NCBI GenBank assembly: GCA_020049855.1 | Contig: JAGVLJ010000044.1 | Coordinates: 5,900 to 69,899 of the forward strand | Source: Bacteroidia bacterium | GTDB taxonomy: Bacteria; Bacteroidota; Bacteroidia; UKL13-3 | DNA length: 64,000 nucleotides | Direction: 5' to 3' | Shown here: positions 1-64,000 of the stretch, in pieces | Numbering within the stretch: position 1 is the first letter of the stretch | Layout: the number at the start of each line of letters is the position of its first letter | Program-made: the position numbers and the translations under genes | Notes under the pieces: model-generated | What the model was told of the DNA's origin: nothing | Seen by the model: only the letters and a program-made list of their open reading frames with translations | Databases searched by the model: none

Positions 1-770
1 CGGTTAACTACACTCACGGGTTTGTTAAACTGTGTGCGTACAAATTGAGCCACGTTCTCGGCCAGTTCGCCCACGGTGGTATTGAACGAGGCAATGTTGT
101 ATATGCCCGAGGCTCTGTTGGCAATGGCGGCTTCGTAGCCTAGGCAGGCATCGGGCAGTGCCAGTATGGGTCGCCATATTTTTGGATTCGTTACAGTAAT
201 TTCGTTTTTGCTCATGGCGTTTTTAAACATGGTATTAATGGCCAGGTCTAATCGCATGCGGGGGCTATAGCCGCTCACAGTCCCTTGCCGCAGGCATACC
301 ACGCGAAACGATTCGTCTTGCAAAGCAAGCAGCGATTGTTCGCCCTGCAATTTTGAAACACCATAAGGATAATTACACACCGTTTCATCGGTTTCGGTAT
401 AGGTGCGGTTGTGTGTGTAGCCATACACCGAGCACGAGCTGGCGAACACAAAATGTTTTACTCCGGCTTCGCGGGCCTGAAATCCGAGGTAAGCCGGCAG
501 AGCTGTATTGTAAATAAAATTTTCTTTTGGTGAGTATTCGGCCATGGGGTCGTTAGAGAGTCCGGCCAGAAACACGATGCAGTCAAAAGGTTTCATATCG
601 GCTGCCGTAAGGTCAAAGAGGTCGCCTTTGATTACCGGAATTTCGGGTCGTCCGTAAAAGCCAAACCATCCGGCATCGGCTATGGTGAGTTCATACCCTT
701 TTTGATACAGGTATTCGCATAACACGGCACCGATATAGCCCGAGCCACCGGCCATTAAAATTTTTTTCAT
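1..770 (-). CDS. NAD-dependent epimerase/dehydratase family protein (extended SDR); partial, C-terminus runs off the window edge
   Basis: Reverse-strand translation from ATG at 768-770 gives MKKILMAGGSGYIGAVL... (Rossmann GxxGxxG) and YGVSK (YxxxK). Sits next to rmlC and a GT2. Confidence 0.7.
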   Translation of the reverse strand, partial: MKKILMAGGSGYIGAVLCEYLYQKGYELTIADAGWFGFYGRPEIPVIKGDLFDLTAADMKPFDCIVFLAGLSNDPMAEYSPKENFIYNTALPAYLGFQAREAGVKHFVFASSCSVYGYTHNRTYTETDETVCNYPYGVSKLQGEQSLLALQDESFRVVCLRQGTVSGYSPRMRLDLAINTMFKNAMSKNEITVTNPKIWRPILALPDACLGYEAAIANRASGIYNIASFNTTVGELAENVAQFVRTQFNKPVSVVN

Positions 771-776
771 AAACAA

Positions 777-1343
777 TCAATATTTGAAATGATCCGAATC
801 GGGTTTTTGCAGCCACTGTTCCAGTGTTTGTGCCACCTTGTCTTTGTCAGAAAGAACCGGATGGGTAACGGGCCAAGTAATACCAATAGCTGAGTCGTTC
901 CACAAAATGCCCGACTCACAATTTTTATTATAGAGTCCGGTGGTTTTGTATTGTATTTCGGCAAAATCGCTCAGCACACAAAATCCCCGGGCAAATCCTG
1001 CCGGTGCCCACACTTGCTTACAGTTTTCGGCCGATACCACTTCGCCATACCATTGGCCCAAAGTGGGCGATCCTTTGCGAATATCCACAGCTACCAGAAA
1101 CGCTTCGCCTACCGTAACGCGCATCAGTTTGCCCATGGGTGGTTCCCATTGAAAATGTAATCCGCGTACAACACCTTTTGCGGAGCGCGAGTGGTTGTCC
1201 TGCACAAATTGCGTGGGTAGTCCTAAACGTTCAAATTCGTCCATTCGGTAGGCTTCCATAAAAAAACCGCGCTGGTCTCGAAAAATTTCCGGTTGAATAA
1301 TTTTAAGGCCGTTCAACTTTTCGGCAATTAGTTCTATTTTCAT
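777..1343 (-). CDS. rfbC: dTDP-4-dehydrorhamnose 3,5-epimerase
   Basis: 188 aa; RmlC cupin hallmarks (QxRGxF, VRGLHFQ) and typical length. Confidence 0.85.
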   Translation of the reverse strand: MKIELIAEKLNGLKIIQPEIFRDQRGFFMEAYRMDEFERLGLPTQFVQDNHSRSAKGVVRGLHFQWEPPMGKLMRVTVGEAFLVAVDIRKGSPTLGQWYGEVVSAENCKQVWAPAGFARGFCVLSDFAEIQYKTTGLYNKNCESGILWNDSAIGITWPVTHPVLSDKDKVAQTLEQWLQKPDSDHFKY

Positions 1344-2386
1344 TTCTTCAAATGGGTTATTAACTCGGTGTAAGTGGTTTTTTTATGGAGAAAATAAGCC
1401 AGGGCAATGCTTTTTGGATACATCTCTTTCATTACCACTTCATCGTTTACCTTACGTCTTTGCTGCGCTTCTTTTCGATGCCGTAAAACGAGGCCCAAGT
1501 TAAGTAAAATCCACACATGTGCGGCTATCACCGCCCTAACGCGGGTAAATTGCAGTTTTACAAGCGATACACCGGCTGCCAGCCAGTCGAGCAAGATATG
1601 GATACTTGTTTTGGAGAGTACCTGCGATGCCCCATAATTTTTGATGACCATAAACAGGGAGTTACGATGATTCCAGTACATTTTTTTAAAACTCTGCGAC
1701 TGAATGGTGGCACCTCCATAGTGTGCCACCACGCTGGTCGGCACCACTTTGAGCTGATAGCCTGCCATGAGGATTCGCCAGCACAAATCAATTTCGTCCA
1801 TATGGTGCACAAAGCTGTTGTCGAGCGGGCCGGAATGCGGGAGCACATCGGCTCTCAAAAACATGGCCGCCCCACTTGTCCAGAACACATCGGTGATATC
1901 ATTGTACTGGCCGTTATCGGGCTCAATAGTATCAAACACGCGCCCCCGTAAAAAAGGGTATCCGTACACATCCATTTTACCGCCCGATGCTCCGGCATAT
2001 TCAAACTCCTTTTCATTAAAAAACGAAACCAGTTTGGGTTGCAGGGCACCGATAGAGGGGTCTTTTTCGGCCAGTTCCACAAGCGGTTCAAGCCAGCCCG
2101 AATGTACCCGCACATCGTTGTTGAGGCACAGGTAGTATGTACCGGTGCATACCGAAAAGGCTAGGTTGTAGGCAGCACAATACCCGTTGTTGAGGGGATT
2201 TTTGATGATTCCCACCTGTGGGTATTTTTCGCTTACATACTCTACATCGTTATCGGTAGAGGCGTTATCGAGCAGGTATACTTTAAAGTTGGGGTAGGTA
2301 GACCTGAAAACCGACTGAAAACAATCGTCCAGAAATTTTTTGCCGTTGTAATTTAATACAATGATATCAACCTGCGGATACTTCAT
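1340..2386 (-). CDS. family 2 glycosyltransferase (rhamnosyltransferase-like)
   Basis: 348 aa; GT-A N-terminal region (IIVLNYNG..., DNASTD) with a hydrophobic C-terminal segment. Overlaps rfbC by 4 nt, suggesting an operon. Confidence 0.75.
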   Translation of the reverse strand: MKYPQVDIIVLNYNGKKFLDDCFQSVFRSTYPNFKVYLLDNASTDNDVEYVSEKYPQVGIIKNPLNNGYCAAYNLAFSVCTGTYYLCLNNDVRVHSGWLEPLVELAEKDPSIGALQPKLVSFFNEKEFEYAGASGGKMDVYGYPFLRGRVFDTIEPDNGQYNDITDVFWTSGAAMFLRADVLPHSGPLDNSFVHHMDEIDLCWRILMAGYQLKVVPTSVVAHYGGATIQSQSFKKMYWNHRNSLFMVIKNYGASQVLSKTSIHILLDWLAAGVSLVKLQFTRVRAVIAAHVWILLNLGLVLRHRKEAQQRRKVNDEVVMKEMYPKSIALAYFLHKKTTYTELITHLKK

Positions 2387-3771
2387 TAACCAAGCTTATC
2401 AAAACGCGCCTGAAAAAAACGCAGGTATTTTGGTTCGTACGCCATTTTTAATCCTTTTATTTTATGCCTTTTTTTAAATACATTATATGTCGATTCGGCA
2501 ATTACGTCCATATGGGCTTGAGTATACACCCTGCGAGGGATAGTGAAACGCACAAGCTCCAGTTTGGGGTAATAATTTTCGCCATTTGCTTTTCTTCCGG
2601 CCGAAACAATACCTCGCTCCATGGTACGCACCCCTGAGTCAATATAAATTTCGGCTGCAAGGGTTTGTGCCGGATATTGATCCTGCGTAAGGTGCGGGAG
2701 AAATGCCTTGGCGTCTACAAATATACCATGTCCACCTATAGGTTTCACAATCGGGATGCCGTAATCTAACATTTTATTTCCAAGGTATTCAACCTGTCCC
2801 ACCCTAGCCTGTTGGTGAAAATCATCTAAACTCTCCACAATACCAATGGACATGGCTTCCATATCTCGGCCGGCAAGCCCGCCATATGTATGTAATCCTT
2901 CATAAACCACCACCAGGTTACGGGCATCTTCATATACATCCCATTCGTTGGTGGCTAAAAATCCTCCTATATTTACAAGAGCATCTTTTTTGGCACTCAT
3001 GGTTGCTCCATCGGTTTGCGAACAGATTTCTTTTACAATTTGAGCAATACTTTTATCCTTGTATCCTTTTTCGCGCTGTTGAATAAAGTAAGCATTTTCT
3101 GCTACGCGGGTCATGTCATGAATTATACGTATGCCATTCTTTTTGGCGTACGCTCTCAGTTCTTTCAAATTTTTCATGCTTATGGGTTGACCACCGGCCA
3201 TATTTACATTTGTGGCTATACTTACGTATGGAATTCGTTTGGCTCCATATTTTTTTACTACTTTATCAAGTTTGTCAAGGTCAACATTTCCTTTAAAGGG
3301 ATGGGAATTCAGCGGGTCGTGAGCCTCGTCAATAATAATATCCGTAAAAGTTCCACCTGCTAATTCCTGATGGAGGCGGGTGGTGGTAAAGTACATATTG
3401 CCTGGAATTACATTGCCTTTTTTAATTAATACTTTCGAGAGTATATTTTCGGCTCCACGCCCCTGGTGGGTGGGAATGATGTATTTGTAGCCATAGTATT
3501 TTCTGATGGTTTCTTCCAGATGAAAGAAGTTGCTGCTTCCGGCATAGGCTTCATCGCCCACCATCATCCCGGCCCATTGGCGGTCGCTCATGGCACTGGT
3601 TCCGCTATCTGTAAGCAGGTCAATATATACATCGGCAGATTTGAGCAAAAAGGTGTTGTATCCAGCATCTTTAATTGCTTTTAGGCGTTGAGTCCGGGTG
3701 GTCATTTTTAATAACTCCACCATTTTCATCTTATAGGGCTCGGCCCATGATTTTTTTATTTGTGTTTTCAT
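2386..3771 (-). CDS. beta-eliminating lyase (tryptophanase / tyrosine phenol-lyase family, PLP-dependent)
   Basis: 461 aa; SAKKDALVNIGGFL PLP-lysine motif and overall TnaA/TPL-like sequence. The VNIGGFL variant looks closer to TPL than TnaA, so substrate is not assigned. Confidence 0.8.
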   Translation of the reverse strand: MKTQIKKSWAEPYKMKMVELLKMTTRTQRLKAIKDAGYNTFLLKSADVYIDLLTDSGTSAMSDRQWAGMMVGDEAYAGSSNFFHLEETIRKYYGYKYIIPTHQGRGAENILSKVLIKKGNVIPGNMYFTTTRLHQELAGGTFTDIIIDEAHDPLNSHPFKGNVDLDKLDKVVKKYGAKRIPYVSIATNVNMAGGQPISMKNLKELRAYAKKNGIRIIHDMTRVAENAYFIQQREKGYKDKSIAQIVKEICSQTDGATMSAKKDALVNIGGFLATNEWDVYEDARNLVVVYEGLHTYGGLAGRDMEAMSIGIVESLDDFHQQARVGQVEYLGNKMLDYGIPIVKPIGGHGIFVDAKAFLPHLTQDQYPAQTLAAEIYIDSGVRTMERGIVSAGRKANGENYYPKLELVRFTIPRRVYTQAHMDVIAESTYNVFKKRHKIKGLKMAYEPKYLRFFQARFDKLG

Positions 3772-3844
3772 AGGTTCAAAACTATGGGTTAGGGGTAGAA
3801 GCGACTATGACAATAGTCAATTTGATACCTGATTTTTCTTAGAC

Positions 3845-3885
3845 AAAAAACTGCCGTAGCGATTACATCCGCCACGGCAGCAAAA
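3845..3885 (-). terminator. Rho-independent terminator downstream of the fasciclin gene (minus strand)
   Basis: Minus-strand read is CTGCCGTGGCGGATGTAATCGCTACGGCAG followed by TTTTTTGT. The 7-bp outer stem has an inner GCG/CGC pairing. Confidence 0.5.
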
Positions 3886-3918
3886 ATTGATAAGTAAATT
3901 AGAGAAAAAAGTAGAAAA

Positions 3919-4494
3919 TTATTTTGCAGGAGGTAGCAATACCTGATCAATGATGTGAATTATACCATTGGATGCAGGAACGCTGGCCACAATATGAGCT
4001 CCATTAATGGTAGGTTTGCCATCCACCATTTTTATTTCTGTATTTTTCAAATTCACCATATTCAGTACACGTCCATCGGTTAGATCCTCTGGTTTAAGTG
4101 TACCCACAAAAACATGGTATTCCAAAATATTGCGTAAATCATTTTTAGCTTCGGGTTTTAATAAACCTTCTACGGTGCCGGCTGGTAATTTATCAAAAGC
4201 GGCATTTACGGGCGCAAAAACGGTAAATGGGCCTGCATTGGCCAGCACATCTACATATTCGGCTGCTTTTACTGCTGCTACCAACGTACTGTGGTCTTTT
4301 GAACCAATCGCAACTTTTACAATATCTTTTGCTGATACATCATCCTGAACAGCTGACTGACCTACCTGATTTTCTGCCGTGGCAGTTTCAGCAGTTTTGG
4401 TAGCATCGGCTTCATTTGTTTCGCTTCCACATGAAGAAACGGCAATAGTTCCTGTTAAAAACAGGGCGGCTGTGAGTATTTTTAGTGTTTTCAT
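3919..4494 (-). CDS. fasciclin (FAS1) domain lipoprotein
   Basis: 191 aa; signal peptide with lipobox Cys (VSSCGS) and a C-terminal FAS1-like region (ILEYHV..., GIIHIIDQVLLP). Confidence 0.7.
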   Translation of the reverse strand: MKTLKILTAALFLTGTIAVSSCGSETNEADATKTAETATAENQVGQSAVQDDVSAKDIVKVAIGSKDHSTLVAAVKAAEYVDVLANAGPFTVFAPVNAAFDKLPAGTVEGLLKPEAKNDLRNILEYHVFVGTLKPEDLTDGRVLNMVNLKNTEIKMVDGKPTINGAHIVASVPASNGIIHIIDQVLLPPAK

Positions 4495-4516
4495 TTTACG
4501 GTGGCTTTATTAAGTT

Positions 4517-4524
4517 CAAAGTTA
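4517..4524 (-). promoter_or_regulatory. candidate Bacteroidetes -7 promoter element (TAnnTTTG) for the fasciclin gene
   Basis: Minus strand reads TAACTTTG about 28 nt upstream of the ATG at 4494. This matches the Bacteroidetes sigma-A -7 consensus TAnnTTTG. Confidence 0.3.
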
Positions 4525-5235
4525 CTTGCGGGTGGTTTAATAAAATTGATGCAAGTCAATAAAAAAGCAGATTTTTCTCAATATAATGTATTCAGGGGTA
4601 CTTCTAAAGAATGTAATTTTATTGAAATCAAGTTAGGTGCACACTGGTAATGCTCTCGAATTTAAATTTCCTTTTATGCTTTAATCTCATCCTTAATTGA
4701 GTTTGTATCCTGTAATATGGTTCTGTATAAAAAAAGGAGCCATATTTGTTCAGTATGGCGTCTTCACTCGGAAACAATCATTTCCTGATTTTATCACCAG
4801 TGGGGTATAAGAAGGTATTTGGTGTGTGGAATTTAGCACAATAAACTGGTAAAGGTAAAACGGACATCTAACTTTGCGCTATGGGGCTTATTAAAATAAA
4901 CTTTTGCGCTACTTGTGGCTGTTCTCAAATCAAATTGCTTCAGAATATATTGGTTGGTCACTGTACTAGCGGTTGAGAAGCGAATTGTGTTTTTGAATTT
5001 TATGCCAATTACTTGTCAGTATTTTAGTTTGCTCTTTGAGGTACGGAATATTGTTTTTGCTTCTTCTTGTTTTTCTATCCATTTTGTTAACTAATATCTA
5101 TTTTATATAACATTTTTTGGCAACGAATTTTTTTGTTCGCAAATAGTTTTTGGAAATATTATTCAAGATGGAGTGCCTATCAAGTGAAATGATAGCTAGT
5201 GACCCCACGACACAATGTGGAGCTGCTTCTCCTTG

Positions 5236-6003
5236 CTAAAGATTTTTACGGTTAAAAACTTTTATTGAATACAACAAAGGAGCGATAATCCAGATAAACA
5301 TGATGCAACAGGTATAAAATATACCCATTGAATTGCCAAAAAAAGATTTAAACAGGGCTCCGGTGTAACCCATTAAGGCGGAAATGTCTAATTTTAGCAT
5401 AATTATGATACGACCCAAATCAATAGGATTAAGGGCAACTATGGGAATCATAGCTTGTTCAAGCGGATAATCACTGAAGGTAAAAAGAAGGGCAAGCATT
5501 AAGGCATCGTAAATAATGGAAAAATAAAACCAAATCATAAGGGCGATGCCTATTCCTTTTGCCTTATCGCGTGTAATTACTGATGAGAGAAAAGCCAGTG
5601 AAATAAATACCAGAGTAAGGAGGATTCCTGATAGAATAAGCACAAATCCTGTGGCTGTGGCATCAAAAAGAATTATGGGAATACCGATTCCGATAAAAAA
5701 GGCGAAGGAAAGGGAAAGGGCAACGCCTATGTATTCTCCCAGCAAGATGGTGCTTCGTTTTAATGGTTGGGCAACCAGTAATTCTATAAATTCGTACGAA
5801 TTAAAAAAATACGTTGTAGCAAACACAATGCTGATAAGCGGAACCATAATCATCACAATGCTCATTAAACTTATAATGGCTTTTGAGGGGTCTTCTTCCA
5901 TATTGAATAAAGTAGAAGCAATAAGGAACAGGAAAAGAGTATAAGCAATAAGTACGCGGTTGCGTACAATATCATAAATTACGTATTTGGTTACTTTAAT
6001 CAT
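5236..6003 (-). CDS. nosY: ABC-2 type transporter permease NosY
   Basis: 255 aa polytopic membrane protein immediately downstream of nosF in the nos cluster. Overlaps nosF by 8 nt. Confidence 0.75.
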   Translation of the reverse strand: MIKVTKYVIYDIVRNRVLIAYTLFLFLIASTLFNMEEDPSKAIISLMSIVMIMVPLISIVFATTYFFNSYEFIELLVAQPLKRSTILLGEYIGVALSLSFAFFIGIGIPIILFDATATGFVLILSGILLTLVFISLAFLSSVITRDKAKGIGIALMIWFYFSIIYDALMLALLFTFSDYPLEQAMIPIVALNPIDLGRIIIMLKLDISALMGYTGALFKSFFGNSMGIFYTCCIMFIWIIAPLLYSIKVFNRKNL

Positions 6004-6709
6004 TGATTTCTGATTTCATAAGTTTGGCAATGGCCTTGCCTAAACGTTCTTCTCCAGTTTCCTCTTTTATTTCTTTGATTGTTTTATCAAAGGCTATCTC
6101 GCCATCCATCATGTACACAATTCGGTCAGCCAGTTCATCTACTTCACTCATAATATGCGAGGTGATAATGACACATTTGCCTTTTGATTTTGCTTCTAAA
6201 ATATGTTGTTTCAAAATTTCGGAGGCCAGAGGGTCTAAGCCTGCAGTTGGCTCATCTAACACTAATATATCTGGATTGAATAAAAAGGCAAGCGCAGCAC
6301 TTACCTTCTGTCTGGTTCCGCCTGAAAGGGTGCGCATGGTTTTATTAAATAAAGAAGGTATTTTGTACGAATTCAATACCGATTCATCAGGCTTTATGTC
6401 ACTTTTTCTTAGGTCGCGCATCATGGAGAATACCTGACCAATTTTCATATTATCGGGGTAGCGGCCAATTTGAGGCATATATCCAATTTGTGACCTGTAT
6501 TGCCAATCGCCAGAAATTGATTTACCATTCAGGATTATTTCTCCCGAATCCGGAATAATCATGCCCAGAATTGATTTAATTAATGTAGTTTTACCCGATC
6601 CGTTTGGCCCTATTACCGATACCACTTCGCCCTTATGAAAACAAATACTTACCCCTTTTAAAACGCGGAGTTTGCCGAATTTTTTTTGCAGAGCTTTTAC
6701 TTCAATCAT
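5996..6709 (-). CDS. nosF: ABC transporter ATP-binding protein NosF
   Basis: 237 aa; Walker A GPNGSGKTT, signature LSGGTRQK, Walker B ILVLDEPTAGLD. Overlaps nosD by 4 nt. Confidence 0.85.
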   Translation of the reverse strand: MIEVKALQKKFGKLRVLKGVSICFHKGEVVSVIGPNGSGKTTLIKSILGMIIPDSGEIILNGKSISGDWQYRSQIGYMPQIGRYPDNMKIGQVFSMMRDLRKSDIKPDESVLNSYKIPSLFNKTMRTLSGGTRQKVSAALAFLFNPDILVLDEPTAGLDPLASEILKQHILEAKSKGKCVIITSHIMSEVDELADRIVYMMDGEIAFDKTIKEIKEETGEERLGKAIAKLMKSEIND

Positions 6710-7944
6710 CGTGTTGGGGATTTCATTAAAGGGGAGTCGTCTTTTAGTTGGTCAGGTGTAAGGGAGGGTATATTTTTTTCAGCTTTATCCAGCAAGTCTA
6801 CCGCAAAACTGCGTAGCAGCATTACCGCATAAGGAATTTGTTCTATAATGGATGCATACAAACTTACAGGACGATAGGGAATATCGCCTACTCCGTCTCT
6901 GTCTAGGTCGTATCCGGTGTACTTATCCCAGTAATTGTGTTTAAAATAATTCAACGAAATTGTTCCGTTTGTTGAAACATCAAAAGTATTACCATTGAAT
7001 TTATTTCGAATAAAAGAATCCATTTCGCAATTGGCAAGTAGTTTTAAAGCCCATCCGTTGTTTTGAAAAGTGTTTCCCACTACCTGAATGCGCGAAGATC
7101 CTTCCAGATACAAAGCTGTTGTGTTATTTAAAAAAGTATTTCCGGTGATATAACTGTTCCCAATATCTTTCAGTAAAACTCCATAGGAGGAACTGCCCCA
7201 ATTATCGGCAAAAATATTTCCTTCCATTCGTATTCCCTTAGTGTACATAACGGCTACTCCTGTACCATTATTTCTGAAAATATTGTTTGTGTATGTATCG
7301 TTGTCTGAAAACATAAAGTGAAGACCATACCTGAAATTCTTTTCACTGATGTTTTGCGAAATATGGCAAAACCGGGCAAATTCAAAGTAAATTCCGTCAC
7401 GGTGACCACTGATTTTATTTTTTCTAATGGTGACAAAATTGCATTGCCATAAATGAATTCCGTTGCCTGAACGTGCGTCATCAGGGGCACTACCTATAAG
7501 GGTATTGTTTTCTATAAGGGAAGAATCAATAGCCGAAAGGTGAAAACCAAAGTAGGTATTGATGAGGATGTTGTTTTTTAAAGTAAGGTGTCGGGCTTTC
7601 ATAGCTTGTATGCCGGCATAATCTGTCATGCTGGCTCTTGCCGAGTTTTTAATAGTGATACCTTCAATGGTTACGTGAGATGCGGTTATGGTTATGCCGA
7701 AATCTTTCATTTGCACATCAAGCACTGGCTCGTTTTCTCCTTTAAATACAATTGATTTATTGATGTGAAGGTTTTTGACAATATAGATGCCTTTGTGCAA
7801 CATGACGGTATCTCCATTATGTGCAGATATAATTGCAGGTTGTGGATGTTTAAAGCGAAAGGCAGCACCTACATCAATGGTTTTTGCCCTTAAGAGATGG
7901 CTGCTTAAAAGTACAATTAAAAATAGAAAAGGCAATCGGGGCAT
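6706..7944 (-). CDS. nosD: periplasmic copper-binding protein NosD (right-handed beta-helix)
   Basis: 412 aa; signal peptide and repeated parallel beta-helix segments (GIxxxxS/NNxI). Lies between nosL and nosF. Confidence 0.8.
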   Translation of the reverse strand: MPRLPFLFLIVLLSSHLLRAKTIDVGAAFRFKHPQPAIISAHNGDTVMLHKGIYIVKNLHINKSIVFKGENEPVLDVQMKDFGITITASHVTIEGITIKNSARASMTDYAGIQAMKARHLTLKNNILINTYFGFHLSAIDSSLIENNTLIGSAPDDARSGNGIHLWQCNFVTIRKNKISGHRDGIYFEFARFCHISQNISEKNFRYGLHFMFSDNDTYTNNIFRNNGTGVAVMYTKGIRMEGNIFADNWGSSSYGVLLKDIGNSYITGNTFLNNTTALYLEGSSRIQVVGNTFQNNGWALKLLANCEMDSFIRNKFNGNTFDVSTNGTISLNYFKHNYWDKYTGYDLDRDGVGDIPYRPVSLYASIIEQIPYAVMLLRSFAVDLLDKAEKNIPSLTPDQLKDDSPLMKSPTR

Positions 7945-7956
7945 GCGAGAGAGGAG

Positions 7957-8400
7957 TTAATGAATAACGGCAAAAATAGAGTCCCAGTGAATGATGTCTC
8001 CTCCTGTATTTTTCTGTATTTTTCTAGCTTCTTCTTCTTTGGCAAATGAGGCTAAATTTCCACCCATTGGGCTTTGTATGTTTTTTCCATGAAGATAGAA
8101 TGCGCTTTTTGCATCAATCAAAGTGGAGGGGTTGGCATAATCTGTAACTACCATAAACCTGTAAATATTTTCGGGAGTTGTATTTTTTTTAAGGTAGTTT
8201 ATCAGGCATTCGTCCGAGTCAAAGAGAAAAGTTCTTCCTTTCGAGGTTACAAGTTGCGCCCCGAATTTTGTATCCATAATGGTCATTTTACAATGTGTAC
8301 ACTGATCTTTTCCGTAGTTAATCGGGACGGGTTTTACGGAGCAGGAAGAAAAGAATATGGAGAGAAGAAGTACAGCTATTACTGAAAGTATTTGTTTCAT
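7957..8400 (-). CDS. nosL: copper chaperone lipoprotein NosL
   Basis: 147 aa; lipoprotein signal (FFSSCSV); NosL-like size and position in the nos cluster. Confidence 0.65.
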   Translation of the reverse strand: MKQILSVIAVLLLSIFFSSCSVKPVPINYGKDQCTHCKMTIMDTKFGAQLVTSKGRTFLFDSDECLINYLKKNTTPENIYRFMVVTDYANPSTLIDAKSAFYLHGKNIQSPMGGNLASFAKEEEARKIQKNTGGDIIHWDSIFAVIH

Positions 8401-8404
8401 AAGG

Positions 8405-8983
8405 TCATGTTTTTTTACTGAATAAAAAGTGTTCTATCCATAGAACTCCTGAAGAAATAAGGGCTGGAATAATAATAAAATATCCTCCGGTATCGGGTAG
8501 GGAGCCTGCAAGAAAATTAAGTAGCTCTTTATAGCCGATAAGGGGCGGCTGATAAGTCATTCCTGGTATTTTTATGGCAGCAGTAGGGTCAAGGTTATGC
8601 CCGTATTTATATTCCCAAAGCCAAAAATCAACGGAAGCAACGGCAGCAACAAGTATAAGAAAAGCGACCCATGCGAATAATGCTTTTCGGGTATTGAGGG
8701 CCGCAGCTAAAACTCCCCATATTATCATTATGCCCAGAAGTATCGGGAGTATTTTAAATTCGGGGAAATCTTCCACGTGAATCGTTTGCATTCCAATATA
8801 ATGGTTTAGGTTGTTAATCGAATTGATATCACCTTTGATACTATTTACCCAAATTTCCATTCTTAGCCCTTCAGGATATTGCGGAGCTTCCAGTTCAATT
8901 TTCCAAACGGAGGTAAAATAGGCTACGCCCATACTTAAGGCACATAGCAAAATAATAAGCCGGGAAGATGTTTTTAATTTCAT
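8405..8983 (-). CDS. small polytopic membrane protein, NosB-like (clade II nos cluster component)
   Basis: 192 aa with about 4 transmembrane segments directly downstream of nosZ. This position corresponds to nosB in clade II clusters. Confidence 0.4.
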   Translation of the reverse strand: MKLKTSSRLIILLCALSMGVAYFTSVWKIELEAPQYPEGLRMEIWVNSIKGDINSINNLNHYIGMQTIHVEDFPEFKILPILLGIMIIWGVLAAALNTRKALFAWVAFLILVAAVASVDFWLWEYKYGHNLDPTAAIKIPGMTYQPPLIGYKELLNFLAGSLPDTGGYFIIIPALISSGVLWIEHFLFSKKT

Positions 8984-9074
8984 GATGTGAGCAAATAAGG
9001 TGAAGCCGAACAGGATACAAAAGTAAAGGAAAAAAGAAAGGGGAGGAAATTCCTCCCCTGACTTTCAGTATTAG

Positions 9075-11102
9075 CTATTTAGCCGCTGCCGTATTACCGG
9101 TTGAGAAGCTCAGAGGAGTAGAAGATCCCGCGGGAGATACCCTGATATATCCTTGCATTTCCTGATGAAGAGCCGAGCAGAAGTCGGTGCAATACATTGG
9201 AAATACTCCGGGGGCTTTAGGTGTCCATTTCAGAGTTTGTGTTTCGCCCGGCATAACCAGCAATTCCGAATTACCGGCACCTTTTACTGCAAATCCGTGT
9301 GGTACATCCCAGTCTTGTTCCAGATTGGTTACGTGAAAATAAACATCATCACCTACTTTAACACCTTCAATATTGTCGGGAGTAAAGTGTGAACGGATGG
9401 CAGTAATGTAAACATGCACTTCGTTTCCTTTACGTACTACCTTTGCATCTTTTTCATTGCCGGCAAAGTAAGGATGTTTGTTTTCTTCCAGCTTATACAC
9501 CTTGCGTTGGTTTTTGGTCACCAAATCAGCCTGAATCATTTGTGCGTAGTGTGGTTCGCCAATGGTAGGGAAGTCAAGCAACAATTTCATTTTTTCTCCG
9601 GAGATATCAATTAACTGGGCTGACTGGCAAAGTTCTGGTCCCGTAGGCAGGTAACGGTCTTTGGTGATTTTATTTAAAGCTACCAGGTATTTTCCGTAAG
9701 GTTGTTTCGAGTCGCCCTGTGCCACACAAAGGTGACCAATGGAATAATAGGTAGGAATGCGGTCAACCACTTCACGTGTTTCTACGTTCCATTTTACAAC
9801 TTCAGACGAAACGAAGAAGGAAGTATACGCAAAACCGTTCTGGTCAAATTCAGTATGTAAGGGGCCTAAACCCGGTTTTTGTACTTCACCGGCCAGTACT
9901 GCATCATATTTTAGAACATTGATACCATCAAACTCGCCTTCAAATTGCTTGGCTTCAATAGCAGCAATCATTTTTTTGTAGGAGAACACAGGAATCATAG
10001 CGGCCAGTTTTCCTGAAGCTACAATGTATTCACCTGTTGGGCTTACATCGCATCCGTGAGGCGATTTAGGGCAAGGCATGTAGTAGCAAATATCTTTCAG
10101 GGCGCGTGCATCCAAAGTCATCACTTCTTTCATAAGTTCGGAGGTAGCCATGTGTTTTGATTCATCATACACATTATGGTAGTAGTTGGCAGGTTTTTTT
10201 ACACCTTTACCCTGTGCCAGGTATTCTTCGGCTTTTTTCCAGTTCACAGCCATAATAAAGTCCTTGTCTTTTTGCGAAGCATTTACTTCAAGCAGGGTAT
10301 TGGCTTGTTCGGAATTATAACTTGAGAAAAACAACCAGCCATGGGAAACACCTTTTCCGGCACGTGCCAGGTCATAATCAATGGCCGGAACATCCAATTG
10401 AAATTCCAGATTCATGTGTCCGCTTTCTTTATTTACCTTGATAAAGTTCACCACACCTTTAAAATTTTGTTTATATGTATTGATGGCTACTTCAGTTTCA
10501 TCAGGAGGAACACTGAAGCGGGAAGCACCTACCACATACTCGGTATTTTCAGTACAATAAGGTGAAGCATGATTTCCCCCTGTATTAGGCAGTTCAATTA
10601 TTTCGGTCGTTTTAAAAGTGGTAAGATCAATGCGAGCAATACGGGGAGTGTTATTGGCATTAATAAACAGCCATCTTCCGTCATCATTGCCGGCAGTTTT
10701 AGAAAGTACCGGGTGGTGACTGTCATCCCATGGAATAAAACCTTTGGTAGTATTCAGCATTGGCTTTGTTTCTTCCGAATAGCCCCATGCATTTTCGGGA
10801 TTTACAGAAAATACTGGTATTTGCCGAAGAAGTCTTCCTGATGGTATACCATATACGGCTACCTGTCCACTAAATCCTCCCGAAGCAAACATATATACTT
10901 CATCCAACTTACCAGGTGCTACATATACTTTGCTTGCTGCATCACCTTGTACCACATTGGTTGCTTTTTTTGGCTTGCAACTATAAAAGCCTGCAATCAC
11001 TAAAACCATAAAGCCGGTTCGGACTGCTGTTTTAACTATTATTTTCATAATTGAATAATTAAGTAAGTTATTATAAAGATCTTGCTTATTTGGCTCCGTC
11101 AT
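9075..11102 (-). CDS. nosZ: nitrous-oxide reductase NosZ (Sec-type, clade II)
   Basis: 675 aa; 7-bladed propeller region plus C-terminal CuA cupredoxin motif (H...C..C...H..M: HVTNLEQ...CTDFCSALHQEM). The signal peptide has no twin-arginine motif. An alternative start at MKIIVKT (about 11048) gives a lipoprotein-like signal. Confidence 0.9.
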   Translation of the reverse strand: MTEPNKQDLYNNLLNYSIMKIIVKTAVRTGFMVLVIAGFYSCKPKKATNVVQGDAASKVYVAPGKLDEVYMFASGGFSGQVAVYGIPSGRLLRQIPVFSVNPENAWGYSEETKPMLNTTKGFIPWDDSHHPVLSKTAGNDDGRWLFINANNTPRIARIDLTTFKTTEIIELPNTGGNHASPYCTENTEYVVGASRFSVPPDETEVAINTYKQNFKGVVNFIKVNKESGHMNLEFQLDVPAIDYDLARAGKGVSHGWLFFSSYNSEQANTLLEVNASQKDKDFIMAVNWKKAEEYLAQGKGVKKPANYYHNVYDESKHMATSELMKEVMTLDARALKDICYYMPCPKSPHGCDVSPTGEYIVASGKLAAMIPVFSYKKMIAAIEAKQFEGEFDGINVLKYDAVLAGEVQKPGLGPLHTEFDQNGFAYTSFFVSSEVVKWNVETREVVDRIPTYYSIGHLCVAQGDSKQPYGKYLVALNKITKDRYLPTGPELCQSAQLIDISGEKMKLLLDFPTIGEPHYAQMIQADLVTKNQRKVYKLEENKHPYFAGNEKDAKVVRKGNEVHVYITAIRSHFTPDNIEGVKVGDDVYFHVTNLEQDWDVPHGFAVKGAGNSELLVMPGETQTLKWTPKAPGVFPMYCTDFCSALHQEMQGYIRVSPAGSSTPLSFSTGNTAAAK

Positions 11103-11559
11103 TTTGACGCAGGTAATTCAGAATGGATAATGCCTCATCTTCTGCCACATTCTGGTTGGTCATCTGGGTAAGGTGTTCGGCCAGCAACGCTTGAGCAGTA
11201 GGGTCTTTTTGTGTCATTTCTACCGGATTGGTAATCATGTTCAAAATCCACTGTGGTTTTCTGCGTTCTGTTACGCCTTTAAGACCCGGACCAACTATTT
11301 TGTCGCCAGTTAATTTGTGGCAAGCTGAACATTTGGCTTCAAATAAAGTCTTGCCTTTTTCGGCTAAGGCAGCATCAAAAGGGGCAACTTCTTTTCCGGC
11401 AAAGTTTCCAATCCCTTCTCCGTTGTCGGCAGGGGTGGCAGGTGTGGTGGGCGATTGCTCAGCAGGTTTGTCTGATGAGCCACAATTACTAAATACGAAA
11501 GCTAATGCTAATACTGCAGTTACTGATACTGCTTTTCTGTAAATTTTTGTCATTATCAA
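11086..11559 (-). CDS. mono-heme c-type cytochrome lipoprotein (putative electron donor to NosZ)
   Basis: 157 aa; lipobox (FSNCGS), single CSACH heme-binding motif and downstream Met (ITNPVEM). Overlaps the nosZ start. Confidence 0.75.
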   Translation of the reverse strand: MIMTKIYRKAVSVTAVLALAFVFSNCGSSDKPAEQSPTTPATPADNGEGIGNFAGKEVAPFDAALAEKGKTLFEAKCSACHKLTGDKIVGPGLKGVTERRKPQWILNMITNPVEMTQKDPTAQALLAEHLTQMTNQNVAEDEALSILNYLRQNDGAK

Positions 11560-11628
11560 CTTAATTTTATTGCGCTAAATTAACATATTATTTGTTAACA
11601 AAAGTACCTTGGGCTGTAGGGTGGCTTC

Positions 11629-11642
11629 TTGATATGAATCAG
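11629..11642. promoter_or_regulatory. FNR/CRP-family box (TTGAT-N4-ATCAg) in the divergent cytochrome c-nosZ / crp-fnr promoter region
   Basis: TTGATatgaATCAG matches 9 of 10 positions of the FNR consensus TTGAT-N4-ATCAA. It is centred about 76 bp upstream of the cytochrome c ATG and about 67 bp upstream of the regulator ATG. Confidence 0.45.
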
Positions 11643-11702
11643 AGTTGAGTGTGATTTTTATCAGTTTTTTTTGTTTTGGGATAAAACCCTTAGATTTACC
11701 GA

Positions 11703-12407
11703 ATGGCATTGAATAATAAACTGGATTGTACAAATTGCCAAACCCTCGGGCTTTCTGTGTTTTGCACCTTAACCCGTGAAGAAGTTGAGCAATTGAACAA
11801 TTATAAATCTTCATTTCACGTTAAAAAGGGGCAGTTAATCTTTTATGAAGAAAGTGAGCCCCCGGGCTTATATTGTGTACATCGCGGGAAGGTAAAGGTA
11901 TTTAAAACAACAAATGAAGGGAATATTCAAATATTGAGGCTGGCGAAAGACGGAGATATTATTGGTTATCGTTCTTTATTGGCCGGGGAGCAATACCGTG
12001 CTGCAGCCGAAGCGATTGAAGACTCGCAAATATGCCTAATTCCCAAACATTATATTTTTGAATTGCTGAATAAAAACATTCATTTATCGCTTAAAATAAT
12101 GGAAAATTTTGCCCGCGAATTGAAAACGGCAGAAAAGAAGAATGTTGATTTATTGCATAAAACAAGCAAGGAACGTCTTGCCGAGTCGTTGTTATTGCTT
12201 AGAGATACATTTGGGGTAAATGAACGAGGTTTTATCAATGTAGTTCTTAACAGGGAAGATATTGCCAATATTACCGGAATGGCCACCGAAACAGTGGTAA
12301 GATGTCTTCGAGAGTGGAATGAGGTTGGGGTAATTGATCTTGATAAAAAACTTATTAAAATTACAAATACTAAACAGTTGCTGGATATTGCCAACTTGAA
12401 GGACTGA
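11703..12407 (+). CDS. Crp/Fnr family transcriptional regulator (FNR-like; N-terminal Cys cluster)
   Basis: 234 aa; cNMP-binding-like beta-roll plus C-terminal HTH (NREDIANITGMATETVVRCLRE). Cys9/Cys12/Cys21 and Cys111 mimic the FNR [4Fe-4S] ligand pattern. Confidence 0.8.
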   Translation: MALNNKLDCTNCQTLGLSVFCTLTREEVEQLNNYKSSFHVKKGQLIFYEESEPPGLYCVHRGKVKVFKTTNEGNIQILRLAKDGDIIGYRSLLAGEQYRAAAEAIEDSQICLIPKHYIFELLNKNIHLSLKIMENFARELKTAEKKNVDLLHKTSKERLAESLLLLRDTFGVNERGFINVVLNREDIANITGMATETVVRCLREWNEVGVIDLDKKLIKITNTKQLLDIANLKD

Positions 12408-12417
12408 TTTCTATCAG
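12404..12417. promoter_or_regulatory. FNR-like box (cTGAT-N4-ATCAg) upstream of norC
   Basis: CTGATttctATCAG overlaps the regulator's stop codon and is centred about 67 bp upstream of the norC ATG. Confidence 0.4.
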
Positions 12418-12477
12418 ATATATTAATGACGATAGTCAATTTTTATCCGTTAAACCGATGATATTTTTGCCCATTGT

Positions 12478-12900
12478 ATGAGATTTGTAGTTAAAATTAG
12501 TATCCTGCTGGTTTTGGTGTGTTCTTTTGCGATGTACAGCGTTCACTTATACACCGATACTAAATTATTAAAAAAATCAACTCGGCTCACCGATGCAGCT
12601 TTTGAGGGGAAAATGATTTGGCAACAAAATAATTGTCAGTCGTGTCATCAGTTTTACGGACTGGGCGGATATCTTGGACCAGATCTCACCAACGTGTACT
12701 CAACAAAGGATAAAGGTACCGGGTATATTGGAATTATGGTGCAAAACGGAAGTATTACCATGCCGGCATACAAAATGAGTAAAACAGAAATTGAAAAGGT
12801 TACGGAGTTTTTGCGTTGTATGGATGAAACCGGCAAAGCTGATCCAAGAACTTTTAAAGCAACCGAGACCGGTAATATTACGCGTGAAGATGAACAATAA
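12478..12900 (+). CDS. norC: nitric-oxide reductase small subunit NorC-like (membrane-anchored mono-heme cytochrome c)
   Basis: 140 aa; N-terminal TM anchor. The segment MIWQQNNCQSCHQFYGLGGYLGPDLTNVYS closely resembles the conserved NorC heme-binding region, with a downstream Met (ITMPAY). Confidence 0.75.
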   Translation: MRFVVKISILLVLVCSFAMYSVHLYTDTKLLKKSTRLTDAAFEGKMIWQQNNCQSCHQFYGLGGYLGPDLTNVYSTKDKGTGYIGIMVQNGSITMPAYKMSKTEIEKVTEFLRCMDETGKADPRTFKATETGNITREDEQ

Positions 12901-14266
12901 ATCAACATTCTTTTTTGCCGATCGCTTATTTTTAGCTACTGCACTTTTAATGCTAATTGGAGTAGTTATTTATGGCTCATTGGCATCGGTTTACTACTTA
13001 GCTCCAGGCTTCTTGAAAAATTACCTTGGTTTCTCGCAGTTACGACCGTTGCATGTTACATCGGTTGTGTTCTGGATTCTGATGGCGGCAAGTGGAGGGG
13101 TCTATCACTCATTTCGAGAAGTAAAAATAAATCGCCTCATTCACACTCTTGCTCTTGCACATTACACCATATGGTTTGTAGCCCTGGTGGCTATTTTTAT
13201 GTCTTATTATAACGGTATTTTTGGCGGAAGGGAGTATTGGGAATTTCCGCCTAAGTATGCAGGGTTTATTGCTGCAGGCTGGTTCTTTTTTTTAGTTAGT
13301 TACCTGATTGTATATAGGTCATTGAAGCAATGGAGTGTTTATCATTGGATGTGGCTTACCGGAATTGTTTGCTTTCTGTTTACTTTTTTTGAAAATTACC
13401 TATGGATTTTTCCTTTCGTAAATAGGGATGCCGTTAAAGATCTTACTATTCAATGGAAGTCGAACGGATCTTTGGTAGGTTCATGGAATCAATTGGTGTA
13501 TGGGCTTGCATTTTACCTGATGGAAAAAATTTCGGGAGATAAACAAACTGCACGCTCCGGAATTTCATTTGCTATGTATTTTCTGGGGTTGTTTAATTTA
13601 ATGTTTAACTGGGGGCATCATATCTATACCTTACCCACGGCTTCCTACGTTAGGATCATTTCTTACGCGGTAAGCATGACTGAATGGATTATTTTCCTGC
13701 GGATTATTTTTTTATGGAAAAAAACCAATGCAGTCGCTGGAAAACCTGCTATGCGAATTTCTTTCGATTTTTTAAATTCATCAGATCACTGGATATTGTT
13801 GAACTTGTTTCTCGCATTACTCATGTCAATCCCGGCAATTAATATTTATACGCACGGCACACATGTTACGGTTGCTCATGCTATGGGAACCACTATAGGA
13901 ATTAATACCCTTATTCTTTTAGGTGTATCAGCTGAGATTATGAAGGGATCTTGCAATGAAACCAATTCGTATCCGGTTTTGAAAAGATGGCTAACCGTTA
14001 TGAATATTAGTTTAGGCGCAATGCTCCTCTCCCTATTAGTAGTTGGAGTGTTAAAAGGGGTTTGGCAAATGAATCCCAATCAGGGCTCATTTCAGCAAAT
14101 GATGCTGGGTTTTAGGCCTTATTTTATCCTCATGTTTTGTTCCGGAATTGGGTTGCTTGTTGCAGTAGCAGCAATAAGTGTAGTGATATTGCGAAGTTTT
14201 ATTTTGTGCTATACCAGAAAAAAGATGCCCGGCTATGGGTTTGGTTCTTTAATGAAAGAAGGATGA
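12890..14266 (+). CDS. norB: heme-copper-oxidase-family membrane protein, NorB-like NO reductase large subunit (NnrS-like not excluded)
   Basis: About 458 aa and 12 predicted TM helices; HH pair (GHHIY), H-x2-H-x4-H (HGTHVTVAH) and an N-terminal His. The preferred start ATG at 12890 overlaps the norC stop. The ORF track's 12791 start would overlap norC by 110 nt. Confidence 0.65.
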   Translation: MNNKSTFFFADRLFLATALLMLIGVVIYGSLASVYYLAPGFLKNYLGFSQLRPLHVTSVVFWILMAASGGVYHSFREVKINRLIHTLALAHYTIWFVALVAIFMSYYNGIFGGREYWEFPPKYAGFIAAGWFFFLVSYLIVYRSLKQWSVYHWMWLTGIVCFLFTFFENYLWIFPFVNRDAVKDLTIQWKSNGSLVGSWNQLVYGLAFYLMEKISGDKQTARSGISFAMYFLGLFNLMFNWGHHIYTLPTASYVRIISYAVSMTEWIIFLRIIFLWKKTNAVAGKPAMRISFDFLNSSDHWILLNLFLALLMSIPAINIYTHGTHVTVAHAMGTTIGINTLILLGVSAEIMKGSCNETNSYPVLKRWLTVMNISLGAMLLSLLVVGVLKGVWQMNPNQGSFQQMMLGFRPYFILMFCSGIGLLVAVAAISVVILRSFILCYTRKKMPGYGFGSLMKEG

Positions 14267-14321
14267 GGAAGCAATTAATTAATTTCATCCTTTGTCGTCA
14301 AGTTTTAAAAGTAAGTAAATT

Positions 14322-16118
14322 ATGAGTATTTCCCGCGTTCACCCCTTTCATATTCCGGTTATGGGTCTTTCATTTACTGTTGATACGCCTGTTAAGGTAG
14401 CTCGTTTCGGCATTTCTTCAGTAGTCTCTGTTATAGAAGATGAATTGGTAGAAAAAATGCGCAAGTATTATTGCGAGTCGCTTCAGCTGCCATACAAGCA
14501 TATTACCAAAACAGAACATGATTACCGGGCTAAGCGTATAACCGAATACCTAAATTTGCTCGATTTGATTGTAAAGAATCAATTGGCTATTCTAAAAAAT
14601 GAGCGGTTTGAAGAGGGGGCCGAAATTGTAAAATATTTCGAGTTGCTTCCTGAAAATGCTCCGTTAAAGCAAGTGTATCTTAAAATGAAACTTTCGTCAG
14701 GCTATGTAAAGCAAAAACTACAGGAGGAATTGCGTGCCGGTATTGTATCTGGGGATATTGATGTGAATATAATGACGAAGGTGGATAAAACAAACTACAC
14801 TCCTACCGGAGAACCTCTTTCGGTTGAGTTCAACGATGCCCTAGCAGCTTTACGTGGATTTGCTCAAAGTAACGTATCATCTTCTGTTGTATTTTCGGCT
14901 GGGTTAAATCCTAGGCTATACAGTTATTGCGAAACGTTCAATGATTTTTTCCCCGACAAAAACGGAGCCGTTAAGAAAAGAATTACCATCAAAGTTAGTG
15001 ATTATCGTTCAGCCCTTATACAGGGAAAATTCCTTGCAAAAAAAGGTCTTTGGGTTTCTGAATTTAGAATTGAATCAGGATTGAACTGCGGGGGGCATGC
15101 GTTCGCTACCGATGGGCTATTACTTGGGCCGGTTATGGAAGAGTTTAAAGCGAAGCGGGAGGAGTTGACAAATACGCTGTTTGAATTATGCAACCAAACA
15201 CTTAAAGAAAAGGGGCGTGATGCGTTTCCTTATGTTCCAAAACTTAGTATTACGGTTCAGGGCGGAGTAGGAACCTTTAACGAGCAACAATTTTTTCTCA
15301 GCTATTACAAAATGGATAGCATTGGCTGGGGCAGCCCGTTTTTACTGGTGCCTGAAGTTACTAATGTAGATTATGCTACCCTTAGTGAATTGGCCACTGC
15401 CAAACCCGATGATTATTATTTGAGCGATGCCTCTCCACTGGGTGTGCCATTTAATAATTTCAAAAAAAGTAGTTCAGAGGTGCAGCGTAAAGCACGTATC
15501 GAAAAACACCGAGCAGGTAGCCCGTGTTATTTAAAATTTCTTTCCTTTAATACAGAATTTACAGAAAAACCCATTTGTGTAGCTTCGCGGGAATATCAGA
15601 ATTTAAAAATTAAGCAACTTAAAACAAGCGGTGCTGATGAAAAGACCGTACAGCGTGAAATTGATTTGGTAACGGAGAAAGATTGTTTGTGTGAGGGGTT
15701 AAGCACATCAGTATTTATTGAAAAACATATTCCACACCCTCATAAACTTGCTGCTGTTACCATTTGCCCGGGTCCTAATCTTGCTTATTTTTCCGGGGTA
15801 TTCACGTTGGTGCAGATGGCCGGACATATTTATGGAAGAGGAAATTTACTCAACAGTGTGCCACGGTCCCATGTTTTTGTAAATGAATTGCGACTTTATG
15901 TAGATTACCTGAAAAGGGAAATTAGTAAAAACATTCTGGCACTTAGCAGCAAGAAAGAAGAATATTTTAATACATTTCGCAGCAACCTGCTTTCGGGTAT
16001 CAACTATTATATTAGCCTTCTTGATAAAATGCAGTTAGAAAAGGAATCATTAATCAACCAAATGAAAACCGAATTTGCCGAACTTGAACAACAGTTGGCT
16101 GGAATGATCACAGCTTAA
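14322..16118 (+). CDS. conserved hypothetical 598-aa soluble protein in the norCB operon (possible FMN/TIM-barrel-like motifs)
   Basis: Long uninterrupted ORF 55 bp after norB and 9 bp before the queD-like gene. Weak motif similarity only (VARFGIS, GLNCGGHAF, QGGVGT); no confident family assignment. Confidence 0.5.
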   Translation: MSISRVHPFHIPVMGLSFTVDTPVKVARFGISSVVSVIEDELVEKMRKYYCESLQLPYKHITKTEHDYRAKRITEYLNLLDLIVKNQLAILKNERFEEGAEIVKYFELLPENAPLKQVYLKMKLSSGYVKQKLQEELRAGIVSGDIDVNIMTKVDKTNYTPTGEPLSVEFNDALAALRGFAQSNVSSSVVFSAGLNPRLYSYCETFNDFFPDKNGAVKKRITIKVSDYRSALIQGKFLAKKGLWVSEFRIESGLNCGGHAFATDGLLLGPVMEEFKAKREELTNTLFELCNQTLKEKGRDAFPYVPKLSITVQGGVGTFNEQQFFLSYYKMDSIGWGSPFLLVPEVTNVDYATLSELATAKPDDYYLSDASPLGVPFNNFKKSSSEVQRKARIEKHRAGSPCYLKFLSFNTEFTEKPICVASREYQNLKIKQLKTSGADEKTVQREIDLVTEKDCLCEGLSTSVFIEKHIPHPHKLAAVTICPGPNLAYFSGVFTLVQMAGHIYGRGNLLNSVPRSHVFVNELRLYVDYLKREISKNILALSSKKEEYFNTFRSNLLSGINYYISLLDKMQLEKESLINQMKTEFAELEQQLAGMITA

Positions 16119-16127
16119 TACCTGCTT

Positions 16128-16550
16128 ATGCTCACTATTAATAAGATTTTCCATTTTGAAGCTGCCCACGCTATTGCAGGTTATCCGGGTTTATGCAGGC
16201 ATATTCACGGTCACCGTTACGAATTGCACGTTGGGGTTACTACCCATCAACTTGCCGATGGGATGATTATTGATTTGAAATTATTAAAAAAGTTGGTAAA
16301 TGAATTGGTGATTGATAAATTTGATCATGCTCTTATTGTGTCCGAAGCTGGGGCGGAGAAAAATAAAATGGTTAGCTCAGCCGCAGATCAGCGGTTGATT
16401 GTATTGAAATCAGAACCTACTGTGGAGTACCTTATTTTGGAAATAAAAAGCAGAATTGAACAAAATATACCCGCAAACATCCGGTTGATGAAGCTAAAGC
16501 TATACGAAACCCGCGATTCGTATGCCGAGTGGAATGCATCGGTTGGGTGA
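16128..16550 (+). CDS. 6-carboxytetrahydropterin synthase QueD / 6-pyruvoyl-tetrahydropterin synthase family
   Basis: 140 aa; FHFEAAH... and C-x3-HGH (CRHIHGH) zinc-binding signature of the QueD/PTPS fold. Confidence 0.7.
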   Translation: MLTINKIFHFEAAHAIAGYPGLCRHIHGHRYELHVGVTTHQLADGMIIDLKLLKKLVNELVIDKFDHALIVSEAGAEKNKMVSSAADQRLIVLKSEPTVEYLILEIKSRIEQNIPANIRLMKLKLYETRDSYAEWNASVG

Positions 16551-16732
16551 GATAGTCTAATCCGATTTGGGAATAAATTTTTTCTAACCGGGTAAGCTAA
16601 TGTAAACTCCTTAAATTTTTTTCAGTTTTACACACAAAATGCTAAGCAGTATGGTTGGCATTGGCAATGCAGTTTCACCACATCTGTCTAAAATTTGTCT
16701 CCTTTATGCCCCTTATCCATTTTCATTAGGGT

Positions 16733-17197
16733 TTAATTGTAGTCAAACTCAAATTGTGAATGCAACTGATGAATCCATTCATGTATTTGGCTAAAGGTTT
16801 CTTTGGCTTGTAAGTTCTTGCTGTTGTGTAATTCTTTTGATAGAGATTTTAACTTTTTTAGCTCTGACACAAGCGCATTGTTGCCTTCATTTTGGTCATG
16901 TAGCAGTGATTCCATTTTACTTACATGTTGATCTAATATATCGGCAAAAGCGTGGTATGGCTCATCATTAATTGCCTTTTTTTGTAAATCATAAAAATTA
17001 GTAATGCTGTTTTCTAACGAACGTAGTTCAAAGGTAATTTCTTGATTGAATCGCCACTTGTTTCCTTGTTTTACGGGTGTTGCTATGGCTGCTTCGTTGG
17101 AAACGGATAAATTAGTTTGGTCTGGCTGCCGGTTGCATGCAAGCATACTCAAACAAAGAGTGCTTAAACTTAAAAGGGTTAAACGCATTTGTGTCAT
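16733..17197 (-). CDS. hypothetical lipoprotein
   Basis: 154 aa; signal peptide with lipobox (MLACN). Directly follows nadB on the minus strand; start/stop overlaps it by 1 nt. Confidence 0.5.
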   Translation of the reverse strand: MTQMRLTLLSLSTLCLSMLACNRQPDQTNLSVSNEAAIATPVKQGNKWRFNQEITFELRSLENSITNFYDLQKKAINDEPYHAFADILDQHVSKMESLLHDQNEGNNALVSELKKLKSLSKELHNSKNLQAKETFSQIHEWIHQLHSQFEFDYN

Positions 17198-18801
17198 TAT
17201 ACAGAAATTGTGTTTTCAAATATATGAATCAATTGCTCATCAATACAAGGGATTGCAATAGATTTTACACCGTTACTTAGCTTCTTGGGGAAATCCCTTC
17301 TCAGGTGACAACCCCTGCTTTCTTTTCGTTTCCATGCGGCATCGGTTACCAAAAAAGCGGTTTGAGTACGGTTCATTTGTTCAATAAGAGCAGGAACTAG
17401 GCCGTACTTACGAATATTACTTTTTATTTCTATCATTTGTTGGGTGAGTACATTCTTAAATAATTTTAGCGTTGTCTCTGTTCTTATAATTCCGCAAAAA
17501 TTCCACATCATGTTTTGTAATTCTAATGGGCTGGCTGTTTGCTGAATTTGTTCATCATGTATTAAATTGGCGGGAGCAATATTTAGTAACGGTTTCCCGG
17601 AATATATTTGATCAACCAAATAGGTGGAAGTTAACCGACTGCAATTGTCAGCCATAACAAGTGCTTCGAGCAGTGAGTTACTTGCCAATCTGTTGGCACC
17701 GTGTAATCCGGTGCAGGCAGATTCTCCAATAGCTGCTAACCCTGGAATCGAAGTTTTGCCACTGGTATCTGTTAAAATTCCACCACAAAAATAATGAGCG
17801 GCTGGAACTACCGGAATCATTTGCCTGGCAGGGTTAACTCCAAATTGAATGCATTGAGAAAAGATATAGGGGAATTGATCGCTTAGCTCTTTTTCACTAA
17901 AAATTGTAGTATCCAAATAAACACATGGAATTTTCAGTAGCTGCATTTGATCGGCAATGGCTCTGGAAACAATATCTCTTGGGGCTAAGGATTCAAGTTT
18001 ATGGTATTGCTTCATAAAACTGCTTCCATTTGGTAGTTTTAATTCGGCTCCATATCCGCGCAATGTTTCACTAATTAAAAAGGAGTTGCCGCTTTTAGTG
18101 TAAAACATAGTAGGATGAAATTGTACAAACTCCATGTTTGACAATAAGGCACCAGCTCTCCATGCCATGGCATATCCGTCACCGGTGGCTCCGGCAGGGT
18201 TTGTATTTTGTTTAAAAATTCCTGCTGCGCCCCCGGTAGCAAGCACGGTTAAATTTGCCCTAATTAATACAAGTTCGTTGCTTGTCTTATTAATGGCCCA
18301 GGCTCCCACACATGTTTTATCTTTCATGTACAAATCTACAATCTGTGTATTTTCAATTACAGTAATGCTTTGGGTATGCTCAATTTTAGATGCAAGATTT
18401 TTTATCAGGTATTCTCCGGTTCTATCCTGTATATGCACCACTCTAGGGTTAGAGTGCCCTCCTTCACGCGACAGGTTCAAAGTGCCATCAGTATTTTGGG
18501 TAAAGTGAAGACCCTCTCTAAGCAATTTGGTGATTACTTCGGGTGCTTTGGAGAGTAGTTCCGTTACGGCATTTAATTCGCTTAAACCGTCTCCTGCTTC
18601 AATGGTGTCGGCTATATGTCTTTGTATGGAATCGCCCTGACTCATTACAGCAGCAATACCACCCTGCGCCCAAAAGGTATTGGAATCAAACAAATTATTT
18701 TTACAAACAAGGGTTACATTAGCCTTCGAAGAGACACTTAAAGCATAATACATTCCGGCTAAACCTGATCCGATAACCAGTATATGAGGACGTGAGTTCA
18801 T
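17197..18801 (-). CDS. nadB: L-aspartate oxidase
   Basis: 534 aa; FAD-binding N-terminus (ILVIGSGLAGMYYAL) and a succinate dehydrogenase/fumarate reductase flavoprotein-like core. Confidence 0.9.
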   Translation of the reverse strand: MNSRPHILVIGSGLAGMYYALSVSSKANVTLVCKNNLFDSNTFWAQGGIAAVMSQGDSIQRHIADTIEAGDGLSELNAVTELLSKAPEVITKLLREGLHFTQNTDGTLNLSREGGHSNPRVVHIQDRTGEYLIKNLASKIEHTQSITVIENTQIVDLYMKDKTCVGAWAINKTSNELVLIRANLTVLATGGAAGIFKQNTNPAGATGDGYAMAWRAGALLSNMEFVQFHPTMFYTKSGNSFLISETLRGYGAELKLPNGSSFMKQYHKLESLAPRDIVSRAIADQMQLLKIPCVYLDTTIFSEKELSDQFPYIFSQCIQFGVNPARQMIPVVPAAHYFCGGILTDTSGKTSIPGLAAIGESACTGLHGANRLASNSLLEALVMADNCSRLTSTYLVDQIYSGKPLLNIAPANLIHDEQIQQTASPLELQNMMWNFCGIIRTETTLKLFKNVLTQQMIEIKSNIRKYGLVPALIEQMNRTQTAFLVTDAAWKRKESRGCHLRRDFPKKLSNGVKSIAIPCIDEQLIHIFENTISV

Positions 18802-18802
18802 A

Positions 18803-19786
18803 TCAGGTAAATTCCATCATTTTTTTTATGGGCTGGTAGGCTTTATGAATTAATTCAGTGCTTAAATTCACCTCAAAATTATCCATTTTATCTACTCCTA
18901 TATGTTCCAGGATTTCCAGTGTTTTCAGCATGGATATTTTTTTCATGTGCGGGCATTTAATGCAGGGAGTTATGAATTCTTTTTCCTGATACATTGTTTT
19001 AAGAGTTGAACCCAAATCACACTCAGAGGCAAGTATAAAGCTGGTACACGAACTTTCTCCAACGTAACGAATAATATCATTAGTGCTGCCAAGTACACCG
19101 CCTGCGTTGGTTAGTGAATCCGATACCGTGGTATCCGGAACTTCCCAGTGTAATAGAAACTCCGAATTGGGGTATTGCATACGCAGCCCCTTGGCCATAT
19201 CGGAAGTAAATTGCTCGTGAACTTCGCATTTTCCATTCCATAGTATAAGGTCTTTTCCGGTTTCTTCTTTTACCTGCTTTGCTAAATTTTGTCCCATGTA
19301 TAAATCAGGAACAAAAATTATTTCTGGTGAATCTATCGAGCGGATGATGGCTAATGCATTTCTTGAGGTGCAACATACATCACAGGCGGCTTTAGTCTCT
19401 GCATAGGTATTGATATAAGCTACCACCGGAGTGTCGGGATATTTTGCCTTTAAGGCATTCACATCTGCTGCTGTAATGCTTGATGCCAGTGAACATCCAG
19501 CTTCCTTGTCAGGTATATAAACATGTTTATCCGGGCTTAAAATTTTGGCTGTTTCTGCCATAAAATAAACTCCGCAAAATATTATATGATCTGCTGTTGT
19601 TTTTGCTGCTTCCACACTTAGGCCTAATGAATCTCCCACAAAGTCTGCAATGCCCCCGGCCGTTTCCTTCAATTGTAAATCGGGGCTCATGTAGTAATGA
19701 GAAAGTATAACAGCATTCTTTTCTTTCTTTAGTTTGTTGATTCGGAGAATTAGTTCTTTTCCCGATATTATTGGTTCTTGTATCAT
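18803..19786 (-). CDS. nadA: quinolinate synthase
   Basis: 327 aa; NadA family (ILSHYYM..., conserved Cys ligands). 1 bp gap to nadB. Confidence 0.9.
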   Translation of the reverse strand: MIQEPIISGKELILRINKLKKEKNAVILSHYYMSPDLQLKETAGGIADFVGDSLGLSVEAAKTTADHIIFCGVYFMAETAKILSPDKHVYIPDKEAGCSLASSITAADVNALKAKYPDTPVVAYINTYAETKAACDVCCTSRNALAIIRSIDSPEIIFVPDLYMGQNLAKQVKEETGKDLILWNGKCEVHEQFTSDMAKGLRMQYPNSEFLLHWEVPDTTVSDSLTNAGGVLGSTNDIIRYVGESSCTSFILASECDLGSTLKTMYQEKEFITPCIKCPHMKKISMLKTLEILEHIGVDKMDNFEVNLSTELIHKAYQPIKKMMEFT

Positions 19787-19843
19787 GCGTGCAAAGATCT
19801 CCGCAATGGCAAATCAATACCATGATCTTAATCATTAATGAAG

Positions 19844-19857
19844 TTGATGATTATCAA
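19844..19857. promoter_or_regulatory. perfect FNR consensus box TTGAT-N4-ATCAA in the divergent nadA / peroxidase-pair promoter region
   Basis: TTGATgattATCAA matches 10 of 10. It is centred about 56 bp upstream of the 19907 ATG and about 64 bp upstream of the nadA ATG. Confidence 0.5.
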
Positions 19858-19906
19858 CTATCGAACACTCTTTAACGCCTAACTTCGTTTTACTGGTTTT
19901 TGTACT

Positions 19907-20644
19907 ATGAGGGGTTTAATAATTTATTGGGGTATCGGGTTGATACTATTTTCTTTTTTCTCGTGTCAAAGAAATAATCGAGATACGCCAAAACCTAAAG
20001 TGATTTCACCTATAAAGGTGGATATGAGTTTTAATGTGAACGGAGTTCCTTTACGGGTTGATACTATTCAATTTCGCAACCTTTCGGGAAATAGTTTTAG
20101 TATCACTCGTCTTGACTTCTATATTTCAAATATCGAAATTACTTCTGTTACCGGGGCTATTTATAAATCAACAAAATTTTTTTATGTAAGTGCTCGTGAC
20201 ACATCAACGTATCATTTTACGGTAAATGGTCTGCCACTCACAGGAATTACTTCATTTCGCTGCTGTATTGGCTTATCAGCTTCGCAAAATATCAGTAATT
20301 CATTAACACCCACACAGGCTAATTTGAATATGGCGTGGCCGGATAATATGGGGGGAGGATACCATTTTCTAAAACTCGAGGGGCATTACATTGCATCAAA
20401 TCTTCAGGTTTATGGTTATGCCATGCATTTAGGCAAAAATCAAAATCTGGTAGAGATTACTCTCTCAACTCCACTATACGAATCGCAAGTTTCAAATGGA
20501 ATAAAATTAGCAATGGATGTTGCCAAATGGTATAATGCGCCTGCTAAAATTGATTTGAACAATACCAATTACACTATGGGTATTGATAGCCTTATGGCTA
20601 AACTTTCGCAAAATGGAAAAAATGTTTTAAGCATAACAAATTAA
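19907..20644 (+). CDS. periplasmic lipoprotein partnered with a di-heme peroxidase (MbnP-like?)
   Basis: 245 aa; lipoprotein signal (FFSCQ). 3-bp gap to the di-heme CCP gene, the arrangement seen in MbnP-MbnH pairs. Family assignment is by context only. Confidence 0.5.
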   Translation: MRGLIIYWGIGLILFSFFSCQRNNRDTPKPKVISPIKVDMSFNVNGVPLRVDTIQFRNLSGNSFSITRLDFYISNIEITSVTGAIYKSTKFFYVSARDTSTYHFTVNGLPLTGITSFRCCIGLSASQNISNSLTPTQANLNMAWPDNMGGGYHFLKLEGHYIASNLQVYGYAMHLGKNQNLVEITLSTPLYESQVSNGIKLAMDVAKWYNAPAKIDLNNTNYTMGIDSLMAKLSQNGKNVLSITN

Positions 20645-20647
20645 GAT

Positions 20648-21691
20648 ATGAGATACATTGCTATACTTCTGTTTGTTGTTTTGATGATTAAATGCAGGCA
20701 AAAGGACAATATTGCAAATACGGACTACGGTGTTGATTATCCTACCCCGTATAATTTTCAGGTTCCTCAGGGTTTTCCTCAGCCCTACTTTTCATCTGAC
20801 AACCCGCTGACAAATGAAGGAGTGGATTTGGGTAAGCGACTTTATTCCGATGCAATTCTTTCATCAAACGGACTCAGTTGTTCGTCATGCCACAGGCGCA
20901 GTAAATCATTCTCCTCTCCTTATTATATTACACCTACTGGCGATAAAATCAGCATTCCTCCGCATATAAATCTTGTTTTTAATCCCGACTATAACTGGAA
21001 CGGCTCGATAACTAAACTTGAATTGCTGCCGATGGGTGATTTTGAACCGCAATTTTTTAATACCAATGCCGATACCCTTTTTTACAGGCTATCGCATCAC
21101 CCTCTTTATCCGCAGCTTTTTTTCAAAGCATTTGGAATAACAAATTTTTATACACTAAGCTACGAAGAGTTAAAAATGACTATTTGCAAAGCACTTGTTC
21201 AGTATATACGTACCATGGTTTCTGCCAATTCAAAACTCGATCGGTATCAACTTAAAGGAGGGGCACTCACTCAAGAAGAACATGATGGGATGTATGTGTT
21301 TTTCTCAGAGCGGGGAGATTGTTTTCATTGCCATGGCTATCCGCTTTTTAGTGATAACCTATACCACAATAACGGACTCAATAATCAGTTTATAGGACAG
21401 GATGCTGGTAGAAATCTAATCACTCATGCTGCTAGCGATTTGGGCATGTTCAGTACACCCACACTTCGCAATATTGAATTAACAGCTCCTTACATGCATG
21501 ATGGGCGCTATACTACTTTGGAAGAGGTTGTGGAGTTTTATAATTCGGGCGTAAAGTTTTCCCGCACCATCGACCCTATTATGACCAAACCGGGTAAGGA
21601 AAGCGGACTTCAACTTACTGCTTATGAAAAGTTGAGTCTGGTGGCTTTTCTTAAGACGTTAACCGATACTTCTTTTATTTCAGCTAAATAA
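20648..21691 (+). CDS. di-heme cytochrome c peroxidase (CCP/MauG/MbnH family)
   Basis: 347 aa; two heme c motifs (CSSCH, CFHCH) at the spacing typical of bacterial di-heme CCP/MauG. Confidence 0.85.
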   Translation: MRYIAILLFVVLMIKCRQKDNIANTDYGVDYPTPYNFQVPQGFPQPYFSSDNPLTNEGVDLGKRLYSDAILSSNGLSCSSCHRRSKSFSSPYYITPTGDKISIPPHINLVFNPDYNWNGSITKLELLPMGDFEPQFFNTNADTLFYRLSHHPLYPQLFFKAFGITNFYTLSYEELKMTICKALVQYIRTMVSANSKLDRYQLKGGALTQEEHDGMYVFFSERGDCFHCHGYPLFSDNLYHNNGLNNQFIGQDAGRNLITHAASDLGMFSTPTLRNIELTAPYMHDGRYTTLEEVVEFYNSGVKFSRTIDPIMTKPGKESGLQLTAYEKLSLVAFLKTLTDTSFISAK

Positions 21692-21693
21692 AA

Positions 21694-21720
21694 AAGCCCG
21701 CAGTTGCGGAGCTTTTTTAT
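21694..21720 (+). terminator. Rho-independent terminator after the peroxidase gene
   Basis: AAAAAGCCCGCAGTTGCGGAGCTTTTTTAT: stem CCGCA/TGCGG followed by a T-run. Confidence 0.55.
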
Positions 21721-22036
21721 GATTGTAAACTTTATACCTAAAAATGAATAAAAGAGAATGCGATAGGTTGTATTAAGCGTTAACTTATCTGCTTGTAGAA
21801 ATATTTAGTGACGTTTTTGAAACTGATTTTAAACAGTGGGATGAATTTTTGGATAAATGTGAAATGGCGGCTACGGTTAATAACAATAGAAAGATCATTG
21901 CTTTGCTTTTGTTCATTTCCAATCGTGTTTTCATGTTAAAATCTCCTTTCGTTCACTCTTAGAACGCAGAAACTTTACCAAAAAATTTATTATTGCTCAG
22001 AAAAAATATAATTAACTGTAAATTAGGATTAAATAT

Positions 22037-22822
22037 TTACAAACAGGCTGTCCGTCCCCCGTCAACAGGTACATTTATTCCATTTATGTAGGCAGCCTGA
22101 GGGGAGGCTAAAAAAACGGCAACAAAAGCAATTTCGCTTGGATTGGCAAACCGGCCTGCAGGGATTTCGTGCAGCATTTCTGCCTCTACTTCAGTTACGT
22201 CTACCCCTGTTTTAACAGCTTTATTTTTCGCAATGGTTTCTAAACGCACAGTTTTGGTAGCACCTGGTAAAATATTGTTCACAGTAATTCCACAAGGAGC
22301 TACTTCAATGGATAACGTCTTTGACCAATTTGCGACTGCGGCTCGGGTGGTATTTGAAACACCTAATCCACGAATGGGTTGTTTTACAGAGGTAGAAATG
22401 ATGTTGATGATGCGTCCGTATTGGTGTTGTTTCATACCGGGCAGACACGCCTGAGCAAGAATGTGGTTGCAAATAAGATGCTGATTATAGGCATTTAAAA
22501 ATTCTTCAATTTTGGCATCACTTATCAGACCTCCTGCAGGCCCTCCGGTATTATTTACCAAAATATCAATATGTTTTCCGGTGGTATATGCCATAACAAC
22601 ATTTTTAACCTGTTCGGGGTTACTGAAGTCGGCAATGATATATTCATGCGCATTGGTGTTGATGCTATTCAGTACCGACAGAACCTCTTTAAGTGAGTTT
22701 TCGTTACGCCCAATCAGTGTAACGGCTGCATTACTCTTAGCCATTTCGATGGCAATGGCTTTACCTATCCCCTGGGTGCTTCCGCAAACCAGTGCCCTTT
22801 TTCCTGATAAATCTATAATCAT
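22037..22822 (-). CDS. SDR family oxidoreductase (3-oxoacyl-ACP reductase-like)
   Basis: GxxxGxG (CGSTQGIGKAIA), NNTG motif and YxxxK-like catalytic region. Start set at MIIDLSGK (22822) to avoid head-to-head overlap with the neighbouring gene. Confidence 0.8.
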   Translation of the reverse strand: MIIDLSGKRALVCGSTQGIGKAIAIEMAKSNAAVTLIGRNENSLKEVLSVLNSINTNAHEYIIADFSNPEQVKNVVMAYTTGKHIDILVNNTGGPAGGLISDAKIEEFLNAYNQHLICNHILAQACLPGMKQHQYGRIINIISTSVKQPIRGLGVSNTTRAAVANWSKTLSIEVAPCGITVNNILPGATKTVRLETIAKNKAVKTGVDVTEVEAEMLHEIPAGRFANPSEIAFVAVFLASPQAAYINGINVPVDGGRTACL

Positions 22823-22860
22823 TTTATAGTATGTTTGATGGAAACAAAATTTCTTCAAAT

Positions 22861-24948
22861 ATGCGAAAACTGTTGAGTATAGTGTTCATCTTTTTTTTCG
22901 GGCTTGTATCGGCCCAGCAGGTAATAACCCCCGAATTTTTATGGAAACTCGGTCGCATTAATGAATTTGATATATCTCCTGATGGCAAAACGGTAATTTA
23001 TGTAGTTAAGCGGTATGATTTGGCTGCCAATAAAGGGAAGAGTTTTTTGTACAGCATACCTGTTGCCGGTGGCGAACCCAAACTACTGGCCGATGATTCG
23101 TGGAATGTGAATTCGGTGAAGTTTGAAAAGGTAGGAAGAGGCATCACTTTTTTAAGTGCTAAAAGCGGGGAAATGCAATTATGGCAAATGAACCGGGATG
23201 GTAGTAACTTAAAACAGGTTATCATAGTGCCCGGAGGCATCAATGGATACCTGTATTCGCCCGATGAGAAAAAACTGGTATTTGCTGCAGATGTGAAAAC
23301 GGGGAAAACAATGAAAGAGATATATCCGGATTTACCAATGGCTACCGGTCGTGTGGCAGACGGCCTTTTATACCGCCACTGGGATAGTTGGGAGGATGAG
23401 TATAGTTCGCATCTTTTCTGGGTTGAATTATCGGAAATTACTATAGGGAAAATTAGTTTAGGAAAGGATTTGCTGGAAGGAGAACCTTATGATGCCCCTA
23501 CACAACCCTTCGGAGGTATGGAAGAAGTGAGCTGGAGTCCGGATGGGAAGTATATTACGTATACGAGTAAAAAACTGAAAGGAACGGATGAGGCTACCAG
23601 CACTAACACGGATATTTTTCTTTATGAACTGTCTACGGGTAAAACGATGAATCTTTCCTACGGTATGAACGGATATGATAAAAATCCGCAGTTTTCGCCC
23701 GATGGTTCGCGCCTTGCCTGGTTAAGCATGAAAACTCCGGGCTACGAGAGCGACAAGAACCGAATCATCATTTTTGATCTTCGCAAAAACTGGTATACTT
23801 ATTCACCGATGAGAGAAGATGACATGATGAAAACCTTTGGTGGAGATTTAACAAAAAATTTCTCCTACTCGGTAGAGAATTTTATTTGGGAGGCTCCGGC
23901 ACGAATTTATTTCACAGCTACCATCAATGCCACTCAGCAACTATTTACAAATGATTTATTGAGTAAAGACCCTACTATTGTTCAGCTTACCAAAGGAGAT
24001 CATGATATTACTGATCTGAAGAGTTATACCCAAGGTAAGAAGCCAATGCTGGTGGTTTCCCTAATGAGTATGTGCAGTCCTACGGAGTTGTATACAGTAA
24101 ATTTTCAAAGTGGAGTATTGACACAACTAACTTTTGAAACTACTAAACTGATGTCGGGGGTAAAGCTGGGTAAAGTAGAAAAGCGGATGATTAAAACAAC
24201 GGATGGAAAGGAAATGTTGACATGGGTAATTTTACCTCCGGATTTTGATCCAGCGAAAAAATATCCCGCTTTGTTGTATTGTCAGGGTGGTCCGCAAAGT
24301 CCGGTATCACAATTTTTTAGTTATCGGTGGAATTTTCAGTTAATGGCTGCCCGTGGATACATTGTGGTAGCACCAAACCGTAGGGGTTTGCCCGGATTTG
24401 GTTCTGAGTGGAATGATGCCATTACAGGAGATTATGGCGGGCAGTGCATGAAAGATTACCTGAGTGCAATTGATTCGGTAGCAAAAGAGCCTTATGTAAA
24501 CAAAGATAAACTTGGAGCCGTAGGAGCCAGCTTTGGAGGATTTTCGGTGTATTGGTTGGCTGGAAATCACAACAAGCGGTTCAAGTGTTTTATTGCACAC
24601 TGCGGAATGTTTAATATGGAAAGCTGGTATGGCAGTACCGAAGAAATGTTCTTTGCCAATCATGATAATAACGGACCTTATTGGCAGGAGCCAAAGCCGG
24701 CCAACTTCTCCGCTTCTCCTCACCTGTTTGTGAAAAAATGGGATACCCCAATTCTGGTTATTCATAATGAAAAAGATTTTCGGGTGCCTGTTACCCAGGG
24801 AATGGAAGCTTTTACGGCAGCCCAGATGCAGGGAATACCCAGTCGGTTTTTGTGTTTTCCCGATGAAAATCATTGGATGCTTAAACCTCAGAATTCTGTT
24901 TTGTGGCAACGGGAATTTTTTAAATGGATAGATCAGTGGCTAAAGTAA
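22861..24948 (+). CDS. S9 family peptidase (prolyl oligopeptidase/dipeptidyl aminopeptidase type) with N-terminal beta-propeller
   Basis: Signal peptide starting at MRKLLSIVFIFFF. C-terminal alpha/beta hydrolase domain with GxSxGG (GASFGG) nucleophile elbow plus Asp/His. Confidence 0.85.
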   Translation: MRKLLSIVFIFFFGLVSAQQVITPEFLWKLGRINEFDISPDGKTVIYVVKRYDLAANKGKSFLYSIPVAGGEPKLLADDSWNVNSVKFEKVGRGITFLSAKSGEMQLWQMNRDGSNLKQVIIVPGGINGYLYSPDEKKLVFAADVKTGKTMKEIYPDLPMATGRVADGLLYRHWDSWEDEYSSHLFWVELSEITIGKISLGKDLLEGEPYDAPTQPFGGMEEVSWSPDGKYITYTSKKLKGTDEATSTNTDIFLYELSTGKTMNLSYGMNGYDKNPQFSPDGSRLAWLSMKTPGYESDKNRIIIFDLRKNWYTYSPMREDDMMKTFGGDLTKNFSYSVENFIWEAPARIYFTATINATQQLFTNDLLSKDPTIVQLTKGDHDITDLKSYTQGKKPMLVVSLMSMCSPTELYTVNFQSGVLTQLTFETTKLMSGVKLGKVEKRMIKTTDGKEMLTWVILPPDFDPAKKYPALLYCQGGPQSPVSQFFSYRWNFQLMAARGYIVVAPNRRGLPGFGSEWNDAITGDYGGQCMKDYLSAIDSVAKEPYVNKDKLGAVGASFGGFSVYWLAGNHNKRFKCFIAHCGMFNMESWYGSTEEMFFANHDNNGPYWQEPKPANFSASPHLFVKKWDTPILVIHNEKDFRVPVTQGMEAFTAAQMQGIPSRFLCFPDENHWMLKPQNSVLWQREFFKWIDQWLK

Positions 24949-24994
24949 AAGAAGCGCAACCATTTAATCAAAGTTGAGTCTATAAAAATACCGG

Positions 24995-27900
24995 ATGAAT
25001 CCCCCCATTTCAAGAATTAGAGTCTTTCTTTTCTTTTGTTTGCCACTGTTGTATTGCCATACAGCAATAGCACAAACATGTTCGTTCTCTGCTTCTACCT
25101 TGCGGGTTTGTTTAGGCACACCCCTTACATTTACTCCGGTCTTTTCCGGGGGCACTCCTGCCAAGTTTGAATGGGATTATGGGGACAGCAAAAAGGATTC
25201 GGTTCAAAAACCATCTTATAAATACAATAGCATCGGAACTTTTAGTGTAACGCTGAAAATAACATTCGTAGGAGGAGCCATTTGTAATGCAGGGCCGTTA
25301 AGCATCACGGTGCTTCCGCTTCCGGTAGCTGATATGACGGTAGAGTCGTTTCCGGTTCAATGTTTTCTGGGAAATTATTTTTGCCTCAAAGACCGATCAT
25401 ATGCTACGGCCGCTCCTTTAAGCAAACGGACTATTTTGTGGGGCGATGGCGGTGCCATTCAAAATACTCCATTATCTCAAAAAGATTTTTGTCAGAGCTA
25501 TGCTTCTATTGGTACGTTTACTCCGGTAATTGAAGTAGCCGACACCAATGGATGTATTGCACGAAAGGAATTGAAGGATGCAATAAAGATAGCAGTTGAT
25601 GTGGATGCTGCTTTTACCTATAGTACTATATTTGGCTGTGGAATCAGATCGGGGTTTTTATATAACAAATATCTCACCGACCGGAATGATGTGAAAAACT
25701 TCTGGTGGGATTTTGGAGACGGAAGTCCACCGGTGAAAAATCCTAACCTGGGGTGGGACTCAATAGGGTATTTTTATGATAAGCCCGGTACGTTTATTGC
25801 CAAACTTATTTTTGAATCTACGGGTGGTTGTTTCGATACGTTCGCATTGCCAATTATCAACTATCCTAAGCCCAATTTTAATATTACCAGAAGTATCTCA
25901 CCCAACCCTGTATGCTACCGGGACAGAGCCTCGGTTTTTCTTTCTGCCTCGCCTTCTCCCCAGGTGGTTTATACATGGGTCATCTTTGATGAGTTTGGGC
26001 AAAACCCACAGCCATTGATGGGGAGAACAACGTATGTGCCATCTAATTTTATTACCAGTTGTGGCGATTTCCCGATTCGATTACAAGCTGGGATTATGGG
26101 TTGTGACACGATTTTTCCTTTTGATACCATTCACGTAAAGGGGCCAATGGCAGATTTAGAACGCACACCATTTACAATCGGAAATAAATACCAATGCGAT
26201 GGTGATACAGCTTATCTGCCTCCTAACAATATACACTTCTCGGATTTTTGCAGCACAAGTATTAAGTTTCTATGGAATTTTGGCGACCCCTATGCAGCAC
26301 AATGCACTACTGACACGAGAAAAGGAATTAATACAGGTATGAACTGTAACTTTTCACAAGACTCAATCCAAGTAAAGCATAAGTATAAATCCGGGGTAGA
26401 TAGTTGCTACAATGTTCGGATGTATTTAATCGATACCGTTACCGGATGTTGGGATTATGATTCGGCTAATGTAGTGGTAGGATCGCCCAAATCTACACGT
26501 ATAACCGCTTCCAAGCCGTGGTGTTTATACATTCCAATTGAATTTGACCTTGATAATGCCGAACCCCAATGTGAAAAGCAGAATGTTTGGATAATGCCAG
26601 ATTCGGCATGTGGTAACAGAACCTGGATCAAACTGTATGATCCGAATTTCCGTTGGATTTATGACTACACTTGCAACTCAAGCGGATGGGTAACAGTAGG
26701 GTTTATTGTACAAAACGGAAACTGCTATGATACCACTTGGTATCACAACATGATGTATTTTAAAGATTTTGACGGGAGTATTGTTACCAAAGTTGACAGA
26801 ACTTGTGACAGCTTGCGTATTACTATTTCCTTCAGGGATTCCCTCCAAAAGGGGGTTTCACTTGTAAGATGGGACTTTGAAAACGGAGCATTTATTATCG
26901 TTGATACGCTTGATTCAAATTACGTCAAACTTCCATCCCGTAGCTATACCTATTACCAGCCTGGAATAAAAACACCACTGGTAACATTGCGAAATGACAG
27001 CGGGTGCGAACGTTATGCCTATACAGTTATTAACTGGGGACATTATGCTACTTTTCGCTACGATTCTGTAATTTGCTCTAATTCGCAGGTGACGTTTGTT
27101 GATTCGGTGCGATATTTTCACCAGGTAATGACCATTGATACAGTTCCCTGGTGGCGAAGGGATACAACCCGTCACAAGTTGTTCTGGGACTTTGGTGATG
27201 GATCCGCAATTGTACGCGGAGCTATACCCTCTCATATTTACACAATGCCCGGCATTTATACCGTAAAAATGACTTCGGTGGATAGTTTTAATTGTGCCTA
27301 TGTAACCGAGCGAAAGATACGGGTTGGCGGAGTAAAGGCAGGATTCGGTCTATCGGATACCTTATTTGTTTGCGGGCAAATTGTGCGATCATATGATTCG
27401 TCAGTTGTTTTACCACAGCAACTATCCGGTTACCCCCAATTGGATTCGGTAGTAGCATGGACCTGGAATTTCGGAGATGGGAAAACATTCAGTCGTTTGA
27501 AAAATCCGTACCATGACTATACAAGTTATGGTCAATTCAAGATTACGCTTACCGCATTTAACTCCAATGGTTGTATGGATTCAGTTACAAAGGTTCTTCG
27601 CATCAAGGGGCCGCAACCTTTTTTTGAGGTAGATGGAGATACTATTGGCTGTGTACCCTTTACGGTTAAATTCAAAAATACATCGGTTGATACCAAATAC
27701 TGGGTGTGGGGCTATGGGGATTCAACAGTTTACTCAAGCAGTATTTTCGAAAATGTGCAACACACTTATACAAAGCCGGGCATTTACGATGTGCGGGTCT
27801 CGGGAGTAGATAGTTTTCAAAATCCCATTACACAAAATTTATACTATTGTACAGGCATATTTCCTGATATTTTAAATCCTTTCCAAAAACGCATTCGCAT

Positions 27901-28744
27901 ATATGTGCTGCCGGTTCCGCAGGCCAATTTTAGTTTTACACAACCTGTATGTGCCGGGCAACCCATTTTTTTCAAAGACTCCTCAGATATTATTTACACT
28001 CATTACCGGTGGAATTTACCGGGTGAAGATTCGCTGGTGGCCGATCCTCCCGTAAATACAATAGCATACATTTTTTCTCAGGCTGGAACATATAATGTGG
28101 TGTACACTCCTACGTATACACCACGCCCGGGTTTGCCCTATTGCCCAGATACCATACGTAAAACCGTTCAGGTGGTAGATGTAAAAGCCGATTTTAAAAC
28201 GGACACTGTTCAATCAAAAGATGCAGCATTCTATTTTACTAATACATCGGTAAACGGGGTGCTGTTTCACTGGGACTTCGGACACCCGTCCTCACTGGCA
28301 AAAAATTTCTCCTCGGCATTCAACGGTTTTCATGACTACACCGGAGATACCGGTTATTTTACAGTATGCCTCACTGTTACCAGCCCCGAAGGATGCGTTG
28401 ACAGTGTTTGTAAAGTGGTACACAACGAATTTTATCCGTATATTTTTATTCCAAATGTATATACTCCCGATAATAGTGACGGGTTTAATGACGCATTTGA
28501 TATATCTATTAAAGGAGAAGATTTTTATAACCTGATTATTTATAATCGCTGGGGCGAAGTAGTTTTCAAAGGGGACAGAGATGGGGATAAAAATGATGGT
28601 GTTAACTGGAACGGACGTAAATTTAATACCGGAGAACAATGCCCCTCCGGAACCTATTATTTTATTTTTGAGTATCATTTTTCAAATGATAGATGGAATA
28701 CAGTTAAAAAAGGTCCGGTAATGTTACTAAGGCCCGATAACTAA
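24995..28744 (+). CDS. large secreted PKD-repeat protein with T9SS type-B (gliding-motility-associated) C-terminal sorting domain
   Basis: 1249 aa; signal peptide; at least 6 PKD-like repeats (WDFGDGS, WNFGDGK, WNFGDP, HWDFGHP). The C-terminus (IPNVYTPDNSDGFNDAF...YNRWGEVVF...WNG...GTYYF) matches the type-B CTD. Confidence 0.8.
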   Translation: MNPPISRIRVFLFFCLPLLYCHTAIAQTCSFSASTLRVCLGTPLTFTPVFSGGTPAKFEWDYGDSKKDSVQKPSYKYNSIGTFSVTLKITFVGGAICNAGPLSITVLPLPVADMTVESFPVQCFLGNYFCLKDRSYATAAPLSKRTILWGDGGAIQNTPLSQKDFCQSYASIGTFTPVIEVADTNGCIARKELKDAIKIAVDVDAAFTYSTIFGCGIRSGFLYNKYLTDRNDVKNFWWDFGDGSPPVKNPNLGWDSIGYFYDKPGTFIAKLIFESTGGCFDTFALPIINYPKPNFNITRSISPNPVCYRDRASVFLSASPSPQVVYTWVIFDEFGQNPQPLMGRTTYVPSNFITSCGDFPIRLQAGIMGCDTIFPFDTIHVKGPMADLERTPFTIGNKYQCDGDTAYLPPNNIHFSDFCSTSIKFLWNFGDPYAAQCTTDTRKGINTGMNCNFSQDSIQVKHKYKSGVDSCYNVRMYLIDTVTGCWDYDSANVVVGSPKSTRITASKPWCLYIPIEFDLDNAEPQCEKQNVWIMPDSACGNRTWIKLYDPNFRWIYDYTCNSSGWVTVGFIVQNGNCYDTTWYHNMMYFKDFDGSIVTKVDRTCDSLRITISFRDSLQKGVSLVRWDFENGAFIIVDTLDSNYVKLPSRSYTYYQPGIKTPLVTLRNDSGCERYAYTVINWGHYATFRYDSVICSNSQVTFVDSVRYFHQVMTIDTVPWWRRDTTRHKLFWDFGDGSAIVRGAIPSHIYTMPGIYTVKMTSVDSFNCAYVTERKIRVGGVKAGFGLSDTLFVCGQIVRSYDSSVVLPQQLSGYPQLDSVVAWTWNFGDGKTFSRLKNPYHDYTSYGQFKITLTAFNSNGCMDSVTKVLRIKGPQPFFEVDGDTIGCVPFTVKFKNTSVDTKYWVWGYGDSTVYSSSIFENVQHTYTKPGIYDVRVSGVDSFQNPITQNLYYCTGIFPDILNPFQKRIRIYVLPVPQANFSFTQPVCAGQPIFFKDSSDIIYTHYRWNLPGEDSLVADPPVNTIAYIFSQAGTYNVVYTPTYTPRPGLPYCPDTIRKTVQVVDVKADFKTDTVQSKDAAFYFTNTSVNGVLFHWDFGHPSSLAKNFSSAFNGFHDYTGDTGYFTVCLTVTSPEGCVDSVCKVVHNEFYPYIFIPNVYTPDNSDGFNDAFDISIKGEDFYNLIIYNRWGEVVFKGDRDGDKNDGVNWNGRKFNTGEQCPSGTYYFIFEYHFSNDRWNTVKKGPVMLLRPDN

Positions 28745-28745
28745 A

Positions 28746-29636
28746 TTATTTTAGCGCATCATGCTTGGTCTTCCTTAAACGATACTGGCAAATCCACTCA
28801 TAGCTAACGCTCAGGTTAAGCATGCATATCCATAAAATAAGCCCTATGCTTAGCGGCCAAAATAGCTTTAACGGAACCAATAGATAAGTGTGCATCAACA
28901 GGAAGTAATTGAAAATATCAATGAGGATAACCGGAATGCTGCGAATGGTTAAATAAGCCATTTCTCCTTTTTTATTTCCACAATAAGCCGAGGGTTTAAA
29001 ACCAATGAATATGGCAAACAGGCCATATAGAATTTTTGTAGTCACCAGATAAAACAAAAAAGCAGGGACAAAGCATACAAACGAACAAAGGACAACTACA
29101 CCCAGTAAAAACACTGTCACGAAAGAGGCGGCAAATAAACAAGTAACTACCCCGAGTTGAATTAGGTTAATCGCAGTTACAAGCCTGATGAGGAAGCCCG
29201 TGCCCGAAGTGATTTGAACAGGTTTGAAAACGGCCAAAAAACGAATAGGTGTGCGTGATGCGATTTTAGTTTTTATCCAATAAATAAACGAAAGTGCTTT
29301 TTCAAGTTCCAGCAATATTTCCCAATTGGGCAAGCGAAATACGCCCCTTTTCGGATTGGGCTTAAGGGGTTGTTCAGATGTTATACCACCTTTTAGCAGG
29401 CTATGATCAACTAATACATCATACGCTTCTTTGATGCGAATAAATTCTTCGGCAGCCAGTGATTGTTCGGTAAATGATTGAAACCGGTCGGGGTGTGTTT
29501 TTTTTGCCAATTCCCTGAAACGATCTTTCAGTACTGTTTCATCAAAAACAGGTTCTGGGAGTCCTAATATGAAAAGCGCTTCGGTAACCGACATGCTGAA
29601 ATTTTTGGTAAAGATACAACGCCAAACATCAGGCAA
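28746..29636 (-). CDS. J-domain (DnaJ-like) polytopic membrane protein
   Basis: N-terminal J-domain-like segment (ALFILGLPEP...KDRFRELAKKTHPDR) followed by 5-6 TM helices. An alternative start at MSVTEAL (29594) is possible. Convergent with the PKD protein, separated by 1 nt. Confidence 0.55.
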   Translation of the reverse strand: MPDVWRCIFTKNFSMSVTEALFILGLPEPVFDETVLKDRFRELAKKTHPDRFQSFTEQSLAAEEFIRIKEAYDVLVDHSLLKGGITSEQPLKPNPKRGVFRLPNWEILLELEKALSFIYWIKTKIASRTPIRFLAVFKPVQITSGTGFLIRLVTAINLIQLGVVTCLFAASFVTVFLLGVVVLCSFVCFVPAFLFYLVTTKILYGLFAIFIGFKPSAYCGNKKGEMAYLTIRSIPVILIDIFNYFLLMHTYLLVPLKLFWPLSIGLILWICMLNLSVSYEWICQYRLRKTKHDALK

Positions 29637-29965
29637 CGGTTTAAACCTGATAGGGATTTTTACTCATTTTTTTAGTTTAAATTAACCGATACCTATGCCA
29701 TATCATGTTTAAAAGCCTAAAGTTTATGTATCACTTGTTTTAATTCACAGGGTACAGGAGCTATTGGCCAACAGCGTTTGGCCCAATTTATCTAAACACT
29801 TGTTAGGGAATACAGGCTGCCATTTTTTCAAGACATTGAATAGCAGTGATATAATTAGGATATCAAGCGCAAATTTTTTTGTCAAAGGTCATTCGTCTAA
29901 AAAATTTAAGGCTAAACAGTTAAAACAATTTTCTTTGGCGGGTATTATTCAATGTATAAAGCGAT

Positions 29966-32677
29966 ATGCCCCGATTCAACATCTTACCCCTTAGTTTAAA
30001 AGTAATTTTGGTATTTTTGGCGGGGTATCTTTCATCAAGTGCCCAAACAACTTTTACCGCTTCAAATGGCAATTGGGCTTTGGCATCCAATTGGAGTAAT
30101 GGTGTTCCCTCCGCTTTAGTTGCAGCTACCATTAAGGTAGGGAGTATTTGCACCGTTAATGTTGCTAATGCTCAGTGTGCCTCGTTAACTTTATCCGGTG
30201 GAAACGGGGAAACCACGTTAATCATTTCCAGCGGAAATTCCCTCACCGTAAGCGGAGCAACAACCATTAATGCCCCTACCAATGGCAACAAGACTAATGC
30301 GATAAATGTTTGGGGCAATTTTATCTCTAGTTCGCTTGTTTTAAATACTTCAAATAACAATAACCGTGATTGTGAATTTGCAATGAATGGAGGCACTGCT
30401 ACCATTAATGGCAATATCACTATGAATGGTACTGCTTCCCGAAATGCGATTAATTTTTTAGGAGGCGGCACCTTAAAAGTTACCGGGACAATTTCAGGAG
30501 GAACTATAGTGCCCGGCACCGGAACCGTGGAATTTGGCAATGCAGGTGTTCAAAGTATTCCAGCATACGCTTACAATGATGTTACCATTAGCGGAAGCGG
30601 AACAAAAAGTATTGGAGGAAATTTAACATTTGCTGACCTGATACTTGCCTCCGGTGATTTATCAATTGGTGGAAACTCTTTGATAATTGACGGAACCATT
30701 AGCGGTTCGGGTACAATTACCGGGTCGCTAAGTTCAAATCTTACCATTAATGCTGCCAATAGTTTGCTCATGACACAAACCAACTCTGGTACACGCAGCC
30801 TGAATAACCTTACTTATAACGGGTCAGGTATCCTTTCCATTTCCAATGGTTTGGAGATAGGTGGAACTCTAACAGTGTCTGCGGGTACATTAGCCTCAGG
30901 AGGCAATCTTACCATGACCTCAACTGCCAGCGGAGATGCCCGAATAGCGCAATCAGCCGGTAGTATTACCGGAAACGTCATTGTACAAAAGTTTATTCCG
31001 GCAGGCAGTGGCAGGCGATGGCTGCATATGGGTTCACCTATTCAAAATTTTACATGGAGTCAGGTTATAGATGATATACTTATTTCAGGACCTGTTGCAG
31101 GTGGATTTGATGTGAATGGATCGAATTATCCTTCGGCCTATACTTACACAGAAAGCGTTGCAGGCAATGCGGGACCTAACGGGTGGAATTATCCTTCCAA
31201 TGTAACCAATTCAACCCCCAATGGTCTGGGGTTAAAATTATTTTTTAGAGGAGATCGTAACCCCGGCAGATTAAATTACAACGGGCCTGCACCTAATGCG
31301 GTAACTCTTGATTTTGTGGGAATCGTAAACTCGGGCACTCAGAACATGGGGGTAACATATACTAACAATGGAAATAGTACTTGGGACGGATGGAATTTTG
31401 TTTCTAATCCCTACCCCAGTCCCATAGACTGGAATGCGGCAAGCGGATGGACAAAAACAAATATTAGCGGCACTGTTTACGTTTGGAATGCACAGTCAGG
31501 AACCTATGCTACATGGAATGGTGCAAGTGGTACCAATGGAATGAGCAACGGTCGCATAGCTATGGGTCAGGGATTTTGGGTGAAGGCTACCTCTGCAAGC
31601 CCGAGCTTAGTGATGACCGAGTCTGTTAAAACCGGTATCGCTACAACCGGGTTTTTCAAAACAAACCTGGGAGAAACCCAAACTCTTCGTATTTCCATGG
31701 TACAAGACAGTCTCGTTTGGGATGATGCTGTATTTAACTTCAATGATACCTATACTCCTGAATATGTTAAAGAGAGTGGGGATGCATTAAAATTGTTTAA
31801 CACCAGTTTAAACCTTTGGTCAATTACAAAAGACAATCAGGATTTGGTAATAAATAACCTGTCTTTGCCCGTTGCTATTGATACCATTCTGTTGGGAATG
31901 AAATCGAATCTTGGCGGGATTTTTACGCTTTCCTTTTCAACCGACTCCCTTCCCTCTCATCTTAGTTTATTTTTGATTGATAGTTACCGCAATAAAACTA
32001 TTGATATAAGAAAAGAGAAAACTTGGAAAGTATTAATTAATGTGGAGCCTGAGTCGTATGCCATCGGGCGGTTGAAACTGGTGTTAATTAATCAGAAGGC
32101 AACTGTTATTAATGCTTGGACAGAAACCAATCAAACAAACAAATCAGTTATTGTAAATTGGAGTTCAGCGAATGAAATAAATACTGTTCGTTATGAGTTG
32201 GAGCGTTCAACAAATGGGGTGGATTTTGTTGGAATTGCAACTGTGGATTTGAATGATACACTAATTCTCGCTGCCGGTAATTACTTTGTTACGGATAAGC
32301 ACCCTCAGGTAGGGACGAATTATTATCGAATTAAACGAATAAGCACCACAGGGGTAGTGATTTATTCTGATACAGTTTCAGGCAAAATAATTGAAACCAA
32401 CAGCACAGGTATAAATCAGCTATCGAAATCGGCCATTCAGGTATATCCAATGCCTGTTTCAAACAAAGCTACTTTTGTATTACCTGAACAATTATCGGGA
32501 GATATAAAAATAGAATTGGTTTCTGCAGATGGGAGTGTAGTAGCATCATCAAGTTATACTAAAACTATTTCCGGATCAGAAATTTCTCTTAATACTGCTT
32601 CTTTTACTGCCGGGTATTATATCCTACGAATTAGTTCGGCTACGGCTGTTGTTGTTGCTAAATTAATTAAGCAGTAA
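29966..32677 (+). CDS. secreted beta-helix/adhesin-like protein with T9SS type-A C-terminal sorting domain
   Basis: 903 aa; signal peptide; long Gly/Thr/Asn-rich repeats typical of parallel beta-helix. The C-terminal about 80 aa (VYPMPVSNKATF...YYILRISS...) matches the Por-secretion CTD. Confidence 0.75.
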   Translation: MPRFNILPLSLKVILVFLAGYLSSSAQTTFTASNGNWALASNWSNGVPSALVAATIKVGSICTVNVANAQCASLTLSGGNGETTLIISSGNSLTVSGATTINAPTNGNKTNAINVWGNFISSSLVLNTSNNNNRDCEFAMNGGTATINGNITMNGTASRNAINFLGGGTLKVTGTISGGTIVPGTGTVEFGNAGVQSIPAYAYNDVTISGSGTKSIGGNLTFADLILASGDLSIGGNSLIIDGTISGSGTITGSLSSNLTINAANSLLMTQTNSGTRSLNNLTYNGSGILSISNGLEIGGTLTVSAGTLASGGNLTMTSTASGDARIAQSAGSITGNVIVQKFIPAGSGRRWLHMGSPIQNFTWSQVIDDILISGPVAGGFDVNGSNYPSAYTYTESVAGNAGPNGWNYPSNVTNSTPNGLGLKLFFRGDRNPGRLNYNGPAPNAVTLDFVGIVNSGTQNMGVTYTNNGNSTWDGWNFVSNPYPSPIDWNAASGWTKTNISGTVYVWNAQSGTYATWNGASGTNGMSNGRIAMGQGFWVKATSASPSLVMTESVKTGIATTGFFKTNLGETQTLRISMVQDSLVWDDAVFNFNDTYTPEYVKESGDALKLFNTSLNLWSITKDNQDLVINNLSLPVAIDTILLGMKSNLGGIFTLSFSTDSLPSHLSLFLIDSYRNKTIDIRKEKTWKVLINVEPESYAIGRLKLVLINQKATVINAWTETNQTNKSVIVNWSSANEINTVRYELERSTNGVDFVGIATVDLNDTLILAAGNYFVTDKHPQVGTNYYRIKRISTTGVVIYSDTVSGKIIETNSTGINQLSKSAIQVYPMPVSNKATFVLPEQLSGDIKIELVSADGSVVASSSYTKTISGSEISLNTASFTAGYYILRISSATAVVVAKLIKQ

Positions 32678-32724
32678 TCAAAACAGGGAACGTGATTTCA
32701 CTTCTTTTTCAAGGATATTTACAA

Positions 32725-32937
32725 ATGGCCAATTCTAATAGGGGTAGACATGTTTTATTCGTATTTGGGTTTTTATTAGCTTCTCAATTGTTATTTGCCC
32801 AGGGTGATGGTGGTGGGGGTGATCCTGATGTGCCTATTGACGGTGGACTGGGAATACTGCTTGCTGCCGGTGTAACCTATGGAGTAAAGCGGATAGTAAC
32901 ATCATCAAAGGAAGCTTCTTTTGATGAGCAGGAGTAA
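32725..32937 (+). CDS. mini-protein (about 70 aa precursor) consisting essentially of a signal peptide plus a PEP-CTERM/GlyGly-CTERM-like sorting signal
   Basis: MANSNRGRHVLFVFGFLLASQLLFA | QGDGGGGDPDVPIDGG-LGILLAAGVTYGV-KR-IVTSSKEASFDEQE. Its stop TAA overlaps the ATG of the XrtF-like gene (TAATG). The ORF track begins at a GTG at 32692. Confidence 0.45.
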   Translation: MANSNRGRHVLFVFGFLLASQLLFAQGDGGGGDPDVPIDGGLGILLAAGVTYGVKRIVTSSKEASFDEQE

Positions 32938-33461
32938 TGAAACGTTTTTTGATTCGGGCAGTATTGCTCATCGGTATCTGGTTATTTCTTTTTTATATAG
33001 TCATAATTCCGCACACCCATATTAATCGCGATTTGTGTTATTTGGTTGCAAAAAATACTACCCTGTTACTTTCTTTTTTTGATTCCGGTTATCATGTGTC
33101 ATTTGTGTTTAGGGATAAGTACTTTTTAAATACCGTTTGTTATTACAATACTTGTGTGGTGGGGGTTGGCCGTCCATGCAATGGGCTTGAATTGTTTGCG
33201 CTGTTTACAGGCTTTGTAATCGCCTTTCCTGGAAATTGGAAACATAAACTCTGGTTTATTCCATCAGGTGTTTTATTCATACATGTATTAAATGTTCTTC
33301 GGGTTGCCAGCCTTACCTTAATTCAACTCAATTATCCGAAGTACCTTCAGTTTAATCACAAGTACACTTTTACGGTCATTGTGTATGCCGTTACCTTTTC
33401 GTTATGGATGATTTGGGTAAACCGGTTTGGTGCGGTCAATAAATCATTCCATGAGGCATAA
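32937..33461 (+). CDS. xrtF: exosortase family protein, XrtF-like
   Basis: 174 aa polytopic membrane protein with a candidate catalytic Cys in GRPCNGLELFAL and a conserved-looking Arg (NVLRVASL). Size and lineage fit the Bacteroidetes XrtF subfamily. Overlaps the next ORF. Confidence 0.5.
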   Translation: MKRFLIRAVLLIGIWLFLFYIVIIPHTHINRDLCYLVAKNTTLLLSFFDSGYHVSFVFRDKYFLNTVCYYNTCVVGVGRPCNGLELFALFTGFVIAFPGNWKHKLWFIPSGVLFIHVLNVLRVASLTLIQLNYPKYLQFNHKYTFTVIVYAVTFSLWMIWVNRFGAVNKSFHEA

Positions 33462-33819
33462 AATTCTTTTCGGGTTTCTTGTAGCTACTTTTTTGTTTCT
33501 TTCTGTTACCACAAACCCCGCGGCTATTGCAAGTCTCGGGTTGGTATTCTTATCGTGGGGGCTTACCCTTATTTTATTACAAACCCTTATACTTCACTAT
33601 TGGGCATTGAATAGGCAGATAACCATTTTGTGGCTGGGTTGTTATTTACTTTTGTTTAGCTGTTTATGTTTGTTAAAAAGCAGAATAACCACTCCTTTGT
33701 TAGGTATACATCGGGTTGATTCCCTTCTGAGTTATTCTATATATTTTATTAAATCACCTGTTCCTTTAATGGTAACTTTAGTAAGTATCAGGGTATATCA
33801 TCTAAGCAGGCAACGCTGA
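33451..33819 (+). CDS. exosortase F system-associated small membrane protein (candidate)
   Basis: About 122 aa with 3-4 TM segments. It overlaps the XrtF-like gene by 11 nt (the alternative TTG start at 33427 gives 35 nt), consistent with the obligate XrtF partner gene. Confidence 0.4.
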   Translation: MRHKILFGFLVATFLFLSVTTNPAAIASLGLVFLSWGLTLILLQTLILHYWALNRQITILWLGCYLLLFSCLCLLKSRITTPLLGIHRVDSLLSYSIYFIKSPVPLMVTLVSIRVYHLSRQR

Positions 33820-33867
33820 TACAACTCAATCTTTTTCTGTATTTTTACCGAATTAAATTAAAAAAAG

Positions 33868-34392
33868 ATGAAAGCTCCGTTCAACTTACAACAATGGATT
33901 GCAGAAAATAAACATTTACTCAAACCTCCCGTAGCCAATAAAAACTTGTATCCCGAGGGAAGCGATTATATAGTGATGATTGTGGGCGGCCCGAATGCTC
34001 GCAAGGATTATCATTACAACGAAACAGAGGAGTTGTTTTATCAGTTAGAAGGCGAAATTACGGTAAGAACCCAACAGGATGGCAAAGCCGTTGATATAAA
34101 CCTAAAAGCAGGAGATATGTTTTTACTGCCTGCAAAAATTCCGCATTCTCCCGGTAGAACGGCAGAATCGGTAGGTTTGGTTATAGAGCGAGTTCGGGAA
34201 GGTAAAGGGTATACTGATGGACTATTATGGTTTTGCGAAAAATGCAACACTAAACTTCATGAAACTTATTTTGAGTTACAAAACATTGAAACCGATTTTA
34301 TCCCTCATTTTAAGCATTATTATGGGTCGGAAGAATTACGAACCTGTAAAAACTGTGGGCACGTGATGGAAACTGATCCGCGATTTATATGA
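33868..34392 (+). CDS. nbaC: 3-hydroxyanthranilate 3,4-dioxygenase
   Basis: 174 aa cupin; HAAO signature region (IVMIVGGPNARKDYHYNETEELFYQLEG, FLLPAKIPHSP) and a C-terminal Cys4 rubredoxin-like site (CEKC...CKNC). Confidence 0.85.
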   Translation: MKAPFNLQQWIAENKHLLKPPVANKNLYPEGSDYIVMIVGGPNARKDYHYNETEELFYQLEGEITVRTQQDGKAVDINLKAGDMFLLPAKIPHSPGRTAESVGLVIERVREGKGYTDGLLWFCEKCNTKLHETYFELQNIETDFIPHFKHYYGSEELRTCKNCGHVMETDPRFI

Positions 34393-35411
34393 AAATAGAT
34401 ATTCACGCACATATATTACCCAAAACTTGGCCCGACCTGAAACAAAAATACGGTTACGGGGGATTTGTATACATGGATCATTATAAAGAGGGTAGTGCAC
34501 GCATGATGAAAGATACCGGTCAGTTTTTTCGTGAGGTGCAGCAAAACTGTTGGGATCCTGAGGCTATATTGGTTGATATGGACGCTCATCGGGTTGATAA
34601 AATGGTATTGTGTAACGTTCCTGTACTATTTAATTATTGGGCAAAACCGGAGCATACCCTTGACTGGAGTCAGTTTTTAAATGACCACTTAGCCGGAGTG
34701 CAACAAAATTACGATAATCGGTTTATTGGTCTTGGAACATTACCAATGCAACATATTGATTTTGCAATTCAGGAAATGGAGCGATGCAAAACGCAACTTA
34801 AGTTGCCTGGGATCGAAATTGGTTCTCATATTCAGGAAAAAAATCTGGACGATCCATCTTTCTTTCCGTTTTATGAAGCGGCACAGGATTTAGGAATGGC
34901 CATTTTTGTTCATCCATGGGATATGATGGGACAGGAGAAAATGCCCAAATACTTTTTACCCTGGCTGGTAGGTATGCCTGCCGAAACATCATTGGCCATT
35001 TGTTCTATGATTTTTGGGGGAGTATTTGATAAATTCCCTAAATTAAAAGTCATGTTTGCACACGGTGGCGGATCGTTTCCTTTTACCGTTGGGCGAGTGT
35101 CGCATGGGTGGAACTGCCGTCCCGATTTGTGCAATATAAATGATATTAAAGACCCCCGGGTATATATCGGGAAATTTTGGATTGACGGAATAACCCATGA
35201 TGATGACGCACTGAAGTACCTAGTGAGTATGTTTGGGGCTGAAAAAATTGCTTACGGAACAGATTACCCTTTTCCGCTGGGAGATTTGGAACATGGCAAG
35301 TTCATTGAGCAAATGAAAGACATGAGCGCAGATGTAAAGGAGCAATTACTCAGTAAAACAGCAGCCAACTTTCTGGGACTGGAATTGCCCGAACCGAATT
35401 CCATAAGGTAA
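34389..35411 (+). CDS. 2-amino-3-carboxymuconate-6-semialdehyde decarboxylase (amidohydrolase_2 family)
   Basis: 340 aa; MKIDIHAHILP metal-binding start, and HPWD and HGGG motifs typical of ACMSD. Its start overlaps the HAAO stop (ATGA). Confidence 0.8.
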   Translation: MKIDIHAHILPKTWPDLKQKYGYGGFVYMDHYKEGSARMMKDTGQFFREVQQNCWDPEAILVDMDAHRVDKMVLCNVPVLFNYWAKPEHTLDWSQFLNDHLAGVQQNYDNRFIGLGTLPMQHIDFAIQEMERCKTQLKLPGIEIGSHIQEKNLDDPSFFPFYEAAQDLGMAIFVHPWDMMGQEKMPKYFLPWLVGMPAETSLAICSMIFGGVFDKFPKLKVMFAHGGGSFPFTVGRVSHGWNCRPDLCNINDIKDPRVYIGKFWIDGITHDDDALKYLVSMFGAEKIAYGTDYPFPLGDLEHGKFIEQMKDMSADVKEQLLSKTAANFLGLELPEPNSIR

Positions 35412-35867
35412 CAATTTTATGAATAGAATTAAATAGCACGGTACTTTATACAGCCTTGTGGTTGTGTAGGTTTTAATTCCTGCTTCTTGTCTTTTTTGAT
35501 TGATCTGCGTTGTATTTTCCTTTTTGATTTTGTAAAAAAAACATGCTTATCTATCACTTCTTTTATTTTCGGCTTCCGATGCGTTTATTCTTATGACCCC
35601 ATTACCTATGATCTTACTAAAATAGAATGCAATAATATTTAGTTGAAGCGGGGTTGACCCGCCTATATCAGCATCATGAAAAGATTAATAGACTGAGGCT
35701 ATTTTTAAAATGGGTTTAAATCTTAATAGGATTATTGCTTATTGAGTATTGATATTAAAATTCCATCTCTAATAAAACGCTGGATGAGATTGAACTTGGG
35801 AGACGTATTTTCTTTTTGAATGCCCACAGTAAGCGTTATCTCTAGCACAAACAAAACGAAATATGGA

Positions 35868-36347
35868 TTAGTCCTCAAGTTTTTTTACCAAACGGGCTGG
35901 GTTTCCTACCCACAATTCGTTGTCGGGAACATTTTTAGTTACCACACTCCCTGCGCCTATCATCACATTTTTCCCAATAGTAATGCCCCCTAAGATGGTA
36001 GCATTGGCACCAATAGAAGCACCTGCTTTTAGTATTGTTGTTTGAAACGCATTGGGATATTGTTTGGAACGGGGGTATTTATCGTTGGTGAAAGTTACGT
36101 TGGGGCCAATGAATACATTGTTTTCTATTCGTATACCGTTCCATAAGTAAACTCCGCACTTTACGGTTACATTATTACCTATTACCACATCATCTTCAAT
36201 AAACGTGTGGCTGTTTATATTACAATTTTTACCAATTATTGCACCCCGAAGTACAACGGCAAACTGCCATATCCGGGTTTGAGCGCCTATATTTTTCGTT
36301 TGAACATCGGCTGTAGGATGAATAAAAATTTCCTGGTTGCTATTCAT
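35868..36347 (-). CDS. hexapeptide-repeat (LbH) acetyltransferase
   Basis: 159 aa; tandem [LIV]GxxxxI hexapeptide repeats ([31 protein letters not shown]...). Confidence 0.75.
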
Positions 36348-36986
36348 AACTTCCTTTTTTTTGCAAACGGTAAAAATACTAAAGTAAATCTGAAATTCTC
36401 TGTGATGATTTGGAGAATTGCTTAAACAATAAAGAGGGAATCAATATTTCATCCTTTATTGTTTAAAATTAAATTAAACTATTGGTTATTGTAAATTATT
36501 CAAAATGTTTCCTTCAGGGTGCTTGATTACTCGGCTGCTTTTACGGCAGTTTTCAATTCAGGAAGTGGTGATAAAGCCTTCATACTGCTTCGCTGCTTGT
36601 GGCTGTAACCTGCGGCTGTAAATGTCTGTTATGAGTACTCTAGCCGATACACGCATCGGTTGAACTAATGCACTGTCTCAAGATTTGCTTCCCATTGGGC
36701 GAGCTCTTTTTCTCCATAACTTAAAACCACTATAGCTAATAATTTTCATGTACAAATGCGGTTGATGTAATTTCGTTGAACATAAATTCACCATTAGCTG
36801 AGCATACCTATAATTTCTTTTTGGTGTCCTGAAGCACCTGAAAGGTTTTTGAACTTGAAATCTTTTCCGCCTTGTATAAACACGGGGGAAAGGTTTTATT
36901 TACATACAAAAAGAGTAGAAGCCGTAAGGCAACCCATGCAAATAGAACTCTTCAAATTCTGTATCAGAAAAGGTGAACTTAAGGGT

Positions 36987-38260
36987 TTAGTTTATTATTT
37001 CAAAACCGGTGTAACTGTGCAATGCTGTTGGGATGCGTATTCCCTCTTCCGTTTGATTGTTTTCAAGCAGGGCTGCCACAATTCTGGGTAAAGCCAATGC
37101 GCTTCCGTTTAGGGTGTGTACCAGTTGATTTTTTCCATTTTTGTCTTTAAAACGGCATTTCATTCGGTTGGCCTGAAAGGTTTCAAAATTAGAGGTTGAG
37201 CTTACTTCTAACCAACGTTGCTGGGCAGCTGAAAAGACTTCAAAATCATAAGTAAGAGCCGATGCAAAACTCATGTCACCTCCACATAAACGCAGGATAC
37301 GGTAGGGCAATTCCAGTTTTCTGAGCAGGCTTTTTACATGTTCAACCATCTCCTCCAATACCTTGTACGAATTATCGGGATGAACCAACTGAACAATTTC
37401 AACTTTATCAAATTGATGCAGGCGATTTAATCCGCGAACATGGGCTCCATAGCTACCGGCTTCACGTCTGAAACAAGGTGTGTACCCTACATTTTTTACA
37501 GGTAGGTCTTCTTCTTTCAAAATCATATTCCGGTACAAGTTGGTAATAGGAACTTCGGCCGTTGGGATTAAGTATAAATCATCAATTGTTACATGATACA
37601 TTTGCCCTTCTTTGTCCGGAAGTTGCCCGGTGCCAAATCCCGAATCAGCATTCACCATATTCGGGGGCATAATTTCATAATAACCAGCCTTGACTGCTTC
37701 GTCAAGAAAGAAGTTAATAAGTGCGCGCTGCAAACGTGCTCCTTTTCCTTTGTACACCGGAAATCCGGCTCCTGTTATTTTATTACCTAATTCAAAATCT
37801 ATAATATCATATTTTGAAGTCAGTTCCCAATGAGGGATGGCTGATAGGTCTAATTTTGGCATGACGCCTTCAGCAAAAATCTCTTCGTTTTCTTCTGGGG
37901 TTATTCCTAATGGAACTGAAGGGTGGGGGGTATTTGGAATGACGAGGAGCAACTGCTGCACCTCTTTCTCAATCTGATTGAAGCGCTCTTCAACCCGGGT
38001 TGCTTTTTCCTTAATCTCTGTGCTGCGAATTTTTAGAGTATCGGCTTTTTCTTTTTTTTCACTTCTAAAAAGTTCCCCGATTTGTTTTGCCAAAAGATTT
38101 CCTTCGGCAAGTAATCCTTCGAGTTCAGTTTTTTTACTTCTTCTTTCTTCGTCAAGATCAACAATGCTGTTAATGATTACCTCAGCATTTTTAAAATTTT
38201 TTTTTTGAGTTTGGCAATTACTTCGTCTTTATTGCTTCTAATGGTATGTAGCTGTAGCAT
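36987..38260 (-). CDS. serS: seryl-tRNA synthetase; reading frame broken by a 1-nt frameshift in an A10 homopolymer (38197-38206)
   Basis: The ORF-track 368-aa fragment carries class II aaRS motifs. The N-terminal coiled-coil (MLQLHTIRSNKDEVIAKLKKK...) is encoded upstream in another frame. An 11th A restores KLKKKNFKNAEVIINSIVDLDEERR...AKQIGELF. Confidence 0.8.
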
Positions 38261-38278
38261 CTTTTTCTTTTTCTAAAA

Positions 38279-41200
38279 TCACTTCAATACAAATACTTTT
38301 TTATACACTACTCCTGTTTCTCCGGTTATTTTTACCATATAAATACCATTTACAACAGTGGTTAATGGAATTGAAACCGATTGGTTTCCGTTAAGTTTAA
38401 TCGCATAAACCGGTTGCCCTATGTCATTGATTAGTTCAATTTGTTGTATGTCTAAAGGAGAAGTTATGTTTAGTTGTGCGTTAGCCGGATTAGGGTAAAT
38501 TTTAACCAAATCGCTGAGCTGAGAAGTCGATCCGATTCCTGTTGCAAGAACCGAAATTTGCTGGCATTTACTTGTAAGGCAGTTCCCTTTTGTGAGAGTT
38601 AAACAAACGGTATAGTTCCCATTAGCGGTGTAAAAGTGGCTTACTGTTTTGGTTGTTGCCGAAGCACCATCTCCAAAATCCCATGAATAGGTGGTTGCAA
38701 CTGCGTCAGACGCATTAAAGGTTACAAGAGTTTGTCCGTTGCTGTTATGTGTAAATGAAGAGTCAATTACCATTACGGCAATCAACACACTATCGGTTAA
38801 GGGAGCACCGCAACTGTCAGAAATGATTATTGTATAATAAGCAGTTGCGGTGGGTAAAATTTGATACGAAGCATTGCTTCCAAGATTAACCCAGTTGTAG
38901 GTTATTGGCGGAGCACCACTGGTAGCACTTGCACTAAGTGTAACCTTATCTCGGAAACAGATAAAGGTATCTTTGCTAAGTGTTGCCTGCAATCGTTGTT
39001 TCACAAAAAGGGCAGCTAAGGCGGTTGTGTCACCGGCATCGCAACCGTTGGAGGCAATAGCCCTTATCACCGAATTATTCATAGTATCGGATACCTGAAA
39101 AGTAATAATGGAGTCGAACATGGCAGAAGCTAATGCATTCCAACTTTGGCCTCCATTAGTGCTGAATTGCCATTTGGTATTCGGAAGCGATTTGCTGGTA
39201 CTTCCATAGTTAAACGAAACCCATGCGTTGTGGCAAGCGGTAACATCGGAAGGAGTTCTTTTTATGGTTAATCCTGTATCAACCCAAAGGGTGGTTGTGT
39301 TACTGGTAATAGTGTTGCCACAGGTAGAACTTGTAAGGTTCATCCGGTATATATATTTATCGGATGCGGTAGTGACACCTGTAAGTAAGAGAGAGTCTGA
39401 ATTGCTGCCCACGAATGACCAACTTATCCCATTATTGGTGCTGCGTTGCCACTGGCGGGTAAGCGTGGCAGTACCTGCTGTTTGCGTTCGCAAAACAATG
39501 TTCCCGTTTACGCAAGCAGAAGAAGTAAGAGGCAGGTTGGAAACAAATGTCGGAGGTATATTGGTAGATGATGGAGTTGCATTGGCAGCTATTGCATATT
39601 TCCCACGTGCGCTGTCAGTGGCCATAATGGCTCTTACGGTTACCCAGTATTCAGTGTTGTTTGTTAAGCCTGTAAAAGTAAAAAACCGATTGGCAGATGA
39701 GGTAATTCCTTGTCCAACGTAATTGCCATTTACCAGAAGCATGGGCTCATACGCAATTGCACCATTTACAGCACTCCAACTAAGGTAAATCTGGTTGCTG
39801 CATATTTTGGTAGTTAATCCTCCGGGTGTTCCAAAAATGGTAAAGGTGGAATCACTAACCGAGCTGATGCTACTGTCAAGTGTGCGTACACGAATAAGTG
39901 CTTTAGAGGTCTGAATGAATGGAACTGTCCAGGTATACGATCGCGTACTGGCAGTAGTTGTGGCTATATTAATCCATGAATTTCCGGCATCGGTTGAATA
40001 TTGTACCTGCACATTTCCTGTCACAAATTTCGAATCCCATCTGATGTACTCGGTAGCACCGGGTGTGAATACTTCCCCTCCATTAGGATAAGTCACATCG
40101 AGTGTTGATGAATCAAATTCATAGGTAACAAAAAATTTCTGACTGATACCACTGTTCACATCACCGGTCACTTTAATAAACCATGGTCCGGCTGTAGGGT
40201 TATCAATGGTAACCTGTTCAATATTGTTCAAACTGTCGCGTCCTCGGGTTGCTACTGCACTATATGGAGCAACAGCGAGCACCCATGGCAGAGTTGAGTT
40301 TCCTAACCCATCAGTAATAGCAAGGTCTAAATCATTCACTAGTGCAATAGACGAGGAGGTGCTTCCGGCTGGGTCATTCCAAGTAAGCATCACCTTTAAC
40401 TTTTTACAATTTGCGGGTATTAAAATCATACGTGTACGCCCCAGCGAGCCAGGTTTAATGGTATCATTGAAATACCGGTTGCTTTCTAACGTTTTTACCA
40501 CACTTAAGGCATTTACCCTGCCGAAACCGAATTTGAAGTCAGGACCTGCATTTCCGAGGTCTTCGGCTGTATTTGCCAGCACACCCCTAATTAAAGCGGC
40601 ATCTGGATTTTGCCCACTGTTTAACTGGCGATAACGCTGGTAAATTTGGGCAACAATTCCTGTTACATTCGGAGTAGCCATGGAGGTACCATTAAGAGTT
40701 GCATAAATATTGGGGTAGTTTGTTGAGTTTACCGCAACTCCTACGGCAACCACTTCAGGTTTCAATCGGTTGTCTCGAATGGGTCCCCAAGCACTAAAAT
40801 TACTCATTACATCAAGCAGGTCAACAGCACCTACTACAACAGAGTTTTTACTTGCTTGAGAGCCGCTGTGTACAGTACGGTATCCTGCATTGGCTCCTGT
40901 GCCAGCACAATTATCTGTTTGAAAATTTCCGGCTGCAAACATGTGCGACAGGTAGGGGTTACTGTTTACTAAATTATCCAAATCCTGACTGCGCTGGTCG
41001 TAATCTCCACGGGTTGTACATGGGTCGCTACTATAGGCGTAAGAGTTGTTGGTCATCACAATATTTCGGGCACTCAATGCCGCAAACATTTCGCCAGGAA
41101 TATCACCAATAAAATCCCAGTTAAGTAACGTAGCTTTTGGCGCCATCCCGGTATTATTCTGATCTTTTAATCCTGCTCCGCCAATGGTACCAGTTACGTG

Positions 41201-42016
41201 TGTAGCATGCTGACTAAGACCAGAAGATTCAATATTTGTTTCGCGACCCAAAAAGTCAACGTGAACCCCACAAGCTCCGCCATCCCATACACCTACAATT
41301 ACTCCCTGTCCGTTAAGGTTGCGGGCTCCGGGAACTGATGATCCGATAGTACTGCTGCGGGTTAACGTTTTTCCGGGTAAGTTGGTTTCCATCATCAATG
41401 GTGCTTCCCTATCTGCCCATATTACCCAGGGTTGTTCAATCAACTCATTTAAATTAGCTATTTCTACTTCAACCAATAATCGGTTAAAATAGGTCGATTT
41501 TTCAAGAATAGAAATATGATTACTGTTTAGGTACTGCAAAACAATATCTATATTAACGGTTTTAAAGTAAGTTAGTGAAACTTTTAGGCGAAGGTCGGTA
41601 GTGGGAGTGGTTTGTTTGGTGTAAAGTGTAAGGTGAGGTGACGTTTTCCATTCAGGCTGTATAACGGAAATACTTCTTACCCCTAAGGCAAATAAGTTAA
41701 CAAGTTGTAATTGTTTCGGAACTGAAACCAAGTAAGTCTTACTCGGAATATAGTCAAAAAAAATGATCCCAAGAGCCGTTAATTTTTCCCTTGTTTCTAA
41801 GGTAATGGCCTCTTTCAATTGAATCATCAGGTAGTAATTACCGTTAAAAGCCGAGGATTCCAGTTGAGTTGATTGGGGAAGTTGATTTTCGGGTAATACA
41901 ACCGGACCGCTTTTTAAGTAAATTATTTCAGACGATTGTTTTTGTGCAAAGCCATTGAATACTATACAAAGTATCAAGGCAAACGAGGGAAATGTTGTTT
42001 TAATGTAATGAACCAT
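38279..42016 (-). CDS. S8 family subtilisin-like serine peptidase with T9SS type-A C-terminal sorting domain
   Basis: 1245 aa; signal peptide; catalytic Ser motif GTSMATPNVTG with Asp/His regions (VWDGG, HATHVTG). The C-terminal about 80 aa match the Por CTD (IYPNPANAQLNI...GIYMVKI). Confidence 0.85.
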   Translation of the reverse strand: MVHYIKTTFPSFALILCIVFNGFAQKQSSEIIYLKSGPVVLPENQLPQSTQLESSAFNGNYYLMIQLKEAITLETREKLTALGIIFFDYIPSKTYLVSVPKQLQLVNLFALGVRSISVIQPEWKTSPHLTLYTKQTTPTTDLRLKVSLTYFKTVNIDIVLQYLNSNHISILEKSTYFNRLLVEVEIANLNELIEQPWVIWADREAPLMMETNLPGKTLTRSSTIGSSVPGARNLNGQGVIVGVWDGGACGVHVDFLGRETNIESSGLSQHATHVTGTIGGAGLKDQNNTGMAPKATLLNWDFIGDIPGEMFAALSARNIVMTNNSYAYSSDPCTTRGDYDQRSQDLDNLVNSNPYLSHMFAAGNFQTDNCAGTGANAGYRTVHSGSQASKNSVVVGAVDLLDVMSNFSAWGPIRDNRLKPEVVAVGVAVNSTNYPNIYATLNGTSMATPNVTGIVAQIYQRYRQLNSGQNPDAALIRGVLANTAEDLGNAGPDFKFGFGRVNALSVVKTLESNRYFNDTIKPGSLGRTRMILIPANCKKLKVMLTWNDPAGSTSSSIALVNDLDLAITDGLGNSTLPWVLAVAPYSAVATRGRDSLNNIEQVTIDNPTAGPWFIKVTGDVNSGISQKFFVTYEFDSSTLDVTYPNGGEVFTPGATEYIRWDSKFVTGNVQVQYSTDAGNSWINIATTTASTRSYTWTVPFIQTSKALIRVRTLDSSISSVSDSTFTIFGTPGGLTTKICSNQIYLSWSAVNGAIAYEPMLLVNGNYVGQGITSSANRFFTFTGLTNNTEYWVTVRAIMATDSARGKYAIAANATPSSTNIPPTFVSNLPLTSSACVNGNIVLRTQTAGTATLTRQWQRSTNNGISWSFVGSNSDSLLLTGVTTASDKYIYRMNLTSSTCGNTITSNTTTLWVDTGLTIKRTPSDVTACHNAWVSFNYGSTSKSLPNTKWQFSTNGGQSWNALASAMFDSIITFQVSDTMNNSVIRAIASNGCDAGDTTALAALFVKQRLQATLSKDTFICFRDKVTLSASATSGAPPITYNWVNLGSNASYQILPTATAYYTIIISDSCGAPLTDSVLIAVMVIDSSFTHNSNGQTLVTFNASDAVATTYSWDFGDGASATTKTVSHFYTANGNYTVCLTLTKGNCLTSKCQQISVLATGIGSTSQLSDLVKIYPNPANAQLNITSPLDIQQIELINDIGQPVYAIKLNGNQSVSIPLTTVVNGIYMVKITGETGVVYKKVFVLK

Positions 42017-42158
42017 TTTAGGGGCTAATTATAAAGGGGCAATATAAATCAATTTCGTTTAAATTTATATGAGCATTGACTATTTTAAAGCTAAATGAAT
42101 GTGTGTGGTTTTTGGCTTGTGCTTTTGTATGTTTGCAGCCAACTAATTTTATCATTCT

Positions 42159-43547
42159 ATGAATTTTGATTTAATCGTAATTGGTAGTGGCCCTGGTGGC
42201 TATGTTGCTGCTATCCGTGCCTCGCAATTAGGCCTAAAAACAGCTGTGGTAGAGCGTTCTGAGTTAGGGGGCATTTGTCTTAACTGGGGCTGTATTCCCA
42301 CCAAAGCGTTGCTTAAATCGGCACAGGTGTTTGACTATATCAAACATGCCGGTGATTATGGAATAACCGTTTCCGGTTCAGCACATGACTTTACTGCTGT
42401 AGTAAAACGTAGCCGTTTGGTGGCTGAAGGAATGAGTAAGGGAATTGCATTTTTAATGAAGAAAAATAAAATTGAAGTAATTACAGGAAGCGGAAAGGTG
42501 CTTGCTGCCGGAAAAGTAGAAGTGACCGATGCTGCAGGAACCAAAAAACACATTACTGCTAAAAATATTATTCTCGCCACCGGAGCCCGCAGCCGCGAGT
42601 TGCCCAATATAAAAATTGACGGTAAAAAAATAATCGGTTACCGAGATGCCATGGTACTGCCGCAGCAACCTAAAAGCATGGTGGTAATGGGTTCGGGTGC
42701 CATAGGTTGCGAATTTGCATATTTCTACAACTCAATGGGCACAAAAGTAACCATTGTTGAATACCTGCCCAATATTCTTCCGGTTGAAGACGAGGACGTT
42801 TCGCGCGAAATGAATCGTCATTTTCGGAAGAGCGGGATAGAGATTCTTACTTCTGCATCCGTTGAATCGGTTGACACCACAGGCGAGGGATGTAAGGTAC
42901 AAGTAAAAGCTGCCGATGGATTGAAAGAGTTGGCATGTGACGTAGTGCTTTCAGCCGTTGGAATTAAAACGAATATTGAAAATCTGGGATTGGAACAGGT
43001 CGGTGTGAAAACGGATAAAGACAAAGTGCTGGTGGATGATTTTTACCAAACTAATATTAACGGTATTTACGCCATTGGCGACATTGTAAAAGGCCCTGCA
43101 TTGGCGCATGTAGCCAGTGCCGAAGGGATTATTTGTGTAGAGAAAATTGCAGGACATCATCCTGAGCCATTGAATTATCAAAACATCCCGGGGTGCACTT
43201 ACTGTTCTCCAGAAGTTGCCTCGGTAGGATATACAGAAAAAGCCGCTAAAGAAGCCGGTTATGACATTAGAATAGGTAAATTCCCTTTTACCGCCAGTGG
43301 CAAAGCCAGTGCTGCCGGGGCGAAGGAGGGATTTGTGAAAGTAATATTCGATGCTAAATATGGCGAGTGGCTGGGTTGCCATATGGTAGGCGCTAATGTT
43401 ACCGAAATGATTGCCGAAGTTGTAGTGGCGCGTAACTTAGAAACTACAGGGTACGAAATTCTCAAATCGGTGCACCCGCATCCAACCATGAGTGAAGCTG
43501 TTATGGAAGCAACTGCTCAGGCATACAATGAGTGCATTCATCTGTAA
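42159..43547 (+). CDS. lpdA: dihydrolipoyl dehydrogenase
   Basis: 462 aa; FAD motif GSGPGGYVAAIRA and the redox-active disulfide GGICLNWGCIPTK. Confidence 0.9.
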   Translation: MNFDLIVIGSGPGGYVAAIRASQLGLKTAVVERSELGGICLNWGCIPTKALLKSAQVFDYIKHAGDYGITVSGSAHDFTAVVKRSRLVAEGMSKGIAFLMKKNKIEVITGSGKVLAAGKVEVTDAAGTKKHITAKNIILATGARSRELPNIKIDGKKIIGYRDAMVLPQQPKSMVVMGSGAIGCEFAYFYNSMGTKVTIVEYLPNILPVEDEDVSREMNRHFRKSGIEILTSASVESVDTTGEGCKVQVKAADGLKELACDVVLSAVGIKTNIENLGLEQVGVKTDKDKVLVDDFYQTNINGIYAIGDIVKGPALAHVASAEGIICVEKIAGHHPEPLNYQNIPGCTYCSPEVASVGYTEKAAKEAGYDIRIGKFPFTASGKASAAGAKEGFVKVIFDAKYGEWLGCHMVGANVTEMIAEVVVARNLETTGYEILKSVHPHPTMSEAVMEATAQAYNECIHL

Positions 43548-43569
43548 GTATAGAATTAACACACAAAAA

Positions 43570-43606
43570 AGTCCCTTTTGTAACAACAAAGGGACTTTTT
43601 TGTTTT
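43570..43606 (+). terminator. Rho-independent terminator after lpdA
   Basis: AGTCCCTTT-tgtaacaac-AAAGGGACT followed by TTTTTTGTTTTG. Confidence 0.6.
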
Positions 43607-43622
43607 GTAGCTTTGAGTACAA

Positions 43623-44774
43623 ATGATTTGGCCTGGCACTTATATGTACGGAAACAAAATAGAGTTGCTGCAAAGCGGAGAAGACTATTTTGTGCAATTA
43701 CTTAAGCTTATTCATACCAGCACCAAGTGGATTCATATTCAAACATATATTCTGGAAGAAGATGCAACAGGCAACGAGGTGCTTCATGCTTTAATAGATG
43801 CAGCCCAGCGAGGGACTAAAGTGTATTTGATAACTGACGGGTACGGAACCAAACTCTCATCAGCAACCGTAAAACAACTTAGGGCAAGCGGAGTTTTTTA
43901 CCGCAATTTTTCGCCTTTACGCTGGATGAGGGTTGGTAAACGGCTTCATCATAAAGTGACAGTTACAGATGATGGAAAAGCCTTGGTGGGCGGGATAAAT
44001 ATAGCTGATAAATACAGAGGGAAATTAGATGACAAACCTTGGCTTGATTTTGCAGTTCTTATTGAGGGAAATGCATGTAACAGAATTAAATATGTATGTG
44101 AACATTTATGGCAACGAAGATTTAGAAGAGTTCATTTTAAACATGCCGCATTAAAGCCGGCAATGAAGGCATACGATATTCCTGTTGCCCTAAGCGTGAA
44201 CAACTGGTACTTACGAAAGTTTGAAGTGTCGGCCGCTTATGAAGATGCAATTCATTCGGCAACCAAAGAATTAATTATTGTCGCGAGTTATTTTTTACCT
44301 GGGAAATCTATTCGTAAAGCATTGGCACAAGCTGCTGCCAGAGGGGTTAAAATTACGGTTCTGTTATCGGGAATATCCGATGTGCCGCTGGTAAATCGAG
44401 CTACCCGTTATTTATACGATTGGTTACTCCGGAATAAAATAGTTATTTATGAATGGCTTCCTTCGGTATTGCATGCCAAATTAATGGTGGTTGATAAGGA
44501 ATGGTTCACTGTGGGGTCATACAATATAAACCGACTCAGCGATTATGGAAGCATAGAGTTAAATGTTCATGTGCATCATGCGGCAACGGCTATAGAGGTT
44601 CAACATACTGTTGAATCATTAGTGGAGCAGGGAGCCAAAGAAGTAAAAGCAGGGGCGTACACACAGGAAAAATCACTACTGCAGCAATTAATTAATTTCG
44701 CTTCTTATTACTTTATTCGTTTTTTGTTAAAGTTGTTTTTGCGAATGAGTGAAGATAGACGAAAAGTAACTTAA
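43623..44774 (+). CDS. phospholipase D-family protein (cardiolipin synthase-like), two HKD motifs
   Basis: 383 aa; HxK(x4)D motifs at RLHHKVTVTDDGKALVGG and LHAKLMVVDKEWFTVGSYN. Confidence 0.75.
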   Translation: MIWPGTYMYGNKIELLQSGEDYFVQLLKLIHTSTKWIHIQTYILEEDATGNEVLHALIDAAQRGTKVYLITDGYGTKLSSATVKQLRASGVFYRNFSPLRWMRVGKRLHHKVTVTDDGKALVGGINIADKYRGKLDDKPWLDFAVLIEGNACNRIKYVCEHLWQRRFRRVHFKHAALKPAMKAYDIPVALSVNNWYLRKFEVSAAYEDAIHSATKELIIVASYFLPGKSIRKALAQAAARGVKITVLLSGISDVPLVNRATRYLYDWLLRNKIVIYEWLPSVLHAKLMVVDKEWFTVGSYNINRLSDYGSIELNVHVHHAATAIEVQHTVESLVEQGAKEVKAGAYTQEKSLLQQLINFASYYFIRFLLKLFLRMSEDRRKVT

Positions 44775-45039
44775 TACTTTAGCAACACCGCTCTTTTTAG
44801 TTTCGTGTAAGAACAGGTATAAGCACTCTATAACCTTATGTGTTGGATGTAGCTATCTGTTTATGCATCCGGTCTTATATGCCTATGTGATAAAGGAAGA
44901 AAAAACAAATAGAAACATAGTTAAACATAGACATATAGCAATTCAACAGCAAAAAATCTATGTGCCTATGTGTTTATATAGGGGACATGACAAATACTCG
45001 TCCCACGCTTATTTTTTGAGCTGATAGCGCACGTTGAAA

Positions 45040-46218
45040 TTAATACCTAAAGCTGTGTCCTTTTCTTATCAATGGTTTTTCGAGCCACTTAAACGAGTAA
45101 TGGGAAATAACAAAAGAAACGAGCAGCGAGGTAAGGGTTACCGCAATATCTTTCCAGTTGTACCATCCGTTTTGATAATGAATTATGGGTCTCTGATGCA
45201 GGATGTACTGATGTAAAACCCCGTTAATGGCCTGATGGGTTAAATAAACAGTATACGAAATTGACCCCAGCCACATTAAAAATTTAATGCTGAAAAAGCG
45301 ACCCAAGAGTCCGTTACGATCAGCCAGAATTAACAACAGACAATTGCTCCACATCAATCCGCCAAAGGTGAAAAGAAACCCATACCAGGGGCTGTTGCCC
45401 ACCCATTGAATAAGTGCTATTAACAGAATTAATTGCACAAACAGCAGTATGTACAGAGGTTGTCGCATACTGAAAATTTTTTGAATGAATTCCTGATTTT
45501 GAACCAAATTTGCAATAATAACTCCCATCAGTAATGAGTCCATGCGTGCGGGCATGGTAACATAGGTGTGCATGATATTATCTCCGAACAGCGCAAATTT
45601 TACCCCCCAGCACGCTACAATAAACACGCAACACATGCGAATGAGGTATTTTTTTGGTGTGAGCCAGATAAAAAGCGGGGCAAGAACATAAAATTGTTCT
45701 TCAATGGTTACCGACCAGGTAATGCCAAGAAAGTGTGGTCCGAAATTGTAAATTTGTCGCTGCACATCCATGTCCATAAAAAAATTCTGAGCAAAAATGG
45801 CATATGACCAAAGAGGGATGGGTTGGTCGGGCAGGGAGTTTTGAAAAATGAACGGAATTTTTTGTTCACCCCCCCATAAAATTCCAATCAGAAATAACGC
45901 GTAAACAATATAGTAAACAGGGAAAATGCGCAGTATCCTCCGGACATAAAATGTTTTGAAAAAGTTGGGGGAACCTTTGCTTTCAATCAGAATGCTGGCA
46001 ATAAGAAAACCGGATAGTACAAAGAATAAATCTACCGCCATAATGCACATATCGGTAGCAGGTTTAAAAAACCTTAAAACCGGGCTGTAGGCTGTAATTT
46101 CGCAGGCATAATAATGCCATAGCAACGCGGCACATAACGCAAAGCCCCTGAAGCCATCAAGTTGAGGGATTCTGCTATTGGCAATATTAATCTGGAATTT
46201 ATTCTCGGTCGGGTTCAT
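45040..46218 (-). CDS. acyltransferase family 3 membrane protein
   Basis: 392 aa with about 10 TM helices and an acyltransferase_3-like N-terminal region (FRGFALCAALLWH). Confidence 0.75.
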   Translation of the reverse strand: MNPTENKFQINIANSRIPQLDGFRGFALCAALLWHYYACEITAYSPVLRFFKPATDMCIMAVDLFFVLSGFLIASILIESKGSPNFFKTFYVRRILRIFPVYYIVYALFLIGILWGGEQKIPFIFQNSLPDQPIPLWSYAIFAQNFFMDMDVQRQIYNFGPHFLGITWSVTIEEQFYVLAPLFIWLTPKKYLIRMCCVFIVACWGVKFALFGDNIMHTYVTMPARMDSLLMGVIIANLVQNQEFIQKIFSMRQPLYILLFVQLILLIALIQWVGNSPWYGFLFTFGGLMWSNCLLLILADRNGLLGRFFSIKFLMWLGSISYTVYLTHQAINGVLHQYILHQRPIIHYQNGWYNWKDIAVTLTSLLVSFVISHYSFKWLEKPLIRKGHSFRY

Positions 46219-46264
46219 TGATTAAACGTTCAAAGGTATTTGATTTGTACTCAAAAAAGGGAAT

Positions 46265-46609
46265 ATGAATAAAGTAAACGAATTTAATGATTACCGAAGC
46301 CGGATGAATGAAAAGATTCTGGCCTCGGATAACCTGGTGCTTAAACGCTTGTTTAATCTTGATACAAATACGTATCAGGATGGGGCTCTCAGCAGAGAGG
46401 TAAAAGAAATGCTTGGATTGGTAGCTTCCATGGTGCTTCGTTGTGATGATTGTGTAAAATATCACCTCGAAAAATGTCATATGTTAGGTGTAACTTCTGC
46501 ACAAATGTTTGAAATTTTTTCAGTAGCTAATATAGTAGGCGGCACCATTGTGATTCCGCATACACGCAGGGCGGTCGAATTTTGGGAAGAATTACAACAA
46601 CTTCAATGA
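46265..46609 (+). CDS. carboxymuconolactone decarboxylase / AhpD-like family protein
   Basis: 114 aa; CxxC-containing AhpD core motif (RCDDCVKYHLEKC). Confidence 0.65.
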   Translation: MNKVNEFNDYRSRMNEKILASDNLVLKRLFNLDTNTYQDGALSREVKEMLGLVASMVLRCDDCVKYHLEKCHMLGVTSAQMFEIFSVANIVGGTIVIPHTRRAVEFWEELQQLQ

Positions 46610-47706
46610 TCATTCGCATTTTTGGTAAACTCTATCAACCTGATGAACTGATTCATTTAAAGCAGCACGCAATCGGTTTATTGCAAGATGAAGATGAGCG
46701 TGCAGCTGTGTTATTTTTGCATGAGTGGCTAAGCGGAAAAAGTGTTTTTGAACAACAAACTTCAGGAAGCACCGGAGTACCCAAAATAATTTCTCTTAGC
46801 AGAGAACAAATGTTACTTAGCGCCAAACTCACGGGAGATTTTCTGAATTTTACGAAGTTGCACACTATTCTGTTACCCATTTCTGCCCGATATATAGGCG
46901 GGAAAATGTTATTGGTTCGAGCCATCCTTTATCAAATGGATATTGAGGTAGTAAAACCGTCAACCCATTTTTTAGCTATGATTAATACACCTCATCCGTT
47001 TCAATTGGTATCGGTAGTACCATCTCAACTTTCGGTTGTTAAAGAAAACAAATTGGCCTATCAGGCACTTTCCTGTTTTCATACGGTATTGGTTGGCGGA
47101 GCCGGGTTGTCTTCCAGTCTCAATTCGGTGCTTCAGCAAATGAAAGGAGCCGCTATTTGGCAAACCTATGGCATGACTGAAACCGTTTCGCATATAGCCC
47201 TGCGAAAAATTAATGGCGAAAACCGCTCGGAGTTTTACCATCCGTTACCGGGTGTTGAACTGAAAACCGATGACCGAAATTGTTTATGCATTAGGGCAAC
47301 TGTAACGGGGAATAAATGGGTAACTACCAACGATGTGGTTGAATGGAATGATGAAAAGTTTACGCTTACCGGACGATTTGATGAAGTAATAAATAGCGGG
47401 GGCGTAAAAATTTCTCCCTCAAAAGTAGAGGAGGTTGTGGAGCAGGTATTGGACGAAATGGGGTTGTCGTTTCCAGCTTTTGCTGCGGCATTACCCGATG
47501 AAAAATTAGGAAGTAAACTGGTGCTTGTGCTGGAGGGCAAAGAGGTAGAAGAAGGAAAATGGAAGGCATTTAAACAACGGATAAAGGAGGCTTTACCGCC
47601 TTTCCATGCACCGACACAGTATTTTTTCGTGGAAAAATTTCTATGGCTCGCTTCTGGCAAGATTAACAAAATCAGTATGTTGCAAAGTTTTTTGAAAGAT
47701 TCCTAA
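46582..47706 (+). CDS. AMP-dependent synthetase/ligase (short acyl/aryl-CoA ligase, MenE-like)
   Basis: 374 aa; AMP-binding motif TSGSTGVPK and downstream YGMTE. Overlaps the AhpD-like gene by 28 nt. Confidence 0.75.
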   Translation: MGRITTTSMIIRIFGKLYQPDELIHLKQHAIGLLQDEDERAAVLFLHEWLSGKSVFEQQTSGSTGVPKIISLSREQMLLSAKLTGDFLNFTKLHTILLPISARYIGGKMLLVRAILYQMDIEVVKPSTHFLAMINTPHPFQLVSVVPSQLSVVKENKLAYQALSCFHTVLVGGAGLSSSLNSVLQQMKGAAIWQTYGMTETVSHIALRKINGENRSEFYHPLPGVELKTDDRNCLCIRATVTGNKWVTTNDVVEWNDEKFTLTGRFDEVINSGGVKISPSKVEEVVEQVLDEMGLSFPAFAAALPDEKLGSKLVLVLEGKEVEEGKWKAFKQRIKEALPPFHAPTQYFFVEKFLWLASGKINKISMLQSFLKDS

Positions 47707-47780
47707 AACCATAGCAATAGATTAAGAAATCCTTTTATATTCGCGGGAAAAACAGGGATAATTATTTAAACAGATTTACT

Positions 47781-48002
47781 ATGTACTGGACGTTAGAACT
47801 CGCATCTTATTTGGACGATGCTCCATGGCCGGCAACCAAAGACGAATTGATAGACTATGCCATTCGTTCAGGTGCACCTTTGGAGGTGATAGAAAACCTT
47901 CAGGAATTGGAAGACGATGGAGAACCATATGAGAGCATAGAGGAGGTGTGGCCGGATTACCCCACTAACGATGATTATTTTTACAATGCCGATGAGCTTT
48001 AA
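47781..48002 (+). CDS. small acidic DUF2795-like protein
   Basis: 73 aa, highly acidic; WPATKDELIDYA... resembles the DUF2795 family. Confidence 0.5.
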   Translation: MYWTLELASYLDDAPWPATKDELIDYAIRSGAPLEVIENLQELEDDGEPYESIEEVWPDYPTNDDYFYNADEL

Positions 48003-48021
48003 TTAATGAGACTGATTTCTT

Positions 48022-48060
48022 AACGGGGCTTGTGTGCAACACAAGCCCCGTTTGGTTTTA
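48022..48060 (+). terminator. Rho-independent terminator
   Basis: AACGGGGCTTGTG-tgcaa-CACAAGCCCCGTT followed by TGGTTTT: a 12-bp perfect stem. Confidence 0.65.
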
Positions 48061-48157
48061 TCGAATTGGTTATGCAGGTTGTTTAGCAGCTAAACTGTTC
48101 CAGTTATATTTATCTTAGCGGTATATTTCAACGAGTAAAAGTAACTTAAAGGTAGCC

Positions 48158-48889
48158 ATGCAGTATTCTTTTTTTTTATTTTGTTTGTCAGTCTTTTTAT
48201 TCTCGTGCAATAGAGAAAGAGCTCTTGTTACCGAAAATAAAATACCCTACCTGTATGATAGCGTGAATGTGTGCGATGTGTATCCATTTCCGGGCGACAC
48301 CTGTTTTGTGTTGATTCACGGAGGAGCATGGGAGGGAGGCGACAAAAGTAATTTTTACCGTTCGGCTGACGTATTTGCCACCTATCACCGGGCAGCCTGC
48401 AATATGAACTATACCGTAAAGAAAAAATACTGTGGCGACCTCAATCAGACGGAAGTTAAAAGTTGTCTTGATTTTTTAAGCGGTCAGTTCCGGTATAAAA
48501 AATTTGTGTTGGTTGGTATATCGGCCGGAAGTACCATTGCAATGGATTATGCCTACCACACCGGAGATTTGCGAGTGATAGGAGTTGTTTGTTTGGGAAC
48601 TATTGGAGATTTGACTAAAAATGCCAATTCAAAAGTTTTATTCAATGCAGGCTATGCGTATAAAGATGTGGTAGCCTCCAGCCCCATCAATGCCACTACA
48701 TTTTGCAAAACATTATTTGTACACGGCAATACCGATGATATTTCTTTTCCGGTTCAGTCGGTAGATATGAATACTAAACTCACCGCTTCCGGCTATGAGT
48801 CAATGATTATTTTTAAGAATAGAGGGCATTGGTTTGACGAAGAAAGTTTGAAGGAAGTGTTTACGTTCTCGGTGTTTTATTTTCAATAA
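48158..48889 (+). CDS. alpha/beta hydrolase (esterase/lipase-like) lipoprotein
   Basis: 243 aa; lipoprotein signal (LFSCN), oxyanion HGGAW and nucleophile elbow GISAGS. Confidence 0.65.
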   Translation: MQYSFFLFCLSVFLFSCNRERALVTENKIPYLYDSVNVCDVYPFPGDTCFVLIHGGAWEGGDKSNFYRSADVFATYHRAACNMNYTVKKKYCGDLNQTEVKSCLDFLSGQFRYKKFVLVGISAGSTIAMDYAYHTGDLRVIGVVCLGTIGDLTKNANSKVLFNAGYAYKDVVASSPINATTFCKTLFVHGNTDDISFPVQSVDMNTKLTASGYESMIIFKNRGHWFDEESLKEVFTFSVFYFQ

Positions 48890-48907
48890 TGCACCGATGG
48901 CTTTTTA

Positions 48908-49618
48908 TTAAAATAACCGCGAAATTAAGAACGTAGCATCATAGTTAAAGCATACCGAGGCAAAGAACATGGTATCGGCAAAACCGTGGGAAAGAATAAG
49001 TAACAACAAATTTTTATCGCTGCGAAGGTAAAGTAATCCAAACAACACACCGGCAACAAAAGTAGTTACTACCCCATTAGTTCCCTGATAAAAATGAATA
49101 AGCGAAAACAGCAGGGAGGAGATTAGGATAGGCAGGTATTTATTACCGCTTAGCTGAATAAATCGGTCTAACAAGAATCCCCTGAAAATAATTTCTTCCC
49201 CAATAGCAGCTGTAAGCCACATGCCCGCTGTTGCCTTTAAGGTTAGCGGAATATTATGCCTGAGTACATTAAATTTTACGTAGTTAGTCATAACTCCGGT
49301 TAAGTGATTCAGCACCGGATTTAAAATTAAACTCAGAATGACCCACAGCACCAATCCGGCTAACAGCCCGTTAAAAAAAGTATGACTAAGATAATCGAAT
49401 TTGAGAATCTGTTTTCTTTTAACGAGTTGATTTTTGAAAACAAAATACGAGCAGAAAACAATATGGGTAATAAACAGCCATAAAGACAGGGATGCTGCTG
49501 AATGGGTAATAACCGGAAGCAATACCAGCGAGAGCGAAACGGCAACAGGCCAGCTACCTAGCAAATTTTTTAATGAAATGGGGAAAGACGTACTTACCGT
49601 GTTATTAGTTCCAAACAT
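48908..49618 (-). CDS. CPBP family intramembrane glutamic endopeptidase (CAAX protease-like)
   Basis: 236 aa; EEIIFRG and FSLIHF motifs in a polytopic membrane protein. Confidence 0.75.
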   Translation of the reverse strand: MFGTNNTVSTSFPISLKNLLGSWPVAVSLSLVLLPVITHSAASLSLWLFITHIVFCSYFVFKNQLVKRKQILKFDYLSHTFFNGLLAGLVLWVILSLILNPVLNHLTGVMTNYVKFNVLRHNIPLTLKATAGMWLTAAIGEEIIFRGFLLDRFIQLSGNKYLPILISSLLFSLIHFYQGTNGVVTTFVAGVLFGLLYLRSDKNLLLLILSHGFADTMFFASVCFNYDATFLISRLF

Positions 49619-49684
49619 GGAGTTACAAAGGGCAATTAAAATATGGCAGGCAGCAGGAAGAAATAGTTTTATTAAATGGAATAC

Positions 49685-50929
49685 TTAACTGGCAAAACCC
49701 CTCATACCATTGGCCGGGGCAATTGAAGCTTGGATGGCTACAAAACTTTCGGCCGACTGAATTTCCTCATCACCCTGCCCTTTTGAGGCCTGATGAATGT
49801 CTTTAAGGAAAGGAGGCATAAATCCATTCAGTTCTTCATTGCCGCCTGCCGCTTTAATGCTTACCGAATAACGCAACGAGCTTCCATTGCCTATGGTACG
49901 TACCATATTCATCTTAAGCAGGTCGTTAAAATCACGTTGAATGGTTTTACGGTTACATCCGAATTCTTCAGTAAGTTCCTTGGTACTCACAAATCCTTTA
50001 TGATGGATTATATACATGATGAGTTCCTGTCGCTTATTCAATAGCCCATGACTATACAGTTTGAGCTTATAGCCATGCTCAAATACATAGTTCATTATAT
50101 TACGTTGCCGCGGATTGGCATCATCGTATTCTACCTGCTTGCGAAAGTATTGGCGTAATACTTGTTTTACCCGTAGCAGGTTATTATAAAAAACTTCATT
50201 GCCAAAGTCTATTTTGTTTTTGAGGTTTTCCTTGGTAAATTCTTCCTGCTCCCGCAATTCAAAATAGCGTGAACGGTTTAAAAACAACTCATGCTCCAGC
50301 GTAAGTAATCCATCCATATTGAGGTTGTGTTTGGCAAGCCAAAAATTTTGCATCAAACGCGCTAGTATGGGAGCATCGCTGCCAAATGGTTTTATTCTAA
50401 GAATTTCAAAATGAAGAATCCAGGAAGCGGCAATGGGATCAAGCTCATTCTCATTTTGCACCATATCAAAAACCTCGGCAAGTTGAGCTTCTTCCATTTG
50501 AGTAAGTGATTCCGGAAGTTTGTGGTATTGTATGGTAAATAAATCAAAATCTTCAGTAGAGCGATTTACCGTACTGCTTATGAGTTTTTGCAACTCAACA
50601 AGTAATTCTACCTTAAGGGGGGCTTCACGTTTGTGAAATAGGTATTCTTCCGCTTCCCGGTAAATGTACAATGTTTTTTCATTAAACCCTTTGGCTTGCG
50701 CTTTTTTGCTTAGGATGTTTTTAAGTGTTTCTAAATCGGTAATGGAGCGTTCAAGCGCGTTGGCGTAATAAGAGCGGGAAGCTGATGCATTAAATTGCTC
50801 AATGCGTACTACCTTATCGGGCAATTCCAGAAAGCGAAAGATATTGCCCAACTCGAAATAAAATTCGTGCAGTTTGGTTTCTGAATTAAGTAAAGCTACG
50901 GGAATGCCCAGCTTTTCTTCTAAAAGCAT
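49685..50929 (-). CDS. Fic/DOC-like protein with degenerate active-site motif and C-terminal HTH
   Basis: 414 aa; LRIKPFGSDAPILARL aligns with the Fic motif HPFxDGNGRxxR, but His and DGNGR are replaced. The C-terminus is a DeoR/wHTH-like segment (STKELTEEFGCNRKTIQRDFNDL). Confidence 0.4.
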   Translation of the reverse strand: MLLEEKLGIPVALLNSETKLHEFYFELGNIFRFLELPDKVVRIEQFNASASRSYYANALERSITDLETLKNILSKKAQAKGFNEKTLYIYREAEEYLFHKREAPLKVELLVELQKLISSTVNRSTEDFDLFTIQYHKLPESLTQMEEAQLAEVFDMVQNENELDPIAASWILHFEILRIKPFGSDAPILARLMQNFWLAKHNLNMDGLLTLEHELFLNRSRYFELREQEEFTKENLKNKIDFGNEVFYNNLLRVKQVLRQYFRKQVEYDDANPRQRNIMNYVFEHGYKLKLYSHGLLNKRQELIMYIIHHKGFVSTKELTEEFGCNRKTIQRDFNDLLKMNMVRTIGNGSSLRYSVSIKAAGGNEELNGFMPPFLKDIHQASKGQGDEEIQSAESFVAIQASIAPANGMRGFAS

Positions 50930-51125
50930 AGTTCAAATCTACTTTGTTTTACATCCCTATGAAAATGGGCATCAGTGTGCCCCCTTTGGTTTATTCACAA
51001 TATGAGGCATAAAGCCGATAGGAACAATTCCTGAATAACAGTTTTGGCTTAGGAGAGAGCCAGTCAAAAAAAATGGACAAAGGCGCGATTATGTGGAATT
51101 TTGAAAAAGAGAGTGAATGATTGTT

Positions 51126-52124
51126 TTAACCCAAATCTGCCAACCAAGCCTCAAGCAAAGGTATTTCCTGTTCGCCCACCAATTTTAAATCAATAAGTGT
51201 CCGGTAGCAATGCAGCAGGTTTTCGCCTAGGTAGTGAATACCCGACTTCAGGGTTAGTTTTCCCAGTGTTTCGGCAATTTTGGCATTGTTAAGGTAACCC
51301 GGAATCTCGTCTTCAAAATCACGTAGCAGGTTATGCTGGTTGCGCTCCTGCCACACCGTAGCTTCTTCAAATAAAATATGCCAGTTGTTCTCCCAAGCTA
51401 TGCGCTGAGCCACAAAACTGCGCCAGATATCCGTCATTCTGAAACTGCAATAAGCCGGCAGGTAAAGCAGCGGAAAGGCTTCCTTAAAATGGGTAGTATT
51501 TTGACTGTTGTACGGACACCAGGTATTTTTACCCAGACCTATTTTGTGTTTTTCTGTAAATGAAAACGGAAGGCTTTGTGTTAACCTGAATACGGCATCA
51601 ATGTCCGGATTTTCGTCAGCAAGCCCCTGTTGTATGGGAGCTTTAATTTCGCGTTGTTCAAATAAACTCAGTGGCTTTAGTTCTTTGTGCAAATACTCAA
51701 GTGGGTATCCACGTGGCCATATATATCCATTGGTAAAATACGAATACACATTGAGCCAGCCTTGTTGCTGAATATCAAAAGCAGGTTGAGTGAGGGAGCG
51801 GTTGTCCCAAAAATTTTCTCTCGGAAAATTGTCATCATCACTCTCAATAATCATTTGAGCCCCATTTTTTACAGCTAACAGGTATCCTATATTTTTTCGG
51901 GCATAATGCCGTTCGGGGCAAATTTTTGCAAAGGCAAACGGAAGCGTTTTTTGCTCTTCCAGCGAATAAAACCGACAGCCGTTTAATGAAAAATCTTTTG
52001 GAGATTTAGAGTCACCAATAAGAATAAATTCAGTTTTATTTTTGGCGCATCCTTCGGCAAAAGAACGCAGCACTTCATTGGGCGCGGATATGGAAGTTAT
52101 GACTAAAGCAGTATGGGTATTCAT
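51126..52124 (-). CDS. DUF288/STELLO-like putative glycosyltransferase-like protein
   Basis: 332 aa; ...LIGDSKSP..., RKNIGYLLAVKNGAQMIIESDDDNFP resemble DUF288 (GT75-related). 8-bp gap to the DPM1-like GT2. Confidence 0.35.
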   Translation of the reverse strand: MNTHTALVITSISAPNEVLRSFAEGCAKNKTEFILIGDSKSPKDFSLNGCRFYSLEEQKTLPFAFAKICPERHYARKNIGYLLAVKNGAQMIIESDDDNFPRENFWDNRSLTQPAFDIQQQGWLNVYSYFTNGYIWPRGYPLEYLHKELKPLSLFEQREIKAPIQQGLADENPDIDAVFRLTQSLPFSFTEKHKIGLGKNTWCPYNSQNTTHFKEAFPLLYLPAYCSFRMTDIWRSFVAQRIAWENNWHILFEEATVWQERNQHNLLRDFEDEIPGYLNNAKIAETLGKLTLKSGIHYLGENLLHCYRTLIDLKLVGEQEIPLLEAWLADLG

Positions 52125-52132
52125 GAAAAGAG

Positions 52133-52867
52133 TTAGAGTGATTTGGAGTTAAAGGTAAAACGCAATAATACATAATGAAGCAATACCTCAATGGAATTGC
52201 GTATGGCCCGTTGCGACACACTTGGGGAAGGTGCTTTATAGTGAATGGGAATTTCGGCAAAGCGTTTTTTACGCAGCAGGTAACGTACTTCGGTTTGGTA
52301 GAAATGCGCTTTTGACAGCAGCTGGTAGTCGAGTAGTTCCTTAACCACCGAAGCATGAAATCCCTGAAATCCAGAGGTCATATCATACATCCGTGTTCCC
52401 AGTAATACATTGGATAGGATAGTTCCGGTTTTTGATAACATTCTTCGAAAAAAAGGTGAGTCTGACATAGAGCCTCCATTTATAAAACGGCTGCCAAAAG
52501 CGCACTCATTTCCTTCATTCAGTACCCGTAAAAACATGGGCAATGCCCGCGGGTCGTGCGATAGTCCGGCATCCATTTCAATAATAAAGTCGTGGCCATT
52601 GGCATACGCTTCTTTGTACCCGCGCACATAGGCATCAACAACATTTTTGTTCTCAGGTGCCCAAATGGTACAGAAGCGGTTGTCGGAGGTGCTTTGCTGT
52701 TGGCACAACTCAAGAGTTTGGTCAATAGATGCATTATCTACGACTAAATAAATTTTACCGCTTCCCAGACTATTTAATACCTTAGTAACCTCGCCAATAA
52801 AATCAGCGAAATCTTTTTCTTCATTTGCCATGGGTATAATAGCGGCCCAGTTCGAGTCGAAATACAT
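52133..52867 (-). CDS. GT2 polyprenyl-phosphate glycosyltransferase (dolichyl-phosphate mannose synthase / ArnC-like)
   Basis: 244 aa; IIPMANEE, VVDNASID, EMDAGLSHDP (DxD-like): the DPM1/Ppm1 catalytic domain pattern. Confidence 0.75.
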   Translation of the reverse strand: MYFDSNWAAIIPMANEEKDFADFIGEVTKVLNSLGSGKIYLVVDNASIDQTLELCQQQSTSDNRFCTIWAPENKNVVDAYVRGYKEAYANGHDFIIEMDAGLSHDPRALPMFLRVLNEGNECAFGSRFINGGSMSDSPFFRRMLSKTGTILSNVLLGTRMYDMTSGFQGFHASVVKELLDYQLLSKAHFYQTEVRYLLRKKRFAEIPIHYKAPSPSVSQRAIRNSIEVLLHYVLLRFTFNSKSL

Positions 52868-52916
52868 CTTAGTGGTTTAAGGTAATAGGTTCAAAGATAA
52901 AATAAGCATTCGTATT

Positions 52917-55898
52917 TCAATGAACTCCCGCGCTTCTAAGTTTCTCGATCATTTGCGTGCAGGCGTGTGCCATCTCCTGATTGCCCATTCTGGTATAGGC
53001 ATCCCGCATTATCTCGTAAGCCTGAGGCATTTCCTGTCGTAAGTTAACGGCATTTGTTTCAGACTCTACACATTTGGCATAATTTCCGGTTAAAAAATAG
53101 GCCTGCCCCAGAGCCATATAAATTTCAGGAAGTTTTCCATTTTGCTTAATGCAATTTTCATATTCTGGAATAGCTTCTGCGTATTTCTGCATATTCATAT
53201 ACGAAGTAGCAGCGTGGTAGTAGGCCATAGCATAGTTAATTTTTAAACCATATGATTTATGAAACAATTTAATGGCGGCAGCATAATTTTTTTTGTTAAA
53301 TTCTATTAATCCTAATAGGTCATAAACTTCATAATTTTCCGGAATAAGTTCAAGTGCTTTTTTCAGATGTGCGCGGGCATTTGTTTCATCCAGCATATTT
53401 ACATAAACACCTCCCAGCACCCTGTGCGCTTCTTCGTTGTTGGGGTTCCATGCTATGGCTTTTTTAAGGTTTACAATGGCTGAGTCAAAACTGCGTGCAT
53501 AAAGTTGCGGATACGCATCGGCTATGTAATGATCGTGGCTCTTTAAGATGGCTGCCAGCGGCACACCGTCTGCTTCAATTACATGTATGGCTTCTTTAGG
53601 TGGAAATTGCCCTGATGCCAATTGATGTGGAGTAAGAGTGCGGGTAGTATAAATAGCATAATCCCATTTGCCTTTATACCATTCCATATCACGAGTCCAC
53701 TGCCATTGAATGCTGTCGGTTACTTTTTGTGAATAATATGAGGCATTGAGTGGTTCGTTATTAATGGCTACCACTATGGCTTTATTGTAGTTCAACGGTT
53801 CATTTTTCAGTAACCATTCGGTAGCTTGTTTCACCACATTACCATAATAGTCGGTTTCATATTTTCCGTAGGCTCCTCTTAGTCCGCCCACAAATTGATT
53901 GAAATACACATATTCATTGGGGTGATTGCGTATCATCCATCCCAAGGGTTCGGCTAAACCGACAAGCGGCACTACTACCAGCAATAGTTGAACGGGTTTT
54001 ATTTTTACTGCCGAGGCAATGATGTCCCATCCGCAGGCTGCAATAGCTACCAGCGGTGGATAGATAAATAAAAAGTGGCGCCAGCCATTGTACAACATGG
54101 AATTTTTGTACGAGGCATAAAACACCGGAAACACAATAACAAATACCAGTAAACCTACTATCGGCCATCTGAATTTTTTGCGTGCAAACACAATCAGGAG
54201 TAATCCGAGTGCCGCACCGACAAGAGCCACTACAGGTACTGTAATGCCTATGTATTTTACGGTATAATACCATGGAACCTGAGCCATATTGATATGTACT
54301 CCTTCAAAATTTTCATAGGAGGTAATGAGCGAGAAATTGGTAAATTCTTTTAGTGCTTTAATTGGGTTGGTAAAAGGTTTGGTGATACCAAATGGCCAGA
54401 AAAGTATTCCAAGAAAGTAGCTGAATCCGGCAACAGTAAAAAAGTATTTCAGGTATTTTGGAATTAATGATAAAGCGGTTTTGTTATTTTGCCGGAGATG
54501 ACCAAGCCATTCAAAACCCATAAACAGAGCTGTAAAAGCAAGAAGTATAATGCCGCCTATGCGCATGCTGTTGGTAAGAGCAATGCCTAGAATTAAAAAT
54601 AATAGGGTTGAGGTGCGGGGGTTAGGCAATTGTTTTAAAAAACGAATCAGGTGATAAAGGCTGAAAATGTATCCGGCTGCAAACGGTATATCTTTGGGGT
54701 TATTCATGGATTGTCCGAAGAACTGCGGAGTAATCAGAATAAGTAGCAATGCAAAAAATGCTGTGCGCCAGTTGCCCAGTTCACGTGCGGTGAGTGCGGC
54801 ATAGGTCATGGCCATTAAACCAAAAAGAGAATTAAGTAAATGCCTTGTCTCAAATTCTCCAAAAGGAGATAATACGTCATTTACAAAGGCTGCCAGTAAA
54901 TCAAAAAAACTTCCGTAATAAAGCAGGTGACTGTACAATGCTTTGTTGGTATCAAATACCGCTTTGTCTTCGCCAAACGAGAAGAAAAATTTAAGCATAT
55001 CCTTGCCATATTCATTTTGTGCTTTTTCGTCCCAGGTTACTCCAAAATCAAAACTCAGGTATGGCATGGCAATCAATGCCACGGCAAAAATCAGAAAAAA
55101 ACCAAGCCGATATACCGGGTGTTTGGCATCGCCAAGTGAGAAAGGAGTGGTTTTAAATTCGCTTACAGGTTTAGTTACATGCCAGTACCAGCGCAACGAG
55201 AAAACAAGGGACAGCGAACTCCACACTTCACCCATCCATTGGTAGGCGCGGTACGGATTGGTTTTTAAGGCCACTACGGCAGGCTCAATGGTAACTTCAT
55301 TTAACTTAATTTTTCCAAGCAATTCGGTAAACAGGTTTAATCCGTTACCCGATAAATCGCCAAACAGGTTTTTGGCCTTTTCTGTTTTTAGTACAAGTGC
55401 TTTTGCCGATAAATCTTTTATTCCTGATCCAATACTTGTTTCATTTATAAAATTACTTTTCCATTTAAGCAATTTCTGTAAAAAGCTAAGGTTATGGTTG
55501 TCATTGGCCGGAACAAACCACACGGCATTGCTTTCTATTTTTGTGTGATTGCTGTTAAACCAGTTAAGCGCATTCGTTACAGCGCAGGCCTGATGCGGGT
55601 GATAAATATACACCCATTCTCCATCAATGCTTTCCTTACATTGCCCCAGTGCTTTACCCCCATGTGCGGAAGTACTTACTACCTTGATTTTCCCTTTGGC
55701 AAGTGCCTCGGCCACCGATTTTGTTTTGGAAGATTGGGCCCATACCTCTTTTTTTATTTCTGGTAAACACACTAGCAATTCCACTGAGGTTTTTGATTTG
55801 AGCACCAGTCCTGCAAGTAAATCAATTGATGAATGGAATTCTTTATCACCACTTATGGGGGGTAAAACAAAACTTAACAAGCAACTATATGATGTCAT
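52917..55898 (-). CDS. GT-C fold membrane glycosyltransferase (PMT/ArnT-like, PMT_2/DUF2723-type) with N-terminal soluble domain and C-terminal TPR repeats
   Basis: Multi-TM core with a loop-1 WDE...YG motif, followed by about 330 aa of TPR-like repeats. The ORF track extends to 56075, which would overlap the divergent CotH gene, so the start is placed at Met-50 (55898); it is uncertain. Confidence 0.5.
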   Translation of the reverse strand: MTSYSCLLSFVLPPISGDKEFHSSIDLLAGLVLKSKTSVELLVCLPEIKKEVWAQSSKTKSVAEALAKGKIKVVSTSAHGGKALGQCKESIDGEWVYIYHPHQACAVTNALNWFNSNHTKIESNAVWFVPANDNHNLSFLQKLLKWKSNFINETSIGSGIKDLSAKALVLKTEKAKNLFGDLSGNGLNLFTELLGKIKLNEVTIEPAVVALKTNPYRAYQWMGEVWSSLSLVFSLRWYWHVTKPVSEFKTTPFSLGDAKHPVYRLGFFLIFAVALIAMPYLSFDFGVTWDEKAQNEYGKDMLKFFFSFGEDKAVFDTNKALYSHLLYYGSFFDLLAAFVNDVLSPFGEFETRHLLNSLFGLMAMTYAALTARELGNWRTAFFALLLILITPQFFGQSMNNPKDIPFAAGYIFSLYHLIRFLKQLPNPRTSTLLFLILGIALTNSMRIGGIILLAFTALFMGFEWLGHLRQNNKTALSLIPKYLKYFFTVAGFSYFLGILFWPFGITKPFTNPIKALKEFTNFSLITSYENFEGVHINMAQVPWYYTVKYIGITVPVVALVGAALGLLLIVFARKKFRWPIVGLLVFVIVFPVFYASYKNSMLYNGWRHFLFIYPPLVAIAACGWDIIASAVKIKPVQLLLVVVPLVGLAEPLGWMIRNHPNEYVYFNQFVGGLRGAYGKYETDYYGNVVKQATEWLLKNEPLNYNKAIVVAINNEPLNASYYSQKVTDSIQWQWTRDMEWYKGKWDYAIYTTRTLTPHQLASGQFPPKEAIHVIEADGVPLAAILKSHDHYIADAYPQLYARSFDSAIVNLKKAIAWNPNNEEAHRVLGGVYVNMLDETNARAHLKKALELIPENYEVYDLLGLIEFNKKNYAAAIKLFHKSYGLKINYAMAYYHAATSYMNMQKYAEAIPEYENCIKQNGKLPEIYMALGQAYFLTGNYAKCVESETNAVNLRQEMPQAYEIMRDAYTRMGNQEMAHACTQMIEKLRSAGVH

Positions 55899-56012
55899 AT
55901 ATATTTTTAATAATTCAAAAGCACCCAAAAATAGCCAATAAATTGAACTGAAATAGCTCTCTGCATTTTTTTTTCTAATAGGTTTGGTATAACTTGCCTG
56001 CACGAACCCAAA

Positions 56013-58634
56013 ATGAAAAAAGTTTTTATTGTTCAGGTGCTGCTTCTCAGCTTTGTTGCTACGGTGCCGGCACAAAATTTAACCCTCCCTATTTTTAAAA
56101 TTGAAATTGATACCGGGTATTTAAAGGCCATGTACGCCAACCCAGGTGCTGATTTTTATTACCCTGCCGTTTTCAGATTTGACACCATTACCTACCCCTG
56201 CGAAGTGAAATTTAAAGGGGCTTCATCCCTTAATTATCCCAAAAAAAGCTGGGCCATAAAATTTGGAGATAATGTAAACATTTTTGGCGCAAAGCGAATT
56301 AACCTGAATGGCGATTATAAAGACCATTCATATATGCGCAATTTGCTGGTCTTACGTCTGTTTAAAAATGTGCTTTCGGTCGATGGCCCTAATATAACAC
56401 ATGTTAGTTTTAAAGTGAATGGATTGTATGCAGGCGTACATACCCTTATCGAACAGATGGATCAGGATTTTTTGGTAAATCATGGATTGCCGGCTGTTGA
56501 TTTTTACAAAGCCGAAAATCATGGGGCAGGAATGTTTGCCCTAACCAAAGATTCGTATTGGCCATTAGTATGGACCGAGCGAGTAGGGAATGACACCCAC
56601 AATGATCTGAAAATTTTAACCAACAAAATTTTTTACCTGGGCGAAGAGGAGTTCGATTCAAGTATTCATACCATGGTAAATGTAGATAATGTATTAGCCT
56701 TTTTTGCCGTACATTTTGCCAATACTGCCTTTGATAATTTTAACAAAAATCAATATGTAAATTTTAACGGGATTACTGGCAAATATGAGTGGATACCCTG
56801 GGATAATGAGGGAAGTTTTGGATTTGGTGCTTTTGGTAACTTTGATACCAGCAATATTGATTATTTGCTGGAGGACTCATACACGGGCGAGTATAATGTG
56901 CTTTTTCAGCGCTTAATTGCTAACGATTCAATACGGGGGCTTTTTAATGACAAGGTGCGTAGAATAATTAATGAGGGATATAGTTATTTGGATACGCTAG
57001 TGTACAACACAGCCAACAGGATTCGAAATGACGTGTATCAGGATTCTACCAAAGAAACATCGAATGCCGAATTTGAAAGCGACCTGACCAGGTTGCGGCT
57101 TTTTATGACAGAGCGAAAAGCTTTTCTTACGGCCAACCAAGTGCCAAAACATTACCGGCTCACTGATTTTTATAATTCAAATCCTTTTCCCAATCCAACT
57201 TATCCGCTGGCTGATATACGGGTAAAATCTGAAGCTAAACAGAGAGTATTTATGTATCTGGCCGATTCGTTAACCTTTGACATTTTTGGCCGACCGTTCA
57301 ATTTAAAACGAATTGAATTGTATGATGACGGTGTGCATAACGACCTTTTGGCAAATGATCTGGTGTATGGAAATACGATAAATGCTCAGGCATTTTACAG
57401 TAAATATATTCCGTATTCCTTTACCGGGGGATATCAAAATTATCCATCAAACGGGCTTTTTTATATTGATTATTACCGATCCAAATCTTTTGCATTTAAC
57501 AAAGCGAATGCTGACAATAATTTGGGTGCACGATTACGCATTGGGCGAACCTTTAAGCAAAGTAGTTCTTATTTTGTAGAAATAGTAAATACTTCATCAA
57601 CTCAATCCGCAGATATTTCCTATTGCCATTTCAGGGTTAATGCAGCCTATAAGGACCTGATGTTTTTGCATAACACCCTGTTGCAGCCGGGTGATACCCT
57701 CATCATTACCAACGATACTATGATGGCACGCAAAGCATTTCAGGGCAAGAGAATATGCAATGTTTCGTTGTATTTCAATTTCAAGGAAAAAGATTTGTTT
57801 GAAATTCTCTCCCCTGCACTTACTCCGATTACTTCCAAAACACTGCTTTTCTTTGATGAGATACCTTTTCCGGCTACCTATTCGGTAGTGATCAATGAAA
57901 TTAATTATAATTCACCAGGTAACCACAACACAGGCGACTGGATTGAATTATATAACCCCAACAACCAGTCGGTTGATTTGAGCAGTTGGATTTTTCGTGA
58001 CGCTTCAGATGCACATAATTATATCTTCCCAAATGGAACAATTATACAACCAGATTCATTCTTGGTAGTGTGTGAGGATACGTTGGGCTATACTTTATTT
58101 AACAATACCAATATCCAGTACTTAGGGAATCTTGGGTATGGGTTTTCAGGTGCCGGAGAGTTGATTCGCTTATTTAATGCTAATGGGCAGCTAATAGATT
58201 CCGTTATGTATGATGATGTATTGCCTTGGCCAACCGCAGCCGATGCTAAAGGTCCTTCGCTTGAACTTAAAAATTTTAACTGGGACAATGCGCTTGCTTC
58301 TTCCTGGTATGCTTTTGAAGGAGATTATGGCACACCCGGCAGACGAAATCATATTGTGACTGTGGGAATAGCCGGAACAAAGTTGGCCGACAACGATTTT
58401 TTTCAATTGTATCCAAACCCAAATAACGGAACATTCACGGTGGCCTTACCTGCAGAAGTGGATGCCATTAACCTTAGGGTGATAAATATGCTGGGCGAAG
58501 AAATTTATACAATGCACGAAAAAAATGCTACAACTTTATATGCCCAACTACCCTCTGTGAATCCGGGAGTTTATATTGTTTCTATACAGGCTGGCAGTCG
58601 TAGCGTGAGCAAAAAGATGGTTATAAGCTACTGA
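56013..58634 (+). CDS. CotH kinase-family protein with lamin-tail domain and T9SS type-A C-terminal sorting domain
   Basis: 873 aa; signal peptide; N-terminal CotH-like region (KKSWAIKF...RNLLVLRLF). LTD motif (GDWIELYNPNNQSVDLSSWIFRD). Por-type CTD at the C-terminus. Confidence 0.75.
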   Translation: MKKVFIVQVLLLSFVATVPAQNLTLPIFKIEIDTGYLKAMYANPGADFYYPAVFRFDTITYPCEVKFKGASSLNYPKKSWAIKFGDNVNIFGAKRINLNGDYKDHSYMRNLLVLRLFKNVLSVDGPNITHVSFKVNGLYAGVHTLIEQMDQDFLVNHGLPAVDFYKAENHGAGMFALTKDSYWPLVWTERVGNDTHNDLKILTNKIFYLGEEEFDSSIHTMVNVDNVLAFFAVHFANTAFDNFNKNQYVNFNGITGKYEWIPWDNEGSFGFGAFGNFDTSNIDYLLEDSYTGEYNVLFQRLIANDSIRGLFNDKVRRIINEGYSYLDTLVYNTANRIRNDVYQDSTKETSNAEFESDLTRLRLFMTERKAFLTANQVPKHYRLTDFYNSNPFPNPTYPLADIRVKSEAKQRVFMYLADSLTFDIFGRPFNLKRIELYDDGVHNDLLANDLVYGNTINAQAFYSKYIPYSFTGGYQNYPSNGLFYIDYYRSKSFAFNKANADNNLGARLRIGRTFKQSSSYFVEIVNTSSTQSADISYCHFRVNAAYKDLMFLHNTLLQPGDTLIITNDTMMARKAFQGKRICNVSLYFNFKEKDLFEILSPALTPITSKTLLFFDEIPFPATYSVVINEINYNSPGNHNTGDWIELYNPNNQSVDLSSWIFRDASDAHNYIFPNGTIIQPDSFLVVCEDTLGYTLFNNTNIQYLGNLGYGFSGAGELIRLFNANGQLIDSVMYDDVLPWPTAADAKGPSLELKNFNWDNALASSWYAFEGDYGTPGRRNHIVTVGIAGTKLADNDFFQLYPNPNNGTFTVALPAEVDAINLRVINMLGEEIYTMHEKNATTLYAQLPSVNPGVYIVSIQAGSRSVSKKMVISY

Positions 58635-58764
58635 TTAAATGGGTATCAGGTGGTGAATAGCGTAGCAGGTTAGTTTGTTTTCGCAGGGTTTATCTCCCTT
58701 AAAATATGCAAACAACTTTCGGTAATTCTTCTTACTTTTGGCGTTCAAAAAAAGAATAAAGTTC

Positions 58765-59865
58765 ATGACAACAGTTGCTTTAAAAACTACCTCGTTAACC
58801 GAGTTGCACAAATCGATAGGTGCTAAAATGGTTCCATTTGCCGGATACAATATGCCTGTTTTGTACAGCAATTTAATTCAGGAACATCATGCCGTTCGTA
58901 ATTCGGTAGGCGTGTTTGATGTAAGCCATATGGGCGAATTTATGCTGAAAGGTCCCAAAGCACTTGATTTAATTCAGGACGTAACTTCAAACGATGCTTC
59001 CAAACTTACTGACGGGAAAGTGCAGTACAGTTGTTTGCCCAATGATAAAGGTGGCATTGTTGATGATTTACTTGTTTACCGCTGGAAAGAGGATGAATAC
59101 TATTTGGTAGTGAATGCTTCCAACATAGAAAAAGACTGGGAGTGGATAAGTAACCACAATACCTACGGAGTAGAAATGGTGAATATGAGTGATGACATGT
59201 CGTTACTCGCAGTTCAGGGCCCAAATGCTGTGAAAACCCTTCAAAAACTTACTTCGGTTGATTTAGGGTCAATGGAATATTACACCTTTACAGCAGGCAC
59301 ACTGGCAGGAATTGAAGGGGTGATTATTTCAAATACCGGCTATACCGGTGCGGGTGGTTTTGAATTGTATGTAATGAACAATGACGCACACAAATTATGG
59401 GATGCCGTGATGGAAGCCGGAGCCGAGTTTGGAATTAAACCATGTGGATTAGGCGCCAGGGATACCCTTCGTTTGGAAATGGGATTTTGCCTATACGGAC
59501 ATGATATAAATGATGAGACTTCACCTATGGAAGCCGGTCTTGGCTGGATAACTAAATTCACTAAAAATTTTACCATGAGTGATTACCATAAAAAACTCAA
59601 GGAAGAGGGAGTGAAGAAAAAATTGGTTGGTTTTGAAATGATAGAACGTGGCATTCCACGCCAACATTATGAAATTGTAGATGGACAAGGGAATATTATA
59701 GGGGAGGTAACTTCCGGTACTCAGTCACCATCGCTTAGCAAAGCCATTGGGATGGGATATGTGAAAACTGAATACAGTAAATTGAATACAGAGATTTTTA
59801 TCAATATCCGCGAAACCCGCATCAAAGCCCGAGTTACTAAACTGCCTTTTTTGCAAAAGCAGTAG
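58765..59865 (+). CDS. gcvT: glycine cleavage system aminomethyltransferase T
   Basis: GcvT family throughout ([16 protein letters not shown]...). The ORF-track start at 58738 is an alternative. Confidence 0.9.
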
Positions 59866-59897
59866 CTCTTACGGCATCATTCCTAACCCATAAGGCC

Positions 59898-60620
59898 ATG
59901 AAGCAAATAGATGTAGTTCTTACCCCAGCCATGCTCCCCCTTTATCAAATTGAAGGGAAAGTGGTAGTGGTTATTGATATACTCCGGGCTACTTCTTCTA
60001 TTTGTGTGGCCTTTAACACCGGAGTTCAAAAAATTCTTCCGGTAAGTACCCCCGAAGAATGTGCCACCTATCAATACAAAGGATTTGTGTGTGCAGCCGA
60101 GCGTGACGGAATGGTGGTAGATGGGTTTGATATTGGTAATTCTCCTTTTAGCTATATGGATGAAAACCTGAAAGGAAGAAACATTGCCCTTACCACTACC
60201 AATGGAACTTATGCCATTGAACATGCCCGCCATGCCGCCATAGTGGTTATTGGTTCATTTTTAAACCTACAGGCAATTTGTACCTGGCTGATGAAGCAAA
60301 ACAACGATGTGATTTTATTATGTGCCGGATGGAAAAATAAATTCAATCTCGAAGACACCCTGTTTGCCGGAGCAGTTTGCTGCCACCTCAAAAAAGAATT
60401 TTCACTGTGCAGCGATGCATCTATTGCCGCTTCCGATTTATTTATGCTGGCCAAGGATAACCTGTATGGCTATATTCTTAAGTCGTCACATGCCCATCGA
60501 TTTAAAAAACTGAATATTGAACGCGATATTGAATTTTGCCTGCAGCAAAGTATTTTTACGGAGATTCCGGTATTGAGTGGCGATTACCTGATAAAAATGG
60601 AATTACCCCAAAGAGGCTAA
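59898..60620 (+). CDS. comB: 2-phosphosulfolactate phosphatase family protein
   Basis: 240 aa; ComB family N-terminus (VVVIDILRATSSI) and length. Confidence 0.75.
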   Translation: MKQIDVVLTPAMLPLYQIEGKVVVVIDILRATSSICVAFNTGVQKILPVSTPEECATYQYKGFVCAAERDGMVVDGFDIGNSPFSYMDENLKGRNIALTTTNGTYAIEHARHAAIVVIGSFLNLQAICTWLMKQNNDVILLCAGWKNKFNLEDTLFAGAVCCHLKKEFSLCSDASIAASDLFMLAKDNLYGYILKSSHAHRFKKLNIERDIEFCLQQSIFTEIPVLSGDYLIKMELPQRG

Positions 60621-60679
60621 ATAACTCAACTTGCTATTCTGCAATTTTACTTTTACATTGCCTCTGATTTAGGGTATAC

Positions 60680-62122
60680 ATGGAAACCAACACGCTTACT
60701 TCAACAGGTATTTTTGATTTAGCTTTTATTTTAAATGTGGACACGCAAATTTTAAATTTTGCTTCGTCTGACGATACCCTGCTTTTTGTAAGCCCTGAAC
60801 AATTTCTGGGCAAAAGAGTAATAGAGGTATTGCCTACCGAGGTCGCTGCTATTTGTCTGGAAAGTATTAAAAAAGCATTTAATACCAAGGCGTCAGCCAC
60901 GTGCGAATATTGTCTGGAGATTGATGGTACGGCTGTTTTCTTTAAAGCAGTGGTAAGTCCGTTACATGATGCCAGTTTGCTAAGTCCCCGTCAAGCTATT
61001 GTTACCATTCAGGATATTACCCGGAATAAACTTCAGGCAAGCGAGTGTGTGGAACTTAACAATCGTTTTCGAACCATTTTCGAAACGGCAAATGCAGGGA
61101 TGGTTTTTGCCAATAAGCATGGAATAATAGTGGAGCTAAACAACGCCTTTGCGGAAATGGTGGGCTACACGGCTGACGAATTAAAGAATAATCATTTTAG
61201 TCTGTTTATCCATCCCGGTGAAATGCAGGATGAAAGTATGCTGTTAAAAAAGGTGGCTGATTCTGAAATTCACGATGTGCGCTTAGAAAGACAAATTAAA
61301 CGGAAAGGGGGGGCTGCTATTTGGTTAGATACTACCATTTCGGCCATTCGGGATGAGGCGGGCGAATTAAAATATTTTGTTGGAATTTGCACTGATATTA
61401 CGAAGCTTAAAGAACAGAAATTAGAACTGGAAGCACTCAATGCAACCAAGGATAAATTATTTTCTATTATCGCCCACGATTTACGCAATCCGCTCAATGT
61501 AATTTCTGGACTCGTGAATATTTTGGTTACTGATTTCGACAAGGAAGAACAGCGTGGCGAATCAAAACAAATTTTGGATATGCTCTCCCAATCAACCCTT
61601 GGAGCAAATATTTTGCTCGAAAATTTATTGCAATGGGCAAGAGCGCAAACCAATTCTATTTCATTCTATCCAACCAAAACAGAATTAAAATTTATAGCTG
61701 ACGATGTGATTCACCAACTGGCGGGGATGGCTCATGCTAAAAATATTTCACTTATATCTTCAGTAAAAAGTGAACAGCCCTACCTGCTCGACTGGCAAAT
61801 GATAAGCACCATTTTGCGCAACCTGATGACGAATGCCATTAAATTCACTGCTGAAGGTGGAAGAGTTGAATTGACTGTCTGTGCCCATGAACGTGATATT
61901 TCATTTGAGGTAAAAGACAACGGCATTGGCATGGATAAAAACCGTGTGAATCATCTTTTTGATGCCAACCATATTCAAATCACTACCGGCACCGCCAATG
62001 AAAAAGGTACCGGACTGGGTTTATTAGTGTGTAAAGAGTTTGCCAAAGCCCATGGCGGAACCCTCACCGTTACCAGCGAAACCGGAAAGGGAAGTACGTT
62101 TACCTTACGTATCCCTCAATAA
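60680..62122 (+). CDS. PAS-domain sensor histidine kinase
   Basis: 480 aa; two PAS-like regions, HisKA H-box (FSIIAHDLRNPLN) and HATPase_c (N, G1 DNGIGM, G2 GTGLGL). Confidence 0.85.
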   Translation: METNTLTSTGIFDLAFILNVDTQILNFASSDDTLLFVSPEQFLGKRVIEVLPTEVAAICLESIKKAFNTKASATCEYCLEIDGTAVFFKAVVSPLHDASLLSPRQAIVTIQDITRNKLQASECVELNNRFRTIFETANAGMVFANKHGIIVELNNAFAEMVGYTADELKNNHFSLFIHPGEMQDESMLLKKVADSEIHDVRLERQIKRKGGAAIWLDTTISAIRDEAGELKYFVGICTDITKLKEQKLELEALNATKDKLFSIIAHDLRNPLNVISGLVNILVTDFDKEEQRGESKQILDMLSQSTLGANILLENLLQWARAQTNSISFYPTKTELKFIADDVIHQLAGMAHAKNISLISSVKSEQPYLLDWQMISTILRNLMTNAIKFTAEGGRVELTVCAHERDISFEVKDNGIGMDKNRVNHLFDANHIQITTGTANEKGTGLGLLVCKEFAKAHGGTLTVTSETGKGSTFTLRIPQ

Positions 62123-62190
62123 AATATAAATCGTTATATACTTTTTTCACTGGATTTATAATTATTTTTATACCTGAAGTAAACCATGTA

Positions 62191-63216
62191 TTGAAAGTAC
62201 TGCCTACATATCTTCGGTGGATTTTTATTACGTGCAGCCTGTTCATGTCGTTTTCGTATTGCATAGCTCAGTCTGACAGCAGCAACGTTTTGAATTCCTT
62301 TTCCGAAAAGCCGCCTTCCTATAAAGGCATTTCAGCAGCAAATATATGGGTTACTTATTTTAATGATTTTGAGTTTAACCCCGCCACTACCGCCTATTAT
62401 ACTAAGTTGAACTTAAATGTAAACCGGCAATTTTCGTTTATGGGGAAGTACTACCTTACTGATGCCTTAAATGGAAGAATTAACTGGAAACTCAAACAGG
62501 CTTTTGGATTTTCTCTCAGGTATGAGCATGAAAGCAAGGGATTGACTGTTTGGCAAACAGCAGCACTGGCTCTTAATTGGAGAGTTGGCATTGGAAAACG
62601 CTGACTTCTTTCGTCAGCTCTGGAAACTTCGTTTATTAAATCACAGTACGACTGGCAAAAAATAACGCTGGCCGACATGATTCAGACAGGGACATTTCCT
62701 GTGTATAAGTCACCTATGCAATTATTTCCTAATTCTGTACTGGTACCTGATTTTAATGCAGGCATCATCTTTACCAACAAAAGGGTATTGACGGAAGTTA
62801 CCTGTTTACATTTAACGAGCCCCAATCTGGCCTTCTTTAAGACTCCGGGGGCGGAAGGTGTTTTACGAAGCATTATCAGAAGTAGGGTTAATTATATTAT
62901 TCAAGGTTGGAAGGGGGACAATGCAAGATTTTCCCTTCTTGCGGGTGCGTCTGGTCGTTTGGAAATAACAGATGGCTTATTTGTTTATTCCGGATTGCTT
63001 ACCTTAAAGTTCGATAACTGGGCCGGAACATTTGAGCAATATTCAGACAAGTCGTGGGGAGTAAATTTTTCGGTAATGTCGAAACCCAAAAATAAGTACA
63101 GCCCCAACCAGTTCAGACTGAATGTAGGGTATAGAAATTACCAGGCTGTAACGCGTCATTTCGGAGTGCCGGTGGGGCAGTTTCGATTTGCATTAAATTA
63201 TCATTTTGGTATTTAG
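62191..63216 (+). pseudogene. PorP/SprF-like outer-membrane beta-barrel protein gene interrupted by a single in-frame TGA (62602-62604)
   Basis: The two ORF-track fragments (62191-62604 and 62677-63216) share a frame, and no other stop lies between them. The joined 341-aa product has a signal peptide, an FNPA motif and an aromatic-rich C-terminal strand. Confidence 0.45.
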
Positions 63217-63234
63217 TACAAAGGAAAAAGGTCA

Positions 63235-63696
63235 ATGAAAAATATTATTTTATTACTTTCGGTTTTTATAATGATGGCAGGCTGCAAAGATGAATTCAGC
63301 AACAATGCTGATCAGTTAAAATATCAGTACACATGGTTTTTTAATAATCATTGCGGAGGGTATTTGGTAGCGGCAGTGCCTAATTCGTTTTATAGTTCGG
63401 AGCGGAAAGTTCCATACCTGTGGGGAGTTCGATTCTCCACCCATTATTACGTTGACTCATGTGGCGGTGTGCCAAACTACTCCGACTCCGGGGTTAAATC
63501 TTTTTTTCTGGAGGTGCGTGATTTGGAGGATCGCTTATATTTTCGAACCAACCATATTTTAGATTACTGGAACGGGACAAGCGCCATGAATGCAGGAGGG
63601 AACGTTCCCGGAGGGTTATACCTGTGGAAATTTCGCTTAGAAGATTTAGATGGAGTAATACACGAAGAGCGGGGCACGGTAAACGTACTGTACTAG
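63235..63696 (+). CDS. hypothetical lipoprotein
   Basis: 153 aa; lipoprotein signal (MMAGCKD). No recognisable family. Confidence 0.45.
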   Translation: MKNIILLLSVFIMMAGCKDEFSNNADQLKYQYTWFFNNHCGGYLVAAVPNSFYSSERKVPYLWGVRFSTHYYVDSCGGVPNYSDSGVKSFFLEVRDLEDRLYFRTNHILDYWNGTSAMNAGGNVPGGLYLWKFRLEDLDGVIHEERGTVNVLY

Positions 63697-64000
63697 CCTT
63701 TTCTCGCCAGTACTTTCAACACCGCCTCTACAATATCCGGGGTATCTAGTTTATATTTTTTCAATAAATCTTCAGGAACTCCGCTTTCACCAAAACTATC
63801 GTTTACGGCTACCATTTCAACAGGAGCAGGTGTGTTGCGGGCCAATAACTGACAAATACTATCACCCAGGCCGCCATGTCGCTGGTGCTCTTCGGCTGTT
63901 ACCACACATTTGGTTTTAGCTACGGATTTTAACACAGCCGCTTCGTCCAGCGGTTTTATAGTATGTATATTTATGATTTCGGCATCAATGCCTTTTTCGG
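63693..64000 (-). CDS. transketolase C-terminal subunit (partial; N-terminus beyond window end)
   Basis: The C-terminal about 100 aa (VVTAEEHQRHGGLGDSICQLL...DSFGESG...LLKKYKLD) match the transketolase C-terminal domain. The reading frame continues to the window edge. Confidence 0.65.
   Translation of the reverse strand, partial: EKGIDAEIINIHTIKPLDEAAVLKSVAKTKCVVTAEEHQRHGGLGDSICQLLARNTPAPVEMVAVNDSFGESGVPEDLLKKYKLDTPDIVEAVLKVLARKG

Follow-up and report, generated by a model that had tools for sequence, protein, structure and literature searches.

Organisms with a clade II NosZ, among which there are many Bacteroidota, are considered an important sink of the greenhouse gas N2O, and little can be found in the literature on how they switch on their nos genes. 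In the locus analysed here, a clade II nos operon on the minus strand and a gene for a Crp/Fnr-family protein on the plus strand diverge from a gap of 149 bp (11554-11702; all positions refer to the 64-kb stretch of DNA that was analysed, which we call the window), and this raises the question of whether the gap is a control region, and what acts on it. In Proteobacteria, nos genes are well known to be preceded by FNR-type boxes, through which N2O reduction is tied to low O2 and/or NO (PMC5582078, PMC4771820). Rrf2 regulators, and occasionally a NnrR-like gene, have been noted beside clade II nos clusters in a metagenome paper (PMC6264515). Our literature searches gave no direct description of FNR/nos regulation in Bacteroidota, and the only clade II nos regulators that they returned were the Nss/Dnr-type proteins of Campylobacterota.

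The nos operon (5236..11553, minus strand) begins with a gene for a lipoprotein cytochrome c, with its ATG at 11553, followed by clade II nosZ, a gene for a 192-aa protein, nosL, nosD, nosF, and nosY, and ends at position 5236. NosZ is of the Sec-dependent clade II type (TIGR04246, 934 bits versus a cut-off of 625), and domain matches identified NosL, NosD, an ABC ATPase, and an ABC-2 permease 3' of nosZ, while the 192-aa protein had no match in Pfam or NCBIfam. A scan of the ORFs of the window from 777 to 21691 gave no NosR-type gene, in agreement with a preliminary description of this DNA as carrying a clade II nos cluster without nosR. The sequence also confirmed the divergent nos/regulator control region named there. 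The regulator gene (11703..12407, plus strand) encodes an FNR-like protein of 234 aa with cysteines at positions 9, 12, 21, 58, and 111, and a further one at 201. Immediately 3' of it lie a gene for a small cytochrome c and one for a haem-copper oxidase subunit I, whose sole relative of solved structure was NorB (E = 1e-6). The NorB-like oxidase gene is followed by a gene for a conserved protein of 598 aa, in which no Pfam domain was recognised, and then by a PTPS-family gene. An Rfam scan of the whole window gave no match, thus a known RNA element explains neither the control region nor the 740-bp gap at 4495-5235. A sigma-70 promoter scan found no site in the intergenic region, the sigma-70 model being uninformative for Bacteroidota promoters.

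Within the control region, the preliminary description had placed an FNR-type box at 11629-11642 (minus strand; TTGATatgaATCAG / TTGATATGAATCAG, and CTGATTCATATCAA when read towards nos), in a position to control the nos operon. The distal half-site of this box has one mismatch (CTGAT). When at most one mismatch was allowed, TTGAT-N4-ATCAA occurred 12 times in the window versus 5.1 times expected, a number that was reached in none of 100 shuffles, and the expectation for a region of 149 bp is ~0.01. These 12 matches can be taken to favour a chance match in AT-rich intergenic DNA, and since a lone 9/10 match is not rare in the window, comparison with related loci was needed to decide. Related loci were gathered via homologues of the regulator protein, and in every locus in which the regulator shares 53-93% identity with the one in the window, its gene is divergent from cytochrome c-nosZ. 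This gave 10 distinct orthologous divergent regions (the window, L001, L003, L083, L085, L086, L087, L089, L090, and L097), all 10 of which contain a TTGAY-N4-RTCAA box: TTGATATGAATCAG in the window and L001, TTGACACAAGTCAA in two loci, and TTGACATGTATCAA, TTGATGGCTCTCAA, TTGATGTGCATCAA, TTGACATAAGTCAA, TTGATATGTGTCAA, and TTGACGTGGGTCAA. When the ten regions were aligned on the strand reading towards nos, the only invariant columns were TGA and TCAA of the box and a downstream TTTG, and the remainder had diverged. Judged by this comparison, the box at 11629-11642 is a genuine conserved cis-element, well beyond chance because it is kept in every orthologous locus. It very probably activates the nos operon, a direction of regulation that we infer from the sequence.

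The downstream TTTG belongs to TACTTTTG (11599..11606, minus strand), a perfect match to TAnnTTTG and the putative sigma-A -7 box of the nos promoter, of which the TTTG is invariant in the orthologues. TAnnTTTG is the sigma-A -7 box of Bacteroidota, which in Flavobacterium psychrophilum was placed at -12 to -5 by genome-wide start-site mapping (PMC9723704). Exactly 26 nt separate the end of the FNR-type box from TTTG in 9 of the 10 loci, and L083 has 27 nt; the sequence of this spacer has diverged among the orthologues although its length is fixed. Measured from the centre of the box to the G of the -7 box, the distance is 36.5 nt in nine of ten orthologues. With this G at -5, the centre of the box comes to lie at about -41.5, the canonical class II position of FNR and CRP, when the start site is predicted from the position of the Flavobacterium -7 box. 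By the same reasoning, nos transcription would start near 11594 and the 5' UTR would be ~41 nt long. In the stretch that links the box with the -7 element, a search for a -33 element in the 10 loci gave no invariant column (two columns reach 90%) and no conserved TTG, as expected for an activator-dependent promoter. Both features by which a class II promoter is recognised, a site near -41.5 (relative to the predicted start) and a weak or absent -35/-33 element, were thus found. The fixed distance is not restricted to nos: in ~1 Mb of loci from the wider family, the distance between TGAY-N4-RTCA and the next TTTG showed a sharp peak, with 42 cases at 26 nt and 16 cases at 27 nt, over a background of ~3. 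Together with the conservation of box and spacing between diverged flanks in 10 loci, and with the excess of composite sites described below, this peak effectively refutes the chance match considered above.

The preliminary description had also singled out a perfect 10-bp palindrome, TTGTTAACAA, at 11592..11601. The palindrome is indeed there, overlapping the -7 box and the start-site region, but nothing about it is notable. The window contains 62 perfect 10-bp palindromes compared to 80 +/- 9 in simulations, and the mean density of ~0.14 per 149 bp is higher in DNA with 31% GC. In L001, of which the regulator is 93% identical, the palindrome has been lost, with TTTGTTTGCGG in place of TTTGTTAACAA, and its remnant is TTTTG alone, retained because it is part of the -7 promoter element. 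An operator function of TTGTTAACAA was therefore ruled out, by the lack of conservation in L001 and by the chance frequency, and the palindrome is a chance feature.

A second, weaker box, GTGATTTTTATCAG (11651..11664, minus strand), matches 8 of 10 positions with the core TGAT-N4-ATCA and lies 22 bp upstream of the first one. It is identical in L001, L002, and L091. The window has 10 copies of the core TGAY-N4-RTCA versus 3.6 expected, none of 100 shuffles reached 10, and eight of these ten core boxes are in the nos neighbourhood. Exact 22-bp pairs are present at three promoters in the window, with boxes at 11630 and 11652, at 12405 and 12427, and at 19823 and 19845, and the promoter-proximal box of each pair has the 26-nt spacing, so the partner boxes would be at -63.5. 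GTGATTTTTATCAG is therefore best read as a putative upstream auxiliary site of the nos promoter. Among all fetched loci, 18 pairs of core boxes not more than 60 nt apart were counted, near-duplicate loci of the window's own lineage included, and all 18 are spaced by 21-23 bp, 16 of them by exactly 22 bp. Independent pairs of this type were found in Chitinophaga, Sphingobacteriaceae, Chitinophagales, and Ignavibacteria MAGs, and several of these lie 26 nt from a TAnnTTTG, before hemerythrin-like genes, a regulator gene, or a ccoNO cbb3 oxidase gene. Two predicted dimers on the same face of the helix look like a habit of this family.

We also considered whether the second box could be the -41.5 site of a promoter that drives the regulator gene itself, and rejected it in that role, since the distance to TAGATTTA (11691-11698), the sole TAnnTTTG-like box on the regulator side, is 30 nt and not 26 nt. 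No class II register was matched on the regulator-gene side of the window, and in the orthologues the spacing on this side is not conserved, with 24.5, 32.5, or 37.5 nt from the centre of the box. In L086, L087, and L090, the box is located 14 nt from a regulator-side TAnnTTTG, with its centre near -29.5, and this minor 14-nt class is heterogeneous. Such a centre is a repressing position, and E. coli fnr is autorepressed, so these three loci might suggest that the main role of the box is as an operator through which the regulator gene is autoregulated or repressed, or that it serves to repress nos. We consider this very unlikely, since the spacing is variable on the regulator side and fixed on the nos side, the missing -33 element is typical of activator-dependent promoters, and the box with its 26-nt module also precedes genes without a divergent partner, namely those for the fasciclin protein, the lyase, and the NorCB-like proteins discussed below.

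The activating arrangement at nos recurs at four further promoters. A PWM built from the 8 non-window orthologous boxes proved overfitted, in that it gave weight to the N4 positions and marked down real sites (7.5 for the perfect mbnP box and 3.5 for the NorCB-like box). It was discarded and replaced by a degenerate consensus with a spacing rule. The whole window was scanned for this composite motif, a box with at least 9/10 matches followed after 25-27 nt by TAnnTT[TC]G, and Markov simulations were used for comparison. This yielded 5 sites versus 0.05 expected, all between 3.8 and 20 kb and all located 6-46 nt upstream of a correctly oriented ATG. They precede nos, the cytochrome c / NorB-like (NorCB-like) operon, mbnPH, a fasciclin gene, and a beta-eliminating lyase gene. 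The NorB-like operon has a box pair on the plus strand (12404..12439), consisting of CTGATTTCTATCAG at 12404-12417, which overlaps the stop codon of the regulator gene, and ATGACGATAGTCAA at 12426-12439, followed by the -7 box TATTTTTG (12462-12469, plus strand) with its TTTG 26 nt from ATGACGATAGTCAA. The mbnP-mbnH operon, identified by its MbnP and CCP_MauG domains, is likewise preceded by a pair on the plus strand (19822..19857), formed by ATGATCTTAATCAT at 19822-19835 and the perfect TTGATGATTATCAA at 19844-19857, and by the -7 box TAACTTCG (19880-19887, plus strand), whose TTCG is 26 nt from TTGATGATTATCAA. On the minus strand, the fasciclin gene (4494..3919) has the box TTGACTTGCATCAA (4546..4559), with 25 nt to the TTTG of TAACTTTG (4524..4517), and the beta-eliminating lyase gene (3771..2386) has TTGACTATTGTCAT (3807..3820), with 26 nt to the TTTG of TAGTTTTG (3784..3777). 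The lyase mRNA is predicted to be nearly leaderless. Genes for fasciclin, MbnP/MauG, lyase, and NorB-like proteins are recurrent neighbours of nos in the orthologous loci. In related loci, a fasciclin gene is found inside the nos cluster or next to it.

In the related loci L006, L096, and L099, a gene for a protein of 241-242 aa is likewise preceded by a perfect box at a spacing of 26 nt. Since a ScdA/hemerythrin gene occupies this position beside the regulator gene in other orthologous loci, the 241-242-aa genes are candidates for ScdA/RIC. In the window, the five units would form a small local regulon for N2O and NO reduction and copper supply, and this proposed regulon links the expression of NosZ with a copper-acquisition operon.

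The protein most likely to act on these sites is the one encoded beside nos. Its membership of the Crp/Fnr superfamily is evident from matches to PF00027 (72 bits) and PF13545 (50 bits), both above their cut-offs, and its fold comprises a cNMP-binding-type domain (beta-roll) and a C-terminal Crp-type HTH. The best NCBIfam model was NF008365 (Fnr) with 101 bits, below the cut-off of 228, hence by score the protein is not an FNR sensu stricto. Residues 7-230 could be aligned with the Aliivibrio fischeri FNR structure with an E-value of 3e-22, compared to 8e-8 for P. aeruginosa DNR (3dkw). Sequence similarity places the regulator nearer to FNR than DNR, and it does not conform to the DNR/NnrR type, which has no Cys cluster and would be nearest to DNR or NnrR.

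An FNR-like ligand pattern of C9, C12, C21, and C111 had been suggested, and three of these residues stand up to comparison: C9, C12, and C111 align with C20, C23, and C122 of FNR and are invariant in an alignment of 40 sequences. Conservation of the cysteines in homologues had been set beforehand as a check, for which we surveyed ~80 homologues with E-values below 1e-50, and here C21 failed. A C21-like cysteine is missing in 20 of the ~80 homologues, where G, S, or another residue takes its place; 4 of these 20 have an extra cysteine four residues before C9, like C16 of FNR, and the other 16 have just the four conserved cysteines. The spacing of this third N-terminal cysteine is X8 as compared to X5 in FNR. 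C58, in contrast, is conserved in at least 90% of the 40-sequence alignment, and C9, C12, C58, and C111 are kept together in 74 of 80 homologues. C58 could thus be a fourth ligand that replaces the C29 position of FNR. Going by the jelly-roll fold, it would be part of beta-roll strand 3, the pairing partner of strand 8, on which C111 would be found. The four conserved cysteines probably hold an iron-sulfur cluster. The recognition helix reads E196-T-V-V-R200, in which the E and R of the FNR motif E-x-x-S-R are conserved and S is replaced by V or, elsewhere in the family, by I. A helix with V for S fits a half-site centred on TGA with a relaxed outer position.

The preliminary description had favoured an O2 sensor over an NO sensor, and the genomic surroundings offer arguments for either signal. 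The wider family, at ~45% identity, adjoins hemerythrin genes and, in one locus, FixG/FixH genes, a neighbourhood that fits a low-oxygen response, and the paired boxes with the 26-nt module before the ccoNO cbb3 oxidase gene of a family member fit a response to O2. The nos-linked sub-branch has NO-related neighbours, and the NorB-like oxidase and, in orthologous loci, ScdA/RIC as predicted targets fit a response to NO. It is possible, although we think it doubtful, that at the same site and with the same geometry the adjacent regulator is mainly a sensor of NO or nitrosative stress, functionally like DNR, NnrR, and Nss, in which case the iron-sulfur cluster would be nitrosylated or another cofactor used. 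The regulator is local and always found beside nos, a NorB-like haem-copper oxidase is among its predicted targets, and the iron-centre-repair gene ScdA/RIC, a candidate by its position, has a perfect box at 26 nt in orthologous loci, all of which would suit an NO sensor. So would the precedent of Nss of Wolinella succinogenes and a Crp/Fnr candidate of Nitrosophilus labii, Nss/Dnr-type proteins that have been proposed to control clade II nosZ via TTGA-N6-TCAA where nosR is absent (PMC11539149). On the other hand, the cysteines aligned with the cluster ligands of FNR are conserved, the similarity to FNR is far above that to DNR, and the neighbours in the wider family, FixG/FixH and the cbb3 oxidase with its box pair, are typical of low-O2 targets. 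Moreover, FNR-type clusters respond to both gases, so the O2 and NO readings are compatible.

The boxes could also be real Crp/Fnr sites that are bound by a paralogue encoded elsewhere, such as a global FNR-type protein, while the adjacent regulator would recognise something else. Related MAGs do carry two or three regulator paralogues, often in tandem, and the -63.5 boxes differ slightly (NTGAT-N4-ATCAN) from the -41.5 boxes and resemble the ATGAT-N4-ATCAT boxes in loci with several paralogues. To our knowledge, sites for FNR, DNR, and FixK are not distinguishable by sequence. We nevertheless consider binding by a paralogue unlikely, since the regulator gene and the box occur together in every orthologous locus over a range of 53-93% identity, the nos-linked subgroup shows no variation in the recognition-helix residues E196-T-V-V-R200, and no second Crp/Fnr gene is present in the 64-kb window. 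The pairing of regulator and nos is conserved in more than 10 distinct loci, and the suggestion in the preliminary description that the regulator is a local control point is a reasonable one.

We therefore consider it likely, with fairly good confidence, that 11554-11702 is a divergent control region at which the neighbouring FNR-like regulator activates nos in a class II manner, by means of a module shared with four further units. The nos promoter would consist of the sigma-A -7 box TACTTTTG, lack a -33 element, and carry a TTGAY-N4-RTCAA box ~41.5 bp upstream of the predicted start, with the weaker second box two helical turns further upstream, at -63.5. The regulator would be a homodimeric Crp/Fnr protein of which the four conserved cysteines probably hold an iron-sulfur cluster, and low oxygen, possibly also NO, would render it competent for DNA binding. 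A dimer would then occupy the -41.5 box, probably with a second dimer at -63.5, and recruit sigma-A RNA polymerase as a class II activator to a promoter with a good -7 box. Expression of nos, the NorB-like operon, mbnPH, and the fasciclin and lyase genes would be turned on in this way. In this scheme, the start site, activation rather than repression, the binding protein, the iron-sulfur cofactor, and the signal are all what we infer from sequence comparison.

The proposed switch resembles the FNR class II promoters of E. coli and Aliivibrio, with which it shares the Crp/Fnr fold, an N-terminal C-X2-C and a central cysteine aligned to C20, C23, and C122, the conserved E and R in the recognition helix, and a palindromic TTGA-N6-TCAA at the predicted -41.5 without an upstream hexamer, where FNR has TTGAT-N4-ATCAA at -41.5. 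The cbb3 oxidase is a classic target of FNR/FixK-type proteins, and the same site module precedes a cbb3 gene in a family member. The two differ in that the regulator reaches 101 bits against the Fnr cut-off of 228, that its third N-terminal cysteine follows X8 and is dispensable while the beta-roll C58 is conserved instead, and that the recognition helix is E-T-V-V-R as opposed to E-x-x-S-R. Furthermore, the half-site is TTGAY and not TTGAT, the promoter has a Bacteroidota -7 box (TAnnTTTG) and not a -10 box, and a second site recurs exactly 22 bp upstream. Finally, FNR is a global regulator, whereas the protein described here is local and encoded beside nos. The clade I nos operons of Proteobacteria are regulated by FnrP / NNR, DNR, and FixK2. 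Clade I nos systems additionally make use of NosR, whereas the regulator of the present locus forms a divergent pair with nos and comes from a Bacteroidota/Ignavibacteriota lineage that is distinct. The Nss regulators are Dnr/NssR-like proteins of Campylobacterota that respond to nitrate, NO, or N2O, and they are set apart by description from the regulator found here, which has FNR-type cysteines and comes from Bacteroidota. We know of no FNR-type cysteine cluster in Nss regulators.

Another Crp/Fnr-family protein from Bacteroidota is MalR (BT4338) of Bacteroides. Several homologues of the regulator have been named 'polysaccharide utilization system transcription regulator' by JGI, database names that follow the MalR label. 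In a 2021 study on Ignavibacteria, Flavobacteriales, and Saprospiraceae MAGs, CRP/FNR homologues were treated as MalR-like carbon sensors, and no evidence was found in these MAGs for control of denitrification by CRP/FNR proteins (PMC8510549). In contrast to MalR, the context of the present family consists of genes for nos, NorB-like oxidase, cbb3 oxidase, hemerythrin, and FixGH. A redox or gas sensor is suggested by the set of conserved cysteines, and in view of this set and the nos/oxidase context, the MalR label looks wrong for the regulator family described here.

More tentatively, we propose that these proteins may form a Bacteroidota/Ignavibacteriota FNR-like lineage of their own, often mislabelled as MalR/PUL regulators, with C9, C12, C111, and C58 as ligands and an optional third N-terminal cysteine, acting from operators exactly 22 bp apart (-41.5 and -63.5) on sigma-A -7-type promoters without a -33 element. 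The nos-linked sub-branch of this lineage would be an on/off switch for clade II N2O reduction, in bacteria that are abundant consumers of N2O, and one that co-regulates NO reduction and MbnPH-dependent copper acquisition. Taken together, the conserved box, the constant spacing between it and the -7 box, and the small regulon provide a testable hypothesis on which O2 or NO conditions permit N2O consumption, and MAGs and metatranscriptomes can be scanned for the composite motif. An FNR-type switch on a respiratory operon is of the expected kind, thus the surprise is modest, and what is new is the proposal of such a nos switch in Bacteroidota, not yet described according to our literature searches. 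Mildly unusual are the pairing of sites at a distance of 22 bp and the conservation of C58. The preliminary description had mentioned neither C58 and C201 nor the second box, and it had included neither the -7 element nor the constant geometry at -41.5.

Both in the window and in the related loci collected via the regulator protein, the cores (TGAY-N4-RTCA) of the FNR-type boxes come in pairs that are 22 bp apart, measured from centre to centre. Core boxes no more than 60 nt from each other were counted as a pair, and of the 18 pairs found in approximately 1 Mb of family loci, 16 showed exactly this spacing, the remaining two being 21 and 23 bp apart. Pairs are located at 11630/11652, 12405/12427, and 19823/19845 in the window, and in the related loci L010, L013, L014, L040, L051, L063, L076, L080, and L097. 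The regularity of this arrangement suggests a family-wide rule, in which two dimers would occupy the same face of the DNA helix, centred at -41.5 and -63.5 relative to the inferred transcription start. Conservation of the intergenic region between nos and the regulator gene was assessed by comparison with the related locus L001. The regulator-proximal 60 bp (11643-11702, corresponding to 2738-2797 in L001) are identical at 58 of 60 positions. In the spacer towards nos, by contrast, only 14 of the 22 nt match. A further constrained element, for example, the regulator gene's own promoter or leader, may lie in the segment with the T-run and GGGATAAAACCC that precedes this gene.

The genes mbnP-mbnH (promoter region 19822-19887, genes 19907-21691) encode an MbnP domain protein and a di-haem CCP/MauG peroxidase, and their promoter has an FNR-type box without mismatch, placed 26 nt from the TTCG of the -7 box. 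MbnP/MauG genes also adjoin the regulator gene in loci L083, L084, L004, and L095, and from this neighbourhood and the perfect box it appears that NosZ, a copper enzyme, shares its regulation with copper acquisition. Of the two boxes before mbnP, the upstream one, ATGATCTTAATCAT, itself lies 26 nt from a TTTG (GATCTTTG) facing nadA-nadB. One box of the pair might serve each of the two divergent promoters. The candidate nadA promoter (19787-19835, minus strand; nadA at 19786..18803) would give a leaderless mRNA, and it is a weak candidate since its -7 box is without the TA.

Downstream of the regulator gene, the region 12478-16550 encodes a small cytochrome c, a haem-copper oxidase subunit I, a conserved 598-aa protein lacking any Pfam domain, and a member of the PTPS (6-pyruvoyl-tetrahydropterin synthase) family, a set shared by L001 and L002. 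The oxidase subunit is a distant relative of cNOR NorB (4xyd, E = 1e-6) and reached no NCBIfam family cut-off; the gene set may encode an uncharacterised NOR-like enzyme.

Five homologues of the regulator (P0008, P0018, P0027, P0039, and P0097) carry the JGI name 'polysaccharide utilization system transcription regulator' (MalR orthology group) and belong to the cysteine-bearing FNR-like family. The genomic context of this family consists of nos, NorB-like oxidase, cbb3 oxidase, FixGH, and hemerythrin genes, which suggests that the polysaccharide-utilization label is wrong. In the related loci L006 (7458-7471), L096 (5093-5106), and L099 (4971-4984), a gene for a 241-242-aa protein follows a perfect box, TTGACNCAGGTCAA, that shows the same 26-nt spacing. 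By its position, this gene is a candidate for the ScdA/hemerythrin (iron-centre repair) gene that flanks the regulator gene in other orthologous loci; its confirmation as such would tie nitrosative stress to the regulon.

A beta-eliminating lyase of the tryptophanase/tyrosine phenol-lyase family is encoded at 2386-3820 (including the promoter), and its gene, too, lies behind an FNR-type box with a -7 box; a homologue adjoins the cytochrome c/oxidase genes in L085. The -7 box ends 6 nt before the ATG, thus the predicted lyase mRNA is nearly leaderless. The approximately 740-bp gap between nosY and the fasciclin gene (4495-5235) showed no open reading frame of at least 60 aa and no Rfam match; it holds the fasciclin promoter box (4546-4559) and another box with a 9/10 match (TTTATTGAAATCAA, 4618-4631).

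Follow-up and report, generated by a model that had tools for sequence, protein, structure and literature searches.

FabX (HP0773) and UfaA (NGO1024) are acyl-ACP dehydrogenase/isomerases of unsaturated fatty acid synthesis that carry FMN and a [4Fe-4S] cluster. They bind acyl-ACP via a basic helix, dehydrogenate and isomerise decanoyl-ACP, and supply unsaturated fatty acids under conditions in which desaturases that need O2 are inactive. In cNOR-type NO reductases, the FeB site is serviced by NorQD, a pair of maturation factors of which NorQ is an AAA+ MoxR-type ATPase and NorD a VWA-domain protein with a MIDAS motif. Structurally, FabX combines FMN with a C-terminal [4Fe-4S] cluster and a catalytic His (PMC8626469). 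Its gonococcal homologue, NGO1024, shows 8-10-fold induction under anaerobic conditions (PMC3032703) and, according to work cited in PMC11300592, is required for anaerobic unsaturated fatty acid synthesis.

Organization of the locus

The window, a stretch of 64,000 nucleotides, contains four tightly packed + strand ORFs behind a Crp/FNR-type palindrome. They encode a cytochrome c, a haem-copper oxidoreductase (HCO), a 598-residue protein that we refer to as X598, and a QueD-like enzyme. The features discussed here are as follows.

2386-3771, - strand: tyrosine phenol-lyase (TPL; TIGR02618, 740 bits, cutoff 720.7)
3919-4494, - strand: fasciclin-domain gene (PF02469)
11630-11663: two TGAT-N4-ATCA sites in the divergent nosZ-operon/fnr promoter region
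11703-12407, + strand: FNR-type regulator, cNMP-binding domain and Crp HTH (PF00027, PF13545)
12405-12416: Crp/FNR-type palindrome TGATTTCTATCA, 62 nt upstream of the cytochrome c gene
12478-12900, + strand: membrane-anchored mono-haem cytochrome c, small HCO subunit in a NorC-like position (PF13442, PF00034)
12890-14266, + strand: cNOR-related HCO large subunit, NorB-like (PF00115, 1.4e-23)
14322-16118, + strand: X598, 598 aa; predicted subregions are a helical insert (~40-140), a Cys-rich subdomain (C402, C419, C455, C457, C482) and a helical tail (518-593)
16128-16550, + strand: QueD/PTPS-family (COG0720, T-fold) enzyme, 140 aa (PF01242, 2e-26)
16733-17197, - strand: lipoprotein-like ORF, 154 aa
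17197-18801, - strand: nadB (TIGR00551, 524 bits, cutoff 453)
18803-19786, - strand: nadA (NF006878, 321 bits, cutoff 294)
19823-19856: two TGAT-N4-ATCA sites, 37-70 nt upstream of nadA

Although the HCO ORF is listed from a TTG at 12791, its alignment with eight homologues points to the ATG at 12890 as the start, so that it overlaps the cytochrome c gene by 11 nt. A gap of 55 bp separates the HCO stop (14266) from the X598 start (14322), and one of 9 bp separates the X598 stop (16118) from the QueD start (16128), on which a unit of nadA, nadB and the 154-aa ORF (16733-19786, - strand) converges. Inspection of the 55-bp gap for a Bacteroidetes-type internal promoter turned up nothing convincing. 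The sequence-only reading had described this four-gene arrangement with its overlap, its two gaps and an FNR-like box upstream, and each of these is confirmed here. That reading had also called the 598-aa frame clearly coding, which its homologues, ~60% identical across hundreds of species, bear out, and had placed it in one operon with the cytochrome c-HCO pair. X598 is plausibly co-transcribed with that pair at this locus.

The haem-copper oxidoreductase

The cytochrome c-HCO pair resembles the NorCB pair of cNOR in having a small cytochrome c subunit and a 12-TM HCO subunit encoded by overlapping genes, and the best PDB match of the HCO is NorB (4xyd), at only 1.3e-6. The cytochrome c, whose gene directly precedes that of the HCO in 8 loci, has a weak NorB_cytochrome_c-like match. 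Databases disagree on the large subunit, which JGI names NorB and NCBI names CcoN. Canonical cNOR NorB carries His207, His258, His259 and Glu211 as ligands, with a haem b3/b His-x-His, and this set was not found in the HCO. In an alignment of nine family members, the FeB position His207 is replaced by Asn, Met or Tyr, Glu211 falls in a gap and Glu215 becomes Asn. The motif 'AAHGH' likewise becomes 'VAHA--MG', with loss of the second His of 'HGH', whereas the HH pair is retained, as is the haem b His.

By its sequence, then, the HCO is not a canonical cNOR. The earlier naming of the two genes as an NO reductase norC-norB stands as far as the pairing and the NorB match go, but not for the FeB ligands, and the 'NorB' label is likely a mis-annotation that is corrected here. 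The absence of norQ and norD remarked on earlier is upheld, in that no AAA or VWA protein was found among 44 window ORFs scanned against Pfam, a set of ORFs of up to 1000 aa from the first 56 kb and a small part of 56-64 kb. Because the HCO lacks the cNOR FeB residues His207 and Glu211 and so is not a canonical cNOR, the puzzle of the missing NorQ/NorD largely dissolves. By description rather than by sequence, the HCO can be likened to the 'N2O red' family of Murali et al. 2024, a cNOR-related HCO family that Bacteroidota carry in settings of denitrification and that has been flagged as a possible N2O reductase (PMC11214002).

Sequence and predicted fold of X598

The sequence-only reading reported no confident family match for the 598-aa protein, and our searches of Pfam, NCBIfam and PDB sequences likewise returned nothing significant. 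Thirty-eight members of the X598 family gave no match in Pfam or NCBIfam even at E<=10, the NMO family (PF03060) included, and the family profile retrieved from PDB only spurious apolipoprotein matches to the helical tail. No VWA or AAA domain was detected in X598 in Pfam or NCBIfam at E<=1, in agreement with the earlier remark that no VWA/MIDAS motif is obvious; this result, together with the predicted fold, shows that X598 is not a divergent NorD, a possibility that had been raised. A signal peptide is absent. The family comprises at least 8000 clusters at 90% identity from at least 600 species, with members ~60% identical across orders, and is larger than the HCO family (3125 hits). Literature searches found no existing description of it, and it ranks among the larger protein families that so far have neither a domain model nor a name.

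An AF2 model of X598 (pLDDT 85.6, pTM 0.88) predicts a (β/α)8 FMN barrel of the NMO/IMPDH type, the fold expected of the NMO/FabK/FabX superfamily. The top five Foldseek matches to the model are all FabX, followed by PfaD, trans-AT ER, FabK and NMO. In the model, the helical insert (~40-140) forms a lid on the barrel. The signature residues are N149, S192-A-G-x-N-P197, E251...G-G-H259, Q313-G-G and G335-x-G-S-P-F...P-E345, and the positions of these motifs are at least 93% conserved in the 51 diverse members used for residue conservation.

Profile comparison with FabK gives a weak result that makes sense at the level of motifs. Default hhalign of the X598 family against FabK gave a probability of 0.2%, whereas greedy local hhalign (FabK from L008, L009 and L011) aligned VNI, (T)SAGNP, EAGGH, AAGGI and GSRF..PE colinearly with DVNIM, FSAGLNP, ESGLNCGGH, QGGVGT and GWGSPFLLVPE of X598, at E 1e-3 and a probability of 20%. 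The FabK identity of the L008 protein rests on a match to PDB 4iql at 9e-120. Neither the Pfam scan of the 38 members nor hhalign against FabK gave statistically significant similarity to the superfamily. The weak FMN TIM-barrel motifs noticed earlier (VARFGIS, GLNCGGHAF and QGGVGT) are present, occupy family-invariant positions and align with the FabK signatures, and the barrel at which they hinted is of the NMO/FabK/FabX type according to the model and Foldseek. The model is best read as placing X598 in a large branch, unnamed until now, of the NMO/FabK/FabX flavoenzyme superfamily.

C-terminal to the barrel lies a predicted subdomain of two strands and about six helices with five near-invariant Cys residues: C402, C419 and C457 are present in 51/51 members, C455 in 50/51 and C482 in 49/51, with spacings of x16, x35, x1 and x24. 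The Cys-rich loops have low pLDDT, and residues 346-598 modelled alone gave a poor model (pLDDT 61.8, pTM 0.37). Within the barrel, H259 is conserved in 50/51 members and C256 in 49/51.

Comparison with known flavoenzymes

X598 resembles FabX/UfaA in its NMO-type FMN barrel with a conserved catalytic His context, in a predicted C-terminal extension of the same two-strand, ~six-helix make-up with conserved Cys, and in its setting, as NGO1024 is induced anaerobically together with denitrification genes. It differs from FabX in that identity is just 14-17%, with no HMM-level relationship, and in being ~230 residues longer, by the helical insert and the helical tail. Its Cys spacing also departs from the Cx3Cx3Cx11C of FabX, and an extra invariant Cys, C256, stands beside the catalytic His. 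With FabK, PfaD and the trans-AT PKS enoyl reductases, which use FMN and NAD(P)H, X598 shares the colinear motifs VNI, SAGNP, (E)xGGH, GG(I/V)G and G(S/T)xF..E, but it lacks the NAD(P)H-binding C-terminal region of FabK and has in its place a Cys-rich subdomain, as FabX does. X598 has no match to PF03060, the family of the nitronate monooxygenases/2-nitropropane dioxygenases (NMOs). These enzymes use up O2, in contrast to the link of X598 with low-O2 regulation, and they carry no Fe-S domain.

Genomic context of X598

Conservation beside nor genes, which the sequence-only reading had made a test of its proposal, was examined across 82 homologous loci, and the HCO lies within 10 kb of X598 in only 8 of them. 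X598 is mostly monocistronic, and half of the loci (41/82) carry a low-O2/NO marker (cbb3, HemN, NnrS, RIC, Rrf2, NosZ or nadAB) within 10 kb. Rrf2 is present in 17/92 loci, and further neighbours include cbb3/HemN, NnrS, RIC, qNOR and OFOR/PFOR genes. We sought a fixed operon partner and found none: every neighbour family stays at or below ~30% of loci, and nadA, which comes nearest to such a partner, directly follows X598 in just 5/82, these being related loci. TPL and fasciclin genes, both present in the window, recur in 7/82 and 11/82 loci, respectively. In one locus (L093) X598, two TPL genes, cytochrome c and HCO form a single operon, and Rrf2-NrdDG is also present. Comparative genomics shows that X598 often lies within Rrf2-linked low-oxygen/NO islands.

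Several associations connect X598 with redox carriers or, indirectly, with acyl groups. One X598 is fused to a flavodoxin/FAD/NADPH diflavin reductase, and a fusion to a PlsC-type acyltransferase occurs in two samples. A 4HBT hot-dog thioesterase is found in 6 loci. Three loci (L087, L090 and L092) have an operon of a U32-family protein, ferredoxin and X598, which in L090 and L092 also includes a PNPOx-like protein before X598 and in L087 is followed by PFOR, and OFOR and GltD-like genes lie upstream of X598 in an Emticicia group. A genuine FabK coexists with X598 in L008 and L009, which rules against X598 as a second FabK copy or housekeeping enoyl reductase. X598 was also rejected as NadC, there being no QPRTase among its fold matches.

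Putative regulation by Crp/FNR-type sites

The TGAT-N4-ATCA core occurs five times in the 64 kb, against 1.45 expected, and all five sites fall in three promoter regions of the cluster. The pair at 19823-19856, one of which is a perfect TTGAT-N4-ATCAA, is common to nadA and a divergent mbnP/mbnH-like pair. The window holds both 3-HAO, of the O2-dependent quinolinate route, and nadAB behind FNR boxes. The FNR-type regulator has an N-terminal Cys cluster (C9/C12/C21) and matches NF008365 Fnr at 5.6e-29, below the cutoff. The TGATTTCTATCA site presumably controls the cytochrome c-HCO-X598-QueD unit.

Between -160 and -30 of X598, the motif is exact in 16/78 loci and present with at most one mismatch in 45/78; in 346 other promoters from the same loci, the corresponding frequencies are 2.9% and 13.6%. 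The same motif precedes cbb3 ccoNO in 6/6 cases. This motif enrichment points to X598 as a core gene of a Crp/FNR-type (TGAT-N4-ATCA) regulon in Bacteroidota and their relatives. Shared motif and neighbourhoods together argue for co-regulation of X598 with denitrification and low-O2 genes, as had been anticipated.

Proposed role of X598

We propose that X598 is a cytoplasmic FMN/Fe-S oxidoreductase of a hypoxia/NO regulon, possibly an O2-independent, FabX/UfaA-like acyl-chain dehydrogenase, an assignment whose chances we judge to be about even. The Cys-rich C-terminal subdomain would bind a [4Fe-4S]-type cluster, which may pass electrons one at a time to or from the flavin, with ferredoxin, flavodoxin, quinone or a similar external carrier at the other end. 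The chemistry would most likely be an O2-independent dehydrogenation or reduction of the C=C/C-C bond beside a thioester carbonyl, and the substrate could be an acyl-ACP, acyl-CoA or acyl-lipid, as in FabX/UfaA. Since electron transfer from acyl dehydrogenation to ferredoxin or NADP+ is uphill, the ferredoxin and diflavin links fit X598 as a reductase at least as well. Acyl chemistry fits the collecting of O2-independent substitutes by the island (nadAB, HemN, NrdDG, cbb3 and TPL). Against it, the neighbours of X598 are heterogeneous with no fatty-acid synthesis gene as a consistent partner, and Bacteroidota depend heavily on branched-chain lipids, which counts against a FabX-like reading. Were X598 an enzyme of O2-independent desaturation, it would explain the membrane fluidity of FabA-less, desaturase-dependent aerobes during denitrification and would carry FabX-type chemistry well outside the Epsilonproteobacteria and Neisseria. 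What the analysis adds for the family is a predicted fold along with probable cofactors, a set of conserved catalytic residues, likely redox partners and membership of a regulon.

A different function, which we regard as doubtful, is that of a nitrosative-stress FMN/Fe-S reductase, fed by ferredoxin or flavodoxin and under NsrR-like Rrf2 control, that clears or repairs NO-derived nitro/nitroso compounds. Candidate substrates would be nitronates, nitroalkenes such as nitro-fatty acids, or nitrotyrosine-derived nitrophenols downstream of TPL. The fold is common to nitronate monooxygenases and nitroalkane oxidases, but the closest structural neighbours of X598 are acyl-ACP enzymes rather than NMOs, and characterised NMOs need O2, a poor fit with FNR control. 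Among the neighbours, Rrf2 with a C-x6-C-x5-C motif (17/92 loci), RIC/YtfE (10), NnrS (7), truncated globin (6), hemerythrin-like proteins (4), qNOR or HCO, a PNPOx/Nim-like small flavoprotein directly upstream of X598 (6) and TPL, sometimes duplicated, all speak for a role in NO defence, yet about half of the loci lack an NO marker and many sit in cbb3/HemN hypoxia clusters. The ferredoxin, PFOR and diflavin reductase links do favour the reductive direction. This role is a speculation from context, and we know of no such reductase of NO-derived nitro/nitroso compounds.

It is rather improbable that X598 is instead an O2-independent substitute for some other step, whether a tetrapyrrole (e.g. 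protoporphyrinogen) dehydrogenase beside HemN or the redox part of a U32-family (TrhP/UbiU-like), ferredoxin-dependent anaerobic hydroxylation. HemN and ccoI/ccoNO flank X598 in ~8 Sphingobacteriaceae loci; X598 also shares the three U32-ferredoxin operons described above and has a prephenate-dehydrogenase-like gene directly upstream in three Pedobacter-type loci, and the island does gather the anaerobic isoenzymes nadAB, NrdDG and HemN. Each of these associations, however, is found in fewer than 10% of loci, the U32 and HemN links may merely reflect shared regulation, and to our knowledge no fold relative of X598 carries out tetrapyrrole dehydrogenation or U32-linked hydroxylation.

Very improbable, finally, is the original proposal, in which X598, alone or with the QueD-like protein, would stand in for NorQ/NorD as an accessory factor dedicated to the NorB-like enzyme and would insert cofactors, help maturation or deliver electrons: the tight same-strand packing here, the position of X598 in or adjoining cytochrome c-HCO operons in L024, L089, L091 and L093 and the lack of NorQ/NorD in the window ORFs scanned favour it, as does QueD directly after HCO in some relatives, but ~90% of X598 loci have no HCO, the X598 family outnumbers that of its supposed client, X598 usually has its own Crp/FNR-type promoter motif and is mostly monocistronic, it is found alongside qNOR or cbb3 as well, or in loci that have neither of them, it is a predicted cytoplasmic, enzyme-like flavoprotein, and the FeB site on which NorQD acts is missing from the HCO. 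As cNOR-type enzymes receive electrons from the periplasmic side and X598 has no signal peptide, electron delivery suits it no better, and a dedicated role for the adjacent HCO is unlikely. X598 as an FMN/Fe-S oxidoreductase would, in the operon found here, be expressed together with the HCO rather than serve it.

The QueD-like enzyme and the wider island

The gene after X598 had been read as a QueD/PTPS-family member with a CxxxHGH motif, an assignment that its PF01242 match and complete catalytic set (C23-x3-H27-G-H29, H14, D66-H67 and E127) sustain. The 140-aa protein thus has the CxxxHGH motif, Zn-binding His, Asp-His dyad and Glu of QueD/PTPS (COG0720), but its score against TIGR03367 QueD (74.5 bits) is under the equivalog cutoff of 89.25, and no other que gene was found among the window ORFs scanned, where a QueD could be expected to lie with queC, queE or folE. 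Its match to PDB 7v0f (CPH4 synthase) is at 2e-7. The gene encodes an intact COG0720 pterin enzyme and belongs to the same stress island as X598; its product may be CPH4 or another pterin.

Tentatively, we suggest that X598, the QueD-like enzyme, an Fe-S Rrf2, the PNPOx-like flavoprotein, the U32/ferredoxin pair and TPL may form an undescribed hypoxia/NO module that is widespread in Bacteroidota, Ignavibacteria and relatives. X598 would then represent a new class of ferredoxin-linked FMN/Fe-S enzyme, being either the missing O2-independent monounsaturated fatty acid route of FabA-less aerobes or a reductase of NO-derived nitro-lipids/nitro-aromatics; this combination seems to us possible. Soil and freshwater Bacteroidota hold much of the N2O-consuming clade II nosZ capacity, and the genes that nosZ-bearing Bacteroidota switch on under low O2/NO bear on their survival and respiration there.

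A pterin gene in this setting had been thought unexpected, which the relatives contradict. QueD directly follows HCO in L006, L029, L089 and L091, and beside NOR or X598 it recurs as the first gene of a pair with Rrf2, an Fe-S-type regulator. In 6 of the 7 homologous loci sampled, this QueD-Rrf2 pair has X598 nearby.

X598 as a branch of a known flavoenzyme superfamily

The 598-aa protein that we call X598, a handle that also covers its family, is encoded in a same-strand gene cluster of the window:

11703-12407 (+), FNR-type regulator
12478-12900 (+), mono-haem cytochrome c
12890-14266 (+), haem-copper oxidoreductase large subunit (HCO), NorB-like
14322-16118 (+), X598, 598-aa ORF
16128-16550 (+), PTPS/QueD-family gene, 140 aa

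Its homologues number at least 8000 (1045 representatives at 50% identity), are ~60% identical and are all annotated 'hypothetical'. At least 600 species genomes carry them, from Cytophagales, Chitinophagales, Sphingobacteriales and some Flavobacteriales to Ignavibacteria, Chlorobiota and Acidobacteriota MAGs. X598 has no significant match in Pfam, NCBIfam or PDB, in agreement with the sequence-only reading, which had found neither a confident family nor an obvious VWA/MIDAS motif. The family profile run against PDB gave apolipoprotein matches to the helical tail only, which we judged spurious, and PF03060 matched none of 38 family members at E<=10. A 602-aa ORF (L065 1475-3283, -) in an Acidobacteriota MAG, ~7 kb from X598 and with no Pfam match, was considered as a paralogue and rejected by tblastn.

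The structure-based comparison that the sequence-only reading had suggested was run on a predicted model, and its hunch of an FMN barrel holds: the best relatives are FabX, NMO, PfaD and enoyl reductases. H. pylori FabX scores 27.2 over 324 aligned residues, followed by the NMO/NADH:quinone reductase PA1024 (22.9), TM0800 (22.4), PfaD (21.4), the enoyl reductase DfnA (20.8) and IMPDH/GMPR (about 15). With Foldseek, FabX fills the top five places, and PfaD, trans-AT enoyl reductases, FabK and NMO come next. FabK sequences (loci L008 and L009) were found with a FabK probe sequence and confirmed against P. gingivalis FabK (9e-120). Default hhalign fails to align the X598 and FabK families; a greedy alignment (E 1e-3, probability 20%) places all FabK/NMO signatures colinearly, and these residues are kept in at least 93% of 51 diverse X598 members.

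Signatures of X598 and FabK paired in the greedy alignment
DVNIM: FAVNV
VFSAGLNP: VFTSAGNP
ESGLNCGGH: EGFEAGGH, catalytic His
QGGVGT: AAGGIAT
GWGSPFLLVPE: QIGSRFVASPE

Outside the barrel, X598 adds an insert of helices (residues ~40-140), a long helical tail (518-593) and, at ~350-505, a subdomain built from two strands and six helices. This subdomain carries conserved cysteines: C402, C419 and C457 in 51/51 members, C455 in 50/51 and C482 in 49/51. Among characterised relatives, only FabX has an Fe-S subdomain at its C-terminus, with Cx3Cx3Cx11C as the ligands (PMC8626469). The X598 spacing differs from this pattern; by analogy, we infer that the subdomain would bind an Fe-S cluster. X598 is predicted to be cytoplasmic because inspection of its N-terminus revealed no signal peptide and a conserved motif begins at residue 7. 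X598 represents a new branch, so far without a name, within a known flavoenzyme superfamily. Its architecture is distinctive and it clearly belongs to a hypoxia/NO regulon; we hold the fold and regulon parts of this reading with high confidence.

X598 and a Crp/FNR-type low-oxygen regulon

The gene order, the 55-bp and 9-bp gaps, the CxxxHGH motif of the QueD-like protein (LCRHIHGH) and an FNR-like box had all been described from the sequence alone, and each was found in the window; the box is the Crp/FNR-type palindrome TGATTTCTATCA at 12405-12416, 62 nt upstream of the cytochrome c gene. The 64 kb hold five exact copies of the core TGAT-N4-ATCA where 1.45 would be expected, and no shuffle reached five. 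All five sites (11630-11663; 12405-12416; 19823-19856) belong to promoters of the denitrification cluster, in three regions: those of nosZ/fnr, cyt c-HCO-X598-QueD and nadA/mbnP; site 19844-19857 is a perfect TTGATGATTATCAA common to nadA and the divergent mbnP-like gene.

Among 78 loci, the core 30-160 nt upstream of X598 is exact in 16 and within one mismatch in 45, compared with 2.9% and 13.6% of 346 other intergenic promoters from the same loci; cbb3 ccoNO promoters carry it in 6/6. This enrichment argues that X598 belongs to the core of a low-oxygen regulon of the Crp/FNR type. Across 82 X598-centred loci with 10-kb flanks, 41 hold at least one low-oxygen/NO marker. The commoner neighbours are Crp-family regulators (24), cbb3 ccoNO (16), Rrf2 (11), fasciclin (11), RIC/YtfE (10), HemN (8), NnrS (7), truncated globin (6) and hemerythrin-like proteins (4), along with CcoI. 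Tyrosine phenol-lyase (TPL) occurs in 7 loci, nadA in 7 (directly downstream in 5), nadB in 6, QueD-like genes in 6 and clade II nosZ in 5.

Proposed chemistry of X598

Several clues bear on the reaction. In one natural fusion, encoded after an operon for a Nar-type Mo-enzyme, X598 is joined to a diflavin reductase (flavodoxin/FAD/NADPH), and ferredoxin with PFOR, or OFOR with GltD-like genes, run in the same direction as X598 in two unrelated groups. A small PNPOx-like flavoprotein gene lies directly upstream in 6 loci. On the acyl side, acyl-ACP thioesters are the substrates of all the closest structural neighbours, a hot-dog 4HBT thioesterase occurs in 6 loci, and one fusion, found in two samples, is to a PlsC-type acyltransferase. 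The gonococcal FabX homologue NGO1024, annotated '2-nitropropane dioxygenase', is induced 8-10-fold anaerobically alongside aniA (PMC3032703), and is cited in PMC11300592 as reportedly required for anaerobic unsaturated-fatty-acid synthesis, its electron acceptor unknown.

The island gathers O2-independent substitutes, and relatives add HemN, NrdDG and cbb3. In the window, 3-hydroxyanthranilate 3,4-dioxygenase and an ACMSD-like amidohydrolase (33868-35411) form an O2-dependent route to quinolinate, and bona fide nadA and nadB (17197-19786) lie behind two FNR-type palindromes; together they resemble paired routes to the NAD precursor, one aerobic and one anaerobic.

These clues favour an O2-independent FMN/Fe-S enzyme. 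We propose that X598 would act as a dehydrogenase or reductase on an acyl-type substrate, and put forward an acyl or unsaturated-fatty-acid function only tentatively. A reductase acting on nitrosative damage is a live rival, since the ferredoxin and diflavin links suit reduction no less than dehydrogenation.

The nor-like operon and the QueD-like gene

The sequence-only reading had suggested that X598 may be an accessory factor for this NO reductase. The survey does not support this: cyt c-HCO pairs occur in only 8/82 loci and X598 is mostly monocistronic, the nor-like operon being one of several landing places.

The longest HCO ORF starts at TTG 12791; homologue alignment places the start at ATG 12890 instead, giving an 11-nt overlap with the cytochrome c gene. 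The best PDB match is cNOR NorB, at only 1.3e-6. Nine family members conserve the haem b His and the HH pair. Unlike cNOR NorB, they have N, M or Y at the FeB ligand His207, lack Glu211 and carry Asn for Glu215; 'AAHGH' becomes 'VAHA--MG', so that 'HA--M' replaces the 'HGH' haem-ligand motif. The family is named NorB at JGI and cbb3 CcoN at NCBI, and may belong to a cNOR-related family for which work on Flexibacter canadensis led to the proposal of an alternative N2O reductase (Murali et al., 2024; PMC11214002). Because the HCO has no canonical FeB site, we infer that the absence of NorQ/NorD among the 44 window ORFs scanned requires no substitute factor.

The pterin gene, once thought unexpected, belongs regularly to the X598 island. 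The QueD-like protein has the full COG0720 catalytic set and scores 74.5 bits, below the QueD equivalog cutoff of 89.25. In seven QueD-homologue-centred loci, picked solely by length of available sequence, a QueD-Rrf2 dicistron lies <8 kb from X598 in six.

Arrangements in loci from other genomes
L086: QueD-Rrf2 divergent from qNOR
L089, L091: cyt c-HCO-QueD-Rrf2, X598 divergent; L091 also nadA-nadB
L087 (2503-5882), L090 (3511-7826), L092 (4079-7948): QueD-Rrf2 divergent from a U32-ferredoxin-(PNPOx-like)-X598 operon
L093 (HCO-centred): X598-TPL-TPL-cyt c-HCO-ProDH; also RIC, MbnPH, Rrf2-NrdDG

The conserved operon of L087, L090 and L092 encodes, besides X598, a U32 peptidase-family protein (TrhP/UbiU-like), a 73-aa Fer4_15 ferredoxin and, in L090 and L092 and absent from L087, a 142-147-aa PNPOx-like protein; a 4HBT thioesterase precedes the L090 operon and PFOR follows that of L087. 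Rrf2 proteins of these islands carry C-x6-C-x5-C, as Fe-S sensors of the NsrR and IscR kind typically do.

Additional observations

X598 fusions lie at L083 3042-6545 and L084 7107-10052, one with the diflavin reductase, preceded by genes for a Mo-oxidoreductase, a Fer4_11 protein and a NarJ-like chaperone, and the other with the PlsC-type acyltransferase; a TetR-X598 fusion (P0138) is also present. In L093 an Rrf2 gene lies directly upstream of nrdD-nrdG, the anaerobic class III ribonucleotide reductase (15849-19333). A 154-aa ORF (16733-17197, -), lipoprotein-like at its N-terminus, shares 1 nt with the nadB stop codon and has no match in Pfam or NCBIfam and no homologue among the 82 loci; a 192-aa ORF between nosZ and nosL (8405-8983, -), placed as a clade II nos accessory gene would be, has no match in Pfam or NCBIfam. 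Divergent from nadA, and sharing its FNR sites, are an MbnP-like gene (PF20243) and an MbnH/MauG-like di-haem peroxidase gene (19907-21691), presumably a pair for copper acquisition, which recurs beside the HCO operon of L093. In the window, the stretch 2386-4631 holds a fasciclin-domain gene followed by one for tyrosine phenol-lyase, whose product exceeds the TIGR02618 cutoff, and two near-FNR boxes (4546 and 4618). Elsewhere, too, each of the two genes is a recurrent neighbour of X598, with TPL duplicated in L090 and L093.

What the first reader, a model, noticed from the sequence alone, without database searches (positions are those of the whole stretch)
19787..19906. Perfect FNR consensus site between nadA and the lipoprotein/di-heme peroxidase pair
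TTGATgattATCAA at 19844-19857 is a 10/10 FNR box. It sits 56 bp upstream of the lipoprotein-CCP operon and 64 bp upstream of nadA-nadB, which are divergent. Bacterial di-heme cytochrome c peroxidases are classically FNR-activated, and L-aspartate oxidase can use fumarate anaerobically. Together with the nos and nor sites this defines at least three operons in one window that are probably controlled by the adjacent FNR-like regulator.
Basis: partly seen in the sequence, partly recalled or inferred. Interest (0 to 1): 0.5.

Follow-up and report, generated by a model that had tools for sequence, protein, structure and literature searches.

The report
FNR-type sites driving mbnPH and nadAB
The palindrome is a real, conserved binding site for an oxygen/NO-sensing Crp/Fnr-type activator, one of a pair that switches on two back-to-back operons (a copper-binding MbnP/MbnH pair, not a classical peroxidase, and the NAD-precursor genes nadAB) together with the neighbouring N2O- and NO-reductase genes.

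Summary
TTGATgattATCAA is at 19844-19857 as reported. A lone perfect match is not rare (0.24 expected per window). What makes it real is its context.

- **Conservation:** it lies in a 42-bp block that is nearly invariant in four related genomes, while the flanks vary.
- **Partner site:** a second palindrome, ATGATcttaATCAT, sits 22 bp to its left.
- **Geometry:** each site is centred exactly 29.5 bp upstream of a Bacteroidota -7 promoter box (TAnnTTTG, positions -12 to -5). That places each at -41.5, the class II FNR activation position: one for mbnP, one for nadA.
- **Recurrence:** the same geometry occurs at the nos, nor, fasciclin and lyase promoters of this window (6 site-plus-box cases against 0.23 expected). 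Across 83 sequences it occurs at 107 of 328 TGAY-N4-RTCA cores, against about 6 at other offsets.
- **Conserved target:** 48 of 82 mbnP promoters have it, against 1.9% of random segments.

The "lipoprotein/di-heme peroxidase" pair is MbnP/MbnH, a copper-binding protein and its MauG-like maturase. The regulator in the window keeps four FNR-like cysteines.

The gene identity and the single-shared-site picture need correcting. Activation, the sensed signal and the identity of the binding protein are inferred, not shown.

The parts
19844..19857 (.). Right Crp/Fnr-type palindrome TTGATgattATCAA (centre 19850.5). Inferred position is -41.5 for the mbnP promoter and -63.5 for the nadA promoter.
19822..19835 (.). 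Left Crp/Fnr-type palindrome ATGATcttaATCAT (centre 19828.5), 22 bp from the right site. Inferred position is -41.5 for the nadA promoter and -63.5 for the mbnP promoter. Its TGATcttaATCA core is invariant in relatives.
19880..19887 (+). Bacteroidota sigma-A -7 box TAACTTCG for mbnP (a perfect TAnnTTTG in relatives L001/L002 as TAGCTTTG and L006 as TAACTTTG). Its first base is 29.5 bp from the right site centre. Inferred TSS is about 19892, giving a 15-nt leader.
19792..19799 (-). -7-like box GATCTTTG for nadA (one mismatch to TAnnTTTG), invariant in relatives. Its first base is 29.5 bp from the left site centre. Inferred TSS is about 19787, a near-leaderless mRNA.
19907..20644 (+). mbnP: MbnP-family periplasmic lipoprotein (245 aa; lipobox Cys20). 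It is the inferred copper-binding target of MbnH.
20648..21691 (+). mbnH: MbnH-family MauG-like di-heme enzyme (347 aa). It is adjacent to mbnP in 77 of 78 distant loci.
18803..19786 (-). nadA, quinolinate synthase
17197..18801 (-). nadB, L-aspartate oxidase
16733..17197 (-). 154-aa protein with a putative lipoprotein signal and no family match. It is the last gene of the nadA-nadB transcription unit and is conserved in close relatives.
11703..12407 (+). Crp/Fnr-family regulator with FNR-like cysteines (C9, C12, C21, C111) and an E-T-V-V-R recognition helix. It is the candidate binder.
11629..11664 (.). Two palindromes, TTGATatgaATCAG and GTGATttttATCAG, 22 bp apart between the nos operon and the regulator gene. 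The nos -7 box TACTTTTG (11606 to 11599, minus strand) is 29.5 bp from the first site.
12404..12439 (.). Two palindromes, CTGATttctATCAG and ATGACgataGTCAA, 22 bp apart upstream of the nor-like operon. The -7 box TATTTTTG (12462-12469, plus strand) is 29.5 bp from the second site.
4546..4559 (.). Palindrome TTGATgcaaGTCAA, 28.5 bp upstream of the -7 box TAACTTTG (4524 to 4517, minus strand) of the fasciclin-domain gene 3919-4494.
3807..3820 (.). Palindrome ATGACaataGTCAA, 29.5 bp upstream of the -7 box TAGTTTTG (3784 to 3777, minus strand) of the beta-eliminating lyase gene 2386-3771.

Best explanation
The nadA-mbnP intergenic region is a compact divergent promoter. It carries two binding sites for a dimeric Crp/Fnr-family activator, 22 bp apart (centres 19828.5 and 19850.5). 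Each site lies 29.5 bp upstream of the first base of a Bacteroidota sigma-A -7 box on its own side. That corresponds to -41.5 relative to the inferred start sites (about 19892 for mbnP-mbnH and about 19787 for nadA-nadB-orf154). It is the class II position from which FNR and CRP recruit RNA polymerase. The reported perfect palindrome is the mbnP-proximal site. Each promoter also sees the other site at -63.5, and the nos and nor promoters have the same -41.5/-63.5 tandem. The most likely binder is the regulator at 11703-12407, which keeps four FNR-type cysteines. The most likely signal is therefore low O2, sensed through a [4Fe-4S] cluster that NO can also attack. Under that signal the cell would co-induce N2O reductase, an NO-reductase-like oxidase, the MbnP/MbnH periplasmic copper-binding pair and the O2-independent aspartate route to quinolinate. 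SHOWN: the sequences, their conservation, the fixed spacing and its statistics, the gene identities and the cysteine pattern. INFERRED: the start sites, activation rather than repression, which protein binds, the signal, and the physiological roles of mbnPH and nadAB.
For: Site and partner site. Footprint: columns 30-71 of the five-sequence alignment have 39 of 42 invariant positions and both -7 boxes are conserved, while the intervening columns vary. Geometry: across the window plus 82 loci, 107 of 328 TGAY-N4-RTCA cores have a TAnnTTTG box (up to 1 mismatch) exactly 29.5 bp from the centre. A further 25 are at 30.5 and 44 at 51.5 (29.5 + 22), against 2-12 at most other offsets (17 at 47.5). 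In the window there are 6 such cases against 0.23 expected. The -7 box occupies -12 to -5 in Flavobacterium dRNA-seq (PMC9723704), so the centre is at -41.5. In E. coli, 19 of 23 FNR-activated promoters have the site at -41.5 +/- 4 (PMC3688515). mbnP as a conserved target: 48 of 82 mbnP upstream regions have the geometry, against 1.9% of random 230-nt segments. Exact TTGAY-N4-RTCAA sites recur in the nadA/mbnP spacer in four divergent lineages, accounting for 13 of the 22 such sites in 1.43 Mb. Regulon content fits an anaerobic/NO regulon: nos, nor, Usp, RIC/ScdA-hemerythrin, ribonucleotide reductase, MoaA, an MFS transporter, an Rrf2 regulator and the regulator genes themselves. Regulator: the alignment to Aliivibrio FNR 5cvr puts C9, C12 and C111 on FNR C20, C23 and C122. 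The best NCBIfam match is Fnr. The Cys pattern and E-T-V-V-R helix are conserved in orthologues down to 54% identity.
Against: There is no experimental start site, binding or expression data. The start sites are placed from a consensus box that has one mismatch at both promoters here. The nadA start would give a near-leaderless mRNA, a class that is only about 4-5% of Bacteroidota mRNAs. Class II activation has been defined with sigma-70, whose region 4 contacts FNR. Bacteroidota sigma-A and its -33 element differ, so the mechanism is carried over by geometry only. The third cysteine of the regulator is displaced by 3 residues relative to FNR (C-x2-C-x8-C), and the protein scores below NCBIfam's Fnr cut-off (101 against 228 bits). 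The nadA side is less widely conserved than the mbnP side: 8 nadA promoters from 3 lineages. MbnH chemistry needs an oxidant such as H2O2, which sits awkwardly with strictly anoxic induction.
Confidence: 0.75

Rival explanations
1. The sites are real class II Crp/Fnr sites, but they are bound by a different family member encoded outside the window. That could be an NO-sensing DNR/NnrR/HcpR-like protein or a cysteine-free paralogue. The signal would then be NO or nitrosative stress rather than O2.
For: The co-regulated genes are dominated by NO/N2O functions and NO-damage repair: nor, nos, RIC/ScdA and an Rrf2 regulator. DNR binds FNR-like boxes, and HcpR sites of the TTGACnnnnGTCAA type are known (PMC1274295). 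The related loci encode several Crp/Fnr paralogues, including cysteine-free ones and receiver-domain fusions with the same E-x-x-x-R helix.
Against: The only Crp/Fnr gene in the window has the four-cysteine pattern. It lies between the nos and nor promoters, and its own promoter region carries the same sites. Its 54%-identical orthologue lies directly downstream of nadB in L014 and L027.
Confidence: 0.2
2. The palindromes are operators for repression. The regulator would shut off nadAB and mbnPH under anoxia rather than activate them.
For: MbnH needs an oxidant. NadB can use O2. A site overlapping the -33 region could in principle occlude RNA polymerase.
Against: The spacing to the -7 box is identical to that at the nos and nor promoters, which must be on under anoxia. 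FNR repression sites in E. coli are scattered in position, whereas activation sites cluster at -41.5. The very sharp 29.5-bp peak is the signature of a protein-polymerase contact.
Confidence: 0.07
3. One shared site (the perfect palindrome) serves both divergent operons. The left palindrome would be irrelevant.
For: The perfect site is roughly midway between the two start codons. Shared Crp/Fnr sites at divergent promoters are known in E. coli (own knowledge).
Against: The core of the left palindrome is invariant in all relatives, whereas the 'perfect' one varies (A to G). It is exactly 29.5 bp from the nadA-side box. In L014 and L027 the better site is the nadA-proximal one. Tandem sites 22 bp apart are a recurrent architecture (the 51.5-bp peak).
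Confidence: 0.08
4. It is a chance palindrome in AT-rich intergenic DNA.
For: 0.24 perfect matches are expected per window, and 21% of shuffles have one.
Against: Conservation, the partner site, the fixed geometry and recurrence in distant lineages all argue against chance.
Confidence: 0.01

Closest known systems
Class II FNR-dependent promoters of Escherichia coli (e.g. narG, dmsA, nirB; site TTGAT-N4-ATCAA centred at -41.5)
   Same: The palindrome has the same TGA-N6-TCA core and the same inferred -41.5 position. The regulator has a cNMP-like sensor domain, a Crp-type HTH and N-terminal cysteines plus a central one.
   Different: The promoters use the Bacteroidota sigma-A -7 box (TAnnTTTG) and have no sigma-70 -10/-35 elements. 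The phylum consensus is aTGAYnnnnRTCAt rather than TTGAT/ATCAA. Tandem -41.5/-63.5 sites are frequent. The cysteine spacing is C-x2-C-x8-C. The targets mbnPH and nadAB do not appear anywhere in the text of the E. coli FNR regulon study (nadA and nadB have zero occurrences).
DNR/NnrR/HcpR regulons of denitrifiers (Rodionov et al. 2005, PMC1274295)
   Same: An FNR-like box lies upstream of nor and nos genes, TTGAC...GTCAA variants are tolerated, and a regulator gene is embedded in the cluster.
   Different: Those regulators lack the FNR cysteine cluster. The HcpR2 motif reported for Bacteroides is GTAACnnnnGTTAC, not this one. No Bacteroidota denitrification regulon is described there.
MbnP/MbnH of methanotrophs (Methylosinus trichosporium; PDB 7L6G and 6E1C)
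   Same: There is an adjacent pair of a Trp-containing periplasmic protein and a MauG-like di-heme enzyme. The fold and the family HMMs match. Function in the model system: MbnH converts a Trp of MbnP to kynurenine, which is needed for copper binding (PMC11951088).
   Different: Sequence identity to 7L6G is only 10-12%. The WxW motif is absent and a conserved M-A-W-P-D-x-M-G-G-G-Y-H-F motif is present instead. The pair is not linked to methanobactin or TonB-transporter genes but to nor, nos and nadAB, and it sits under a Crp/Fnr site.
FNR/ANR-activated bacterial cytochrome c peroxidases (E. coli Ccp/YhjA, Neisseria Ccp, Pseudomonas CcpR; own knowledge)
   Same: A di-heme CCP_MauG-superfamily enzyme sits behind an FNR-type site.
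   Different: The enzyme here groups with MbnH rather than the canonical peroxidases (E 6e-37 against 1e-23 or weaker in PDB; MbnH-family HMM 198 bits). It is translationally adjacent to its presumed protein substrate MbnP.

Membership tests
Crp/Fnr class II activator site | Inverted repeat with a TGA-N6-TCA core (FNR: TTGAT-N4-ATCAA) | tested here: met
   The site at 19844-19857 is 10/10. The partner at 19822-19835 is 8/10 with an intact core.
Crp/Fnr class II activator site | Site centred near -41.5 relative to the transcription start | tested here: inconclusive
   The spacing to the -7 box (29.5 bp) is exact and highly enriched. With the box at -12 to -5 (PMC9723704) this gives -41.5. No start site has been mapped for this organism.
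Crp/Fnr class II activator site | Bound by the regulator, with regulator-dependent transcription | not testable with these tools
   Needs EMSA, footprinting or ChIP, plus expression data.
FNR (O2-sensing [4Fe-4S] Crp/Fnr regulators) | cNMP-binding-like domain plus a C-terminal Crp-type HTH | tested here: met
   PF00027 at E 4e-20 and PF13545 at E 3e-13.
FNR (O2-sensing [4Fe-4S] Crp/Fnr regulators) | Four cluster-ligating cysteines (E. coli C20, C23, C29, C122) | tested here: inconclusive
   C9, C12 and C111 align to C20, C23 and C122. The third Cys (C21) is shifted 3 residues. The pattern is conserved in orthologues. Cluster binding has not been shown.
FNR (O2-sensing [4Fe-4S] Crp/Fnr regulators) | Recognition helix E-x-x-S-R contacting TTGAT | tested here: inconclusive
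   The helix is E-T-V-V-R. Glu and Arg are kept, and Ser is replaced by Val. This may fit the weak preference for T at the outer position.
FNR (O2-sensing [4Fe-4S] Crp/Fnr regulators) | Score above the curated family threshold | tested here: not met
   The best NCBIfam match is Fnr PRK11161, but at 101 bits against a cut-off of 228. It is an FNR-like relative, not an equivalog.
MbnP | Match to the family profile | tested here: met
   Pfam PF20243 at 90.9 bits against a cut-off of 27. The NCBIfam scan, which would include any MbnP-partner model such as TIGR04052, returned no family for this protein at E <= 0.001.
MbnP | MbnP fold | tested here: met
   The AF2 model has pLDDT 89.5. The only significant PDB matches are the six chains of 7L6G (E 3e-7, probability 1.00, TM 0.55-0.60).
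MbnP | Adjacent MbnH-type di-heme partner | tested here: met
   The gene is 3 nt downstream. The pair is kept in 77 of 78 distant loci.
MbnP | Conserved WxW motif holding the Trp converted to kynurenine (PMC11951088) | tested here: not met
   The 245-aa protein has no WxW. The invariant W144 sits in M-A-W-P-D. Whether W144 is the modified residue is unknown.
MbnP | Kynurenine-dependent copper binding | not testable with these tools
   Needs protein chemistry.
MbnH | Di-heme CCP_MauG domain, closest to MbnH rather than to peroxidases or MauG | tested here: met
   PF03150. TIGR04039 'MbnH family' at E 3e-58 (198 bits) against MauG at 107 bits. The top PDB hit is 6e1c at E 6e-37 against CCPs at 1e-23 or weaker. 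That 6e1c is MbnH rests on my own recollection.
MbnH | Score above the curated equivalog cut-off | tested here: not met
   198 bits against a cut-off of 363. It is a divergent subfamily.
   The bCCPs score 13 orders of magnitude worse than the MbnH-type entry. The gene is always paired with mbnP.

The most novel reading that the evidence does not exclude
In denitrifying or N2O-reducing Bacteroidota, an FNR-type activator working from -41.5 of sigma-A (-7 box) promoters controls a conserved low-oxygen module. This module contains two unrecognised members alongside nor and nos. (a) MbnP/MbnH would act as the periplasmic copper-acquisition or buffering device that serves the copper-rich N2O reductase when oxygen falls. 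(b) nadAB would act as the O2-independent route to quinolinate, replacing an O2-dependent kynurenine/3-hydroxyanthranilate route encoded elsewhere in the same genome (3-HAO at 33868-34392).
Probability: 0.3. Interest if true: 0.7.

Novelty: new member of a known kind. Interest (0 to 1): 0.55.

Why it matters
Bacteroidota with clade II nosZ are major N2O sinks in soils and wastewater, yet I found no description of how they regulate denitrification genes.

These data give a concrete, testable promoter rule: aTGAYnnnnRTCAt centred 29.5 bp upstream of TAnnTTTG. The rule predicts the low-oxygen regulon from sequence alone. It also shows that class II geometry is preserved with a very different primary sigma factor.

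The rule places a copper-binding MbnP/MbnH pair in the same regulon as N2O reductase. That offers a candidate for the copper supply which limits N2O reduction in the environment. It further suggests an oxygen-dependent switch between two routes to NAD.

Finally, it corrects an annotation: "cytochrome c peroxidase plus hypothetical lipoprotein" should read MbnH/MbnP.

Tried and rejected
- **Loose matching:** TTGAT-N4-ATCAA with up to 2 mismatches gives 65 hits against 63.5 expected. This is uninformative, and only the core plus the geometry discriminates.
- **Strict 14-mers upstream of mbnP:** this first suggested that the site follows nadA rather than mbnP. That was an artefact of demanding the E. 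coli-like outer bases. With the TGAY-N4-RTCA core, 48 of 82 mbnP promoters qualify.
- **My hand-counted spacings:** for the nor promoter and for L036 they were off by 2 and 7 bp. The script gives 29.5 for both.
- **Sigma-70 promoter scan:** fewer hits than in shuffles (12 against 19), as expected for this phylum.
- **Rfam over the whole window:** no RNA family reached its gathering score, so there is no known riboswitch or sRNA in the spacer.
- **Sequence searches of MbnP against the PDB:** neither the single sequence nor the profile found anything meaningful. Only the fold comparison found 7L6G.
- **Fur-box reading of the left palindrome:** rejected on sequence inspection alone (no scan was run). 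Fur boxes have TGAT-A-ATCA spacing, not N4.
- **Exact-sequence lookup of the NCBI-derived 206-aa MbnP (P0001):** returned nothing.
- **Manesis et al. 2021 (PNAS):** could not be read.
- **Literature searches:** nothing linked MbnP with nosZ, or FNR with Bacteroidota denitrification.
Full report
**Observation**

The 14-mer TTGATGATTATCAA is at 19844-19857 and is the only perfect TTGAT-N4-ATCAA in the window.

A lone perfect match is not rare. 0.24 are expected per 64 kb, and 21 of 100 shuffles contain one. Relaxed matching with up to 2 mismatches gives exactly the chance number (65 against 63.5). The case for function has to come from elsewhere.

**Genes**

| Coordinates | Strand | Identity | Evidence |
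|---|---|---|---|
| 18803-19786 | - | NadA | |
| 17197-18801 | - | NadB | |
| 16733-17197 | - | 154-aa protein, putative lipoprotein signal, no family match | |
| 19907-20644 | + | MbnP | see below |
| 20648-21691 | + | MbnH-family di-heme enzyme | see below |
| 9075-11102 | - | NosZ, start of the clade II-style nos cluster: a cytochrome c gene (11086-11559) upstream of nosZ, then a 192-aa ORF, nosL, nosD, and ABC ATPase and permease genes (5236-8983) | |
| 11703-12407 | + | Crp/Fnr-family regulator | |
| 12478-14266 | + | Cytochrome c plus a divergent heme-copper-oxidase subunit | |

The 245-aa "lipoprotein" matches Pfam MbnP (E 1e-25). Its AlphaFold model (pLDDT 89.5) has MbnP of Methylosinus (7L6G) as its only significant PDB match (E 3e-7, TM 0.55-0.60).

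The 347-aa di-heme protein matches NCBIfam "MbnH family di-heme enzyme" at E 3e-58, against 1e-30 for MauG. Its best PDB relative is 6e1c at E 6e-37, against 1e-23 or weaker for canonical peroxidases.

In the model system, MbnH oxidises a Trp of MbnP to kynurenine, which is needed for copper binding (PMC11951088). Here the published WxW motif is missing. An invariant M-A-W-P-D-x-M-G-G-G-Y-H-F motif takes its place, so copper binding is inferred rather than shown.

A 206-aa version of this protein in public data (P0001) starts at Met40. The 245-aa form is the better call, because homologues keep the N-terminal lipobox cysteine.

The only PDB relative of the heme-copper-oxidase subunit is NorB 4xyd, at E 1e-6. 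I therefore call it nor-like.

**A second site and a footprint**

The core TGAT-N4-ATCA occurs five times in the window, against 1.45 expected (0 of 100 shuffles reach five). All five are intergenic:

- two between nos and the regulator gene, 22 bp apart;
- one before the nor-like operon;
- two between nadA and mbnP (19823-19834 and 19845-19856), again 22 bp apart.

Contigs from related organisms keep the whole gene order (MbnP 76-78% identical, regulator 93-97%). In the five-sequence alignment of the nadA-mbnP spacer, columns 30-71 (AATACCATGATCTTAATCAnnAATGAAGTTGATGATTRTCAA) are invariant at 39 of 42 positions. The 16 columns to the left and the 21 to the right vary freely.

The core of the left palindrome never changes. 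The reported one reads GTCAA instead of ATCAA in every relative. Perfection to the E. coli consensus is therefore accidental, while the pair of sites is what selection keeps.

**Fixed geometry**

Bacteroidota promoters use a -7 box, TAnnTTTG, which occupies -12 to -5 in Flavobacterium dRNA-seq data (PMC9723704; see also PMC7366714).

| Promoter | Site centre | -7 box | Box position | Spacing (bp) |
|---|---|---|---|---|
| mbnP | 19850.5 | TAACTTCG (perfect TAnnTTTG in L001/L002 and L006) | 19880-19887, + | 29.5 |
| nadA | 19828.5 | GATCTTTG | 19799-19792, - | 29.5 |
| nos | 11635.5 | TACTTTTG | 11606-11599, - | 29.5 |
| nor-like | 12432.5 | TATTTTTG | 12462-12469, + | 29.5 |
| beta-eliminating lyase (2386-3771) | 3813.5 | TAGTTTTG | 3784-3777, - | 29.5 |
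| fasciclin gene | 4552.5 | TAACTTTG | 4524-4517, - | 28.5 |

Six such core-plus-box cases occur in the window, against 0.23 expected (maximum 2 in 200 dinucleotide shuffles).

Across the window plus 82 loci there are 328 TGAY-N4-RTCA cores. Of these, 107 have a box exactly 29.5 bp away, 25 at 30.5 and 44 at 51.5 (29.5 + 22, meaning tandem sites). Most other offsets have 2-12 (17 at 47.5).

With the box at -12 to -5, the site centre is at -41.5. In E. coli, 19 of 23 FNR-activated promoters have the site at -41.5 +/- 4 (PMC3688515).

The inferred start sites are about 19892 for mbnP (15-nt leader) and about 19787 for nadA (near-leaderless). The latter is a caveat, because such mRNAs are a small minority in this phylum.

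**mbnPH as a conserved target**

A scan of one genome per species found 262 stretches encoding relatives, and the best 80 loci were kept. All are Bacteroidota-type loci, mostly MAGs. Of 82 mbnP upstream regions, 48 carry a core (up to 1 mismatch) and a box (up to 1 mismatch) in this geometry, against 1.9% of random 230-nt segments. Several regions without it have mbnP directly behind nor genes, or mbnH first.

The site matrix is aTGAY-N4-RTCAt. The outer T and A of the E. coli consensus are the minority.

Strict TTGAY-N4-RTCAA sites occur 22 times in 1.43 Mb. Thirteen of these lie in the nadA/mbnP spacer, in four divergent lineages: the window clade, L014/L027, L066/L085 and L072. L072 has two of them 22 bp apart. 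In L014 and L027 the better site is the nadA-proximal one.

**Regulon content**

Genes found behind site-plus-box promoters (141 pairs in all; the remaining 53 had no match to a window protein):

| Downstream gene | Count |
|---|---|
| mbnP | 40 |
| norC-like | 10 |
| nos-cluster cytochrome c | 8 |
| Crp/Fnr genes | 8 |
| nadA | 8 |
| fasciclin | 8 |
| PTPS-like | 3 |
| 598-aa unknown | 2 |
| SDR-like | 1 |

Those unmatched genes include universal stress proteins, RIC/ScdA-hemerythrin repair proteins, the beta-eliminating lyase, a ribonucleotide reductase, MoaA, an MFS transporter, a 764-aa membrane protein that looks like a quinol-type NO reductase by eye (no family search was run on it), an Rrf2 regulator and hemerythrins. 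This is the profile of a low-oxygen or nitrosative regulon.

Of 78 distant mbnP loci, the following have the named genes within 10 kb:

- nor or nos: 31
- the lyase: 21
- a Crp/Fnr gene: 16
- nadA: 15

nadAB and mbnPH are linked in three different arrangements: divergent, nadAB upstream co-directional, and nadAB downstream.

**The regulator**

The 234-aa protein has cNMP-binding and Crp HTH domains. It aligns over its full length to Aliivibrio FNR (5cvr, E 2e-21). C9, C12 and C111 fall on FNR C20, C23 and C122, and a third N-terminal cysteine is displaced by three residues.

Its best NCBIfam match is Fnr, though below the curated cut-off. The cysteine pattern and the E-T-V-V-R recognition helix are conserved in orthologues at 93-97% and 54% identity. 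The 54% orthologue lies directly after nadB in L014 and L027. It is the only Crp/Fnr gene in the window.

Other paralogues exist in related loci, including four-cysteine, cysteine-free and receiver-domain fusion types. The binder cannot be assigned with certainty.

**Mechanism proposed**

At low O2 the regulator dimerises and occupies both palindromes. From -41.5 it recruits RNA polymerase to each of the two divergent promoters. Each promoter also has the other dimer at -63.5, as at nos and nor.

Shown: the sequences, conservation, spacing statistics, gene identities and cysteine pattern. Inferred: the start sites, activation, the binder, the signal and the physiology.

**Why these targets (inference)**

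*mbnPH.* N2O reductase is copper-rich. A periplasmic copper-binding protein induced with it could supply or buffer copper when oxygen falls. A difficulty is that MbnH uses an oxidant such as H2O2. The precedent of FNR-activated peroxidases (own knowledge) shows that such enzymes can still be part of low-oxygen regulons.

*nadAB.* The same window encodes 3-hydroxyanthranilate 3,4-dioxygenase (33868-34392, E 4e-55), next to an ACMSD-like amidohydrolase. The genome therefore has at least part of the O2-dependent kynurenine branch that yields quinolinate. An FNR-driven aspartate route would cover NAD synthesis when that branch cannot run. nadA and nadB do not appear anywhere in the text of the E. 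coli FNR regulon study.

**Comparison and novelty**

The element works like a class II FNR site and is best filed as a new member of that kind. It differs in four ways:

- It is in a phylum whose primary sigma factor and promoter elements differ from sigma-70.
- Its consensus flanks differ.
- It uses tandem sites frequently.
- It has targets not known for FNR, namely mbnPH and nadAB.

The HcpR2 motif reported for Bacteroides (GTAACnnnnGTTAC) is different (PMC1274295). Searches found no paper linking MbnP with nosZ, and none describing an FNR regulon for Bacteroidota denitrification. The library is limited to open-access texts, so this absence is weak evidence.

**Verdict**

My confidence is 0.75 that this is a functional Crp/Fnr-type class II site pair controlling mbnPH and nadAB within a low-oxygen/denitrification regulon. 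It is about 0.55 that the adjacent four-cysteine regulator is the binder and O2 the primary signal.

Noticed in passing
window 2386-3771 (-), site at 3807-3820: A 461-aa beta-eliminating lyase (tryptophanase/tyrosine phenol-lyase family, Pfam E 1e-76) sits behind a Crp/Fnr site with the same 29.5-bp geometry. Homologues are 75-85% identical in loci where MbnP is only about 35% identical. They often lie directly next to nor genes, sometimes with a 45%-identical paralogue in tandem. I found no rationale for such a conserved lyase in NO-reductase clusters.
   Followed up: partly
window 33868-35411 (+): 3-hydroxyanthranilate 3,4-dioxygenase (E 4e-55) is followed by an Amidohydro_2 (ACMSD-like) gene. 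This is an O2-dependent kynurenine-branch step in the same genome as FNR-site-controlled nadAB. It has no Crp/Fnr core upstream.
   Followed up: partly
window 14322-16118 (+): A 598-aa protein with no Pfam or NCBIfam match lies downstream of the norB-like gene. It is conserved (47-60% identity) next to nor genes in eight distant loci, and in two of them sits behind its own Crp/Fnr site.
   Followed up: no
window 16128-16550 (+): A PTPS/QueD-like gene ends the nor-like operon and converges on nadB. The same nor-PTPS-nadB-nadA junction recurs in many distant loci.
   Followed up: no
window 3919-4494 (-), site 4546-4559: A fasciclin-domain protein gene has its own Crp/Fnr site. Homologues (46-64% identity) lie beside nos clusters or mbnH in eight loci, also behind such sites.
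   Followed up: partly
window 4495-5235: About 740 bp between the fasciclin gene and the last nos-cluster gene (ABC-2 permease, 5236-6003) has no ORF of 100 aa or more on either strand. It contains a further near-match, TTTATtgaaATCAA, at 4618-4631. Rfam finds nothing there.
   Followed up: no
window 11651-11664: The second palindrome of the nos/regulator spacer would lie at about -20 of the regulator gene's own putative promoter (box TTTTTTTG 11666-11673, 30.5 bp from the first site). That arrangement is compatible with autoregulation.
   Followed up: no
window 19907-20023 (protein P0001): The public 206-aa version of this MbnP starts at Met40 and lacks the lipoprotein signal. Homologues and the near-invariant Cys20 support the 245-aa start.
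   Followed up: yes
L024 301-954, L035 306-944, L083 2296-2913: These Crp-family regulators have an N-terminal response-regulator receiver domain fused to the cNMP/HTH module. They keep the E-S-V-I-R helix and lie near mbnP/nor loci.
   Followed up: no
L039 about 16261: A tryptophan 2,3-dioxygenase-family gene (Pfam E 6e-26) lies behind a Crp/Fnr site with the standard geometry. This is odd for an O2-requiring enzyme.
   Followed up: no
L007, L019, L049 (record titles): These contigs are titled Bifidobacteriaceae/Bifidobacterium but carry the same Bacteroidota-type gene clusters. In L007 that is the full nos, nor, nadAB and mbnPH cluster, with regulator and NosZ 95-97% identical to the window. 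The MAG taxonomy labels look wrong.
   Followed up: no
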